Assembly (NCBI GenBank): GCA_000442015.1
Contig: KE560959.1
Span: 1 to 64,000, forward strand
Origin: Rozella allomycis CSF55
Lineage: Eukaryota
Length of the DNA: 64,000 bases
Reading direction: 5' to 3'
This document shows, one piece after another, positions 1 through 64,000 of the stretch. The notes under the pieces are model-generated. The model was not told the DNA's origin and ran no database searches. It saw nothing but the letters and a program-made list of their open reading frames with translations. The position numbers and the translations under genes are program-made. Every line of letters starts with the position of its first letter. The first letter of the stretch is position 1.

Positions 1-3000
1 GGATGAATGGCTACCTTTAAGTCTGATTTAAATGAATTCCACGTTAAATCTGAATTATTATCAATTTCAATTGTATTTGGAATGTTTAAATATTTCAATA
101 CTTGTTGAATAGTGAACGCGTATTTATCTTGTAACGATGAATCCTTTGTAGACATAAACAAGGGTCCCAATTTATTTGAAATAAACTCTACAGCAAATTC
201 ACGACAAACTGAAGCAGTTTCTAGAGTTTGAAGCGTTAAAAATTCTGATTTTGTCTCGATCATTTTCAGTTCCAATCTTTCAGGGTCAATAGCACCAATC
301 AATCCAATGCATTCAACAATTAAAATTCTAATTTCTTTGTTATCTTTAAATGAACTTCCTATGGCTAATAGACTCTTAAACACTGACGATAAAACTCCAA
401 CATTTTCAGACAAGACTGATTCATAAATAAAACTTTGTATTTCATCACTCAATAATTTATTTTTGAAAAAACTTAAAAGGAAAAATGTAAAATAGAATGA
501 TTTACAAAATTTGAATCCTTGTCTAATACTCTTGAATAGATCAAGAGGCGAAATTTCATTATTTTCAAACAAAACAACAAATTTTGAAAAGTTTGCTGAT
601 TTTTTCAAAGCTTGAATCATTTTATTAAACAAAGTAGAAATATTGAAATGATGGAAAATTGATGTCAACTCTAATCCGTTATTCTCCAAACTACTTCCAT
701 TCATGTTCTCAATAATTATATTCCATAGAGAAAATAAAATCTGCTCCTTTTCTAAATCTTTATCTTTCTGAAAATTTATCATTTGAGAAACGATCTAATC
801 TAGAAATTTCTAACCCGATTACCTGGTTCATAAAGGTACCAATTTGATTTCCCAACAAAGTCATTAAATTTTTCATACAATTGCATAAATCAATCTTTGT
901 ATATTTTTGTGAACTTTTAAAACATTCATTAATCTTATAGAATATTCCCAACGCAAACTTTGACACAAAATTTTCAATTGGAATTTTTTCTGTTTTAACT
1001 TTCTCTATCGCATTTCGTAATTTTGTTAATCCAGCATTTTCAACTGAATAATGAAATATAATTTGAGACAAAAGGGACGAAATGCAACTCTTAACTAAAT
1101 CTTTAATTTCAACTTTAATTTGTCCCTTTTCAGAAATAAAATCAATAAGAAATTTTTCCAAATCCTCATCCTTTTTGATAACTGTTTCACTTAAAATGAC
1201 AGCTATATTATCAACAACCAGATTTATTGGTTTAATTCCAATCAGTCTGCTCACATGCTCAATCCATCCCCTTTTTATTGTTATTACTAGAAATAAATTT
1301 AAATTGTTTCTCAAAAAGGTTTTAACATTCATTCCATAGCATTTCTCGGCAACCACACTAATCTTTATTTCCGAAATTTCATTAAACAACAAATTGCAAA
1401 GTTTAGTCAAATCAATCTTATTTTTTCCTCTTTCAAAGATTTTAGATACCAAATAACATGTTTCAGAGTTTTCTATGCCATTCAACAAATACTCTAACAA
1501 CTTGTGTCTCATCAATATTTTATCATATTTCTGGACAACAAAATAGATCAACTGAACAGTATTCAAATTTAACTGATTCAATTCAGATATAAAAAATTCT
1601 TCATTCAAGTTGTTATCATTCAATAAATTTGTCAAAGTCTCTGAAATGCCAAAAATGAAGTTCTCATCATACTCAATCTTACCAAGCAATGATAAACAAA
1701 CTTTAAAATCTCCATTATGGGCAGCTTTTTCTAATAAGCATTTTAAAGGGACTCCATGCTTTATTTGTTTTCCAATCAATTCAATTTCATCACTCCTCAT
1801 GTTGGCCTTTTCGAAAATACTTATCAAGTCATCTTGGCTTTTGAAAAGTATCCCAGAATCCATCATGGATCGTAAATTGAACTTTTCGCTGTTCTTAAGA
1901 ACCACGCTGGTCAAATAACAGGGATGCTCAAACGCATAGTCAACTAATTTTGAAATTGCTTTATTTATCTTTTCATCATTTAATTTCATCAAAAAATCTA
2001 AACTTTTCTTTTGCTCCTCTTGCTTCATTACATTCAACTGGCTTTCTGTTATTTCTTCAATAAACCCAATCTGATCATCTTTCGCATGTATCATTTTATG
2101 ATCATGAAATGGCTTCATTAAAATATGCAGACATTGAAACGGACTGTATTTAAATCCATAAAATGCCAATTCAATATCCTTTACACTTGCAATAACACAC
2201 TCTAAACAATCTTTCATCCCTGGCACATCTTTTGTAAATTTTAAAAGATTTATTAGTTTATCTTTCCTTCTTTCTACCTTTAATCTACAGAGCAGAAAAT
2301 TTATTGCTTCAGTGTCGTCCCTAACCACCTGTAATTCAAGAGTCTCATAGCAAAACTCAAATGAAGCTTGCAAATTCATTTTATTAAAAATGGCTAGAGC
2401 CAATTGCTTGTAGTTGTTTTTGCACATATCAAGTAAAAATTCCATAGTAATCTTATCCTTGACAAGTTCTACATGAAGATGCTCCACTAATTTTATTAAA
2501 TCGTTCTCATTTCCATGCTTTGAATAATTAAGTAATATCATGCTACTGATTATATCTTTACTGCTGATAAAAGGTAGCGCTAAGAGTTTTGCACAAGCCT
2601 AGGAAAGTTGAATTTTGAAGATTACTTTAATAACCATTGGTTCATTGTATTCAATCAAGGATTCAATAATTAAATTGGGATATATAGATCTACATTTTCT
2701 AAGCGATAGTGCCACAGGTCCCTTTCTGTAGTAGATTTCCATGCTTAAAGTACAAAGTGAGCAAATATATTGTAGACTTTCATCTCGTTTGTTAATTGCA
2801 ACATAATTAGCGGTATAGGGTAAATTATTTTCATTAAGAATGACCTTCCATGATTTTATTAGCTCAAGATACACGCTTCTAATCTTCTCGTCAAAACCTT
2901 CAGACTGATTTCCCAAACTCATAAAGCATGCAAGAAGCTGACATATTCCTTTCAAATTGTTTTTCATATCATTTTGTGGCAACCAAGATATTAGTCTTTC

Positions 3001-3279
3001 AATAATGTCCAAGACATTGATGTGTTTTTCAAGTTCTGAATGAAAATACTCTACGTGTTGTAAAACATTCATATATATTTTTAAAACACCTATAATTGTA
3101 TTTTATAGAACATTTACTTGCTAGATGGGTTTTTTCAAAGAGAAAGTTTGTCAAAGGTCTTAAAAAAGGCAGTAAGCTTTGCTCATCTTCATCCTATTTT
3201 AGACGACAATTTTTTATACTTCACATTGCTTTTGTAGCTCAAGAACAAAATTATTCCAGCCGTTGTCGTCAACAGACAT
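1..3279 (-). CDS. ATR: ATR/Mec1/Rad3 PIKK kinase, N-terminal HEAT part (multi-exon, runs off left edge)
   Basis: Manual translation near 130-370 gives ECIGLIGAIDPERLE and QDKYAFTIQQVLK, matching ATR CLGELGAIDP / AAYAIQELL. ATG at 3279 links through two ~27-nt GT-AG introns to ORFs 2599-3072 and 760-2541. Confidence 0.8.
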
Positions 3280-3325
3280 TCCAAAAATTTAAATTGTAAA
3301 ATCAAGAAATGTTAAATACACTGAT

Positions 3326-4486
3326 TTATTCAGCCAACTTCATCTTGATAACTTTCTGTTTCTTTGGTTGAATTGTATTGTTCGAGACTTTTATTGGCGT
3401 TGACAAAGGAACAGACTTGAATGATTTGATTTTAGGAGCAAGCTTCAAAAGTCTTCGAGCATAATTTGATTCCAAGAACATAGTAATCCCAAAAGACACA
3501 ATTCTTGATACAAAAAAGTATAACGCCATGCATGATGGCATCATCATGAAAAATGGAAAGAACAAGGCGGGCCCGTATTGTCGAATTTTCATTAAGAATT
3601 TGGAGTTTGACATACTTGGCATCGTTCTTGAACGTATAACCTAATAAAAATAAAATTAATATGTTACATTTTCAATGTATTGAAATAACAGATAACCTAA
3701 TGGAAGAATAAGGGTAAAATCAGGCTGAGTTAAGTCAGTAAACCACAAGTACCCTCCTGTGGTTAAAGATGGAATCATTGGAGTAGCAATGGCTTTAAAA
3801 GCAATAAAGTTACACATAGGGATGGCGGCATAACTTAACTTTATGAGCGTATCGGTAATTGTCGACAATTGGCCTCTTGAACGTTTCAACTTGTCCAATG
3901 CCCTCGTTCTTTCCCTTGCTTCTGCGAAATTCCTTTGCTGCTTCAGCTGATTAATCAAGGTTTGTTCCCTAGTGTATTCATCTAGATATGGTTTCGCTCT
4001 TTCTGTATTGCGAAAATCAATGACGTTCAAAGGAAAGTATGTCAAACGTGTAATAACTGAATAAATGACTATCTAAAAAATATAAAACCAAATGGATACT
4101 GCGTGAAACCAAGGTAAACCAAATGTTGAATGTAAACTTTCTATCCCCAACCGAAGCCAACCTATGGGACTCCAAAGGCTAATGAGTCCTAATGCCTCAA
4201 ACTCCGAACTAAAAGCTTCCGTCATTGGTTCTTCTAATTGCGATAGCTCTTGTTTAACTTTCGCGACGATATCAGTTGTTGATTCAAGTACAGAATTATC
4301 TGTTGAAACAGGTGTCATAGAAATCGGATTATCATTAATTGGATTAGTGGCTACATTATTTGCTTCAATTTTAGTTGAGAAAGCCCTATATGAGACGTTA
4401 TTACGACATATTAATGGATTTAAGTTTAATCTGCACCCGTTTAATGAATTGCATGCTCTCACAAAAATTCTTTGCCGGACAAACAT
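3326..4486 (-). CDS. OXA1: Oxa1/YidC mitochondrial inner-membrane insertase, copy A
   Basis: Mito presequence; WSPIGWLRLGIESLHSTFGLPW; GGYLWFTDLTQPD; three exons (ORFs 4073-4486, 3656-4045, 3326-3622). Confidence 0.85.
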
Positions 4487-4541
4487 GAAACAATTTGATT
4501 TGACTTCGCCACATCAAGGATTAAAGAACAGTTAAAGATGT

Positions 4542-5652
4542 TTATTCAGTTAATTTTTCCTTTTGTTTTGCTGCCTCTATGTCAGCTTTTTTTAATAAAT
4601 CAAATTCAACTTGGACTTCTTCATTTAGCAGGGCCTTTGGCGGCGCTTGCTGAAATATAGAAAAGACATTGTACTTTCCAGTAAAGACAAGCTAATCAAT
4701 TATTTGTGTGGATAATACCTTTAGCCATTCAAAATATGAGGTGTATTTCATTTTTCGCTCTGGCAAGGGAATGGAGATCCATTCAGAGACCCGATTGATG
4801 GAGGTCAAGTAATTAAGTCCGGTAGAAATAATTGCGTTTGTAAATACATACAATTGTATGTGCTAAAATGAAAAGGAATTTGTAATATTACTGCTGAGGT
4901 ATATAAACCTAGCCCAGTATAGACAATAGATGTTATTAACATGGTCGACCTGCTTCGATCAAGTGCGTCTTGGGTGGTTTGATATTTCCTGTTCATAATC
5001 TAAAAATCAGGCCAAAACAATTTACTTCAATGTTCATTATAAATGGAATACATGTAATTGCTGCTAATAACATTGAAGGCTCCGCTAAATTTTGAAGGAA
5101 CATGAAGCCGGATGAAGAAAGATCGACATAATAATGTAATTTGGATACCCCTAAACCGACTGGAAACGCAATGCAAAATTGTTTAGCTAGATTAATGAAA
5201 GGGCGTATCGGATTAAGTTTGTGCTTCTGTAAGTACTCCACTATTTCCTTTTGCATCATACTAGCTCCCATTGTATTTCCTTGCTTTTTTTGTTTAGCGA
5301 ACTCTTCGACCATTGCCAAATAAACAGCATTATGTTCTTTATATTCGATAGAATCTCTCAATGAGTCTAAACTGAACTTTAAAGTCGCCAATCGAGAAGC
5401 AATAGCTGCAGTAATGATAGTTCCGGCCCATGGAAGCCCTGCCGCGTCGTGGAATGCGCTTAGGCTATTTACGAGAAAGGACTTTGCTGGCTCTTCAATA
5501 ATTGTTTCGGGAACCTGGGAAACTACATTTGAAATTGCCGTCAAACTTTGTGTGTCTAAAGTATCTGGAATCGTGACTTTGTGTTTCATGAATATGGAGT
5601 AGTTATTCATTATAAACTTGGAGCTGTTTCGAAGACCATAGCGGGTATACAT
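4542..5652 (-). CDS. Oxa1/Cox18-family insertase, copy B
   Basis: LSAFHDAAGLPWAGTII...RL; SGFMFLQNLAEP; spliced by hand through short introns to TAA at 4542-4544. Confidence 0.75.
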
Positions 5653-5796
5653 TACGATTTAGGATAGGTGGCTAGGAACTCTATAAATTATTTGACCCAT
5701 TCAATTTTTCGCCTAAAAGGTATATTTTTATTAAGATATATTCTGAAGAGGCAATTTGATGTTAATTATTTCAACAGTTTCCTTTCCGAAAATTCC

Positions 5797-7399
5797 ATGA
5801 CCAACGAGGATCCAAATAATTTAAAGTCTAAAAAGTAAGAGTTTATAGTGTTATAGAGAAGTGTCGAATCTTTTCTTGAGGCAGACTGGGCAGATTTAGA
5901 CAAAGAAGAGATTCTCGATAGTCAGCAAGAAAGAAAATTGTATACTGAAACCTACCAAGATAGAAATGATGTTTTTAAAATTAAGGAAAGAAATTACAAT
6001 CAGCAGTTTGATAAGCTCTATATGGCTCGCTTGGAAGCACTGAAACCGCTTGTCCTGTCATCTGCAAAAGCAAAATGGGGAAATTTAAATCGTAAAATGT
6101 TAAACATTTATAAAATAGCTCAACCAAACTTTGTTTCAAAAGTGCTGGATGTTAAGAATAATGAATTAGCCGTAGTTGTTGGTGCGGTTTATAAAGATAT
6201 GCCTTTAAAGCCTAATGTATTAGCAGATTTAAGTAAAGAGGTAAATTAAAATACATTTTATTATAGAATAACCTTGGTGACATTCCACCCAAGAAAAGAT
6301 TTGTTGGTGACAATGATAAGACCCTTTTAGAGGATATTTCAGGCAGAATTGTTTTGAATACTTCAAAATTGAAAGATTTTTTAGTAACTGGTAACAAAAT
6401 TTTTTGCGATGCAATAAAGGTATCATAATTGGTGCTCTTGGTATTGACGCACCCGATGGAACCTTTGAAGTTTTAGAGATTTGTTACCCTGAAATGTTAG
6501 ATGTGGTACCTCGTTCCTTTATTCCAGAAGGTATATCCATAAAAAACCTTTTATGAGATGATGTGTTTGTTGCTTTAGTTTCTGGATTGAATATTGGACG
6601 CGAAGACGATGTAAGATTGGCAGCACTTGTAAATTTTTTGAGTGGGGAAATCGACAGTCAAAAAGTAAATTCCCTTATTGAGAAAGAAAGGAATTATCTT
6701 CCAAGATTTCACGAGTTATAGTTGCTGGAAATTCAGTTGTAAAGGCCGTTAGAATGGACGATCCAACCAAACCCAAAAGATATGGCGTGGATCAAACCAA
6801 AATAGATATGAATCCCTTAATTACATTAGACGAAATTCTATCTAGTATATGTGAAAATAACTGCGTGGATATAATGCCGGGTAGCAATGACCCAACAGGT
6901 GCTGCTTTACCACAACAATCTTTACACAGATTTTTGTTTCCAAATGCAGGTTCATTCGATAGCTTAAAATGCGTGTCAAACCCTCATTCATTTGATTTTC
7001 TAGGAGTGCAATTTCTTGGCACCTCAGGCCAAAACCTGGAAGATATACTTTGTTACACGGAAGACCAATCTTCTCTTGAAATCAGTGACAATATTTTAAG
7101 ATGGAGGCATTTATGTCCAACATCTCCCGACACACTTTGTAAAATATAGTCAATCTAATGACAGGGTCTTATCCATTTAAAGACATTGATCCTTTTATTA
7201 TCACCAGTCGTCCTCATGTCTATTTTGTAGGAAATCAAAGTAAATTCGAGTATAAGAAATTAGATGGTAATAATTGTATTAATCAATGATAAAAGATGAT
7301 TCATCTTTGATACTTCACATCCCCGATTTTTCTATAACTGGAAGCATAATTCTATTAAATCTTAAAACATTAGAGCCTCGTGAAATACTATTTAATTAA
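5797..7399 (+). CDS. POL31: DNA polymerase delta subunit 2 (POLD2/Pol31)
   Basis: YNQQFDKLYMARL, YKDMPLKPNVL, VDIMPGSNDPTGAALPQQSLH, FLGTSGQN, WRHLCPTSPDTL; many ~27-nt introns. Confidence 0.93.
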
Positions 7400-7484
7400 C
7401 TTTGACTCTCTCTACTAAATAAACATATTGCCAGATATAGGCCTATTTAACTTTAAATTCTCTAAGCCACAAACACTGCTATAG

Positions 7485-8944
7485 ATGTTGTTAAGGACTG
7501 TTGGTTCAATCAAAAGATGTCGTTTTAATAAGAATCTGATGACCATGGTCGGCAGTAAAAATAACGCTATTAAATTAAGAGGCGATCCTAAAGTGGTCAC
7601 CGCAAAAGAGGCGGTACAGGTAGTAAAATCCAATGATCGTGTATACATGCACGGGATTGCCGCTTTTCCCACTGTTCTTGCTCAAGAATTGAGTTTAAGG
7701 GCAGGGGAATTATCAAACGTAGAAATCAATCATTTGCACGTAAAATTTGCAATTCTGTAAAAATCAGATTGAACATGACAATCCATGCAGCAAATCTGAA
7801 TACAAGAATGCTTTTAAAACTAAAAACTTTTTTATTGGAGCAAATCAAAGAAAAGCAGTTGCTGAAGGTATAAGCTCTTTGATTCCATGCTTTTTGTCGG
7901 AGCTTCCCAAATTGATGAGAATGGGGATCAGGCGGTAAATTGTTTTATTATGTATAAAAAGTCCCGATGTAGCTTTTTTAAATGTATCTCCTCCTGATAA
8001 GCACGGTTTTTGTTCATTGGGGGTTGAAGTAGCTACTGCCTATGCGGCTGTTGAAACGGCCAAAGTAGTTGTGGCGCAAATTAATCCAAACGTACCTCGA
8101 ACACACGGGCACGCATTTATACCTTACAAGGCATTAGATTATGCTGTTCATGTAGATGAGCCAATTCATGCCCTAGAGAAAAAAGAACCAAGCGAAATTG
8201 AAAAGCAAATTGGAAAACACTTGGCCGCTTTGATCGAAGATGGCGCGACTTTACAAATGGGAATAGGAGCCATAGCCAATGCTGTTTTATCTTGTTTAAA
8301 AGATCACAAAGATTTGGGAATCCACACCGAAATGTTTTCTGATGGTGTGATGGATTTGATTTCAAGAGGCGTTATAAACAATAGCAAGAAGACATTTTTT
8401 CCTGATCGAATAGTCACATCTTTTATTATGGGTAGCAATGATTTGTACAAATTTGTCGACGATAACCCCGAGGTCATGTTTATGGATGTCGCTATAGTCA
8501 AGTAATTTAAATTATGAGTTGTCAAAAAGCGATCCCAGGATTATTGGAACAAATCCAAAAGTCACAGCCATTAACGCAGCGGTTGAAGTTGATCTTACTG
8601 GACAAGTTTGTGCTGATTCTGTTGGAACAAGAATGATTTCAGGGGTTGGTGGGCAAGTCGATTTTGAAAGAGGAGCAGCGCTATCACCAGGCGGTGTTCC
8701 AATTATTTGTTTACCATCTACAACAAAAGACGGGAAATCAAGAATAGTTCCCACACTTAAAGTAGGCGCTGGTGTAGTAACCACAAGGAACCATGTTCAT
8801 TGGGTAGCCACTGAATATGGTGCAGTCAATCTTTTTGGAAAAGATCTTTTTGAAAGGGCAAGAGCGTTAATAAATATTGCTCATCCGAAGCATCGCGCAG
8901 ATCTCGAAAGATCGGCATTCGAACGATACAAAGTACTCGTGTAA
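7485..8944 (+). CDS. Acetyl-CoA hydrolase/CoA-transferase (4-hydroxybutyrate CoA-transferase / ASCT-IB-like), probably mitochondrial
   Basis: GATLQMGIG, LGIHTEMFSDG, SGVGGQVDF, GAGVVTTR, VATEYG; introns 7740-7767, 7935-7961 and 8502-8529 restore the frame. Confidence 0.9.
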
Positions 8945-8982
8945 AAATAAATCGATAACATGAAAGCTACCTAATTTTTTAT

Positions 8983-11367
8983 TTAATCTTCTTTAATAAT
9001 AGTTATTAAAGGCTTCTTTGGGGAACCGATTGCGACTTCTGGAATGAATTCTGCAGCTTGAATTGCATGATACTTTGCAATAGTGTCTTCTTCAAACGGA
9101 TCTTCCTTTATTCTTATTATTATTTCATGAATTTCTTGTACAAAATCATTATTTAAAAAGTTGTAAATGTCATCACCAAATCCGTTTAAAATGAACTTTA
9201 AAAGGCACAAAGAAGCCCTTCGAATATCAACGTTCGGTTCCATTTTAATGCAATCAGCACAAAATTTAGAAATATTAAATATCTCAAATCTAAGTGAAAA
9301 TGGCGACGCTTCGGCTATTGAGGAAAGTAATGATAATGCACTAGAAACAAGTCTACTAGAACGTTGTCGATCTATAAGTCGCAATAAAGTGGGAAGAATC
9401 ATGGTCACTATATAATTTGAACACAATGTGTTTACCATAACAGTCTACAGCAGATCCGAGCCTTTGAATAGTTTGTAATAATGATTCCCCCAGTCGAATT
9501 TGATATTCATCATCACCGGTGTATACATCCTCACTAATTTCAATATTTTCAAATTTCGATGCGTATTCAGTAAATATTTTTGGAATAATTTTGTCTGGAA
9601 ATAAATCAGTCAATGTGGACAAACATTTAACCGCGTTCAAATAGACAAAACTATCTTCGTCTTTCAAATGATGCAAAAAGGTATCAAAACATTGTAATAA
9701 AATTTCTTCATTTATCAAAAATTTGTGTTTTCTTATAAGAAGTTTTAATTTATAAAGGGCGGCGGCTCTGGCGGGCACATGTTCACTATTCAATTGCTTC
9801 ATACATTGCTTTAGTTCAGAGAAGAATGCCTCTTCTTCTTTTGATTTGTTCTCATTAATAAAATTATTGTACGATAAAAAATAGATTGAAATCAGTTTGT
9901 GTAGATTTTTGGCATCGCTATCAGTCAAATTAGATTCCAATTTTTCTTTCAACAAAATCACGGAATGCTGTTCCAAATCTTTTACTGATTCTGGATCTGA
10001 AAACATGATTGTGCACAACTCTAAAACTGTAGCCTTGATAGCCTCAGATTCTGTTTCACATTTAATATCCAATACGCTGATTGATAGATTTAACAGGTAA
10101 TTTGGATATTTTAGAAAACTTTCACCAAAATCGTCGACTAATCGGATTACTAGGTCCAATAAATCATTTCCTGGAGATTCAAGTAGCTCCATTACCATCT
10201 TGGATGTGACTGATATAATCAATTCCTCGCTTGAAAGCTCTTTCAAAAATGTGAAAAAAGTTTCATTGATATTTATTGCTTCCTGGGACTCTTTGGATGG
10301 TTCTAGACAAAGACCACCTCCAGGGCCAAGTTTGAATCCGTCCAAGGCTATTGGATTACGAATATAATTTAAAAAGAAAATCGACATCATTTCTAGTTCA
10401 TTATCCCTGATCAAAAGACTAAATATTTCTTTCATAATAGCCTTAAAATAAGATTTTGTTACATATGAATGAATTGCCATAACCGTTAATGAAATTACCA
10501 CTAATGTAAAAACAATGTTCCAAAATTACGGTTTTCGATTACAAAGTTGCGAAAAAATATATTGCTCTGTAATTGAAGCATTGTTTTCAATAAATTTAGA
10601 CTCTTTAAAAAATCTTTTTCCGATATGCAAATATCAAGAGATTTTGAATTGATAGTGTCTAGAATGCATAAAATGGGCCTGAAAGCCGATCGCAAAACTG
10701 TTTCGCCGTCCTCCGTACTCTTTCCATATAATTTTAGAGAGAGGTAACAGTAAAATTCTTTAACATATGCATCATGATCTGTTTGCAATTGACTTTGAAG
10801 CATTTGAGAGATGTACTGGAAATATTTCTAATAAAGGATTAACAGATTCCATACATTATAGTCCAATTTGGCTGGTCTAGTAAGAATTAAAGAACATATT
10901 TGATTCCAATTTTCTTTAGATTTCACCTTGCCTTGGTTCAAGAGAAACTCTACGATGGCAGGAAACCACCTCCTATCCATTAATTTGGTAGATAGACATT
11001 CCGAAAGCGTTACTTTGTTCTTGGTTGCACAAGACAAAAGTATCTGTAAAATAATATCCAATTTTCTGATGTTCGGTTCACTATGTTAAAAAACATACCT
11101 CACTTACCCGTCCAGTAAGTCAAGTATCAAATCTCTTTTAGATAATTTATCACTTTGAACACTCAATATAAGATTTAAATTAAAACTAAACAGCAGGTGG
11201 TCAAACTTTGAACTAATTTCCTTCAACTGACAAAACAGAGCTTTCTGAGAATCTAAATCTAAATCAAACAATTTTGAGCATATTTCTTTAACTTTTTTCA
11301 ATTCTTGGCGACATTCCTGAGGCTTTTTAGAAGCTAAAATAGTTTCGACCGTTGTCTGAGAAATCAT
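8983..11367 (-). CDS. RTP1: RTP1/TANGO6 (RNA Pol II nuclear import, HEAT repeats)
   Basis: VPARAAAL, HLKDEDSFVYLNAVKCLSTL, RLGESLLQTIQRLG, RRAS; first exon (MISQTT) joined by a 27-nt intron near 11081-11107. Confidence 0.8.
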
Positions 11368-11674
11368 GAAAAAGCCATCCAAAGCAAAGTCTTCTATAGA
11401 ATTCAATATCGAAGAAAGAGAGTAAAAAAATATATTATCTTTTATAAGAAAATATTTAAAATCAAAAAATATTGCGAATAGAAAGAAGAAACAAAAAAGA
11501 GAAGAGGCCAAGAAAAAACCGAAAAAAGCACCTCCATCGGAGGAAACAAAACAAAGATTAAAGAGTTTACGTGAGATCGCTAAAAAATTAGAGGAAGGAA
11601 ACGACGTTGATTTTCTGCAACAAACTGAAACAAGAACATATGAAGACGTTAAGGTTGAAGTTACAGCATTATGA
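11366..11674 (+). CDS. Small basic protein, RRP17/Nop25/NOL12-like (not in ORF track)
   Basis: ATG 11366; removing intron gtaaaaaaatatattatcttttataag (11422-11448) gives MKKPSKAKSSIEFNIEEREKYLKSKNIANRKKKQKREEAKKK...EDVKVEVTAL*, resembling the Nop25 'F....R..YL' motif. Confidence 0.55.
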
Positions 11675-11895
11675 TCACAAGTATTCTATATCGTGCTATT
11701 GTGTTTGAATGTGAAGATTTTGTTAAATAAACCCTTTAATTTGCATACGTATATACTATCGTATCAAAAATCGAACATGAAAGTTTTTAATATGCAAGTT
11801 TACACCGCTTAGCACAAGGAGTTAATTTAGTTATCAATTCATGTGATAAATTTTTGAAAGACATTTGTTTGTTTACATTACTGCATATTGCCATC

Positions 11896-14800
11896 ATGGA
11901 GGACATTGGCAATAAGCTCACAGGAGCCCTAGCGAGTAATGAAGTTAAACTAAAAACCATAAAAAATGATAAAATAAATAGAAAAAACAAAAAAATAACT
12001 GAAGCTGTCGACAGCATTGACAAATCGCTTAGAGACATCAAGGCGAGCAAAAAGCCGACCAAGGCATCCAATTTGATAAAATTTAATACGGAAAAACAGC
12101 CAGCTCAATTGTCATCGGTGTATTTGAAAGAAATAACAATGTCATTGGAGGACAGGTTAGCCTTATGCGGCAAACAATCGTCTATCCCTGAGATTGTTGA
12201 ATTTGTTGATATTGGAGAAAATTCTTGCCACAAGGAAACACAAGTGCCTGTTGATCAGCCTTTATTTCATGCCACACCATCAAAAGTCGTCTTTCAAAAT
12301 TTTGACCCGTTCAAAAAATATGAAGCCATGTTAAGTTTTAGGAATAGAGATAAGGTTGCCAGAAGATTAAAGGTAGAGTCTTTGGAAAGCCCATATTTTT
12401 CTGTTGTTCCACTAAAGTCTGGACCACCAAACGGAAGTAGAGTCGCCCCAGGGATGGAAATATGTTACATTCTTCAATTTAAACCTGAAGTGAAAAGAGA
12501 TTACTTTTGTCAAGTTGTATGTGTTACTGATCGTGAAAAGTTTGTTATACCTGTTGAAGCCAAAGGAAGTCGTGGGATATTGGACTTTCAAAATGAAATT
12601 AACTTTAGTGAATGTCCAGTTAAGTTTGTTAGCAATCATACATTGTATGTTAGAAACATTGGAAATGCACCTGCAAGAGTTATTATTGAAGCCGAAGAAC
12701 CTTTTTCAATCAGTCCATATCAAACAACGGTGATGCCTCAGCAAGCCGTTCAGTTTGAAGTTTCATTCTATCCCCAAGTATATAAGCTTCAAATTTAAAA
12801 CATAGTCTATTGGAAAATATGAAAAGTATATTTCCATTCTTTATGACACTGGTGAAAGTGTTATTGTCAAAGCTGTTGGTTCTGCTGAAGATGTAGCCGT
12901 CGGAAGTGAATCTGATATGTTAGTCATGAACAATACCTACATAGGTCTTGCTTCATCTCAAAATGTTCGCCTTTATAACAGGTCAAGAATTGTGGTAAAA
13001 ACTATTGCATGATTTTATAGTCTCGTTATCAATGGAAGCAGTTTCAAGATATGCAATCTGAATTGGAATACAAAAGACGGCAAATTGCAGAATTGAAGAG
13101 TGATGAAAAAGAAGGTCTTGTAAGAATGAGTGCGACAGAAAACTCTGGAGAACACTCACTTTTGGCGAAAGTTTATGAAAACAAGAAGCGTGAAATTGAG
13201 GAAGATTCATTACTTTATAAGGATCCTATTGTACAAATAGAACCAGTCCAAGGTGAAATATGGCCTAATTCATTTATTGATCTAACCGTTGTGTTCCAGC
13301 CTTCCAAGGCTTCAAAATATGTGAAGAATTTGTATCTGGATATGTCGGGTCGTCAAGATAGAATACCACTTATTGTTAAGGGAGTGGGAATAGGACCTAA
13401 AGCCAAGTTTGATTTCGATGTTCTTGACATTGAAGTTGTCTTCATTAACTCATCTCACATATATGAGCTATTACTTCAAAACAAAGGTGGAATTGACGTT
13501 CATTATTCGTTTGTAAAGTCTAATACGGCTTTTGGATCTTGTTTCCGTTTTGAACCAGTAGAAGGTGTTGTTGATTTTGCAAAATCTCTGCCTATCAAGG
13601 TATATTTTGAGCCTGACAAACTTGGTCAATTTCTTGAAGACTTTTATTTGCAAATGAGAGTAAATATTATGGATGTAGCTTATTGTAGGGATCTGATGAA
13701 ACGGTTAAACTAACGATCAGAGGTAATGTCGTTGGACCCACGTTTGAGTTTAATCACAATATCATTAATTTTGGAGTTGTATCTTTTGGATTCCCGTATG
13801 AGAAGAAGTGTCTTTTGAAGAATACGTCTGAGATCTACATGGATTATTGGTTAAGTATAAGTCCCAATTTGGACGAGGAAATTTCCTTTCATCCTGCCAA
13901 AAGCAGTTCAATACCACCAGGAGGAACACAAGAGATAACTGTGAAAATTCTTTCAAAACAACAGATAAAATATAATGCAGATTTGATCGTAAATGTTGAA
14001 GGAGTTGGTGAAGACATCTACAGAGTTCCTATTACAGCGGAGTCAATTATTCCAAATGTAAAGAATGTATTAATTGTTTAATAGGTTATTTTGAAAGATG
14101 AGTCCATTGAGCTTGGTGATTGTTATTTAGATTTCCCATATGAAAGTGAAATCATTCTTGTTAATCAGACGAATCTTCCTGCACGTTACAATTTAGTTTC
14201 AGAGGCAGAGATTGAAGATAATATGTATCATTTCAAAGCTAAATCCACTTCCGGGATTATTCAACCTGATTCTTCTATAGCACTGGGTTTCGAAGTAGTG
14301 TACAAGCAACTTGGATCTATTCAATTTTCACTGTTCATAGCAACTATGGGCCAGGAGAGCCATCCATTAGAGCTTTTAATTTCTGCGTTTGCATGTGGTC
14401 CCAAAGTGTCAGTCCCGATAACCAAAGTTGATTTTGGAAAGGTCAATGTACTTTCTCCTGTGCATTCTACTATCCAATTGATAAATGAGTCATTAATTCC
14501 AGCCAATTTTATTTGTGATTTGGGAAATCCATATTCAGTTTTTCAAGTTGAACCATCACGTGGATGTTTGTTGCCCAATGAGAAGCTAGATGTTGCAATA
14601 ACAGCCTTTTTAGATGATAATCTCAAATTCCAGGATACTCTTAAAGTTGGTATTCAGAATGGTAGTGTGACAAATGTTGTTTTGACAGCCAAAGGAAATG
14701 GTTCAACTATTGTGTTTGATGAAGATATAAAGAGAATCAGTTTTAATGACATTTTTACAAACAAAGTTGCTAGACGCGAGTTTTCTTTGGTGAATCAAGG

Positions 14801-17800
14801 AAGAAGAGCGCAGATTCTTACATGGACAATGGAGGAAGTGAGAGGGGCTATGAAGGATGTGGTTTCAAAGGGATCTAGTTTGTTCTCTGTTATTCCAAAT
14901 AGATTTCAAGTTAATCCCGGGGAGCATAAAGATGTTGTTATTGAAGCGTTTTCAACTGTTGCTATTGATAATTGTAAGCAAATGATATTGTGCAGTTCAT
15001 CCATTGACAAAGATCCATCAAAGCATTTGATTCTTGCTACAGAAGTGAGTGCCACATTTGTAAGACCTCTAGTTCATTTATCTACCGAGAGAATATACTT
15101 TTATTCAGAGCAGGGTGTCAATTCCAAACCAGGTGTATTGTCTGAGCCACTTGTATTGAAGAATGTTTCATCGCTTCCATTAGTAGTGAGTATGACAACT
15201 GCATCGCCGTTTTCTATTCTCCCGTATAAATCTGAATATATTTTACTTCCGAAAGAAGAAGAGAAGCTAAAGGTGTGTTTTGATCCTAATTTTATTGATA
15301 CCAAAGAGTCTTATGAGCAGTCTGGCAAGATTTTTGTAGCTTACAAGGATCATCCACAGAAAGACACGATTGAATTGATGGGCAAAGTGTGCTATCCGAA
15401 TATCTCCGTTTCTGTGAGTTCTTTGGATCTTGGGTGTGTTGAGCCAGCTATTGAAGCTAGGAAAAAGTTTACAATAACTAATACTGGAGTATTGCCTGTT
15501 GAATATGACTGGTCGTTTGAAATTGAAGAGGATTATGAAATCAATCCATTTGACGTGTTGCCTTTGCGAGGTAGTTTACCGCCTGATGAGTCTATTGATA
15601 TTGAGATTAGTTTTAGTACATTGAAAGTTGGAGAGTTTAAGTCTGTTGCGGTTTGCACAATCAAGGGAGGACCTGTTTATAATATACCGATTTCTGTTGA
15701 GACTTCGAATGCTAGTTATGAATTTGATACAAAGATTGTAGATTTTGGAAAAGTGTTGTATCTTGATGTAGCCGAGAGAGTCCTTTGTTTGATTAACAAT
15801 GGAAGACTGCCACTTCCATATAAATGTTATTTTCCGAGGAACAGTACACTTCCATATAGGACATTGATTAACCCAGAGAGTGGCGTGTTGATGCCATTTA
15901 AAGTTCAGAAATTCTCTGTAAGATTTTGTCCATGTTTGCCTGATGTGATTAATGGTTATTTTCTTGTGCAAATAGCGAATGATGAGCCTGTGAAAATAGG
16001 AATACAGGGGCAAGGGATGTTTTCGTTTATGAGATTTAATTTGCCCGCGAGCAATTCTAATGAGTATAGTGGGTTTATGGATGAAGCCAAGGAGATATTG
16101 AAACGGGAGGGATTGGATGAGCCAGAGGAGCAGGAGATTGAGACTGAGGCGATCCGACTGATGGCCAAGATGAAGGTTCTGGAGGTTACTAAAAACCCTG
16201 ATTTTCAAAAGAGTGTGAATATGCATTTGACTAGTTTTGGCAAATCATTGAGAAAGAAGAATATGACAGAGACGTCTATGGAGGGGCTAGGATTGAGTAA
16301 TTTGAATTTTATTGATTATGTGTGTGATTTTGGGAATGTGATAAAGGGCACTAGCAGGAAGAGGGTGTTCAAGGTGACGAATCATGGACCGTTGCCAATG
16401 TCTTTTTCTATGGACAAGAGTGTGTTGAATGGAACTAATTTTGTAGTTGAGCCTGACAAGGTGCGAGCGTTGGGGTCTATGGAGTCTACAGAGATTACGA
16501 TATCGTTTGTATCAAAGTCTACTGTTGAGGGCAAGTCTGAGGTGAAGATACCGATATCTATTGGCAATGGAACGGGTGTTAATTTGATTATAAAGGCGAA
16601 TGTAGCTGTGCCTAGTATTGAAGTTGGCACGACTGAACTGAATTTTGGGGATATAATGTATGGCCAGAGAAGAAGGAAGAGTTTTGAGTTGAGTAATAAG
16701 CATCTGGTGCCTTGTGAGTGGAGTTGTAGTTTGGTGTATTATGAGGGATCAGCCAAACAAAGGAAGAGAAAGAATGATGCTAGTTTGAGTGATTTTGAGA
16801 TATTTCCAGAATCGGGGGTGCTGCAGCCGAATGAGAATTGCGAGGTTAGTGTTCAGTTGACGCCATCGAAGCCCAAGCGATACGAGTATGAGTTGCAGTT
16901 GAAGATTGGCAATAATCCAAAGCCATTTGTTATTCCGGTTACTGGACTGGCGTACAAATCCATGATAAAGATTGAGCCGAACAATTTAAAGTTGCCGCCA
17001 GTGTTGCCGTATTCAGAGGGTGTGAGTGCAATGTTTTCTATAGAGAATGTGACTAACCATGCGTGTGAGGTTGTGTTGTTGGAGTTTGATAAGCAGTATA
17101 GAGAGGAGGATGAGATTATGAAAAAGACTGGAATGTTTAAAGAGGGTCCGTTGTATTTTCCGCCAAGAAGGCTGGGTGAGGGACTACCGCAGGAGATTAT
17201 AGATTTGCTGCCTGTTGAAAAGTCGATGGAGAATGTTAGTTGTGGGCAGAATGATGGGGTGTTGTTGGAGGAGGAGATTGGGAGAGTGCGAACCATGTCG
17301 TTTAGTGTGTCTAGACAGAATTCAGTGAGCAAGGGGCCGTCGCCAGTGAATGTGATTATCCATGGGCCGCCGTTGTCTGGAAAGACGTTGCAAGCGAAGA
17401 AGATTGCGGAAGAGTATGGGTTGAAGCATATTCATTTTGATGATATTGTTGATGAGTTATTAGATCGAGACAAGGAGAACAGGGAGAAGGAGAACAGGGA
17501 GAGGGAGAAAGAGAAGGAGAGGGATAGAGAAAAGGAGAAGGAGAAAGACTTTAACAAAGACAAAGACTCCAATAAAGACTTTAATAAAGAATCCATTAAA
17601 GATGTTAATAAAGATTCCAATGTAAAATTTGAGGTTGATAAGTTGCATACGTCATCTTCTAATGTGATTGGAGGGAATGTAGAGTTGGGAGAAAAGATAT
17701 ATCAAGTGTTGAGAGGCATAAAGAGTGAGAATGTAGTTGAAGAGACGAGTGTAGAGTTGAATGAGGGATTCCAAGTGTGTGAGTATCCATTACCGTTTGA

Positions 17801-20800
17801 TTTGATTGTTGAGATTTTGAATTTCTATTTGCAAAAGAATGATTTGAGTTGCAGTGGATTTGTGTTTGATGGGTTTGATAGCAAGTATATTCAAAGGCCG
17901 ATTCAGTTGTTTAAGGAGATAATGAAGTTGATACCTGATAAGAAGAATACGCATTTGATTGTGTTGAATGTTAACAAGGAGACGATTATAGAGAGAAGAG
18001 AGTTGAGAAAGCAGATGATTATTAAGAATGAGAAGATGTTGTTGAAGGAGTTGGAGGTGTTGAGTGAAGAAGAGTATGAGAGGATGAGTGAGAGTGAGAA
18101 GAAGGAATTTGATAGTAAAATGAAGGGGATTAAGAAGAGAATTCAAGAAGCGATGAGCAACAAGCGAGAAGAGAAGAGAGACAGAGAAAGAGAAGATAAA
18201 AGAGATAAAGAGGAAAAGAGGGATGATAAACTTGATAAAGATAAAGAAAAGTTGCTGATAAAGAAGGATAAAGAAAAGAATAAAATAAAGAATAATAAAA
18301 ACTTGAATAAATCAAAGATTGAATTGGATCAAATTGAAAATTCACAATCTATAATATTTGAAGACAAGGTTGGCATTTCATATGAATTATTCTTAAAAGT
18401 GAAGCAAGAAATATTAGAATTTATTAAAGAAGTAGAAAAGAATAAACAACAAAACCAAATTAATGTAAATGAAAACAAAAAGAAAAAGGCAAATCATCAT
18501 GAAGCAGTTTCACCCTTTGAAGAAACGTTGAAGGAAGAATTAATGATAAATATTCATGAGATTGAAGGAAATAAAAATGAGAAATTGATTTATGAAGAAA
18601 TTAAAAGTTTTCTGCCGCAAATTCATTTGAAGGTTGTTGAAAGTGAAGAGATTGTGTTGCCAGGGTTTCAGCCTGTTGATTTATTGGAGCAATCTTATGG
18701 GTTTGTTTCTAGTGGTGATGAATATAAGATTGATAAATCATTTCAAGTTCAAATTGAAGAATTACAAGAAGAGGGAGATAAGGGTGATAAAGGAGTTGAG
18801 AGGGTTGAGAAGGGAGATAAAACACTAGATAAGACACTAGATAAAACAATAGAGAAAGCAGTAGACAAGACACTAGATAAATCACAAACACAAACACTGG
18901 AAAAGACTACGTTGAATACTATTGCTAATAATTCATTTCAGAATACAAAGATAATAGTTGAAGAATCCACAAGTGAAAAGTTTAGATGGATTTTCAAACC
19001 AAAAGAGAAAAAGAATTTCACGTTAAAGTTGTTTGCTAGTAACATTGGAAGTTTTGAACAAATATTCCATTTCAAAGTGAATGCCAACAAGGAAACATTT
19101 GATTTAAAAGTTGTTGGTGTTTGTGAATATTCCTTTATAAGTTTTGACTACAAGAAGCTATTCACTAAATGGAGAAAGAATAGAGAAGATTCATCAATCA
19201 TTCAAAAAGAATACATTCTGCAATCTAATACATTTGAATTTGGTCCATTATCTATTAATAAACCACGAGAGAAATCAATTGAAAGAAATCTGGATAACAG
19301 AGCGACTATAAAGATTTATAATCCATCAAATTCTATTGTTAAAATATTGTTTTGTTTTAGATATGATTTGAAGCAGGAATTATTTCAGTTGGAGCCAAAT
19401 CAAATGGAGTTGAAGCCGAAAGAAGAATTGGATTTGAATATTTGGGCGTTTCCTAAATCACCGGGAAAGTTTGATGATTCTTTGTTGTTTCTTATTAAAG
19501 ATAATCCTGAAGTGTTTTTTATTAAATTGACATGTTTTGGTGTCAAACCTGAACTAGAAGTTGACAAAAAGGTAAGAGTTTTAGAGGGAGGTTACAAATA
19601 GGTAATCAAAGTGTTTAAAGGTTACAAATAGGTAATCATAGTGTTTGAAGGTTAACAAAGGTAATTAATTCTCTTTAAGTCTCAACTAGGTAATTAATTC
19701 ATTTCACCTCTCAAATAGGTGGTTCAGTTTGATAGGTTATTGCTGCAAAAGGTTGATGTGAGAGAATTAAAGATTAGANCCACTATAATGTCTGCTGGAT
19801 GGAAACTAGTGGGACATGAATTGCTTGGTGAAGAATTTGAAGTGTTTCCTGTTGAAGGGGCAATTGAATATGGAAAAGAAGCGACTGTGCAAATTAAATT
19901 TAAAGCAATGAAACCAATTGTTATTAAAAGAGCATTAAGATTAGAAGTTTATGACTTGGAGAGAATAGGTAAATTAAGAGTTGTAAGGTTATATAGGTAA
20001 TTAACGAGTTGTAAGATTATACTAGGTGATGCTTACACTTCTTATTCAATGTAGGGAATCCGTTGCAGTCAGATAATATTATTGTTACTGCTGAAGCTTA
20101 TGACATTTCAGTTGACATTCACTTTCCTAAAGGATGTGAAGGTGGATTAGATTTTGGTGTATTAAAAGTATTTGAAGAAATGAAACAAACAATCACACTC
20201 AAAAATAAAGGTAACAAAGAGTATTTAGTTCTTTCTAGGTAAACTTAATTCTCTTTAATTCTTTCTAGGTAAAATTAAATCTTAAACTCTATGAAAGGGA
20301 AATATGAAACAGGGTTTAGATTTGTGTTTGATAAGGATCAAAGTGAATTCATAACAATTAATCCAACATCTGGACTATTAATTCCATCAGAGAAAACATA
20401 TCCAATCCAAGTCTTGTTTAAAGGAAACAGAGAAATCTATTTAAAAGATTGTTTGAATCTAAAGTGTTTAATAACAGAGCCATCAACCAATGAAACAATC
20501 GTCACAATTCCAATCAAAATAAACGCAAAATCTGTTTTCAGCAAATACTCTATAATCCCAACAAGAGATTTAAACTTTGGATCTCTAGTGTATGGCTCCA
20601 AGGGAAACAGACAAATAATCATTGAAAATTTGGGTGAATACGATTTCAAGTTTAGTTTGATTAGAGGTGAAATAGATTCCCTAGCTGCATTCCCCTTTCC
20701 ACGAACTGGCAGCAAAACTAGAATGAATGCGGGTGGATCGTTTATGAAGAAATCGCACAGACAGTCTTCAAATTCACCGCCGCCACTAAGATCTAATTAT

Positions 20801-23800
20801 CGCAAGGAAGGAATAAAGAATGAGTCGCAAGTTGTGTCGAGTCCTTTTTCATTTTCAGTGTCTAGTGGGTCTATATCGCCTGGCAGTCGACAAATTGTAA
20901 ATATTGAGTTTCATCCAGAGAATCCGGGGAATTTTGAAGAAATTATTAATATTGACATTTCTGACAAGGGTTCCAACAGCGAAGGTAACATATGAGATTT
21001 AGAAGTGAACATAGGTAATATATGAGATTAGTATTTAAAATAGGTAATAAAGAAGCTTTAAATGTGAACACAGGTAATTTTAATTGTTCCAACTAACTGC
21101 AAGGAAGCGAGTATAAATTGATGGGAGAGTGCTGCATGCCAGGTATTAATAATACAGACTATTCATCCATCTTTGAAGAAAATTCCGTTAGAAAGAGAAT
21201 AGATTCACTATTTAACCAATCGTTTGTTTACATTGAAGATGAAAAGGTGTTTCATTTTGGATCTTTTCTTGTTGGTCAAATTGTTCAGTCTAGAATAAAG
21301 ATTAGCAATCCATTCAAAGTTTCTTGTGAAGTTTTGATTAATGTTAAACCGAGAAGTAAATCTAAAAATGATAGCAATGATTTTGCATTTGATGTTGAGC
21401 CAAAGAAGATTTTATTGCCCAGTCATGAGCACAGGTAATCAATTGGTTATAAGGTATAATATAGGTAATCAAATGGTTTAAATGTAATTAAGGTAACTGT
21501 TTAATTCTCTTCATTATCATTAGGTAACTGTTTAATTCTTTCATTATCATTAGGTAACTGTTTAACCTTCTTTAATAATAGGTTTGTTACGTTGTCTTTT
21601 CATCCATTGGCTATTCAAACTTATCAAGGAATCTTTGAAGCATTGGTAGAGAATATTCCAGAATCAAAATCAAAATCATTATTGTTTGAATTGAGAGGAG
21701 AAGGTACTCTACCAAGAATAACAATAGAAAAACCAACTTTAAAATCCAAGAATGGAAATCNCAACGTTAAAATCCAAGAATGGAAATCCATTACTAAAAT
21801 TTAAGAAAACATTAATTGGAAATTTACAGCAAATGTCAATAATAATTAAAAATGATGGAATAATCCCATGCAAAATAAAATTTGAATTTATTTCTTCTGA
21901 ATTCACAGACTTTGAAATGGATCAACTAGTTCCACTGATCCAACTATCTCCAATGGAAATAAAAACATTCAATATCAAATTTAAACCAACAATTGTTAGA
22001 AAATATGAAAGTGAAATTAAACTAAAAGTTTATGATAATCATTTTGAAGATTCATACATCCAAATCCAAGCAGAAGGATACATGGATGACATTTCAGTTG
22101 AAGATTCATCCGATGACACTTGCAATGAAAATGAAATTGTGTTGAGAGATTGTTTGGTTGATAAGAAACGCATAGAGTCGTTTGTTCTTCGTAACAATAC
22201 TTCAAATTATATTAAATGCACGCTTGGTCAGTGTAATGAATTTGTTTTGAGTCCATCTGTTTTTCATATTAGGCCGAGAGATATTAAAAAGGTTTTTGTG
22301 CAATTTCATCCAAAGCAGCCTTGTAGAGTTTCTGCTGTTGTTAATTGTAGTTCTAGTAGGATAAAGTATAATGTTAATTTGCCTCCTGATTTTGAATGGG
22401 ACAACAGCAGAGATAGAGATAGAGATTTTACAAGAGAGATTAAAGACGTAAAAGAAGTGAGGTCTAAACAAGGCTTGAGTGAACCTTCTTATAGTGTTAT
22501 TGAAAATTCAAATTTTACTCTTCCACTTTCTATTCAAGCTATTTCTGATTATGGTGATTTTGAACTTGAAACAAATTCAATTCAATTTAAAACTACTTTA
22601 ATGTTTCAATCTAGAGTATTTTCATTTCCTATAAGAAATACTGGCAAAATTTCTATTCCATTTGAATTCTATTTCACTCTTGATGATTCCACAATGACTA
22701 ATTCTTCTACAATTAATTCAGCTGTGAATCCATTTACTGTTAATCCATCAAATGGAACTATTTTAGCTGGTGAATCTTTATTAATTACAATCAAATTCCA
22801 ACCAATAGAAGTTGATGATTATTCTCTCTTTCTTCATTTAAAATTATTAAATCTTTTACCTGGCAAATCTTATCCAATAATTCCAATAAGAGGAAAAAGT
22901 TTGAGACCACTTTGCCACTTTGAATTGGAAACTAAAGATTATTTATTCGACAGCATTCAAAATTTAAGTAATTCTTTGGATCCAAATACCCGGGTTATTG
23001 AAATTGAAACTATAGGAATTAAAAAAGTAAATTTACAGATTAGATCTATAATTTAGATTATTAAAAATTTTTATATTTTGAATCCAACTAGCATCACTTA
23101 TGACTTTGAATGGGTTAAAGAAGGAAACGAACAAGGCAAATTGAAATGTTTAACAAGGCAGGGAACAATTGTTGGTGGCAAAAAGAGTGAAATAATATTT
23201 GAATATTCACCCGACAATATCGATGTATTAGAAACATTTTGGAAATTTAAAATTCCATCTCAAAATATTCAAATTCCATTCATGATTTTATGTAGATCTT
23301 TGGAACCTTCAATCTACTTTGATAAAACAAGTGTTAATTTCAAATCTATTCTAGTTGATTGTCCAGTTAAGGAATCATTGAATCTTGTCAACCAAGAAAA
23401 CATTCCATTTTATTTTTCATTCAATGATATTCTAAATGAAAATTCATCTGTTATTCAAATCAATCCGAATTCTGGGTTCATTGCACCTAAATCTGAACAA
23501 ATTATCACTGTTATGTTTCAACCGAGATCTGAAAAGATTTATAATTACAATTTAATCTGTAACGTTAGAAAGAAACCAAATCCACTCGTTATCAATATTA
23601 AAGGGGAGGGGTACTTGATCCATGAAAAAGTTTACTGTCAGAATGTTGATAATTCGCTTTATTTACTTTCAAACTCTGATTTTAATTTAATTGATTTTGG
23701 TAGAGTGTTTTTAAATGCTAAAAGTTCTAAAAGAATCACAATCAAAAATGATGGCAGATTTCCTTTTGATTTCTCTTGGAAAATTAAAGGAAACAAATCT

Positions 23801-26431
23801 AACTGTATTTCTATCAACCCGGAATTCGGTAAAGTAGGGAAAGATGAGATTGTTAATTGTGATATTGATTTCTCACCAACTGTTCATGTGAATCTCAAAA
23901 ATGTAACAGCTGTTTGTCAAATAAGCAATGGAAGGCAATACACTCTCTCATTTGAAGGTATTGGCGCTAAACCTAATCTATTAATATCTGAAGATTTCCA
24001 TGATTTCGGTCCTTGTTTCATATTCAGACCTGGCATGAAACCACTAGAACATCGATTCAAAGTTACAAACAAGGATGAAAAGGAAATCTCACTGGATGTT
24101 TCAATTTCAAATTCATCTGCTTTTGAAATAAATGCATTTGGTCCACCTTGTATAGCTCCCAACGCATCCACATTTATTACTGTATTGTTCTTTCCAAGAG
24201 AAGCAACGAAATACCAAGAATATTTAACTGTTGATATTAATGGACTGTCTAAAACTAAATTAACAGTCTCTGGTGAAGGAGTTGACATGAATTTGGATTT
24301 GGCGCATTCCGATCATAAAAGCATTGGATTCGGTGCCGTTAGAGTTGGCCACGTTGTCACTAAAACAATAAAACTAGTCAACAAGAGTATCATCCCTGTT
24401 AAATTCAATCTCGGTACTACATCTGTTATTGAAAAATTGTTGAAGAATTTTGTCACCTTTTCGCAAACACAGGATATTACTATTAGACCCAAAGGGTATT
24501 TCAATCTAGAGTTCAAGTTTATTCCAACTGTGCGGGTTCAGCCATTCTTTGAAGAAATCCATTTCGAGTGTCCAGGGTATTCAAAGCCGTTGTTTGCTGT
24601 GCATGGTGCGTGTCATGGCATTGAAGTGAAGATTGAAAACCAGAATATATCGTTTGGCGCTGTTGTATTAAACAGTTCCAATGCACGCAAAGTTCAGTTG
24701 AGAAATGTTGGCGATATTGGTGTAAAGTTTAAATGGGATGTTTCAAGGTTCTATCCACACTTTAGCATCACTCCATCGGAAGGATACATTTCATCTGGAA
24801 TGGAAGTGCCTCTAGAATTCACATTTCATCCCAAAGAATTGGACCACGATATTAGATTAGATTCCATTCCTTGTTTTATTGAAGGTGCTAATCCGCTGAC
24901 TATTAATCTATCTGGTGTTTGTATCCCGCCAACTATTCAAAGTGAAGTTTTGAAATTTAGTACAGCGGTTAGAGAATCTGATGTTAAACAGATTCCATTA
25001 ACTAACAAATATCCATTCACTTGGATGGTTAAACCGGTTATTGATAACGAGTTTTGGTCTTGTTTGGAATCATTGGAAATAGAAAGTGGCCAAACAAAGC
25101 AGCTGGAAATTGTGTACAAGCCTCTGCAAATGACAAACGATGAACACAAACATGAAGGTTCTATTTTCATTCCCCTGCCTGATGGCTCTGGAATGCTGTT
25201 TAGGTTGCTGGGTACTGCTGATAAGCCAACTGCCGTAGAATCACACACTTTGGAAATACCTTGCAAGACTCATCACGTTCAATCTCTTAAAGTTCAAAAC
25301 TGGCTGAAATCCTCACAAAGATTCAAAGTTGTCATTGAACAAGCGAAAACAGATCTATCAGTTCTACTCAAAGGCCATTCTTACATTGATATTCCGCCAT
25401 CAGCAGCCTACGATTACAAATTGAGCTATTTCGCTTACAAGGAGGGGCTATTCAACGTTAAAGTTACTTTTAGAAATGAAGATACAGGAGAATACTTGTT
25501 TCACACACTGCAATTCAAATCAACGCCGCCAGCTGTTTCTGCTGTATATGAAATGTCAACTATAGCCAGGCAACCTGTTCTGCAAGAGATTTCTATTCTC
25601 AATCCACTGCCAATAACAGTGTCGTTCAATGTTACTTGCACACATCCAGATGTAAACTGCCCCTCTCAATTCAATATCGCACCAAGGTAATCCAAGCATA
25701 TTAAGATTAATAGATCGGAAGGTATTTGCACGGTTGAATTTCTGCCACTTCAAGCAAAAGAATCGTCCACGCGCGTCACTTTATCTTCTAATGAACTGGG
25801 TGTCTACAACTACGACCTAAAGCTGATCGCCACTCCAGCTGGCCCTGAAAGAAGTATCCAATTCAAAGTATCACTAGGTGCCTCCCAAACTCAAAGCTTC
25901 AGATTCACAAGCTATGCTAAATCGAAAATTGAATATTTATGCAAAATTGATAGTCCAGACTTAACTTGTGAAAAATCTGTCATTGCTCCGCCAGGTAATC
26001 AAATGAGTTTAAGTAAATTAGCTCTTGCTTCGGGCGGCGTTGAAGTTGTTATCGATGTTGTCTACGAACCTTCAAAATTAGGTGATACCAAGTCCTTTTT
26101 ATCTGTCTCCTCGCCCCAAGGTGGTGATTATATCTGTCCACTGATTGGACACTGTATCGCTCCTAAACCACAAGGTCCGTTTACTATAAAGGCAGGCTCT
26201 TTTGCGTCCATTCCTTTTAAAAATGTTTCTGCGCAGACGGCAAATTTCATCATGACAATTGACAATGTAAATTTCACTGTAAAGAACCAGGAATCTATCG
26301 GGTCAAAAAAGATGGTGCACATCAATGTCAATTATAAAGTTGTCAATTCGAAAGCGCCAAAGACGGCTAAAATGGTTGTTAGTCAGGTGGGGTCGAATGT
26401 TCAATGGATTTACTATCTTAAAGGGATTTAA
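11896..26431 (+). CDS. HYDIN: HYDIN, axonemal central-pair protein (multi-exon, roughly 4,500 aa)
   Basis: Many ASH-like domains; SRVAPGMEICYILQFKP; adenylate-kinase-like GPPLSGKT; AEAYDISVDIHFPKG; terminal WIYYLKG. Confidence 0.95.
19572..19718 (+). other. Compound intron 1 of HYDIN: 5 abutting GT..AG units (30,30,29,29,29 nt)
   Basis: Units start at 19572, 19602, 19632, 19661, 19690; removal joins ...EVDKK|VVQFDRLLL. Confidence 0.9.
19969..20054 (+). other. Compound intron 2 of HYDIN: 3 units (28,29,29 nt)
   Basis: Units start at 19969, 19997, 20026; removal gives ERIGNPLQSDNIIVTAEAYD. Confidence 0.88.
20211..20297 (+). other. Compound intron 3 of HYDIN: 3 units (28,30,29 nt)
   Basis: Units start at 20211, 20239, 20269; removal gives LKNKGKYETGF. 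Confidence 0.9.
20985..21103 (+). other. Compound intron 4 of HYDIN: 4 units (30,29,30,30 nt)
   Basis: Units start at 20985, 21015, 21044, 21074; removal gives SEGSEYKLMGECCMPG. Confidence 0.9.
21435..21581 (+). other. Compound intron 5 of HYDIN: 5 units (30,28,31,30,28 nt)
   Basis: Units start at 21435, 21465, 21493, 21524, 21554; removal gives PSHEHRFVTLSFHP. Confidence 0.9.
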
Positions 26432-26541
26432 TAAAGTTTCAACTCATTCAATTTTCTACTAAAAATAATATTTTAATTGATTAAAATTTTATAGTTGTTC
26501 AAATATTTTATTACCACAAGACGATAGGTGAGATCGTATCA

Positions 26542-27765
26542 TCAAAATTCTTCATCCCCTTTCGGAAATGAATTAGACGTGGGGAATTCTCTAATGTCAC
26601 CTTGGTTTCTATCATAGTTTGATGAATATCTTCCTATATGCTGCACAATATTTGGAACTATCAAATACTGCGTCCATTTATTGAAATTCGCAATGTCATC
26701 CAATAGCATATCAACAGCTTTTAGTTTTATCATTCGGTTTGTATCCAGCTGATTGGAATAGTAAAATAAGTTTTCAGATATTGCCTTGAGATGTCTCTTA
26801 GGGTATACTTGTCCTACCAAAACTGACAGAGAGTTTGGGATCTTTAACAATCCGGGTGTAGTTCTCTGTGGAATTAAAGCTTGTTTAGATATTAAATACA
26901 TCAATGAATATATCACCAAAATAAAATATAGCCATATGCCAAGATAGTTATGCCATTGTTTTCTTCCGTAAATTTTCCTTATACCCAACGTAATGGCAGC
27001 CGATAAACAAACTGAAATTAATAGCATCACACCAAGATCATCCAAAGACCATCCATCAAAAATATCAGGGTAAAACAGTTTCAAAGCATACCAATTGGGA
27101 TCGCCAACATTAAGATCTTTAACGGACTCGACTATTCTTTCATAAAAATCTTTAGAGACTATCGCGTCATCTTGCAAAACCAAAAGATAATCTGAAGAAA
27201 GTTTCTCGTATGCATAGCGGGCAACAGAAGCATAATCAAAGATTTCATGTCGATACCATTTTCTATGATTGGAACCTTTCCAATCATCAAATGAACCTAT
27301 TTTAAATATCTCGTCCATCACATTGATAATGTTCCCGCGTGTTTCCAAATTATAGTCTCTGCCATTTACAATCGGCAGTATATTAAGGGCTTTGTTGTTC
27401 ACCAGATAATTATTGAAAGAGCTATTTCTGTCATTATTAAACAAAATGACATTAACTTTGGCATCTTCAGGTATTCTTGACAGCAGGTACCCCATTGTTC
27501 TGATTAAATACATTGATGTTCTTCTCTGCTTTGTTATAACTATAACGTCTAATAAAGTATTTGTATATAAAGGTCTTTTGGGTAGATCATGAAGGAATTT
27601 TAAAGAATTCTGGTATGATATTGTTTCCCGCTCTTCTATTTCAGACATTGGAGTCAAATAGAAAGCACTGTATTTACAATTGCGACCCAGATAGAAAGAT
27701 ATTGAAAACAGAAGAGAGTGAATAGTCAGTATTAAAGCATAAAAAGATTGACTTTTCCTTTTCAT
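26542..27765 (-). CDS. PGAP4/TMEM246-like GT-A glycosyltransferase
   Basis: N-terminal TM; YLLVLQDDA; LKLFYP; two internal TMs; IVPNIVQHIG; intronless 407 aa. Confidence 0.7.
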   Translation of the reverse strand: MKRKSQSFYALILTIHSLLFSISFYLGRNCKYSAFYLTPMSEIEERETISYQNSLKFLHDLPKRPLYTNTLLDVIVITKQRRTSMYLIRTMGYLLSRIPEDAKVNVILFNNDRNSSFNNYLVNNKALNILPIVNGRDYNLETRGNIINVMDEIFKIGSFDDWKGSNHRKWYRHEIFDYASVARYAYEKLSSDYLLVLQDDAIVSKDFYERIVESVKDLNVGDPNWYALKLFYPDIFDGWSLDDLGVMLLISVCLSAAITLGIRKIYGRKQWHNYLGIWLYFILVIYSLMYLISKQALIPQRTTPGLLKIPNSLSVLVGQVYPKRHLKAISENLFYYSNQLDTNRMIKLKAVDMLLDDIANFNKWTQYLIVPNIVQHIGRYSSNYDRNQGDIREFPTSNSFPKGDEEF

Positions 27766-28169
27766 AAACTGTGGCGTTTTAGATTAGACAATTGATCGTG
27801 CTATTTTGGCCATTATATTGCATGGTTTCTCCTTTGTAAACTTACTATAAAGTTAAAGAATAAAAACATGTGGTACAATACATTATTTATTCCTATTTAA
27901 TCATAGCTGGTAGTCGGTAGAGAAATGTACATATTGAGCGCATATATCTATTGAATTTGTAGAAGATATGACTTATAAAAGTAACTGAAAATAGCGGTAC
28001 TTAAAATTGATACAATATCTGTAACTAGCGCGTCAAACCTGTTTTCCATTTCTATCATTTTTTTAGGATTCAGCTCATCCGATCTTAAAATCATGATGTT
28101 GTTTGACGCACGTTATAATTATTCAATGGCTTCAGTTAATGTTGATTTGTTGATTAAAAGGCTCTTTGA

Positions 28170-28650
28170 AAACGGAAACGTGAAAAATCGGATTAGTTGT
28201 CTAGCGTAATTCAATGTGATTGCTATCATAGTTTGATGAATATTTTCCTTTGTGCTGTGTTCGTAACTAATAACTATCAAATCTGCGTCCTTTATTGAAA
28301 ATTTTAAATTCACAATGTCCTCCAACAACATATCAAGAGTCTTTTATTTATCATTCTGTTGTATCCAAATGATGGGAATACTAATGTGACATGTCTAATA
28401 CTAATAGTAAACTAATTACTAAGAGTCTAAGTTATTGGATATCGCCTTGAGATGTCGTCCTACCAAAACTGGCAGAGAGTTTGGTATCTTTATTCTTTAG
28501 TTGTCCGGGTGTAGCTCTGTGGAATAATAGCTTGTTTAGAATAAGCGCACATGATGAATTTGTTTGTTGGTAGGGATGGCGTACAAGGGGCATCCATAAA
28601 AATACAGTATTTGAGCTGATCATTACAAAAATTTTCAGGTAAAATATATA
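28170..28650 (-). pseudogene. Decayed partial duplicate of the adjacent PGAP4-like gene (3' half)
   Basis: Colinear blocks shared with 26610-27075 (ctatcatagtttgatgaatat; gccttgagatgtc; gtcctaccaaaactg.cagagagtttgg; tccgggtgtag) with indels and stops. Confidence 0.85.
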
Positions 28651-28717
28651 TTTATTGTAAACGGGAAGTTACATCCATATTTCTAATAAAGGATTCAAAA
28701 TTCTCTCACAACTTGGG

Positions 28718-30525
28718 CTACTCTAGTAACCGCCAGGAGAAATTTATCATCTTCCAAATAGCCTTTCTTGGAAGCGTGCCAAAGAGCTTAATTTCTTCTG
28801 GATCTGTTTTGGAGTCCGCTAACAAAACCTTAACAACTTCGGCATGACCGTTCTCAGAGGCACATCTAATAGCATAATTACCCCAGGCACTTGGATTAAC
28901 TCTAGAATCCTTCAGCAAAGCTTTCACAATTTCAACATGACCATACTCAGCAGCACGAACAATAGATTCATTGTACCTGGCTCCAGGATCCACTCTAGCA
29001 TCAGTTAACAGAACTTTGATGACTTCCAAATGACCGTTCCTGGATGCATGTCTAAGAGCATAACTCCTTCGTACACTCGGGTCTATTTTAGGATGTGTTA
29101 GCAAAACTTTAACAACTTCATAATGACCATTGGCAGAGGCACGCCTAATAGCATAGTTTCTTCTTACACCTGGATCTACTCTAGGGTCTCCAAGCAGAGT
29201 TTTAACAATTTCGACATGGCCAAACTCAGAAGAATGCATAATAGATTCATTGTACCAGGCCCCAGGATCCTCTCTAGCGTCTGCTAACAAAGTTTTAATG
29301 ACTTCCAAGTGACCTTCCTTGGAAGCATACCTACTAGCACAATTGACACCGAAATTTGTATCTACTCTAGGGTCCGCTAGCAAAAGCTTAAGAACTTCTG
29401 CATGACCGGCTTCAGAGGCATTACCAATAGCGTAAGTTGGATTCACTCTCGAATCTTGTAGCAAAATTTTAACAATTTCCACATGACCGTTTTCAGCGGC
29501 GCGTATAATGGAATAATCGTCTCGAGCGTCAGGCTCTACTCTAGGATCTGCCAGTAAAAGTTTAACGACTTCTGCATGGTTGTTCTCGCAAGCACGTCGA
29601 AAAGCATAATTGCATTCTTGCGTTGGATCTACTCTCGGGTCTGTTAGCAAAATCTTGACGACTCCGGCATATCCGTCCTCTGAAGCAACTTGAATGGCAA
29701 AATTTTCACCTGCGCTTGGATCTACTCTGGGATCTTCAAGCAAAATTTTAATAACTTCCGTGTGATTGTTCTGGCAAGCATCCTGAATAGCAATATTTTC
29801 CCAAACACTGGGATCTACTCTAGAATCATCCAACAACAATTTAACAACATGGGCATGGCCATTCATAGAAGAATATCGAATAGCATAATTGTCCTCTAAA
29901 GTGGGGTCGACTCTAGAATCGGCCAACAACATTCTAACAACTTCCACGTGGCCATTTTTAGAAGCATACTGAATAGCAGAATTTTCTCTTGCACTTGGAT
30001 CTACTGTAGCATGTTTCAACAAAATTTGAACAATTTCTCCATGGCCGTTTTCTGAAGCCAGCTTGATAGCTTCATTATCACATGCGCCAGGATCAACAAT
30101 TGGCAAAATAGGTTTCGTTTCATACTTTTGATTACACCTTCTAATCTGCCTATCATCGATCATGAGTGATACGTATTCTATGATTCCATACTGGCACACA
30201 AACTGAAAAGCATAGTTTGCACTTTGCGGAGAATTGGATTTTCCTACTAGAATGTTCAGAAAATTGACCAGCCTTTCACATATTTCGCTATTATGTAGGA
30301 TTTCAGTGCAAGTATCTATGCTGAACAATATGCCACATCTATGGTCGATTATTTTTTGAATAATATATGGGCATTTCCACGAGCAACAAGTTTCTGGAGA
30401 TTGATGAAGGACGGAATCCAAGCAAAGTGAACGAAGCCAGCAGATGCTCTTGAGATTTTTTTCACGTCATTTAGACTTAAATGCGACAAAATTATGTGCC
30501 AAACCTCAAACGGGAAGTGTTCCAT
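28718..30525 (-). CDS. N-terminal F-box + ~14 ankyrin repeats (apparent frameshift near 30350)
   Basis: MEHFPFEVWHIILSHLSLNDV is F-box-like (ATG 30525); 34-aa repeats DPRVDPSA..NYAIR.AS.NGH.EVVK.LL in ORF 28718-30421. Confidence 0.8.
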
Positions 30526-30621
30526 GGGTGTGTGTGGCTTACTAGTGGCTGGTGGAGCATCGGTAGCCGAGCTTTCATATTTTCTAACGATAAAAGCTTT
30601 TCTTTGAGTTTTATCATCAAG

Positions 30622-30692
30622 GCATTCGTGGTTCAATGGTAGAATTTTCGCCTTCCAAGCGAAAGACCTGGGTTCGATTCCCAGCGAATGCA
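30622..30692 (+). tRNA. tRNA-Gly(TCC)
   Basis: Acceptor GCATTCG/CGAATGC+A; anticodon arm ttcgc-CTTCCAA-gcgaa; GTTCGATTC T-loop; followed by a T6 Pol III terminator. Confidence 0.97.
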
Positions 30693-30748
30693 TTTTTTAG
30701 ATTTTTCCTAATTGAATGTCACTTTTAGTCCAGTAAAACGTGTGGCTT

Positions 30749-31717
30749 ATGAAATTACCATATAATTACCCAATTAGGTTTAAGAGTGTTTTTATTGAAT
30801 CAGAGAGAAACAAAAAATTGCAACATTTCAAGGAACTTTTAATATCTCCCTCGAAATGTCGAACCGCGAAAAGATTAATCTTGACAAACCAATTAGTACA
30901 AAAGGCTCTGCCTTATGTTCAATACCGGACCTGTATGGTTTCCACTGATTATGAAGACTCTTATGAGATTATAGATGCGGTAGAGTCCAGATACCCCGAA
31001 TGTACAATTGTTCGAGCTCCAGGCGCGATAATGGAAAAGCATTTAAGATCAAAATTGGTAGTTGAGGCAGATCTTCCGGCTGGGTATGTGAATTTGGAAT
31101 CTCGCAAGACGAATTTGAATAAGTTGCTTGTGCTTGATAACGTGCGCCAACCCGAGAACGTTGAAATGATTCTCGCAGCTTCTAGAGAATATAGATTTGA
31201 CGGGATTATAACTTTGAACTCTGCTTCATTTTTTTCACAAAGAATATTAGAGAATTCAAGGCTGGTACCATTGTCGATTCCAGTGTTTCATGCAAATGAG
31301 AGGAAAGATATATTCAAATTTTTGCGAAAGAATCCATCGCATCATGCTTTGGTTGCCACTAGTAATACTGTTGACGAGCCATTGGAGCATTGTGAAGGTG
31401 GATTGCTCTTTTCATCACCGTTGAGAAAGCTTTCAAGATTTGCACTTGTTTTGAGCAATGAGAGTAATGGAGTGAATGAAGAATGGAACGATTTTCATTT
31501 AAAGAGACTTATTAGCATCCCCATGAAGAATAATGTCGAGTCATTTGGTGTATCAGCTGCTGCTGTTGTGTTGATGGATAGGTTGTCAATGATGAAACTG
31601 CAGAACACAAAAGAAGATAATAAAACTTCTGAGATTGGTGCAAGTAAACAGAAGAGCCTTAAAGTTGAAATAACCAACGAGAAAGAAGAGATTGAAAAAA
31701 ACGATGCAATNGATTGA
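30749..31717 (+). CDS. SpoU/TrmH-family RNA methyltransferase (MRM3-like), divergent
   Basis: LLVLDNVRQPEN, ALVLSNESNGV, ISIPMKNNVES; N at 31711 obscures the end. Confidence 0.75.
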   Translation: MKLPYNYPIRFKSVFIESERNKKLQHFKELLISPSKCRTAKRLILTNQLVQKALPYVQYRTCMVSTDYEDSYEIIDAVESRYPECTIVRAPGAIMEKHLRSKLVVEADLPAGYVNLESRKTNLNKLLVLDNVRQPENVEMILAASREYRFDGIITLNSASFFSQRILENSRLVPLSIPVFHANERKDIFKFLRKNPSHHALVATSNTVDEPLEHCEGGLLFSSPLRKLSRFALVLSNESNGVNEEWNDFHLKRLISIPMKNNVESFGVSAAAVVLMDRLSMMKLQNTKEDNKTSEIGASKQKSLKVEITNEKEEIEKNDAXD

Positions 31718-31757
31718 AACAAACGATGCAATAAAAACATAATAAAAACACAATCAT

Positions 31758-34450
31758 TTATTGTTCCAATACAGCTCTTACAACATTACAAATAAGTTTT
31801 GCTTTTCTTGCCAATTGATCTTTTCCTAAACCACTTGGTTCGCGAGTTGAAGCGAAATTTTCTAAATTTTGAACGAGTCCATTTAGAACTGCGCTAACAT
31901 GATCAGCGATTTCTTCGTCGTTTGGTTGAATGAAAAATAAAGCTTCTCTTATCCAAGAGAATTTTAAATCAATGTCAGAAGTGAGATCATAAGCCAACTG
32001 TTGAATGAGAGCCACAGCTACTGGCTGGTTAAGTTTACCAGGGCCAGATTCTTTAAATGTTTCTTTTGGATTTAAGCTTGAGCATAATTGAACAACTAAC
32101 TCTAACTTTGATGCATTTAAGACCTTTATCAACAATACTTAATAGATTACTTTGACGAAAGCTTCAATGTAATTTTTATTTTCAATTAATAGAAAAACTT
32201 CCTTCATAGGATCATTTGGTGTTTCTTCATTGGAAGATCTTAAAATTAAAGGTTTAAGGGATGCTTCAACTTTCTCAGCCACTGAATCAGCGATTGAAGA
32301 AGAAAGATTCTTTTTGATGTCAAGTAACAAATCTTTGGTTTCATTTCCATTTATTCCATTTGAGATTTGTTTGATCATTTGTTGTGTAGCCCTTTCATAA
32401 GCAGGAACTAACTTTGTTTCAAAGTTTTTGCGAACTGTAGATTCAATTGAAGGAATGATCCCATTAACGATCTTTTCAGTGACATTTGGTTTAGAAAGTG
32501 TTTTCACAAGAGCATCTTGAATAACTTTTTCAAACAATGAAGAGTTTTGAAATGTTTGTTGAATAACAGAAGAAATATTCTTGTCTAGATATGAAGACAC
32601 AGATTTTTGAATGCAAGGAAGAATAGATTTTTGCATTTCACTTTTTATTAAAGGTTCCATAAAGGCAGCCATCCCAGAAGATATTGTTTGGTTTACATTC
32701 ATTATTAAACTCTCATTAAATTCGTTTGATGGGCTTTTTTCATTTTGTGATTTTATTTCAATTTGAGTTTTTATATCATTTTGTGTTTTCATTTTTGGAC
32801 TGGTAATCTTTTTATTCTTTTCATTCTCTTCAATTGAGACTTTCAACAAAGGCTTTTGAATATTCTTCTTTGGAAATTTCATCATTGCAGTTGGTGACAA
32901 CAAACCAGTTATTTCAACATTTTCTTTATCTTTTCTTGCTTCTTTTTCTACTTTGAATGGAATATTTTGAACTGAAATAGTTTGAAGACAGATAGATTGA
33001 GGATGAACGCAATAGAAAACTAAATTGTCTTCATTATTCATACTTCTTAAAGTAAACGCAAATGATAAAACTTGTTGGTTAATTGTAAATTCAGCGATAT
33101 TAGACAACACTTTTTTATCTAAATTTAATTGGATCAAATAAACAGAGCGTCTAGCTGCATTTCCAAGTGCCAACAGATTTGTTTCTTTATCAAAATAGAC
33201 TGCATTAAAAGGTGGAATTATCGTTGGTTTTAATCCATCATCTAATTTGAAATTTATTGTTTGCAAACATTTTTGACCTTCAACATCCCACAAGTGAATA
33301 ACATTATTATATTCACTCAATGCAACCAACAACGATGTTTCCTTAAAGTAGAACACACGAGTCACTGGATGATTCTGAGCTACATTTAAACTAACTTTAC
33401 ATGGCTCTTGTTCATTAGCATCAAATATTCTGACCATCCCTTCATCCGTTCCTACAATCAGCAGTTGGTTATCCTCGCTCACAACTAGATCCCTTATCGG
33501 AGCAGATATCTTTCCTAAAAACACAAATCCTTTCATCCCCATAAAGTTCTTTTCATTTAAAACTAAAATTTCTCCTTGTTTTTCGGTCTCATGGATCTTT
33601 ATTTTGTATATCTCATTTTGACTGGTCACAAAAAACAAAATACCGGGGTTTGTACGGTGCCAGCTCACTTTTCTAAATCTATTAGGCACCATTTTCGTCC
33701 CCTTCAACTCGAACACAATCTTATAATGCATGATATTCTCTTCAACATCTTTTTCAATCTGCCACACAATCATAGATCCATCAACAGAAATACTCGCCAA
33801 AAACTTTTCATTCGATGGACAAAATTCCATATCCAAAACTGATTGTGTATGTCCCTTCAATAATGTCTTTTTCCCATTCTCTTGATGGAAAACCCTAATC
33901 TTATAATCTAATCATTTTGATCCATCACTTTTACTTTTATATGGGTATGCAATAAAATTATTCGAAAGGCAAACTAATCTACCGGGATGGTAACTAAAAT
34001 CCGTTTGAATAACATTAAGTGAAGTTTCAGTAAATGTACCCGTAGCTAACATTTCTAAATTAGGTTTCTTCACATCAATTTCAAGCTTATCTCCCTTAAT
34101 ATTACTATTCAAACTCTTATTTCTGGTCTAAATAAATATTTCTAGTTACTCGTCTTTAACAAGCTTCAAGTATTCCTTGGCATAAGGAATTTCAAATCTA
34201 TTTTCAATATCCTCTTCAATAATCTCAACTTGCTCATATTCCTCGGCTTTAACTGCAGTTGTTCTATCAAAGAACATGTAATATTTTACTCTATCTTTTC
34301 AGTTGCACTTTTTAAAGTAGAAAGAAAGTTCGTAGGAGAATTCTCACTGTTTAAAGAATTCGAGCTCTTTTGTTGAATCAAACTCATAAGCGTTCGCGTG
34401 GAATCCGTCATTTCCTCGATTTTCGATTTTCCGGTTTGCTGACTTGCCAT
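31758..34450 (-). CDS. EDC4: Enhancer of mRNA decapping EDC4/Ge-1/Varicose
   Basis: WD40 LKGHTQSVLDMEF; C-terminal LNQPVAVALIQQLAYDL...KFSWIREA; multi-exon. Confidence 0.85.
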
Positions 34451-34693
34451 ATTCAAAAGCTTATCTCGCAAAAAAAATTCAAAGTTTAAATGGCATTTAC
34501 TCCATTCCTTTGCTCTTTACTCGATAGACTTCCTTCGCGATAGATATCCAGATAATCTATCGGCCATAGATTACTGGATCATATTCAAGCAATCTTTCAA
34601 GAAGATAGAAGATTTATCTATTATTTCTTAAATAAATTTTTTACTAATTTAAAAAAAAAGTCAATTTTTAAAATTGGGATAGACAATTTAGTT

Positions 34694-35607
34694 TTATTGG
34701 TTTTCTGCTAAATAGGCTTCATATTCTTCTGATTTCATAAAATCCCATAGATTTGATACACTTATTTTTAAGGATTCAACAAGCCCACCCAACAATGAAT
34801 TTCCTGCAAGTCGCAGCATCCCTCCTGGTCTGTCCAGGGGTAATTTGCTTAACTAACGATGTTAAATCGATATAATTATGTTACAGACGCAGGTAAAGTC
34901 CGGATTTTATTTCCCTGTAAGAATAATTCACGTAACGACTCGCAATCACCAATTTCTTTGGGGATATATGAAATTTTGTTGTCCCTCATGTTCAACTTGA
35001 AATATTGTAGAATCATGTTTTACAGTCACCAAATTCTTCAATTTGCTGATCTCATTTGGAATAGATTCAAATTCATTATCAGATAAATGGAGGGCCTTTA
35101 AGGAAGCTGGAAATTGGAAACTTAAATCGTTACTCAAAAGAAAAAAATTTGGTCTCAAAGTAGAAAGTTTGTTGCAACTCAAATCTAAAATAATCAGATT
35201 AGCAAAGTTGCCAAAGCCTTTTGGAAGGTCCGTTATTCTATTCATGCTAGCAATACATACTAAATTTAAGGTACTTAAAATTTAAGAACTTTAAGCTATT
35301 CATTTGTGAAATAAATTGTGACACATTTTCAATTCTATTATTAAATAGATACAGCTCTTCGATCAATTTCAACAGGCCTGCACTATCTGGAACGGCTTGT
35401 GTAATATTTACTTTAATTTTACAGTCAATTTTATTGTTAGAGAGTATCAAGCGTTTTACATGAGGAATTTGGACATCTAATCTGTGCCAATAACTTGCTT
35501 ATACTTATCACCTCCACTGGGAATTCTTTGAGTCCTTTGTTTTGCAGATTGATTGTTCTCTCTCCAGATGAATTTGCAGATGAAACTATAGAGCTTACAG
35601 AAGGCAT
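34694..35607 (-). CDS. RSU1: Ras suppressor protein 1 (LRR)
   Basis: LFNNRIE, MNRITDLPKGFG, NFF, LKALHLSDNEFE, ISYIPKEIG, LQGNK and C-terminal SVSNLWDFMKSEEYEAYL parallel RSU1. Confidence 0.8.
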
Positions 35608-35660
35608 TATTATCAATTTTTTCACAGTGTTTACGAAAAGAAGTAAATGAAATTTTCAAA

Positions 35661-36605
35661 ATGCAGGTGGACTGTCGTGTAGTTGTAGACACCAATATCC
35701 TGCTTCTTTATCCTAACATATTGTACAATATGCAACAATATGTTCCTTTTGTTATTCCGATTGTAGTGGTTAGAGAACTTGACAAACTGAAGGTAAAAGA
35801 GAAGTTTTAACATATCAAGGGTTCAGAAAAACAAATGGAAGCTAGAAGAGCATGTGAATTTCTTACTAATCATTTAAATTATGTTTACGCTCAAAAAGCG
35901 CAAGACACAATTCTTAAAGACTTTTCAGTAACAGATCTGCTGTCATATAAATGAATAACGATGATCGAATATTAGATTGCTGCTTGTTCTTCAATCAGCA
36001 ATATCCTACTATACTTCTTTCAAATGATCACAATCTTGCATTAAAGGCGAAAGTTGAAAAGATTCCATGCATAGTAGATTGGAATGGAGATGGGGATTCT
36101 TTAATAGAACGAATAAATTACGAGCTTCTAAATCAAGGAAAACTTGAGTTTCAGGTAAACTATAAAATTTAGTTGAAATAGCATACTAACGGAGACGTGA
36201 TTATGATGGATGTGGATTCTGCCTATGATAAATTAAATGAAATTGTTCAAAAAATTGAGCAAAGATGGCCAAATAGAATGCAGTATTTTTACAAGAAACA
36301 ATTTGGCGACGATTGGACTTATTTAGTTGATCCACAGCCGCCCTGGACCTGGAAAATAATATGTAGATTAATGGAAAAGCATTGGCTCTCAGTTTTTAGC
36401 GAATATTTTCCCCGACACAGCAGCAAAATCGTTAGTTCTCTTTTTGGTTTTTCCAAACTGAAAGACTTCACATCATCGCAAGTCGATGATTTTGCCAAAA
36501 TCGTGGATCAGGTATCTGTGTTTCTTAATGCATAAGTTAATTAAACCATTTTATCTTGCCTTTATTAACCCACACACCGCATATTTTATGGATACTGACT
36601 TATAA
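35661..36605 (+). CDS. SWT1: PIN-domain endoribonuclease, SWT1-like
   Basis: VVVDTNILL, VIPIVVVRELDKLK, NNDDRILDCC, LLSNDHNLALKA; multi-exon. Confidence 0.8.
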
Positions 36606-36723
36606 ACTCTAATTCATCAATATTTTGAATGATATATAAATTGGCTTGTTAATCAATGATATGCTAAATTATGGAGCCCTATTTAATTTAAATCTTTTAT
36701 ACGTTTCTATTTCCCGAAATTTC

Positions 36724-37219
36724 ATGACCAACATTCCTCCTGTAAATATTTCTTCTTTACCAAATTCAAGGACCTTACAAACTTTCTAGATCTATCTGCA
36801 AATAGCGCAAAAAATTTTGTCAAATCTTTCTATCATGACTTAGATAATCAAAGGCAAGTAACTTTTTAAACTTGCTGGAACGATAGTCTGTTGCAAAGTA
36901 TTATGACAATAGCTCGGCAATTGTGTGGAACGGACAACCTTTCCAAGGATTCAATAGCTTTATACAATTTTTTTCTCAACTTCCTCCAAGTCTGCATGAA
37001 ACTCTAAGTTATCATTGCCAACCAATATTAGGTAATAAAGCGTGTAATTTTTGGATAGCTTTTGGTACATGTTTTCAAATAATGGTAAATGTGGATGGGT
37101 TGGTTACATTTTTGGGAAAGTCTAAACCACGGCTGTTTAATCATTGTTTCATTCTCGTTGTTGATTCTAACTCCTCAAACATCACATGCATCAAAACTGA
37201 GAGGTATAGAATATTATAA
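36724..37219 (+). CDS. NXT1: NTF2-related export protein NXT1/p15
   Basis: Spliced AKNFVKSFYHDLDNQR..YY...AIVWNG...LPPSLH...CQPI. Confidence 0.8.
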
Positions 37220-37254
37220 AATTCCATTTTTATGTCTTTAATTTTATTGATAAT

Positions 37255-38099
37255 TTATTTTAGGATTTCTTCATCTTCCGTTATGCTATTCCAAAATAAG
37301 AAAGTCAATATTCCTGTAAGTAGAAAATAAAATGTACCAATGGAACTTCCATCAAGAACTCCTTGACTTATATAAGAAATGGGCTTCACAATTACAAAAT
37401 TGAATAAAATTCCTAACCCGAAAGTTGTAGACATTGCTGCCAAGTATCCTAGTGGCAAATATACACCCAAAGATTTTAAGACTAAAATAACTTGTAAAAC
37501 AATGTAGATAAAAACGCAAACAAAAGGGAAAATCATTCCAATAGCTTCAAGAACAACATTTCCCTTCAAAAACTGCAAAGCCGGAATCTCAAGGAAATTA
37601 CTGGCACATGTAATAAAACTTGTAACTCCAACAATTAACATCCCAATGATCATTAAAAACAATGAAGCAGCTTGCCCATCTATCAATATTTGATATCCAA
37701 CAAATCCATTGAATAAAACTAACCACGCTAGACAAGATACTAGTGTAATATGCACTGATGCGATATATTTTGGAATAAGCGGATGCCCATTGAAAAAGAG
37801 CTTCTGCGAGACGAAAACAGTAGAAATCATACATAACGAAAAGATAGTAAAACCAGTCGCCATTTCTCGTCTTCCTAATATTGGATTTATAATGTTAATT
37901 TACCTACAGCCGCAGTTTTTCTATTTGCTTTCCATGCCAATATAATAGATATCAAAAATCCAAGTGTCGCCACAAGGAAGTCCACAAAATTTGCAAAACT
38001 AAAGTTATCAGTTACTTTAAATGGGTTTAAAATATTTTCTGGGGCTGAATTTAAAATTATACACAGAGCTGATGCCTGCTCGCAGGTCAAAATCATCAT
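37255..38099 (-). CDS. CHS7: Chitin synthase export chaperone
   Basis: KTAAVGRREM across an intron; LFNGFVGYQILIDG; LDGS; FWNSITED; multi-TM. Confidence 0.85.
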
Positions 38100-38215
38100 G
38101 AGAGTTGAGTCTTGAGAATTCAGCAGTGGCTGATGCAGTAACAAAATAATTAATTTACTTGCCCGCGACATCAAATTAATACTTATCAATATACCATTTG
38201 TCATTTTATTATTTA

Positions 38216-39134
38216 TCAAAGATCTATTTCTTTGGTTAAGATGAGGGTATTTATAGTGTCAATTTTGCTACTTCGTCCAGATGTTTCAGAATATATGCAC
38301 GAATCAGTGAAATTTAACTTAATTTTTCGTTTTGGCTTATTATGTTTTCTTTGAGTACTCGAGTAGCATCTCGTCAAATGGTTATCCGCTAATCTTGTCG
38401 TTAAAATGTTTTTACGGTAACTTGTTGATTTTTGAGGAAAGGACTCCACCCTACGGAGATACCTGGAATTTTGAGAAAGACTGTTCCAATTTGATTGAAG
38501 CGAGCTATGTAATTTATTCATAGTTTTGAGTAGTGCATCAGATAATGTTACGTTACATTTTTCAAGTTGGAATCGAAGTTTCGTTTCAGTTGCAACCATT
38601 GAATTTGCTTCTTCAAATAGTCGAGATGTCAAGCTTTCTAGCTCGCTCATAATTTCATCTCTTTCCAAAACAGCTTTGGAAGCCTCTTGAATCTTCCTCA
38701 TTGCATAAACAATATGTTACCGCTGCATCATATAATTGAGTTATCCGATCCATTTCATTTTGGAGCTTTTGCAAGTCATACTTTGTATCGTTTTTAGGAA
38801 ATCGATTTTTAGAAAGAAAAGGGATTATGCAAGTGTACAATGACCCTCGGCTATGTTCACTTGAAGTAATCTTGTCACTTTCCAACACGCTCATTTCCTT
38901 TTCATATTCCATACATTTTCTTTCATATAATTGTCTAAGATTTCTTTCGTTTTCTAAAATAACGCTAGTTTCTAAATCTACAAACATAGAAAAGGAATTT
39001 GAAAATCGACTGGCTAGTATTTTCTGGTTTCAATAAGCTATTCGCGTTACTTTGTATTCAGTAAACTCTGTTCCATAAATATCCTTACTACCGTCAATTA
39101 TTTTTTCGGTCGCTTCTTTAATTGCAATTTGCAT
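38216..39134 (-). CDS. Sec2/Rabin8-type Rab GEF coiled-coil protein
   Basis: ELESLTSRLFEEANSMVA; ATG 39134 joined in frame by a 27-nt intron to MFVDLE. Confidence 0.75.
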
Positions 39135-39202
39135 AATTTAATCTCCGTACCATTCAAAATATAATTTTGATAAAAAAAGCTTCTAAAATGAACGTCATTT
39201 AT

Positions 39203-40129
39203 TTACATTTTGGTAATAATTTCTCCAAGTTTTTCATACGCAATGGTAATATCTTTAAGTTTCTCAGTTATTTTTGAATTTATCTCTTGGTAGCCTAGCA
39301 TTTGTTTTTTATAATTTTCCGCAGTAATGGAGCTTTGCTCAAGAGCGGCTTTAAGTAAGTCATTATCCTTCGTGAGCAACGAAAGCTGCTTTTGGTAAGT
39401 TTCATTTGATTTTTCCATGGTTTCACGGAGCTGGACGTTAGTTTCCTCTAAGAGAGTGATCTTTTCTTCTAAATTTTTAACCCTTTGTTGAAGAACATTA
39501 TTCATGCCAGAGTCGTTGGTGTCAAAATCCTTTAATTGGTTTTCTAGATTACTAACCTATTGATAATCAAAAAAATATATGTACAAAATTCAAAAGTTTT
39601 TCAGAGGAAGAATCTGATTTCAAGACTGGCTTCGAGGGATTGGCGTTTCTATTAGGCTCAACAAGAGGCCTCTGCGGCGCGTTTATCGGATCATCCTTCT
39701 TAGGTTTCACATTTATATCACCAGCCTTAGGCATTTCAGTGACAGATTCCTCCTTTTTAACGTCCAGCTTCTTAATTCCTTCTGCGAAAAAGTTCTCGAT
39801 CTATTTATTGATATATTATAAAAATATACCTTTGGCGCATCGGCTTTAAACTTTAAATTCAGACCGTACATTTGCTTCAAAGTTGAATCATACCATTGAA
39901 CAAAAGCTTCGCCTGATCTTTTAAATATCGTGGACGATTGGATTGTGGTTTCTACAGCAAACTATTATATTTAACCCACACTTATTACGTTTTTATTTGA
40001 ATCCACTGCTCTCACAATAAATTTATCACCAACAACAAACTCCACAGGTAAAATTGCGTCAGACATTGAAACCCACGTTTTCTGTTGCTTATCTAAGTTG
40101 TACACTTGAGCCTGAGCGGTAAAAGACAT
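39203..40129 (-). CDS. EVH1/WH1 domain + C-terminal coiled coil, Homer-like
   Basis: Manual translation: MSFTAQAQVYNLDKQQKTWVS...FKRSGEAFVQWYDSTLKQMYGL; coiled-coil ORF 39203-39505. Confidence 0.7.
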
Positions 40130-40202
40130 TTGATTATTTAAAGGTTAAAGACCTTGGCAACAATAACAACACACTCAAAATTTTAACATCGAAATTTCCC
40201 AC

Positions 40203-41429
40203 ATGGATCTCACAACGGGCCTTAAAGAAGAAGATCGACTCAAAGAAAAAATTAATATTGAAAAGGAGTTAACAAAAGGTAAATGCTCTAATGCACTTTT
40301 AAAATTTAGAGATTAACAAGTTTTGTGTAAACAGAAATGATGTCGCTATTGGAACCTATCCTTTATCTCTTTTCGACAACGCAGAAGACTTCAGGAGAAT
40401 TGATTTGCATTTTAAAAGGGGCGAAAATATATTGGATGATATATTCACACCTTCTGATCGATCATCTTGGTTGAACTATTTTCCTCCGGGTATTTAAGTA
40501 TACATAAATTGAGTAGAAGAAAAGTTAGAAAAAGACATAAAGACCAAAGGAGTATTAGTAAGGTGCAGGAAATGCAATAGGCCGGTTTTTGAGAAGGCAC
40601 ATATGCAACACAAGGAAATATGCCAAGGCGAGAAAGCCCGCTCTAAAATAAAAACGCCTGTATTTCAGAGTCGGGTTAGCTCAGTACAAAATAAAAGTCT
40701 AAATTCCAACATTGAAGAAAATACTTCAATGGACGCATTTGAAATGAAGTCAAAGCTAAAAAAGCGGGCGCCTTCAAAGAAAGGTATGGCAACGATCTAA
40801 ATATTTCATTAAGGATCAAGCATAGAATTAGATTTAAATAAGCAATGCGGAGTTTTGTTAAATGCTTCGGGTGCCCGTTGTACAAGGTCCCTAACATGCA
40901 AGTCACATTCAGCAACATCAAAAAGAGCGGTCCAAAGAGATTATGATTATGATTATTTATTAAATATGCATAATACCAGACAGCAGATGCTGAAAAATCA
41001 AAAAGCAGCAGGCATAGGTAATATGAACACCAGGCCCGAAAAATAGAGCACGCAACAGCTGTATCAAATGTCGCTAATGCTACATGCTTTTTAGAATTGG
41101 ATGAACCTATCGTTGATTTATATGAAGCGGTAAGAGGTTCATGCCCCAGCAAAATTGTTGACGAACCATTGCCATTTTCACCTTATGCTAGTGTCAATGC
41201 GCATATACTTCAGAGTGTATTTATAACATTTTTACCATCCCTCGCTAGACCATCTATACCTAAACCAAGGCATATGATATCGAAGAGGCTTGAACAACTT
41301 GACGAACATTTTCCAGAGACTTCAACTCCGACAACAGAAAAGAAAAGGAAAAAGAAGACCTTAAATGGCAAAGAAAAAAAGAAAACAAAAAAATTGGCGG
41401 CTGATGATTTAATATCAATTGATGAATGA
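40203..41429 (+). CDS. SGF73: SAGA DUB-module subunit SGF73/ataxin-7
   Basis: ZnF CRKCNRPV..H..HKEIC; SCA7 domain CGV....RCTRSLTCKSHS..SKRAV. Confidence 0.85.
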
Positions 41430-41508
41430 TTTTGCACACTTTTGATCTTCATTTTCACACACGTTCATTGTAAACAATAAATAAAATGCAGAATATAATT
41501 TATTTTCT

Positions 41509-42966
41509 CTATATAAAAAATTGCAAAAGAGCCCCCTGTAGCAAAAGAAATAAAGTAATCCAATTGGCGAGTTGCATTGAATAAGCTTTGTTAAATGGAG
41601 GGTATACACAAATGCCATCCAATGCTCCCATCGAAAATATCAATATTATTCCAAAAAATTGAGCCGAAGTATTCAACAAAAAGGAGCTGGTTGCTTCGTC
41701 TATATCGTTGAAAGATTTTGCAGCTAATTCAAATCCACTTGGCATCATTGCGGAAAGAGATCCCCCAAGAAAGATGCTAAAAATTGTATCCAAATATATT
41801 TTACATAGCTAGGACCACGTATTCGAAAGAAAGAAATTCTAACGCTATGTTGTAGAAAGTGTATGAAAGTATGGCCAAGATATATAGCCAGCGACAAGCA
41901 GATGCATACTTTTTAGTTCTATCCAAATAATTTCCCGCAATTAATATAAATATCATGCCAACTCCAATGAACCCTAATCCGAGAAAGCCAACGTCGAACT
42001 ATATATGTTAGAATTTAAGTCTTCATACCTCTCTGCTTGGATATATTGGCACAATCATTTGCGCCATCAATGTAGTTACGCTATATTGAACACCAATATT
42101 TATCCCGTAAGCGACAAACAAGGCCGCAAATCTAGCATTTTTCATCGCCTTAAAAATCAGTGATCCTACTCCATAATTCCTTTTAATCGATTCGACAGCA
42201 TAAAATGGAGAATCAGATTCAAAAAACATAACAATCAAGGCGAAGATTACACAGCAAAATATAAATTGAATAAGAAAATAGCGACTTATATCTGCTGCTT
42301 GGTTATTTGAAGAAATTGCCAATGGTGTAATGAAGAATCTATATTCCTGATATAATAATTTTGTTACGCTAATAGCACTCCCATAGTGTTACAATTAACC
42401 GCGATACTTGTGGCCAAACTTTGAAGCTTCTCCGGAAACCAGCAACTAGCCAATTTTGAAGGTAAACCTTTCATTGAAATGAATATATATTACCGAGAAT
42501 AAATCCCTGTGCTATCGCGGAAACGCATTGCCCGATTAGACAAATATTGTACTCGTTTGACCAGTACCACCTGATAAATGTCCCCAGAGCATTTAAAAAC
42601 GCGCCTATACAAATTCCTAGAAATTATTTTCAGTGAAAAACATTACCTAATTACGACCGCAATAATTTTCTTACCTGCTTTGATTCCATTAGAGTTGGAA
42701 GCATCCACTGGATAAACCTTTGCTCTTTGAAACCAGGATCTAATTTTCCTATCATTTTCAACAGTCCACAAGCACGGGAACATCATAAACGGATATATGA
42801 TCATGTACACGAGCGAAAAGAGATTTATGTACAGTATATCCGACTTGCCAAAGTGTGTTTGGAATACATAGGTGAGAGGTGCAAAGGTGTTCCACTGAAA
42901 AGAATTTGAAGCAGACAAGAGACCGAACAGAGCCAGCATCTGCCATTTTTTAAAGGAATTTTTCAT
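41509..42966 (-). CDS. MFS transporter, FLVCR/SLC49 family
   Basis: SASNSFQWNTFAP, IGQCVSAIAQGF, PSKLASCWFP, GFELAA, SAQFFGI. Confidence 0.8.
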
Positions 42967-43251
42967 GGCGGAAAAGAAGCGATGGAGCAAGCCATTTATC
43001 CTAAAAATAGAATTATATGTGCAATGAGAATTAGGTTTATGAGTTTAATTTAAATGAGTTGCATCCGTTTTGAGATTGAAATTCGTAACTGACACTTCCT
43101 GTCCATTGAAAGATTCAAGATATTAAATGAAACTAATCAATGACTCATCAAATTTTAATTAACCAAATGAAATTGAATAATCTATTAATTTTTAATCCAA
43201 TTATTGTGCATAGAATACTCCAACAATTATGTCAGAATTTGTTTACAAATA

Positions 43252-43959
43252 ATGCCACCCAAAAAAGAAAAGAAAAAGGCAAAATCAGCCTCCAAATCAT
43301 CCGGTAACAATCTCGCACACTACGCAAAGACAATGCCCCTACCGCGCAAGACCGCCTCTTGCAAGCAGAAACACAAATAGAAACACTACAACGCGAGCTC
43401 GGTAAATAACTTCCCAACAATGAAAAGAATTTCGTGACGAGCTAATAATGCGACTAAAGACGCGCAACGAAGAGATGCGGCGGCAGGTGANGACGCGCAA
43501 CGAAGAGATGCGGCTTCAAGTGAAGACGATGGAGACGTTTGTGGAGAGCAAGGACCAGGACCGCATAGATGTAGCTGCTGGTATGATATGAGGTGATTTA
43601 TAGTAGATATGAATCGGCAGTACCAGTTTATGCAGCATGAGATGCTTGAGCGGGTGAATAGACTGGAGGATAAGATTGAAGAGTTGAATAGGAATATTGA
43701 GGATAGGGATTGTAAGATTAAAGAGTGGGAGAGTCGGTTTGAGAGTATGGTCAAGGAGAAGGATGATATAATATATGAAAAGGATGAAAAATTGGAGTAC
43801 ATGTCGCAAGAGTTTGAGAGTATGTTGCATGATACGCTGGATAGGATGACTAGAAAGTTGGAGCATGTTAGTATGAGGTGGAAGGAGGATGTTGATTTGA
43901 CAGAGACTAACCAGAGAAAGTTGGCGAGAGATTTCAATTTTGCTCGATTAAAGATATAA
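43252..43959 (+). CDS. CCDC153/DRC12-like flagellar coiled-coil protein
   Basis: MPPKKEKKK start; DMNRQYQFMQ; MSQEFESMLHDTL; N-junction artefact at 43491. Confidence 0.65.
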
Positions 43960-44053
43960 AAGTAAAAAGGTGAAAATAAAACAGACAATAAATTTCATTT
44001 TAAAAAACATTTTCATTTTAAAAGACTTTTCAGATAAACTTTAAAATTCTAGT

Positions 44054-47000
44054 TTATTCCTTGTCTAGAGAAATCATACAGCTTTTAGCAACAGAGTCAA
44101 AGAGTCTTTCAATGTCTGGAGCAACATGGGTGAAGCTGTGACTCCAGAATGAATAGATGGGATTTTTGACTAGTTCAATAAAAGTGACGAGTAGACCCCA
44201 TGGATGTGGTCTATTAACAATTAATCTTTCCAACAGAACTCTAGAATAAGAAGGAATAAATATTAATACCGGGTGATGTGTTCTTTGATGGATTCAGATT
44301 TAGCAGATTGAAACAAATTCAAGATGATGGAGCTGAAATGGTTTGTGTGAATATTTGGAAATCTCATTTGATTAGCGATTGAGTCCAAGACAGAGTGAAG
44401 ATCTAATTTAAGAGAGAGTTTATAAAATTACTTGCAGAATCTAATTCAGAGCATAAAGTATTGAAAAAGACCATTGAAGAAGAAGAAGATAAATTTTGCG
44501 TGTGATTCAAATTGATACCAATGATACCAGCAGACAATACCAGTGCATGGATGGAAGCAAAAGAATTATCATTTTTAAAATAATCAGTAATGAAATCTTT
44601 TAATTCTTTTTCTTTAAATTCTTTTTCTTTTAATTCTTTTTCTTTAAATTTAGATTCTAAAATATTTTGTAATTTTCCCAAATGATTTGAAATTTCTTTT
44701 GGAAAATTCTGAAATTCATTTTTCTGATTAAAAAAGATTTTTGGCAAAAGTTTTGATTCATCTAGAGAATTCATTTTAAGATCTTTAGTGAATGGATCTG
44801 GCAACTTCATGTTTCTTGGGAAAGCAGATAAAACAAGATTTCTCAATTGAATGCAAGTGGAGGGAATTAAATTACAAATATCAAAATAATATTCACAAAG
44901 GAAATCTGGAAAATCATGTAAAATTACAAGTAATATTCTCAAAGTGCCTTTTAAAAATAGATTAATGAATTACCCCTGTAAATAACTCTGATAGATTCTT
45001 TAAGATCAGGTTTTTTAAGAAATGGATAAAGAAACTCAAGAGCATCCAACAATAAAGAATGAAATAGAGGCCTTTGATTAAATGAAGATTAAAGAGGTAC
45101 CAAGTAGATCTACTTTCTAATAAAACAAATTTCGGGTGAGTTATCATTTCATACCAAGCGAATACAAATTCAGGCACAACTGTTGGTCTTATTAAATGGA
45201 GCAATGTAGCAAAGCACTCCAACACTCTAAACCTAAACGCTTCACTAGTAGGAAGTGCAGTAGCGTTAGAAGGAGCAGTAGTTGAAGTATTAGCTGCATC
45301 AGTAGTTTCCATGTTCTTTTCGCCTTTATTTTCTCCTTTACTCTCACTTCCTTTATTTTCACGTACTCTACCCTCACTAATTCCATCACTAGTCCCTTCA
45401 CTTCCTTTGCATTCATTAATCATATTATTCATTAAACTAAGAAACAACCTACAAAAAGGCTTCTGCACCAAAAAATTTCTTCTATCCAAAGCTTGCACAA
45501 GCACCAATGAAATAATAGAAAGAACCTTGGACAACAATTGAATTCTCTTGTTATTTCCATTCTCATTATTTTCAAATCCATACTTTAACATTAAAACAAT
45601 TAATCTACTAAACGCTTCCACCGCTTGATAAGAAACAGACATTGGGTTGGATCTATTCTTTAAATAATATTCAATACAAAGTTCAGTGCAAACTCTAAAG
45701 AATAGAAAAGTAACTTGGTCGTCTTTAATGATGCCTTGTTGCTGCAATTGAACAACAAAAGGTGCTAGATTATCTTCAAGGGTGGAGGGATACTGAAACA
45801 GTCTCAACCAATCATTAAACACTACAGCAATTCTGTTTCTTATATCGTTTCCTTCTTCTTCTCTTCCAGTATTCAATTTTCTTGTAATGTCATGCAAAAG
45901 TCTAGTTAAACTTTCTGGGCCTTTAGTTCTCTGTGCAATTCTATTCAAAGTTTCAATTGAAAACACAAAATCAAATGGGGAAGCTATAGCTGGTTCATCT
46001 AATACACATCTTCTAATTAATTTAACACAAAATTCAATAGCTGATATTCTACCAGTTTCCATCACTTTGGCCATTTGCATGTCATATTCAACAACATTCA
46101 ATAGTCCACTCAATAGTAATGCTATTGTAACAGGAACATTATACTTTCTTTCATCATCTGCATAAATAATCCAACTAGTAACTTCTTTGGCTACTTTGCT
46201 ACTAATCTCACACAATTTATCCAATAAAATAACAGATATTTCTCTCAACAAGGGTGAATCTGATTTATACAATATTTGAACAACCTTTAATAACAACAAT
46301 TGAATCATTTTACTTTTTGACTAAAAACAAGGGCTACTTCATCTCTATTGTAAGCATGCAACACAATAACAAGAATTTGTCTTAATAAAGTTCTCAATTC
46401 ATGTTGTGTTGGAAATGTTGACAAGGATTGATTTGGACTAATTAAAACAATCTTTTCCACTTTTGAAATAATCATTATAAATCTTTCTAAACATTGTTGT
46501 GTTGATAAAACTGTCTTTTCATTTGAATTGTTTTCATTCTTTTGTAAATTCTTTAATAAATTTTGTATTCTTTCATATTCCCCTGGCTCAATTGGATTTA
46601 TATTGATTAATGGAATTGAATTCAATGAATTTCTTTTAAACAAATCATAAATATTCAATTGATTGCTATTCAACCCACCAACTTTACATTTCAATGCTTC
46701 TGGTATCAAACTATAAAAAGATTGCATATTAACAAAACTAGGATCTGTAAATGGCTGATTAGATCTTTCCTTGTGTTTTCTTCTCAACATCAACGCTGCT
46801 GACACATTCTCCTTCATTTCAACCAACGCCTTTTCTACACACGCCTTTTCAATAAAACTTGTCAATATTTGTAAATTATCTTCTATTATTCCAATTATAC
46901 TAGACTCTGTCATTCCAATTCCAATCTCAGCTATTTGAATAAAGTTTCTAACATTCGATATTATCGCATTCTTCAATGGATCTTTGGCTGTCACATTCGC

Positions 47001-50000
47001 TAGTTGTCCAGACACACTCATTATCATTTGGTTACACGCTTTCATCATTCTCTCTTCACTTCCTTCCATACAGAAATCCTTCAAAATAATCTCTTTACAC
47101 GTCAACACAGCTATTGAACTAGATCTCTCTACTACTGGCCCAATCACTTCTCTCAATGCAAATTCCATAGCCAACAAGATTATATTCTGCAACACTGGAT
47201 ATACATTCCCTCCAAAATTAATAAATGGTTGCAACAATGTTCCATCAATCGTTGTATTAGTTGANNNNNNNNNNNNNNNNNNNNNNNNNNNNNNNNNNNN
47301 NNNNNNNNNNNNNNNNNNNNNNNNNNNNNNNNNNNNNNNNNNNNNNNNNNNNNNNNNNNNNNNNNNNNNNNNNNNNNNNNNNNNNNNNNNNNNNNNNNNN
47401 NNNNNNNNNNNNNNNNNNNNNNNNNNNNNNNNNNNNNNNNNNNNNNNNNNNNNNNNNNNNNNNNTTGATTACATCTCCCTTATTTTCACTAGCTCCACTT
47501 GCACTATTAATAGCATTAGCTACAGTCAATTGCTTCAACACAGTAGATGGCTCAATACCTAACAATCTCATCACCAAATCTTACTTGCCAAATCAACTTG
47601 AATTTTATTACACAAAACCTCAACTTCAAACTTTAAATTCAACTTCAAATCAGCAAAATGATACATTTCAACCAACAATCTCAACAATCTCATGATCCAC
47701 GGATTATTTGGCTTAAACACCATACTACCAACACTCTGCTCAAGAAATTTACACACAAACGGTATCGCTACTATCAATCTATTACTCTCATATCCTTCAT
47801 TAATCATCCATTGTTTCATTACCTTCTATCAATAACTCTCTAAACGACATGTGCTTGTGCAAAACAACTTTATTCTCTCCCAACGTTAAACTGCCCAACC
47901 ATCCTGCTAAATTCTTCAAAATTTGTCTCTTATCAATAGATGACACTGTCTCCTCTGAATTCAACAACAAATAAATATTAGAAAATGTTTCCAAAAATAT
48001 AAATCTCTCCAGTTCTTTATTATTCAATCTCTTTATCAAATTATTATACACTCCATGATAATTCAACTCTTTACAAACTCTCTTTTCTATCAAATAATTG
48101 GCAAACCATCCTATAACATCTTCCTTCATCTCTTTATTCGCTTCATCTGCCTTTTCCACTAAGTTATTAACAGAAATATTATTCAAAATAAACAATAATC
48201 TATCCTGGACACTCTCTTCTGGTATCTTTTCATTCCTCGGTCCAAAATCTTTTTCTATTTGTTTCATCTTTACACACGAAAATATCACACCAGGGTCTTT
48301 CACTTGTCTGGGCAACACTGGCATTGGATTAGACACCAACTGCTGAATATACGTCACCAAGTCTGGAAACACTTGCTGCAAATGTGGAATAGACATCAAA
48401 TGCGAACAATACTGCGGCCACTCACCCAATCTGCTCTGGAACTGAATCAACGCTTGGAATCCAAACTTAAACATCTTTGATCCAACTGGCTTTCTCAATG
48501 ACTCCAACACATATCTCAATGCTACTCCAAGTGGTATATACGATATCAACTGATACTGAATCAACGATCCAAACAACACTGCTGTCAACGCCAACTCTTT
48601 CTCTGGATACTTTGGAAAGAAACGATATTCATCAAACAGATTATGAATCATACACGCAAATATCTCTTGTTCTCTTTGCAATCTAGACACTTTTAATTGC
48701 GCCAGTATATCAATCATTTGTTTAACAGATATTTCCTTTGAATAAACCTTTTCAAAATACATATTAGCTTCATTTTCTCTATCAGCTGGGAATTGAGCTT
48801 CTGTTTGATAAATTGGCTCTGCATTCCCACTCTCACTCTCCTGGCCCATCATTCCCAACACATCCTGATACACATTCTTTGCTTCTGCATTCATCAGATT
48901 CATATTAGATTTAAACACTCCCAAAAATATATTGACTACTTCAACTGACAATGGTATAAAGGGTGGAACTTGTTGCCCTTCTGCTCTTCTCAACTGCAAC
49001 GCCAATTTCACATACACAAAATCCAAACATGCCTTCATAAACACTTCCTTTAATGTTTTCAGCGTATCAATCAGCCACTTCTCCAAATTCAAATGCTCTC
49101 TTCTACTAGCTAATGCAGCCATATCAATTGCAAATGAAAATGGTCTAGCCTCTAAAATAACAGTCAAGCCACGAATCTCCTGCGCCACATCCAGCAATCG
49201 GGATAAACAAGTTGGATCTCTTTTGTGTAATTCAGACATACAATGAATCACCAAATTACTATTCAAATGCCACAATCTACTTAAAACTATTGATGAATTC
49301 TGTTGTCCAATAAGAAATCCACATGACAATTTAACTATCAACTCATGTGGCTTGGAATTCCATGCTGGATTCAAATGAGACAATCCAAGACAAATCAATT
49401 CAGGACATTGTTTAACTCCAATTTCTAAAATTCCAATGGCTTCCTTTTCCAAATTTGAATCAAAATAGCCAATCAATACTTCCATCAAATCTACACAATT
49501 CCATGTTTGATGATACATCACATTCAAAAGATTCTTAGAGTTTCCAGATATTAACGTAACCTCTTCAAATGTTATCACTTTTCTCAATGCATAGTTTGAA
49601 AAATTCATTAAATCGGACGCTTGCACTGTATAATACAGAAACGATAATTGCCCTTTTCCATTACTCCATCTAGTCATAAAAAATTTAGACGGAAAACTAT
49701 TCATATCCTAAACATATTTTAAACAGCTATAATCATACAGGCATCGCAATTCCCAAAATTCCCATCAAGCTTCTAAAGCACGTCATATCAGATATAAAAA
49801 ATTCTTCATTATCCAAACATTCAACAATCCTTTTCCAATTTAATTCATTATTCTTTTAAATCAAAATCATTATCTTACATGTTGATTCAAAACTCTACAA
49901 AACACTTCTCCATTCCAAACAGCAAATGGATCATTCTCTTCACTCGCCTTTTTCCTTGCTATCTGAATCAACGCTCCAGCCACATCTTCCTCTTTCAGCC

Positions 50001-50538
50001 TTCTTCCGAAATGGTCAACAACAGATCTCATCATATCAGCATTCGAACAAATCTTGGAACCAACCTCACCCAGGATGGCTCCAAAACTCAAATTCACATT
50101 CAAACTCTCCAGCAGCGTTGTCAAATCCTCGCCACTCATATACATCCTCGGTCTACACTAAATCAACCCTGGTTTGTTTACATGTGCTTTATCTTTAGTG
50201 CATACTCGTCCATACTCAACAAATTCAAATAATCATACACCCTCTCCACCTTTGAACTCTCCAACGCACTAAAATCTATCAACTCAAAGTTCTCCTCGAT
50301 AAGCTCACGACCTACTTTTTCTTTATATTATTTAACTACCTTTAATAGACTCGGGATCAAATAAACACAAATCAACACCCAACAACAGTAGCTGAAGGTA
50401 CGTCAGCTCTGATAAATTAATCTTTTCTTGCTTGTAATAATTTGCTAGTATTCCTAAATGCGTAGGCTCTTTGACATACAGAGCGAACGCTTCGAATACC
50501 TCCGTGGGTCGCTGTAAACGCTCCTCGGGTTGTGACAT
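44054..50538 (-). CDS. NOT1: CCR4-NOT scaffold NOT1 (200-N gap at 47265-47464)
   Basis: [34 protein letters not shown]-like [36 protein letters not shown]. Confidence 0.96.
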
Positions 50539-50685
50539 TCTGCAAGGGTCACCTGAAAATTCCAGATTAAAACCAACAAGTATAGAAATTAATACTGCTT
50601 TATACAATATAATAATTGTAATTTATTGATAATTTAAAAATGTTGTAAACATTAAATGATGGGAATCATCTACCTCGACTGCCTA

Positions 50686-52731
50686 CTATTCTATTATTAC
50701 ACAACAGTCACTATCGGTGTCAGATTCAATTGTATTAAGATTATCGTTTTGATATTTCGATCCATAATAATTTAACAGATCAAAAATCTGTTTTCGTTTT
50801 TGGAAAATGTCTGAATGAGAAAACCACTCTGAAAAGAAATCAGCCTTTTTCTTTGACGCCATGGTCAATAATTTAATTAAAGTATCTTTGTGATTTTCAA
50901 TAAAAAGTTCAAAAAACTGAAGAATGTAAACTCCACAATCGTATGCGTTGGGTTGCAGTGGTGTCTACTTAAATCTATATATGAGCATTACTTTGACATA
51001 TAATCCCTTTATTTTGGAAACATTGACAGTCTTGTTTAATTTTTCTTCTGCTTCAGCAGCCAGGTATTTTTTCAATGATCGAATAACACCTGGCGACCGC
51101 GTTGAACCCAGAGAGTCAAAAACAAATATTAAACATCTAATTAAAAGAAAATATAAATTTTACTTGTCAGAGTTATTAAGACTCGTTTCTTCTTCTTGTT
51201 GTACAACATCTGATCCAATATCAACAATCTCAAATGATTCCCCTTCATCATCGTTAACGCTGTTTGAGCTTAGAGGTTCATTGGACACCAACATTTCAAT
51301 CTTCTTTAATGTGCTCGAGTATTTATCTTCTGATCTTTTCCTTTTCCTTGTAATTTCATCCAACTCGTCCAAAGGCTCTTCATCTCCTAACAAACATCCA
51401 GAAGGATTATAAATGATGGCAAGCATCCAGTGCATACTAAATACTTATCCATTAATTGCGTTACCTGACGTGGATTGGAACAACAATAAACTCCTTTTCA
51501 AAGATATTTACATTTTTCGTCCATCTTTGCACTTTCCTATGTGGCCAAATAAAATCATTGCGATCCAAGTTAAATTCTTTCCCTTTTTCTTTCTTTTTTT
51601 CAGTGTACTCATTCAAACTTAACGTAAGCGCTGTGAAGAAATGTGTGTTCATTAAATGAATTGTTCGCGCCAATACTTCAGAGCATTTTTCCAATAAAAG
51701 ATATTTTAAATAAAAATATATAACATTATCAGGTAAAAACTCGCCGTCATTCAGCCTCAGTAAATCTGAATGGTACAAAGTTGTTCTACTTTGATTCGAT
51801 TGCTCTAAAGGATATAGAAAAAGTACTTTTGAAGGATCTTCAACGCTTTCAATAAACGGTTTTTCCCTGTAAGCAACAATTTGGCTTGGGTCTTCCTCTT
51901 CATTTTGTTTAATCTCATCCAAAATGTTCACAAGGTTTCTCTTTTGAGCCCTAGTTTTAAATACAAGATCATCGATTTTGGCAAACCCTTGTTCCAATAA
52001 ATTGGATAAGAATGATTTATTATCACTACACTTTTCAAATTTCTCTTTGGTGCTAGTGTTTTCTTCTTTCGCTGTAAATGACGTTTGTTCAAATACGGGT
52101 ATAGAAATCATTGTCTCTAGCCTGGAAAACTTGGTTTTAAATTCTTTTCCTTTGCTTTGAAACAGTTTGTAGCAATCTGTGGCCTTCATATAATCTTCTC
52201 CGGTGAGCAGTTTCAAATTTAATGACATTTTCTTCGATGCATCTTCTTCAAGTAAAAACAAAAATTTGTCTATTGAATTTGATGTTCTTGATGTCTTTAA
52301 TTCGTTTACACCGAACATCTTGCTATCGATCAAGGTCTACAATAATTTAAAAGTTACTCAATTACCTTTCCTAATATCACACATGATCTATAGTCTTTGT
52401 ATTTTACAAAATTGTTCTCCTTTTCATCATGTAATATATAGTAGAAACTATTTGCACCCGGTTCTTTTGAAACCCTCTCAAACTTCATTCTTTTTTCATA
52501 AAACTGGTCATTTAATACAAATGAGCTTGCTATAAATCGTAAAATAGGCTCTCTGCTTTCTTTTTTAATTGTTTTTATGCTTCTGAGTGATTTTAAGCCG
52601 TTTTCGGTTCTACCGAAATTAGGCGATTCGGATACTCTTGAAAAATTTTGTAATGTTGGATCTGGTATTTTAAATGGTACAGGCTTTTGTTGATCTGAAG
52701 ACGATTGACTTTTGGCCGAAACCTCACCCAT
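50686..52731 (-). CDS. ULP2: SUMO protease ULP2/SENP6-7 (C48)
   Basis: RLNDGEFLPDNVIYFYLKY, WTKNVNIFEKEFIVVPI, HW, FDSL, QPNAYDCG; start approximate. Confidence 0.85.
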
Positions 52732-52793
52732 GAAATTCCAAAACCAAAAATGTTCCAATGATTACATCTAAAATGACAAAACTATTTTATTTT

Positions 52794-54523
52794 TCACTGC
52801 AAATCGACCTCTTCCTTGTATTTTTCTTTTGATTTCAAAAAAGGCTTCTTGCTATGATCCGTGACATCGCTATCGTTGCTTTTGTCAGTCTTCGACTTGA
52901 CAATATTTTCTGGGAGATATATTGATTGAAGTTTTTCGTATTCATATCTTATTTCTTCAAGCATTTGATGACTGGCAGGAACGTGAACTTTTAGATAGTC
53001 GTTTTTGATAACAGTGTCTGTATTGAAGAATATAAGGCAGTTTACCAAGGTTCAGTTCTATAATTGAAAGCCTGTTACTTACTTCCTTCATTAGCATGTT
53101 CATCATCCCAAACTCGTTCTTTTCGGCGTTCATCTTTTGCTGGACTTCTTTTTCAATGCCATAATGATTCATCATGTTAGTTCTAAGTCTGTCAAAATCT
53201 CGTTTTTCTGTAAGTGTTAATCCATTCCAATCGGTTGTAACTGGACGATCAACCGCTTGACGCAAGAGTCTGTACGCTTGAGCTAATGGTAGCGGAGGAA
53301 GATCAATGTCTTCATCTTCAGAATTATCGCTGCTTATTGATTTGTTCATTCGAAGAACATTTTCTTGAATTGACTTTAGGCCAGTATCCAGTGACTTTTT
53401 GCGATCAGGATCTAATGTAACCTGAGTCAAGAAGAAATCATCTTTGGACCGACTTTGATTCAAGGATCCATTCACCATTTCTTTAGGTGACTCTTCTGCC
53501 GGTGGGGCTAAAGTTTCTTCTACTGGATAAGGATACAGATCCAACTTTGGCGGCTGCGTGAGTAACGGTTGTTGGACTTTAAATCGATTCCAAGGAATTT
53601 TCAAGCCAATTCGTTTGGGCCCTTTGATTACAGTAAACTTTTCTGCTTTGTCACGTTTAGGTTCAAGTTTTGTGATGAACTTGATTTCCCTATGATGGCC
53701 ATTCTCCAACGCAAAGGTCTCTCCATCTAGTTACAAAATATAAAATGGACCAACCTTTTAATCCTTTAACCAGCTCGTTCCCGGCTATATTAACTTGCGC
53801 GATATGAGTTAATTTGCTTAAACCTTCGATATCTTCATATGTGTTTAACTTATTCTTTGAAATGTCCAGCTTTTCGAGGTCAGGAAATAGGTCTGGTTCA
53901 AAATCAATTCTTGAAATCTTATTTCTAGATACGTTAAGTGACTTAATACTATCAAAAAAGATATATTTAATTACCACGGAAGCCTGCCCAGCATTGAGAA
54001 TGTATCAACATGAAGAAAATTGCCTTCCAAATTCAATTCTTTTAAATTTTGAAATACCATATCATTGATAACTGGTATCTTTGATATTTCATTATACGAT
54101 AAATTAAGTCTCTGAAGACGCGGTAGTTTTCCCAACTCGACAAAAGAATTCGGGTCATTCAGAACATTAAAAGACAAATCCAAGTCCTATCAACTAGATA
54201 GATGCATATTACTTCTAAAACCATAAAACTATCGTATGTGTATTCAAAAGACGAGATGCGATTACAGGGAGCTTTCAATGTTTTCAGCCCTTTCAACGCT
54301 CCAAACCCTTCAATGTGCAGTCCATTATTTTCTCCCGCATCAATTTCAACCAAGTTACAAAACTCTTCAAGGTTATCATCACAAAACCCATCCAAATTTA
54401 AGTCTGTGAGATTAGCAAAATATACATCTTCGGGCTTATCCGCTGCAGATTTTCTATAACAAATCATGCATCATCATACTCTTGAATCAATTTCTTGGAT
54501 ACTTTTCTATGTTTACCTGCCAT
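52794..54523 (-). CDS. LRR protein, XRRA1-like
   Basis: EIDAGEN..IEGF, LDLSFN, several LRRs, FFLTQV motif, C-terminal coiled coil; start approximate. Confidence 0.6.
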
Positions 54524-54662
54524 ATAACCTATTGTTGTCAAGCATTTTCTAAAAATAGCAATTATCATTCCAAGCAGTCCAAAAATATCATGAAACCAAC
54601 TTCAATTGGATCTTAAAAACCTATATATGCAAGAGTAGCAAAAGTTTGAACCAAAGTTGCAG

Positions 54663-55451
54663 ATGGCCATTTATACCAGTTTGGCTAATACCAAAATCCA
54701 GCCAAAAATTGGAACCAATACCAATGCGCCCTCAACTGTGAAGCAAGTCGAAGAGACAATGCAAGAAATGGATAAACTAAATCATACCAAATTTTGCGAC
54801 TATTTACTAAACCAAGAAAACTGTGACGAGATTGTCAGCCGCGTTAAACTCTTGAATGACGAGTGTTTGATCAACCCCACAAGTATAGCACGCGCACTAT
54901 CATGGTTTGGAAAGAACTGGAGTCTCCAAAAGTGCTGTGAATTTCTAGTAAAGCTATTGTACATGAGGGGATTCACTAGTGATTTCTTTGTGAACACTGT
55001 TCAGGAATGGATGATCTTGAGTTGCATGAATTCTAAACAGATTTTGGAAGCTACTATGATGTTTATGACAGCTGAGAATGAAGGAACGGCTGCATTGTTT
55101 TTCCACAAGTTGAGTGTGAAGTGGTCAGTGAATAGTAAAGTTAAGGCTATAGTTTCATTGAATAATAGGTTTAGATGGCATGAGAATTATAGTAGGGGGT
55201 TTTTGAAGTGTTTGACTGAATTGAGTGTGAGTGATGGGGTTGAATTGAATGCTATGAAGAGGATGTTGGAGAAAAGCAAGATGATTAATCAGGAAAGTAT
55301 GATGATGAATTATTTGAATCATATGTATAGCAGGAGTGTGAATTCATATCAACGGGACAATTTGATTGGACTCATGGTCAAGGGATTGCAAATCACCAAA
55401 AAAACTAGCAAGAATGCCAGAATATTCAACTTGAACTTTCCCAGGCAATAA
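54663..55451 (+). CDS. Hypothetical helical protein
   Basis: Open ~262-codon ORF filling the gap between genes; no motif recognised. Confidence 0.55.
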   Translation: MAIYTSLANTKIQPKIGTNTNAPSTVKQVEETMQEMDKLNHTKFCDYLLNQENCDEIVSRVKLLNDECLINPTSIARALSWFGKNWSLQKCCEFLVKLLYMRGFTSDFFVNTVQEWMILSCMNSKQILEATMMFMTAENEGTAALFFHKLSVKWSVNSKVKAIVSLNNRFRWHENYSRGFLKCLTELSVSDGVELNAMKRMLEKSKMINQESMMMNYLNHMYSRSVNSYQRDNLIGLMVKGLQITKKTSKNARIFNLNFPRQ

Positions 55452-55589
55452 ATCAAAGTATGAAATAGTTGATTTAGTTAGTAAAAATAAATACAGTTAA
55501 CAGATTTTATTTAAAATAAGATAATTTAATAAATAAACTTAACAGTGAGAAATGAATATAATTTAATGAATAAATAATAGTTTATTGAC

Positions 55590-58500
55590 TTAATCCATTT
55601 CATCCATTTCGGAAGGTTTGATCAACCCTGGCACTTTCATGGCGGCTTCTTTTTCAGCAATCTTTTTTCTTTCTTGTTCCAATTCGAATTCTTCTCTGAA
55701 TAATTCATCGTTATTTTCAGAGAATTCTTTCAATTGAATGAGAAAGTCACGCAAGTGTAATTTGAATTGAGCAGCATCCCTGTTTAGATCAAAGAGACCA
55801 AGAACAAAAGTTTCAACTTGAAGTTTTTGTAGAGTGGGAAAAGCATTTAATAAAATGGTGCAAGTGAATTCTTTGAGAAAAGTAGTGTTGTTTAAATTTG
55901 GATTTGCAACAGGATCAAACAAGGGAACTTGAATGGCATTTCTTTGAACGAGCCCAAACATGTGAGCAAGAATGAGTGATTGCATTTTGAAACCTAAAAT
56001 GAGAAATTGGAATGAAGAATACCAGCCTTGTGATCTCTGTCAGTTAAAACAAAAAAGATGTCTTGTAAAAGAGGAATAAAATGATCTTGATAAAATCTAT
56101 TTGAAATTTGGGGATCTGCATGAGAAAACTTTTCCAACATTTCATAGCAAATAGAAAGCCCAGTATCAGTGATGTCTCTAATGGTATGCTTGAATGCCCA
56201 AACAACGCTATCTTTAATAATCTTGAATTGTTGAGGTGGAAGACTAATTAATGCTAAATAAAACAATGAAATAGTGAATTACCTTTGAAGCAATGATGGT
56301 TGACAGTTTTAATGAATTTGAAAAAGGCAACGCGATGATCTGGATAATCTGAGAAATCTTTATTTATCATGTTCAAAGTGCACTCAAATAAATAATCAAA
56401 GATTAAAGGAATTTTATCATTCAATGAATCACCAAGTTTGCTTAATAGCATTGAAACAAGATTTAAAACTTCAGGTTCTCTTGCAGGGTCTACGCTTTGT
56501 TTATAATCAACAAGAATAGTGTCAAACAAGGGTGGAACAACGTGTTGGATCGTCATTTGAACATCGTGGCTCTTTTCAACATAAATCTCTAAAAATTTTA
56601 ATGTTTCTTTTTTAATTCCTCTCATTCCTCTAACAAGGGGTGTTTTAGTAGCAATCAACCCTTGAGAAATCACAGATTCTGAAACAAATTTACTAATTGC
56701 ATTATAAACAGATAACAAATCATGATAAATTCTTCCCAACTGAGATACAAATGGACCTCCAATAGATTTACATGCAGCAACATTTGTTTTCAAAACATTA
56801 ACCAACACTTTAACTTTTTCATAATCTTTAAAAATCATTATATCTTGAGATGCTGATCTAACAATCTCATCCCATGTCTTATTGGGCAATTCCATCAACT
56901 TTGAAATCAACTGTGTTTGCATATTAGAGTCTCCCTCTGAACTAATCATACATCCAATAGCTTCATAAAACACATGGACTTGCGTTGGTTCTAAATCTTT
57001 TGTTATCTCTTCAATCTCCATCAATATCTCTTGAATAAATGGCCTCTCTTCTCCACTTTGTAAAATTACAAAATGTGTTTTGCATTTCTGAGCTATTTTT
57101 ATAAATGTATCACAAGCCATATCTCTAACACCCTCATGATATTCATGCATAAACTCAAACAACTTTCTAACTACTGTCTTCAAAAATCTCCAATGCGCTC
57201 TTAAAAATCTTGGGTATTGTCCAACGATATACATTATATTAGCTGCAACAATCGCTTTATTATCTTTCCCTCTCTTCAACTCTACTAATCCCAACAATTC
57301 TCTAATCACTGTAATCAAAAACCTCTTTTCACTCTCTTCATCCATCGCTCCACTAATAGACCCAATAGCCCAACACAGCTTATTCAAATTCTCCCAACTC
57401 CACTCACTCCCATTCACTTGTCTCGCCAACTTTTCCGTCATTATTCTTTCTGTATCTTCATAATCCAAATGCGTCAAATAAACTAAAACTTCCTTCATTG
57501 CTTTATATAACTGAATAGTATCAGTCTCTTTAATAAACTCTCTCACTACTTGTCCTGATTCATCCTCTACAACTAACACCTCCTCTGGTTTAGCCATTTG
57601 GTTAATCATCACATGTCGCAAATTACTCAACACTTGTCCATACATCTCTGCCCTTCTAGCCCCCTGCTCTCCAACCATCAGTGGCATCATCTGTATCCTT
57701 CTAGTATCCTCATACAATGACAAAACCAATCTACTCCAACACTCCAAACAAACTTTAAACAACTCTCTTTCTCTAATATCAGATATCTTCAACAAATATG
57801 AAAACCCATTAATCAACAAATCTACCTTGCCCTTCCCCTCTACAATACTCAAATGGGTACTCAAAAAAGTAGTCAAAAACATGGCCAAATTTTGTATCAT
57901 CTTTTGAAACTCATCACTAGCATTCTCATACGTCTTATTCCAACTATCATCACTAGGTAATGGCAACACTCTATTCACAGTCTCCATCGTTATCGAATAC
58001 AATACATAAAATCTATCATCATACTCACTTCCAACAGACAATCCAGCTATCTCAGTCAAACATCCAATTGCAATGTTCCTATACTTTGCATCAGCCAATC
58101 CCTTAAATCAAATCCAGTTCACTCCCTTACCTTGTCTCTCAACAACTCAATCAAATTAGTTTCAAATATATATCCAAATGGTATCCATTTCAAAAATCTT
58201 TGCAAGGCCTTCAATGTAGACGCAAGCAACGATGGCTTAGTAGCAAGTTCTAGAACTTCTGAACACAATTGATAAATCTGCGAAAATTCATTGCAAAATT
58301 GATCCTTCAAAGTTTTTGCTTTCAATGTAGTCATCTGCTCGGCTGAAAAATCAAACACTTCCTCACTCAGCAATTTCAAAATGTTCATGTTATTTTCACA
58401 AAGTGACAAGGATGTCCTGCTCGATTGAATCAACTCTGGCATAAAATTTGGCCAGTTCTTGGGCCACTCTTGCTTCAATATCTAATAAACCTATATCGCC

Positions 58501-58935
58501 AATTTTACTTGCACCAATATCATATTCAACTTTCCCAAAAACATTCGGTTATTCACAAGTGACACCTCATCACTGGAATACCTTATAATTAATCCAACAA
58601 TAAACTGCTTAATTCCATCACAATGCGCCCGTGGCAATATCTTCCAACGCGTTTGAATCAATTTTTCCAAAATACTCAACGCTATATACTAGTCAACTCT
58701 ACAAAACACACTTACTTTGGTATTATCAGACTTGCTTTGCTCTAAAATAGAATCCACTCGCTGCCACGCATCCGGATGGTCCTGGAATTGTGTCAACACG
58801 GCTTGTGCCTGTGCTCGCTGCGTAACATATACAAAACTCACTTACTTCAGCTCCTACACCAGTATAAAATGTCATAACAACACGGTCTAAAAGGTCGATA
58901 TCCAAGTTTTGCTGAAAGTTTAGAATTTGTTCCAT
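55590..58935 (-). CDS. CRM1: Exportin-1/CRM1
   Basis: [62 protein letters not shown]. Confidence 0.98.
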
Positions 58936-58940
58936 AGAAT

Positions 58941-59630
58941 TTATTGACCAGGGTTTACCCTGCCTTGTTCAACAGCCAGCTGCAGGCATCGCAGTAAACG
59001 TTGCATCGGTGATTGCAGAATATTACTAATACTGGACGCTGGTTGGCTAAGAGCACCAACTACTTGGCCTTGCAAAGCGTGGTGACTGGGCATGCGGAGC
59101 ATTCGATTAAGAGTATCCATATCTACTAGATCTCGTCCAATTTTTGCTGCTATAGGCATTATTCGGTCTTTAGTCTTTAAATATTTGACCTACTGTATTA
59201 ATAAACTTGCACTTACAATTGGTTGAAGGTCATTGAGATCATGGTCGTTGTGAACTAGATACATTTTTCCATGTGCTACGCGTGATAGATCAGACAAACC
59301 TTCTGTCTTCTCAACACAGTCACGGAATACCTTGTTATTCAAAAGAGTGAAACCGGTATTGTCGTATTTCTTTTTAAGTTCACCTTTCATCACCCTATGA
59401 TCCCACGAATCAGCATTGAGAAATAAACAAAATATCATGTTCTTTCTCTTAAGCATACGCAACACATGGCTGTATTGAAACCTCACTGTGGGATTATCCA
59501 AGTCCTTGACATGGTCTAGGCTGGGACGTAATTGCTTTGGCAATTGCTCGAGATTCCTTTTTATTTCAGCGTCTACTTTAATGGGAGACTATTTAATACG
59601 GAATTGCCTTTGAAATATTAATTGCATCAT
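58941..59630 (-). CDS. Mitochondrial ribosomal protein uL10m
   Basis: Presequence MMQLIFQRQFRIK; NNKVFR; C-terminal MPSHHALQGQVVGALSQPA resembles the uL10 motif. Confidence 0.6.
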
Positions 59631-59822
59631 AGTTTAAACAAGGGTTTCAATTGCCATTTTGGGCATTTATCAATGAAATAAAAAGCAATTATATCCATTT
59701 TAATCTAATTTATTAAAACCAATAAGCATCCACAAAATCCTAGGGAATATCACCATTCTGAAATTTCTAACACCGCCACCTTTTTCTTTTCCGCATTTTA
59801 CAACCCTGGCTTATAATTTTCA

Positions 59823-60378
59823 ATGGCTCCAAAACTCGATCCAAATGAAGTAAAAATCTGTAAATAATATACATCAATATAATTTTAGTGGTACTTCGTA
59901 CCGTCGGTGGAGAAGTTGGAAACACCTCTGCTCTCGCCCCTAAACTCGGTCCTTTAGGTCTTGTAAAGCATTATAATAATTTTAATTCAAGTCTCCAAAA
60001 AAAGTTGGTGAAGATATTGCCAAGGTTTCACAAGAATGGAAAGGTCTCCGTATCACAGCCAAACTTACTATTCAGAACCGTCAAGCAACCGTTGAAATCG
60101 TTCCAAACGCTGCTTCTCTCATTATCAAAGCTTTGAAAGAGCCTGTTCGTGATAGAAAGAAGGAAAAAAATATCAAGCACTCTGGAAACCTTTCATTTGA
60201 AGAAATCTTGAACATTGCTCGTCAAATGCGCGACAAAAGTTTGGCTAGAGAATTGAAGGGAGTTGTTAGAGAAATCCTTGGAACCGCTTTTTCAGTTGGA
60301 TGTACCGTTGAGGGAGCCAGCCCACAAACCATCAGCGAAAAAGTTGCCAGTGGAGAAATTGAAGTTCCTGCTCAATAA
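59823..60378 (+). CDS. RPL12: 60S ribosomal protein L12 (uL11)
   Basis: [51 protein letters not shown]; 2 short introns. Confidence 0.97.
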
Positions 60379-60615
60379 ATCATTCCTCATAGCGTATTTT
60401 GCAATTATATAACCAGAATATATATTCTTTATTATATTGTCTTTATCAATTTTTATATTTAACCTGTTCTCACAGTAGTCCATCGTAACAAAAGTATTCG
60501 GGCCAATAATCCTAGTTTCTTTTGGGAAATTCGAAATATGAACATGATCAGGATCCGCGAATATTTGATCGCTTGGCTCTATTTGAAGCTTCTTACCAAT
60601 ATATTCTTGATTCAT
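60292..60615 (-). CDS. Peptidase inhibitor I78 / potato-inhibitor-like
   Basis: [23 protein letters not shown]...IYSG; conserved part ends near 60415. Confidence 0.75.
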
Positions 60616-60709
60616 TAAGTTTCTGAAAATTCATAATACGATCTTCTTTAAAAGGCTAATTAATACAGATCACGAAATATTGAAATTTGTCGGAGTTCGC
60701 TATTTACCC

Positions 60710-61894
60710 ATGCTCATAGTATTTATGGTTTTACACCTATTCCTCCTTTTTCTATTTCTGATACCATCTGCAAAATGCTCTATTGTGTCAATTGTAGTGA
60801 AGCAAAAGTCGGATCAATCCAATCCCAAATTGGTCGACTTTGTTATCGATGATGATAATTTGATCGTATTTCATGGCTCGCCGGCTTCTCCAGATGATAA
60901 AGCAAGTTTTGAAGCACAATTAATACCATATTCTCCAATAGATGGATGCTCTTCATTAGCTGACTCTCCCTTTGTTTCAAATTTGTCGCCGCCCACTTTC
61001 AAGACTAAAAGGCCGGTTATATTGTTTATTCTACGAGGCAAATGTCCATTACCACAAAAAATTCAAAATGCTAAGTCGATATCAGGGATTGCAGGAATAA
61101 TAATTGGAAATGTTAATGAAACGAAAATAACTAAAGTTGAGCTTGATTCTGTCTCCGTTAATCTTCCAGCAGTATTGTTGAGCACTGAATATGCTGAAAC
61201 TGTCGGTTCGTACATAGAGCAGGTTTACGGAAATAAAAATCAGACAGATGATGATCCATGGTTAAACGCGAATATTGTGATAACTAATGACGGGCACTAT
61301 TCTGGTGTGATTGAAGTAACGCTGATAGTAATTATAGTCCTTCTTGGAATTTCATTTGTGGCATCCGTAGCAATGCATTGCCATTTATATAGACGAAGAA
61401 GAAATATGCAGCTGAATCAAGATGGAAATGTTGACCCAGAGTCGGGTAGGCCTCGCGCAAGTACTCTTAATACTGCTACTTTGGATCAGTTACCAATTAA
61501 AGTCTTTAAAAAATCAAGTAAAGATGACATACAAATGAAGAAAATTGAGACAAATGATGAAGAAAATAAGATCTCAGACGAGGAACACGAAAAATCTGAT
61601 TTTACTGAAGAGTTGAATGATTTATGTCCAATATGTATTGATGAATTCGACCCTGGAGATGAACTACGGGAATTACCATGTAGACATGTTTTTCATAAAG
61701 CTTGCGTGGATCCATGGTTAACTCAAAATTCATCAACGTGCCCGATGTGTAAGGGCGATGTATTGGAAGTTGTGCCAAAGTGTGAAACACCATTGCCAGC
61801 CCCAAGCAGTGCCCCAGGTAGAATTTTGCCTTCATTTATGGGAATTCATAGGACCTCTGTAGCTCTAAACAGTAAATTAATAAGTTTGCGATAA
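60710..61894 (+). CDS. PA-TM-RING-H2 E3 ligase (RNF13/GRAIL/RMR type)
   Basis: Signal peptide; PA domain (ILRGKC..KIQNA); [10 protein letters not shown]...[21 protein letters not shown]. Confidence 0.9.
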
Positions 61895-62027
61895 ACAAGA
61901 TGAAAATAGCTCGGATATTGAGAATGATGGGCAGCACACACAACAACGTAGCTTCCTTAGGAACTTGTTTTCTAGACATTCGTGCTAAACTTAATAAATA
62001 ACTTAAATATACTGAAATATTTATTGC

Positions 62028-62718
62028 TTAGAAAATAAAGCGTTTTGGAGGCGTATAACCTCGTTTAGTTACTTCTTGAATCTTATCAAGCACTCTTTTT
62101 AAAATATTTGCGTTAAAATTCAAAAATCTTATGTCAGAATACGGCAATAAGCTTAAGGAATCAATAATGCTTTTTTCAATTAATGATCTTCTAATTTCAA
62201 ACCACTCTGCATTTCCATTGTGAGATTCATAGACAATCCTCTGAAATACATCTAATATCTTCTTATATACAGGCATGTAGTGAGTATTGGTTCCATTTAT
62301 ATTTTCGAAAGTACACAAATATTCAGGAAGACCAGAAGATGATAAAATTGCGTAAAATAATTCATATACCTTTGATAGTAAATATTCGTCGCCAAATAAA
62401 AGCTTTTGAAGCACTTTTAGACATTCAGCCATCATTCCATACTTCCTTAAAGCTGTTAGTTGTTCAATACAATTTGTAAGTATGAATATCTTTAGCTCTT
62501 TTAATTCATCTTCGATGTACTCTTTGTTATTCTCTATGATGTTGAGAACGGTTGAATATATGAGTAAACTAAAGGTAGGGTTCAACTCATGGTATAAGAG
62601 ACTCAACTCTGATAATACATTCACAGCAAGAATGATATCCTCATTACGAGACTTTAAAACCACAATCAACTTTTCGGATAGCTTTAACGTACAATTAAAC
62701 ATACTGCCATTATTCTCC
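62028..62718 (-). CDS. Hypothetical helical protein, 5'-truncated at the N join
   Basis: Open ORF of ~230 codons up to N at 62719. Confidence 0.5.
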
Positions 62719-62720
62719 NC

Positions 62721-63497
62721 AACCATAAAAGCGGTAAATTTCTAAACATAAAAACTTGCACGAATATCCTTGCATACGACGAAAAGGGCCTGTTGAGTTT
62801 CCTGAAAGTAATGAAAGGAAAACGTATTTCTCAAAAAACTGTTGATTTCGCGTTTCAGTTTGCTTATGCTTATGGTCTTACTGAAATTGCTTGTAACCCA
62901 AAGCTATTTATTGTTGAAAACAGTATATTACCGGACCCGTCATCAAATGATAACTATGCGATATTGACCGCTGCGTATAATGGGTACACTGACATTGTTA
63001 AATATCTACTAACTCAAGAAAGAGTAAATCCAGGTGCAAAGGAAAATTATGCTATTCGAGATGCTGCTATAAAGGGGCATACGGAAATTGTCAAAATGCT
63101 GCTCGCCGATTCTAGAGTAGATCCAGCTGCAAATGACAATGAGACGATTGTTAACGCTGCCGATTATGGTCATCTGGAAATTCTTAAGATGCTGCTGGCC
63201 GATCCTAGAGTAGATCCAGGTGCCAGTGAAAATAATGCTCTTCGCTTGGCCTGCAAGGAAGGTCATATTGAAGTTGTTAGAATGCTTCTTGCAGACGCTC
63301 GAGTAGATCCTAGTGCCCGAAGGAATCAAGCTATTCGAACTGCAATAGATTATGGGCGTGCAGAAATTCTTAGATTGTTGCTTGAAGACTCTAGAGGAGA
63401 TCCAATCGCGAAGAGGACTCAAGCTATTCGAAGTGCCATCAAGTATGGAAATGCAGAAATGGTGCAAATTTCGTTGGAGTATAGCCTATATCATTAA
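62721..63497 (+). CDS. Ankyrin-repeat protein, paralog of 28718-30525, 5'-truncated at N
   Basis: Frame open back to the N: NHKSGKFLNIKTCTNIL..LLSFL..FAFQF aligns with DHRCGILFSIDTCTEIL..LVNFL..YAFQF; ~5 DPRVDP ANK repeats. Confidence 0.85.
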   Translation, partial: NHKSGKFLNIKTCTNILAYDEKGLLSFLKVMKGKRISQKTVDFAFQFAYAYGLTEIACNPKLFIVENSILPDPSSNDNYAILTAAYNGYTDIVKYLLTQERVNPGAKENYAIRDAAIKGHTEIVKMLLADSRVDPAANDNETIVNAADYGHLEILKMLLADPRVDPGASENNALRLACKEGHIEVVRMLLADARVDPSARRNQAIRTAIDYGRAEILRLLLEDSRGDPIAKRTQAIRSAIKYGNAEMVQISLEYSLYH

Positions 63498-63678
63498 ATT
63501 TGAGAAGCTAGCTATCATTGAGGGGGTTATTGATCTTTCAACTTGCAATAAAAAGATTAGTCTAATTTTTATTGTTATCAGGTCCTTTTAATTGCTCACT
63601 GTAGCTCATAGTAGAAAATTAACATTTAACCGTTTGAGTCTTTGACGGTTGGTCATNCCCACTTTTGGGCTCGCGTAA

Positions 63679-63756
63679 CAATTGCACTTTGGAGCCCATT
63701 GTTTTGAGTTTTAGAGCCCATCCAAATTTGAAACAGTGGGCTCCAAAGTGCAATTG
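63679..63756. repeat. 78-bp element with perfect 20-bp inverted repeats
   Basis: caattgcactttggagccca (63679-63698) and tgggctccaaagtgcaattg (63737-63756). Confidence 0.85.
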
Positions 63757-64000
63757 CAGTAATGAGAATAAATAGAAAACGGAGCATTAAAATCACTTTT
63801 TAATAAATAGTTTTATTTAAATATAAGATAATGCAGCACCCACCTTGCTTGGTCGCCCTCTTTTCCTTTTGGGGGCACCATTTTCGTCAGAATCAATTTC
63901 TGGTTCCTTTTCTCTCCCTCGTGGAATAAGACTTCGAATGTCAGGAATATCTTTATTAAATAATAAATAAAATATTTTTACAATTTAACGGAGGATTCAA

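Follow-up and report, generated by a model that had tools for sequence, protein, structure and literature searches.

The HYDIN gene of Rozella allomycis raises the question of what five of its introns, consecutive and 86 to 147 nt long, represent in a gene whose single introns measure 26-30 nt, how they came into being, and how they could be removed from the transcript.

Architecture of the arrays and their host genes

The pattern was assessed within one 64-kb window, that is, the whole stretch of DNA analysed. The window matches Rozella allomycis, one CRM1 exon being 100% identical to a protein that bears the name of Rozella allomycis CSF55. The following features were considered.

12106..26431, forward strand: HYDIN gene, approximate coding extent supported by homology (tblastn of chytrid HYDIN, P0002)
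14085-19571, forward strand: HYDIN exon of 1829 aa (Pfam HYDIN/CFAP65 Ig-like domains and Hydin_ADK)
19719-19968, 20055-20210, 20298-20984 and 21104-21434, forward strand: HYDIN exons between the arrays (spliced translation 50% identical to chytrid HYDINs)
12778..12805, 12995-13020, 13660-13688, 14058-14084, 23027-23056 and 25687-25713, forward strand: the six single HYDIN introns, 26-30 nt
19572..19718, forward strand: array A1, five units of 30, 30, 29, 29 and 29 nt, phase 0
19969..20054, forward strand: array A2, three units of 28, 29 and 29 nt, phase 1, unit 3 starting with GTGA
20211..20297, forward strand: array A3, three units of 28, 30 and 29 nt, phase 1
20985..21103, forward strand: array A4, four units of 30, 29, 30 and 30 nt, phase 1
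21435..21581, forward strand: array A5, five units of 30, 28, 31, 30 and 28 nt, phase 2
42617..42674, reverse strand: array A6, two units of 28 and 30 nt at 53% identity, hosted by a different gene from HYDIN
21729..21790, forward strand: 28-nt duplication around an N at 21761, its 28 letters absent at 21739 in 3/3 DNA runs

A sequence-only reading had proposed that the five consecutive HYDIN introns divide into whole numbers of abutting units that begin with GT, mostly GTAA, end with AG, and meet at AG|GT junctions; on recount, the lengths, the 20 units and their termini were all reproduced. Arrays A1-A5 (147, 86, 87, 119 and 147 nt) consist of abutting GT..AG units of 28-31 nt, with GTAA at the start of 19/20, GTGA at the start of 1/20, and AG at the end of 20/20. 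AG|GT, and with it a zero-length exon, is found at 15/15 internal HYDIN junctions and at 1/1 in A6. The exons upstream of the arrays end with AG and the next unit begins with GTAA or GTGA, so that excision would be expected to regenerate a donor. Chains of at least three units appeared in 0/100 composition-preserving shuffles of the window (both strands), and Tandem Repeats Finder placed arrays of period 28-30 in the window only at the HYDIN arrays and at one assembly artefact. The tandem micro-intron architecture is confirmed as real. A relaxed scan of the window for further arrays (any GT, PWM score of at least 3.5) returned 7 extra two-unit chains against about 10.5 in shuffles, which we took as chance.

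The host of A1-A5 carries HYDIN/CFAP65-type Ig-like and adenylate-kinase-like domains (Pfam PF22544, PF24507 and PF17213), collinear with known HYDINs, and is 34-35% identical to its homologues. Removal of the arrays as wholes restores HYDIN, as had been claimed: the resulting 751-aa product aligns collinearly with chytrid HYDINs at 50% identity, with no gap at 4/5 array junctions and a gap of 2 residues close to the fourth, and at A1, for instance, reads ...ELEVDKK|VVQFD..., collinear with chytrid HYDIN. Products of partial retention meet an early stop in 90/91 cases. No public HYDIN model was found among proteins of 400-2000 aa, and two metagenome scans (HYDIN exon 4; environmental homologue P0008) returned no related locus. 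The gene hosting A6 encodes a multi-pass membrane protein, to which three homologues align gap-free only when exactly 58 nt are removed; Pfam searches on its single exons gave no family match, and our impression is that the product resembles a membrane transporter.

Besides the arrays, 59 single introns of 24-31 nt (mean 27.5 nt) were curated in the window. Automatic intron finders were too noisy for use, so the singles were picked by hand, on the basis of a GTA start, an AG end, and the bridging of open reading frames; their flanks played no part in the choice. Unitary introns above 31 nt are absent from these 59. The statement that all other introns of the window are single units of 25-31 nt stands for the 59 singles, with a range of 24-31 nt, but not for the two-unit A6, which had been missed. 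Several candidate long introns were also discarded: 49708-49878 and 44948-45113 each consist of two micro-introns and a small exon, 43442-43623 has a two-intron parse, though with poor units (GTC/GTT starts), and 39010-39206 and 43943-44079 have no parse and look like gene borders. The parse of 62002-62142 yields one candidate intron of 33 nt. The array units are longer than the singles (29.3 vs 27.5 nt, p=1e-6) and therefore cannot be treated as randomly drawn from the ordinary introns. In the paper texts searched for the length of Rozella introns, the one figure obtained was a density of 2.5 introns per kb.

Three DNA runs, each from a different study, have Logan contigs that cover the arrays. 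One contig of 4100 nt covers 18793-21533 unbroken, with only 1-2 nt indels within the arrays; contigs of the same run break at 21533/21543 and leave the near-identical units 3 and 4 of A5 unbridged. It is extremely improbable that the arrays are products of assembly or amplification. Such an origin could be suspected from the single Ns in the window beside the spurious 28-nt duplication at 21729-21790, and from the lack of any single contig bridging A5 units 3 and 4, but the arrays recur in three runs of three studies, A1-A4 lie in one 2.7-kb piece, the units differ from one another, unlike the products of collapse or stutter, and the HYDIN reading frame needs the arrays removed. The 21729..21790 duplication itself, absent from all three DNA runs, was rejected as an array member and considered an assembly artefact. 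In run X2, one contig has 28 extra letters in A3, possibly a 4-unit allele. The matches in one RNA run (X10) were only low-complexity stretches of 18-24 nt, none of them from the HYDIN array gene.

Homology between arrays and their origin

Most neighbouring units are mutual closest relatives, unrelated neighbours including the A6 pair (53%), unit 3 of A2, and unit 4 of A4, and several neighbours are recent copies at 83-96% identity, the highest value belonging to units 3 and 4 of A5 (96%). A1 comprises purine-rich units 1-3 followed by pyrimidine-rich units 4-5. Comparison of single units between arrays is weak (at least 80% identity in 3/158 cross-array pairs vs 9/2891 pairs involving single introns), and only the multi-unit alignments are convincing for inter-array homology. 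Units 2-5 of A1 align with units 1-4 of A5 over 115 columns at 74% identity, a score reached by 0/4000 pseudo-arrays under each of two nulls, and the score of A1 against A3 was reached by 0 and 1 of 4000 under the two nulls. The pairs A1-A4 (p ~0.005), A1-A2 (p ~0.011) and A4-A5 are nominally significant only, and similarity in five further array pairs was below significance. A multi-unit cassette, 70-79% alike between sites, is present at five sites of HYDIN, and no member of this family was found in other introns of the window, A6 and the 59 singles being unrelated to it. The alignments indicate paralogy, in blocks of several units, between HYDIN arrays at different intron positions, which the sequence-only reading missed; the cassette would therefore have been copied among sites. 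As in a same-gene intron duplication, related introns lie between exons that keep the order of the single-copy HYDIN of chytrids.

The exon flanks also set the arrays apart from the singles. AG|...|G flanks are found in 6/6 arrays vs 3/59 singles (p=1e-6), and boundary microhomology is 3-5 nt in 6/6 arrays, while it reaches at least 3 nt in 7/59 singles and is at most 2 nt in 52/59. Short direct repeats one period apart bound the duplicated segment in 6/6 arrays. Arrays occur only where the exon flanks copy the intron ends, a rule that the sequence-only reading had also missed.

We infer that a cassette with 5' purine-rich and 3' pyrimidine-rich units was copied to five adjacent HYDIN positions and that the number of units at each position was then altered through whole-unit tandem duplication. 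Duplication would take place only at ...AG|GT...AG|G... sites, where exon ends repeat intron ends; the 3-5 nt direct repeat, exactly one period apart, would be the substrate for microhomology-mediated tandem duplication, and its product would be a chain of complete micro-introns with zero-length exons between them. The A3 contig with 28 extra letters fits a change in copy number by a whole unit. Microhomology-mediated tandem duplication has been reported (PMC8639346, PMC13167724, bioRxiv 10.64898/2026.02.28.708716), and in the cited parts of these sources a segment flanked by short repeats likewise duplicates in tandem and may expand or collapse. For the arrays, its action is suggested by direct repeats of 3-5 nt at the junctions and by a single putative variant in copy number. 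We know of no description of this process acting on whole introns.

The arrays might instead have been assembled from intron copies inserted at AG|G(T) proto-splice sites, among them the AG|GT border of an intron already present, by way of reverse splicing or of an introner-like element and not through duplication in place, in which case the five HYDIN introns would be recent gains. We consider this origin possible but doubtful. It would account for the AG|...|G sites in all six arrays and their rarity in singles, for one sequence family in five consecutive introns that is absent from the other introns of the window, and for the unrelated neighbours among units (A6, unit 3 of A2, unit 4 of A4); in addition, fungi are known to carry same-gene intron duplications, half of them ascribed, in the cited part of PMC3609843, to possible within-transcript transposition. 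Nevertheless, adjoining units are mostly each other's nearest kin, as local duplication would make them, and the secondary structure of the arrays is not unusually stable: none of the six folds exceeds shuffles in stability (z -1.34, -1.36, -1.70, +2.12, +0.19 and -1.16). A looping-out hairpin formed by the purine-rich and the pyrimidine-rich units was dropped because the folds are no stabler than shuffles.

Splice signals and the route of removal

The mean PWM score of the splice signals is 10.5 in units and 11.4 in singles (leave-one-out), against -2.6 in 264 exon decoys, and by this measure the units resemble genuine introns of the Rozella allomycis genome; low scores are found in terminal units of A2 (3.6) and A4 (5.3). 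That the termini are kept while the interiors of units diverge was borne out by the counts: among homologous units, GTAA and AG changed at 0/66 positions and the interiors at 67/264 (25%; Fisher p=4e-8, on units related by descent and thus not fully independent), and in the strict (clearest) families at 0/42 vs 35/168 (p=1.8e-4). Units 1-3 vs 4-5 of A1 and the A6 pair (53%) have similarity at background level and intact splice signals. Some duplicates, such as units 3 and 4 of A5 (96%), are too young to inform on selection. The PWM scores of the units, the conservation of their signals, and the lack of any unitary intron above 31 nt among the curated introns of the window argue that the internal splice sites are used.

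Removal of each array in one step, by joining the outermost GT and AG, would make it a long ordinary intron whose internal sites are relics of duplication. Nothing in the RNA data speaks against it, several of the units were copied recently (83-96% identity), most eukaryotes splice longer introns well, and microsporidia, close relatives of Rozella, splice their longer introns better (cited part of PMC6349667). We nonetheless regard it as quite unlikely. Sites out of use would be expected to decay, or to be removed by selection as decoys, but changes number 0/66 at these sites and 25% in interiors; unit length is held at 28-31 nt, signals persist in units diverged to background, 0/59 singles exceed 31 nt, and the predicted folds bring the outer ends no closer than shuffles do (z -1.7 to +2.1). 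The public model of the A6 gene (P0159), with its 70-nt intron, would speak for one-step excision, but it loses four residues kept by the three homologues and appears, from this alignment, to be mis-spliced at the array.

Unit-by-unit removal is the best-supported reading of these sequences, and the interpretation offered in the sequence-only reading is supported in part. Purifying selection would maintain a donor, an acceptor and a permitted length in each unit, and the chain would be cleared by successive single-unit excisions, each remaking AG|GTAA or AG|G, until the exons join. We infer this order and number of steps because the units keep their own signals and fungal spliceosomes pair nearest sites; in Lipomyces, splicing is reported to begin with the smallest internal intron possible (cited part of PMC7138796). 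Taken as one account, cassette copying, whole-unit duplication and then unit-by-unit splicing seem to us somewhat probable. Counting against it, factors of adjacent units would clash at abutting donors and acceptors, making simultaneous recognition of all units impossible, and movement of the cassette by reverse splicing would require its occasional excision as one multi-unit piece.

Splicing could also be combinatorial, any donor pairing with any downstream acceptor, so that units leave one at a time, in groups or all together, with the same mRNA as the outcome; blocks excised whole could then be the mobile form. From the architecture, any such pairing leaves intact units and all routes would be productive; the inter-array homology lies in multi-unit blocks, as expected from copied multi-unit pieces, and one complex intron of L. 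starkeyi is removed in one reaction or two (cited part of PMC7138796). On present sequence data combinatorial and unit-by-unit removal look alike, but the tight 24-31 nt range of the singles suggests that pairings of at least 58 nt are disfavoured, and we judge the combinatorial route rather unlikely. It is similarly improbable, in our view, that the cassette is a self-propagating complex intron, a multi-unit piece of which is sometimes excised and re-inserted at nearby AG|G sites, then resized through microhomology, with a length-restricted spliceosome able to clear it only unit by unit.

Relation to known systems and significance

The earlier claim that this architecture is undescribed holds in that no description was found in the literature on tandem, abutting or zero-length micro-introns, but the principle is not new: recursive splicing through zero-length exons and same-gene intron duplication are already known, and it is the tandem micro-intron form that appears to be new. 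Zero-nucleotide exons, or ratchet points, mediate recursive splicing in Drosophila and humans (bioRxiv 10.1101/006163); in the cited part, as in the arrays, an acceptor abuts a donor (AG|GT) and removal of the upstream part remakes the donor, whereas the host introns are very long, otherwise non-repetitive and carry one or few points. The Rozella arrays measure 58-147 nt and consist wholly of 2-5 standard-size introns apparently derived by duplication. In S. pombe, spliceosome profiling detected two instances of zero-length exons (bioRxiv 10.1101/226894). There too, according to the cited part, a fungal spliceosome uses an internal 3' site adjoining a 5' site, and the authors describe the sites as conserved, but the two instances are neither tandem repeats nor micro-introns and do not cluster in a single gene, one lying in a 336-nt snoRNA-host intron.

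The stwintrons of Ascomycota, including 'stwintrons sensu lato' and propagating sister stwintrons (PMC7138796, PMC9024468), are, in the cited parts, complex sequences that successive U2 reactions clear, beginning with the smallest intron, as would be the case in the arrays; some families have multiplied in a genome. They are nested, with an internal intron interrupting a splice element of the external one, whereas array units abut and none is split: no donor, branch or acceptor element is interrupted in the arrays. For sister stwintrons, the cited parts report no insertion-site bias, while all Rozella arrays lie at AG|...|G. Fungal intron duplications within one gene resemble the arrays in having related introns at different positions with exons unduplicated, but involve, in the cited part, single and usually near-identical introns (PMC3609843). 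Introner-like elements have hundreds of copies and stable folds according to the same part (PMC3609843); the Rozella cassette occupies five HYDIN sites with an ordinary fold, extra-stable structure being absent from the six arrays and the family being confined, within the 64 kb, to the five HYDIN arrays.

Among the curated introns of the 64 kb, only the arrays exceed 31 nt, and they thus bear on whether spliceosomes in micro-intron genomes have an upper limit of length. As regards intron gain, five adjacent introns share one multi-unit family at sites where exon ends mimic intron ends, and whole-unit duplication would yield new complete introns without coding cost. For annotation, such loci are liable to mis-splicing by gene predictors, as one public model seemingly is at A6. 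If the self-propagating intron were true, it would represent natural intron transposition within a gene together with obligatory recursive splicing in a micro-intron genome.

HYDIN arrays and the sequence around them

The window has the standard genetic code and a G+C content of about 34%. On the minus strand, the 617-aa CRM1 (exportin-1) exon at 56257-58107 matches, with 100% identity, a protein that its source assigns to Rozella allomycis CSF55. Two ankyrin-repeat genes (28721-30466, minus strand; 62688-63494, plus strand) contain DNA repeated in tandem with a period of 93 or 279, at 28814-29435, 29682-30058 and 63021-63244. The CNOT1 gene (exons 44965-46320 and 47803-49707, minus strand) encloses a 200-N gap at 47265-47464. 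The HYDIN gene, whose best full-length relatives are chytrid HYDINs (34-35% identity), contains the arrays A1 to A5; a sixth, A6, lies in a gene for a multi-pass membrane protein.

HYDIN gene and intron arrays (a unit is one GT..AG stretch of 28-31 nt)
HYDIN gene: ~12106-26431, plus strand, defined by homology and domains
A1: 19572-19718, plus strand, 147 nt, units of 30, 30, 29, 29 and 29 nt
A2: 19969-20054, plus strand, 86 nt, units of 28, 29 and 29 nt
A3: 20211-20297, plus strand, 87 nt, units of 28, 30 and 29 nt
A4: 20985-21103, plus strand, 119 nt, units of 30, 29, 30 and 30 nt
A5: 21435-21581, plus strand, 147 nt, units of 30, 28, 31, 30 and 28 nt
A6: 42617-42674, minus strand, found by a strict scan, units of 28 and 30 nt, 53% alike

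The sequence-only reading had described five HYDIN introns of 147, 86, 87, 119 and 147 nt as abutting GT..AG units whose wholesale removal restores HYDIN; the lengths, the division into units and the restoration are all confirmed, more firmly than that reading could establish. The units begin with GTAA (19 of 20) or GTGA (one), all 20 end in AG, and the 15 internal junctions are without exception AG/GT. No chain of at least three such units arose in 100 shuffles of the window, in which Tandem Repeats Finder reports arrays of period 28-30 solely at the HYDIN arrays and at 21729-21807. Removal of A1-A5 yields a 751-aa product collinear with chytrid HYDINs at 50% identity, gap-free at four junctions and with a 2-residue gap near A4, and 90 of the 91 possible products that keep at least one unit run into an early stop.

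Immediately upstream of the arrays lies an intron-free exon of 5.5 kb (14085-19571, plus strand), so the intron density of the gene is very uneven. Its 1829 aa carry Ig-like domains of the HYDIN/CFAP65 type and the adenylate-kinase-like Hydin domain, and a Lys/Glu/Asp-rich low-complexity insert in it (17470-18900, plus strand) contains coding repeats arranged in tandem, with periods of 12-36. Among the sequencing runs whose Logan contigs were compared with the window, X4 has a 39-letter in-frame addition at 18793-18810 of HYDIN, and X1 has 24+9 letters added near 22420-22447.

Three DNA runs, one from each of three studies, have contigs over the array region, and these bear the arrays out in independent data. 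A single 4100-nt contig spans 18793-21533 and differs inside the arrays by indels of 1-2 nt only. The exception is A5, where the contigs of that same run break between units 3 and 4 (96% identical) so that the copy number of these two units is provisional. In one contig of run X2, position 20272 is followed by nine other letters and then by 20254 again, so that A3 is longer by 28 letters, as much as one unit; a four-unit allele of A3 is a possible reading.

The extra repeat array, with its 28-nt coding duplication on either side of a single N at 21761 (21729-21790), disrupts the reading frame of HYDIN in the window; it is an assembly artefact, since 28 letters at 21739 are missing from the three DNA runs alike. 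The single N at 19779, in a HYDIN exon, is a placeholder for more sequence: beside it, contigs have three additional letters, AAT or ATC, and the frame is kept. Across 9000-27000, the contigs of X1, and likewise those of X2, fall into identity classes of ≥99%, 95-99% and 90-95% when compared with the window, which points to divergent haplotypes or strains in what was sequenced.

Other intervening sequences of the window

Elsewhere in the window, 59 one-unit introns (singles) were picked by hand for a GTA start, an AG end and the bridging of open reading frames; their lengths run from 24 to 31 nt (mean 27.5). They agree with the earlier statement that the remaining introns are all single, which had overlooked the two-unit A6. 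The frame of the A6 gene stays open only if exactly 58 nt are removed, and three homologues then align without gaps across the junction. The public protein model of this gene, P0159, has instead a 70-nt intron (42605-42674, minus strand) and lacks four residues (ICIG) kept by the three homologues; it also omits a later stretch of the gene. Gene models at arrays may be wrong, P0159 apparently being one case. Six further apparent long introns were considered: two split cleanly into two micro-introns and a small exon, and the other four have weak or no parses and the look of gene borders. From this census, these parses and A6 it follows that no intervening sequence in the window exceeds 31 nt unless it is a chain of units.

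Kinship of the arrays and their exon flanks

Units 2-5 of A1 align with units 1-4 of A5 at 74% identity over 115 columns, a score that, in both of two null models, stayed above those of all 4000 pseudo-arrays assembled from real introns. The A1-A3 score was met by 0 and 1 of 4000 in the two nulls, A1-A4 (p ~0.005) and A1-A2 (p ~0.011) are nominally significant, and the similarity of five further HYDIN pairs is not significant. Neither A6 nor the 59 singles are related to this family on comparison. Judged by these alignments, the five HYDIN arrays are interrelated across intron positions, in multi-unit blocks. Such shared descent explains why units run from purine-rich to pyrimidine-rich in all five (rho 0.6, permutation p 0.0018). 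Between convergent genes, 8982-9002 (plus strand) matches the last A5 unit over 21 nt with one mismatch (blastn-short E 6e-5), by chance or kinship.

The exons flanking A1-A5 are ancient, single-copy HYDIN sequence, and we therefore infer that what was copied among the five sites, all inside 2 kb, was an intron cassette and no segment of the gene, which would account for the clustering in consecutive introns. All six arrays lie between exon flanks ending in AG and beginning with G, as do 3 of the 59 singles (p=1e-6), and the direct repeat across the two borders measures 3-5 nt in arrays and at most 2 nt in 52 of the 59 singles. Short repeats one period apart are described as the substrate of microhomology-mediated tandem duplication. 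Because stepwise splicing needs no such flanks, we read this rule as a trace of origin, not of function: whole units were probably duplicated in place, and a multi-unit cassette was probably copied between neighbouring AG/G sites.

Excision of the units and comparison with known introns

A splice-signal matrix trained on the 59 singles gave mean scores of 10.5 for array units, 11.4 for singles (leave-one-out) and -2.6 for decoys, which were 264 GT..AG stretches in the 5.5-kb exon; the terminal units of A2 (3.6) and A4 (5.3) score poorly. Array units, at 29.3 nt, somewhat exceed the 27.5 nt of the singles in length (p=1e-6). As had been proposed, unit interiors have diverged and termini are kept: within homologous groups, 66 chances of change at GTAA and AG brought none, against 67 changes in 264 chances for the interior (Fisher p=4e-8), and in the clearest groups 0 in 42 against 35 in 168 (p=1.8e-4), values that are rough because the units are related by descent, although the direction is plain.

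These best-kept positions are sites that would lie idle, or be disfavoured as decoys, if the whole array left in one step, and we regard such removal as improbable. Block-wise or mixed removal of units has a minor chance of being correct. We lean towards successive excision of single units, since they are intron-like, their signals are conserved, and in fungi splice sites nearest each other tend to pair. Each excision would restore a normal junction, and the steps would have to be consecutive because an acceptor and the donor abutting it could not be occupied together. Lipomyces is reported to begin with the smallest internal intron possible (PMC7138796). A hairpin joining the outer array ends was also considered and is unsupported by predicted folds.

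For Drosophila, it is established that introns can be spliced recursively at zero-nucleotide exons (bioRxiv 10.1101/006163), and spliceosome profiling gave two cases of zero-nucleotide exons in S. pombe (bioRxiv 10.1101/226894). The stwintrons of Ascomycota are complex introns excised in consecutive reactions, some of them propagating (PMC7138796, PMC9024468), and same-gene intron duplications are on record in fungi (PMC3609843). In contrast to all of these, the intervening sequence in Rozella is made up entirely of complete introns in tandem, each of the very small size that is standard in this genome; the array would have spread from site to site as one block, and it obeys a flank rule. The literature searched, a scope outside which the 2013 genome paper and its supplements fall, yielded no description of such a tandem micro-intron architecture; for very short introns, the passages of a 2026 survey mention ciliates, microsporidia and dicyemids but leave out Rozella, and the words "tandem" and "recursive" are absent from them (PMC13644364). 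Unit-by-unit removal is a plausible, indirectly supported interpretation of these chains, and the arrays add variation on known kinds of intron rather than a new principle.

Follow-up and report, generated by a model that had tools for sequence, protein, structure and literature searches.

The window, a stretch of 64,000 nucleotides of the fungus-related parasite Rozella allomycis CSF55 (contig KE560959.1), carries on its forward strand a gene for hydin, a flagellar central-pair protein, at positions 11896-26431. The gene was identified through its homologues, through the Pfam HYDIN Ig-like domains present in the protein, and through a gene model of our own. The long central exon matched 48 hydin homologues, which are named hydrocephalus-inducing protein, and the top matches came from chytrid fungi. 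According to our gene model the gene is interrupted at twelve places, seven of which are simple introns and five compound introns, or arrays. Each of the five arrays is made of three to five complete GT-AG units of 28-31 nt that follow one another with zero exon between them.

All the arrays lie on the forward strand. Array 1 (19572-19718, phase 0) contains five units of 30, 30, 29, 29 and 29 nt. Three units are present both in array 2 (19969-20054; 28, 29 and 29 nt) and in array 3 (20211-20297; 28, 30 and 29 nt), and four in array 4 (20985-21103; 30, 29, 30 and 30 nt), these three arrays being in phase 1. Array 5 (21435-21581, phase 2) has again five units, of 30, 28, 31, 30 and 28 nt, which start at 21435, 21465, 21493, 21524 and 21554. 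For every interruption we measured the terminal repeat, that is, the direct repeat between the exon end plus first-unit start and the last-unit end plus next-exon start; it is 5 nt long in array 3 and 4 nt long in the other four. The simple introns of the gene, at 12778-12805, 12995-13020, 13660-13688 and 14058-14084 and at 23027-23056, 25687-25713 and 25995-26021, serve as internal controls and have terminal repeats of 0-2 nt. Within hydin, all five interruptions with terminal repeats of 4-5 nt are compound and all seven with 0-2 nt are simple. As the sequence-only reading of this DNA had pointed out, every one of the five arrays is preceded by an exon ending in AG and followed by an exon starting with G; two of the three simple introns located between 23027 and 26021 have the AG upstream without the G downstream.

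When all five arrays are removed, 724 residues of the protein align to two chytrid hydins with 48-49% identity, and the gaps beside the five junctions do not exceed 2 residues. Because removal of the whole arrays restores colinearity with the chytrid hydins, the exon ends are fixed independently of the flanks. Of the 20 units of the gene, 19 would disrupt the reading frame or introduce a stop if no other unit were retained, the only exception being unit 3 of array 4 (21044-21073), which is in frame and free of stops.

Arrays in the genome and their allele-like copies

In the genome, AG|GTAA junctions follow one another at a spacing of 20-26 nt in 258 places, compared with 11 for the reversed pattern. 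The data set analyzed here covers 880 kb of the 11.86-Mb genome in 108 sequences, the window included, and consists of stretches around pattern matches together with an unselected 150 kb. Interruptions were predicted with our own probabilistic gene model, which allows transitions from unit to unit and has no term for the exon flanks, and which recovered all five homology-checked hydin arrays. From 1559 predicted interruptions, 16 duplicates were discarded, as well as 191 with a flanking exon shorter than 45 nt or with an N within 30 nt; the 1352 retained are 1203 simple and 149 compound. The compound class comprises 77 two-unit arrays and 72 with three to twelve units, with a total of 294 internal AG|GT junctions of zero exon length. 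Total array lengths are about 55-340 nt, and the simple introns are nearly all 26-32 nt long, about 28 nt being typical. In the 880 kb there are about 180 compound introns across 88 gene models. It should be noted that the search patterns skew the two-unit class towards AG|, some of the 19 matches preceded by a non-A plus G and some of the 73 preceded by a non-G having been left out of the sampling; arrays of at least three units are nearly free of this bias, because they can be found through their own internal junctions.

Arrays are rare in the genome, and among the 203 introns of the unselected 150 kb there was no high-confidence one. They occur in genes for Prp8, Top2, the largest subunit of RNA polymerase and Hsp90, and many of the hosts of large arrays are flagellar or core nuclear genes. 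Large arrays sit deep in long genes, and arrays cluster in genes that are long and G-skewed. One RNA run was aligned to the 3-kb Hsp90 locus, which has a 4-unit array, and gave a single aligned piece of 37 nt that does not cover the array. In a public annotation one 4-unit array (P0049) is taken out whole, and the annotation is silent on splicing steps.

Many arrays adjoin N joins or contig ends, which speaks for an artefact of the assembly. However, the units are diverged and not identical, and colinearity was restored at five of five hydin junctions as well as in a comparison with dynein homologues. This second check included 37 arrays in 12 loci; 10 arrays had no match, and all 27 that were spanned proved to be colinear, as did 41 of the 44 simple introns with a match. 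One dynein exon of this genome has 100% identity to a Rozella allomycis protein. An assembly error as the source of the arrays is therefore extremely improbable.

Some arrays are present in two allele-like versions, which the assembly places side by side with a single N join between them or puts on small contigs, and we infer that the N-joined copies are allelic. The sequence-only reading had suggested comparing unit numbers between haplotypes, and these copies indeed differ in them. For Top2, one version of the array counts 3 units and the other no fewer than 5; the array of the His-tRNA synthetase gene has 4 against at least 5, and its longer version holds one unit three times; in the glycogen debranching gene, a different unit is repeated in each version. 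For 10 allele-like pairs, one of which may be a gene duplicate, differences amount to 11 of 1169 bases in the shared exon and to 57 of 270 (about 21%) in the terminal units, a contrast that is inflated because assemblers split haplotypes where these are most different. In the sequence compared, no further version of any of the five hydin arrays was found.

Relatedness of the units and their copying

Identity between units was calculated with the splice motifs trimmed, and a pair was considered alike from 0.6 upwards. This threshold was reached by 76 of the 294 adjacent pairs, by 29/145 pairs at a lag of two, by 5/73 at a lag of three and by 4/66 at a lag of four or more. In the controls, it was reached by 5/1446 pairs between different arrays of the same gene, 13/4000 pairs between different loci, 0/294 shuffled pairs and 11/4000 pairs of random simple introns, and no cross-locus pair out of 4000 attained 0.75. 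The claims that neighboring units are related, and that they are so beyond the level of random introns, thus hold for the data set as a whole. Since likeness is near zero in all the controls and falls with distance inside the arrays, the units must have been made locally and do not derive from a dispersed family. The evidence for a local, tandem duplication of units is good, and we regard it as highly likely.

The hydin arrays give individual examples of this process. Array 5 consists of two blocks of related units, namely units 1-2 (identity 0.61) and units 3-5 (identity 0.54-0.90), with identities of 0.19-0.30 between the blocks. Its units 3 and 4 (21493-21553) differ by a single 1-nt indel, as the sequence-only reading had noticed, and judging from this similarity they would represent the most recent duplication in the window. 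Units 1 and 2 of array 2 have an identity of 0.70, and those of array 4 have the same 5' motif in common, in agreement with what had been reported for them. In array 1, units 1 and 2 do have their last 13 nt in common, but the sharing attributed to this pair is limited to the 3' half (10/10, against 1/10 in the 5' half), and the 5' half of unit 2 is like that of unit 3 (9/10). Unit 2 is a chimera, with a 5' half from unit 3 and a 3' half from unit 1, and this half-unit pattern points to a copy made out of register and not to an exact copy of a whole intron. The corresponding signature, a unit-length copy that starts in the middle of a unit, was present in 3 of 145 triples, hydin arrays 1 and 3 included, and in none for the mirror pattern. 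Among the 294 adjacent pairs, 23 were alike in both halves, 31 only in the 5' half and 28 only in the 3' half.

Copies that extend over the border between exon and intron were detected as well. The start of the downstream exon matches the start of the last unit more often than in permuted pairs (p 0.002), with cases of 7, 8 and 13 nt, and there is a weak excess of matches between the end of the upstream exon and the end of the first unit (p 0.049). In one dynein locus (L066, at 3151), an array confirmed by homology has 8 nt in common between the downstream exon start and the last-unit start, and its upstream flank is not AG. Exact duplication of whole introns, which had been put forward as the origin of the arrays, is therefore one of several routes, because out-of-register and exon-straddling copies also occur; the local copying of units stands.

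The two-unit arrays behave differently from the larger ones in that only 5 of the 77 are twins, with an identity of at least 0.6, and some related pair exists in 43 of the 72 larger arrays. The mean identity of the two-unit arrays is 0.37, against 0.32 for mismatched pairs. As a consequence, the first duplication is deduced from the flanks and is rarely seen directly. We explain the rarity of twins by a fast divergence of the units. The 72 two-unit arrays that are not twins could also be accounted for by the insertion of unrelated introns (introner-like elements, reverse splicing or filler DNA at breaks) into the AG|GT sites offered by exon-intron borders, and AGGT has been described as a preferred site of intron gain (PMC3443670). 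Against such insertions, units from different arrays are alike about as rarely as simple introns are (the 13/4000 and 11/4000 given above), which also led us to reject a dispersed mobile family; likeness decays with distance inside the arrays; folding of whole arrays gave no hairpin signal in 41 arrays of at least four units (mean z of -0.03 and -0.04 with respect to two shuffles); and the allele-like copies show local repeats of different units. Insertion as the general origin is very improbable, and for the units beyond the second it is disfavoured.

Flanks of the arrays and the probable seed of duplication

AG|G flanks are present in 54 of the 72 arrays of at least three units and in 104 of all 149 arrays, compared with 122 of 1203 simple introns (Fisher p 8e-35). 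For simple introns the proportion was 17/203 in the unselected stretch and 58/458 in array-bearing loci. The enrichment that the sequence-only reading had anticipated for compound over simple introns is thus very strong. The context is not necessary, as AG|, |G or both are absent in 45 of the 149 arrays, nor is it sufficient, as none of the 17 AG|G introns in the unselected 150 kb is compound; among AG|G introns adjoining a large array, 29 of 47 are compound.

The length of the terminal repeat is more informative. For repeats of 0, 1, 2, 3, 4, 5, 6 and 7 or more nt, the numbers of compound and simple interruptions are 3/437, 5/293, 18/271, 37/109, 34/54, 19/24, 21/8 and 12/7, respectively, these ratios being case-control odds and not genome frequencies. 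The odds of being compound rise about 2.3-fold with each nucleotide of repeat (coefficient 0.83, locus bootstrap 0.74-0.96), a slope that persists once local skew, exon length and how far into the gene the interruption lies have been adjusted for. Twelve flank models were compared, and the best was the match to TAG|GTA, with an AIC of 350, followed by the terminal repeat of each interruption (369-375), MAG|GTA scored as a fixed motif (378), a pair of indicators for one-sided straddling (387) and the AG|G indicator (405). The AG|G context, which had been regarded as the key one, is therefore truly enriched, but it is a threshold inside a graded dependence on terminal repeat length, with TAG|GTA as the best match. 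For arrays of at least three units the side that supplies the bases matters little and the total length counts more: split by side, compound and simple interruptions were 1/62, 1/79 and 3/130 for a repeat of 2 nt, and 2/12, 5/27, 11/52 and 3/36 for one of 3 nt. It counts against this reading that, beyond the consensus, the ends of an array do not match its own exons more than permuted ends do (p 0.31 for the upstream exon end and the last-unit end, p 0.85 for the downstream exon start and the first-unit start).

The exon-straddling copies described above suggest another origin of the flank bias. A tandem duplication of about 29 nt with arbitrary ends, placed over an exon-intron border, would give a viable new unit only if the exon supplied AG (upstream) or GT (downstream), so that the bias would be a one-sided viability filter and microhomology would not be needed. 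Both sets of exon-unit matches, the stronger downstream one and the weak upstream one, agree with this proposal, as does the dynein array with the 8-nt match and a non-AG upstream flank, and the TAG| enrichment is compatible with it. Nevertheless, one good side should then suffice, yet among arrays of at least three units the compound to simple ratio is 6/166 for AG| without G and 54/122 with G. In addition, the model with two one-sided indicators was worse than those based on TAG|GTA or on the terminal repeat (AIC 387 vs 350-375), and a bulk test showed no general likeness between unit interiors and exon ends (p 0.12 and 0.58). The same test gave no bulk support to a classical origin of the units from exons, for which only a few single cases were seen. 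Straddling duplication is unlikely to be the general explanation, and it probably contributes a minority of events.

A different possibility is that arrays arise at any intron and persist only where the flanks fit the consensus, the stepwise removal of units needing strong contacts with the exons. The usual exonic consensus is MAG|G(T) (PMC3443670), the fixed MAG|GTA score performs nearly as well as the terminal repeat of each interruption (AIC 378 vs 375), and non-contiguous matches are mildly enriched too. The enriched base at exon position -3, however, is not A or C but T, the base of intron ends. In the comparison of interruptions with AG| upstream, restricted to phases 1 and 2, where no stop codon forbids T, it was found in 33 of 104 arrays and in 20 of 185 simple introns. 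Homology to intron ends predicts this T, and selection for the exonic splice consensus does not. Furthermore, 583 of the 1203 simple introns have neither flank, so the spliceosome of this organism does not need them. We consider selection by splicing improbable as the cause of the flank bias, and microhomology at the exon flanks is probably the main seed of the arrays.

Predicted splicing, relation to known systems and strand polarity

The arrays are likely to be removed unit by unit, for which the support is indirect. All 145 internal units are 27-32 nt long, although the gene model allowed 23-40 nt. GTAA is present at 127 of 145 internal junctions and in 877 of 1203 simple introns, and TAG at 111 of 145 and in 679 of 1203, respectively; these two contrasts arise partly from ascertainment. 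Any order of excision would work, because a GT is restored behind the upstream end every time a unit is cut out. The units might instead have the same duplication origin, with the whole array leaving as a single long intron whose internal junctions would be relics. When introns of 41-200 nt were allowed, the gene model made 37 long calls and 1951 short ones; 24 of the long calls were mostly intergenic in the first model, and the other 13, among which some true long simple introns may exist, were not and favor this alternative. Against it, the internal junctions equal or surpass simple sites in strength (again partly through ascertainment), and they are kept intact even between units only 0.2-0.3 alike, whereas units differ by about 21% between allele-like copies. 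Moreover, no clean fused unit of double length was recognized by eye among the 37 long calls. Splicing of the arrays as single long introns is accordingly rather unlikely.

We propose that the arrays would be minisatellite-like sequences in which the repeat unit is a complete intron. In a first step, exon and intron ends that match over at least 3 nt (AG|G or longer, ideally TAG|GTA) would seed a duplication through slipped-strand replication or microhomology-mediated repair, and one intron length would be copied in tandem with the protein untouched. Subsequently, the repeated AG|GTAA junctions and the sequence shared by the units permit unit-length duplications and deletions in any register; this second step is seen in the DNA itself, as twin units, as chimeras and as alleles that differ in how many units they hold. 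In the last step, only copies that keep GT, AG and a length of 26-32 nt would survive, and each unit would be excised singly. The process would be concentrated in mutation-prone zones deep in long genes. Taken jointly, local duplication, a microhomology seed and unit-wise splicing make up a scenario that we find reasonably likely. The original proposal of whole-intron tandem duplication at AG|G is in this way partly supported. It had been presented as a mechanism of intron multiplication, and what multiplies, so far in one species, are splice units at existing positions; new intron positions do not appear, each array occupying a single one.

Minisatellites gain and lose repeats by unit lengths, their repeats are less alike with increasing distance, and their alleles differ in copy number. 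The Rozella arrays have in common with them the decay of likeness and the variation in copy number, as far as the putative alleles are concerned, and they differ in that splice signals and a length of 27-32 nt constrain the unit, the interior of which diverges quickly. Another system to be compared is that of ratchet points, which are known to subdivide very long introns. Recursive splicing at these zero-length exons has been described for long animal introns (PMC2773006, PMC4482092, bioRxiv 10.1101/226894). Here too, a 3' splice site directly adjoins a 5' splice site around an exon of zero length, and stepwise removal is likewise predicted, whereas the Rozella arrays are short and their segments, which are mutual copies, each amount to a full intron of minimum size.

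In 2012, Yenerall and Zhou described how introns can be gained when an exonic segment containing AGGT undergoes tandem genomic duplication (PMC3443670). In both cases the duplicated AG|GT acts as acceptor and donor and the coding sequence is unchanged. However, exonic sequence is what that mechanism copies, and in Rozella an intron is copied, or the halves of two units; that mechanism gives rise to a new intron position, and here a chain with zero-length exons grows at an old one; and the Rozella process repeats and reverses. Fungal stwintrons and complex intervening sequences also consist of several U2 units at one position, and the duplication of a small segment with a donor has been proposed as a step in their origin (PMC8469720 and PMC7138796). 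In stwintrons the inner unit is nested and interrupts or abuts a splice element of the outer one, whereas the 2-12 units of Rozella are serial, each with its own intact GT and AG, with no order of removal forced by the sequence and neither a dispersed family nor an inverted repeat. With respect to introners, the arrays differ by the absence of a dispersed family of similar introns in the 880 kb of the 11.86-Mb genome, and of a stable hairpin in the 41 arrays folded.

Published passages that mention this species describe its introns as short, about 30 nt, and give an intron density, and arrays do not come up in them. Such arrays were not found described in the mostly open-access literature searched. 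A metagenome scan of other organisms yielded at least 121 stretches, and the 80 inspected by script and by eye were satellites, simple repeats or open coding frames, none of them being a gene with diverged intron-like units. The origin of introns is a long-standing question, and most intron gains leave no trace of their mechanism (PMC3443670). In this regard, the arrays offer a rare natural view of introns multiplying, with a quantitative rule (the 2.3-fold odds per base), intermediates that can be seen and, apparently, polymorphism inside a single assembly. If the units are spliced singly, this would be recursive splicing at the smallest possible scale and in essential genes.

Another aspect to mention is the polarity of the arrays. 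The excess of G over C is greater in the first unit than in the last one for 58 of 72 arrays and smaller for 12, and in five-unit arrays the counts go from 64 G and 12 C in the first unit to 8 G and 61 C in the last. This polarity counts against the copying model, because copying does not predict it. Pairing of G-rich 5' units with C-rich 3' units was considered and rejected, given the absence of a hairpin signal in the 41 arrays of at least four units, and a skew periodicity at the scale of nucleosomes was discarded after an autocorrelation up to 600 nt showed no periodic peak. The polarity continues into the exons on either side. At fourfold-degenerate exon sites, the skew of T over A is +0.28 to +0.34 at 30-150 nt upstream of the arrays and -0.13 to -0.27 at 60-250 nt downstream. 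To this is added a G over C skew of the sense strand, which is 0.52-0.64 at 0.8-3 kb upstream and falls to 0.09-0.21 downstream. Strand-symmetric skews of this kind can be left behind where DNA is single-stranded, as at resected breaks, replication origins or R-loops.

Rozella may carry self-renewing intron minisatellites, in which a spliceosome fixed on 26-32 nt would turn slippage at microhomologous ends into a birth and death of whole units removed singly, in mutation zones marked by an array-centred switch of strand skew from G/T to A/C (for example, recurrent break or R-loop sites). This complete picture is tentative, and we give it slightly less than an even chance. Were it true, an intron could grow here only by complete units, and the haplotypes of one isolate would allow the duplication and loss of introns, as well as recursive splicing, to be followed. 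In hydin itself, the stretch without introns that leads up to the arrays (15000-19571, forward strand) has third codon positions strongly skewed to G, and this skew collapses past array 5.

Polarity and unit ends of the arrays

In the 149 arrays (compound introns of complete GT-AG units placed head to tail) that were kept from our own gene model on 880 kb of the Rozella genome, the last units presented AAG at their 3' end in 79 cases. Elsewhere TAG was the usual unit end, being found in 125/149 first units and in 111 of the 145 internal ones, and this ending was retained by the penultimate units, including those that are C-rich.

Across the arrays, first units tend to be G-rich and last units C-rich, and in the exons flanking them the skew switches from T to A. 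Upstream of the arrays, a sense-strand G skew extends over a kilobase scale, both across the arrays and in the window at 15000-23000. Along the largest array of the set, which has 12 units and lies in a CFAP43-like gene (locus L108, at 6704), the G/C counts went from 9/0 to 0/4.

Genes carrying arrays

An array of two units was found in each of two paralogous genes for SNF2-family helicases (locus L060 at 1630 and locus L128 at 6209). The preceding exon end is identical in both and the units differ; the arrays may have arisen independently in the same context, or the position may be an old one that the two genes share. Genes of the spliceosome itself also bear arrays, as observed at loci L106 and L089 (Prp8 domains; Sec63/SNRNP200 domains).

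Arrays and other features of the window

In array 4 of the hydin gene, unit 3 (21044-21073) is 30 nt long, in frame and stop-free, and its retention would insert ten residues; in this way an intron unit might become a microexon. The hydin region also contains N positions at 19779 and 21761. The latter joins two slightly different copies of ~28 nt (21729-21790) and looks like an allele bubble; therefore, the apparent hydin frameshift near it is probably an assembly artefact.

A sixth chain of the window, of two units and with AG|G flanks, was located at 42617-42674 on the minus strand, where our own gene model predicted neither gene nor intron. On the same strand, the long gene at 44054-50538, interrupted by an N gap at 47265 and resembling Not1, shows a strong sense-strand G skew, yet it is array-free in our own gene model. 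Finally, coding repeats with a 93-nt period (31 residues), which we take to be ankyrin-like, are present at 28718-30163 and 62811-63511.
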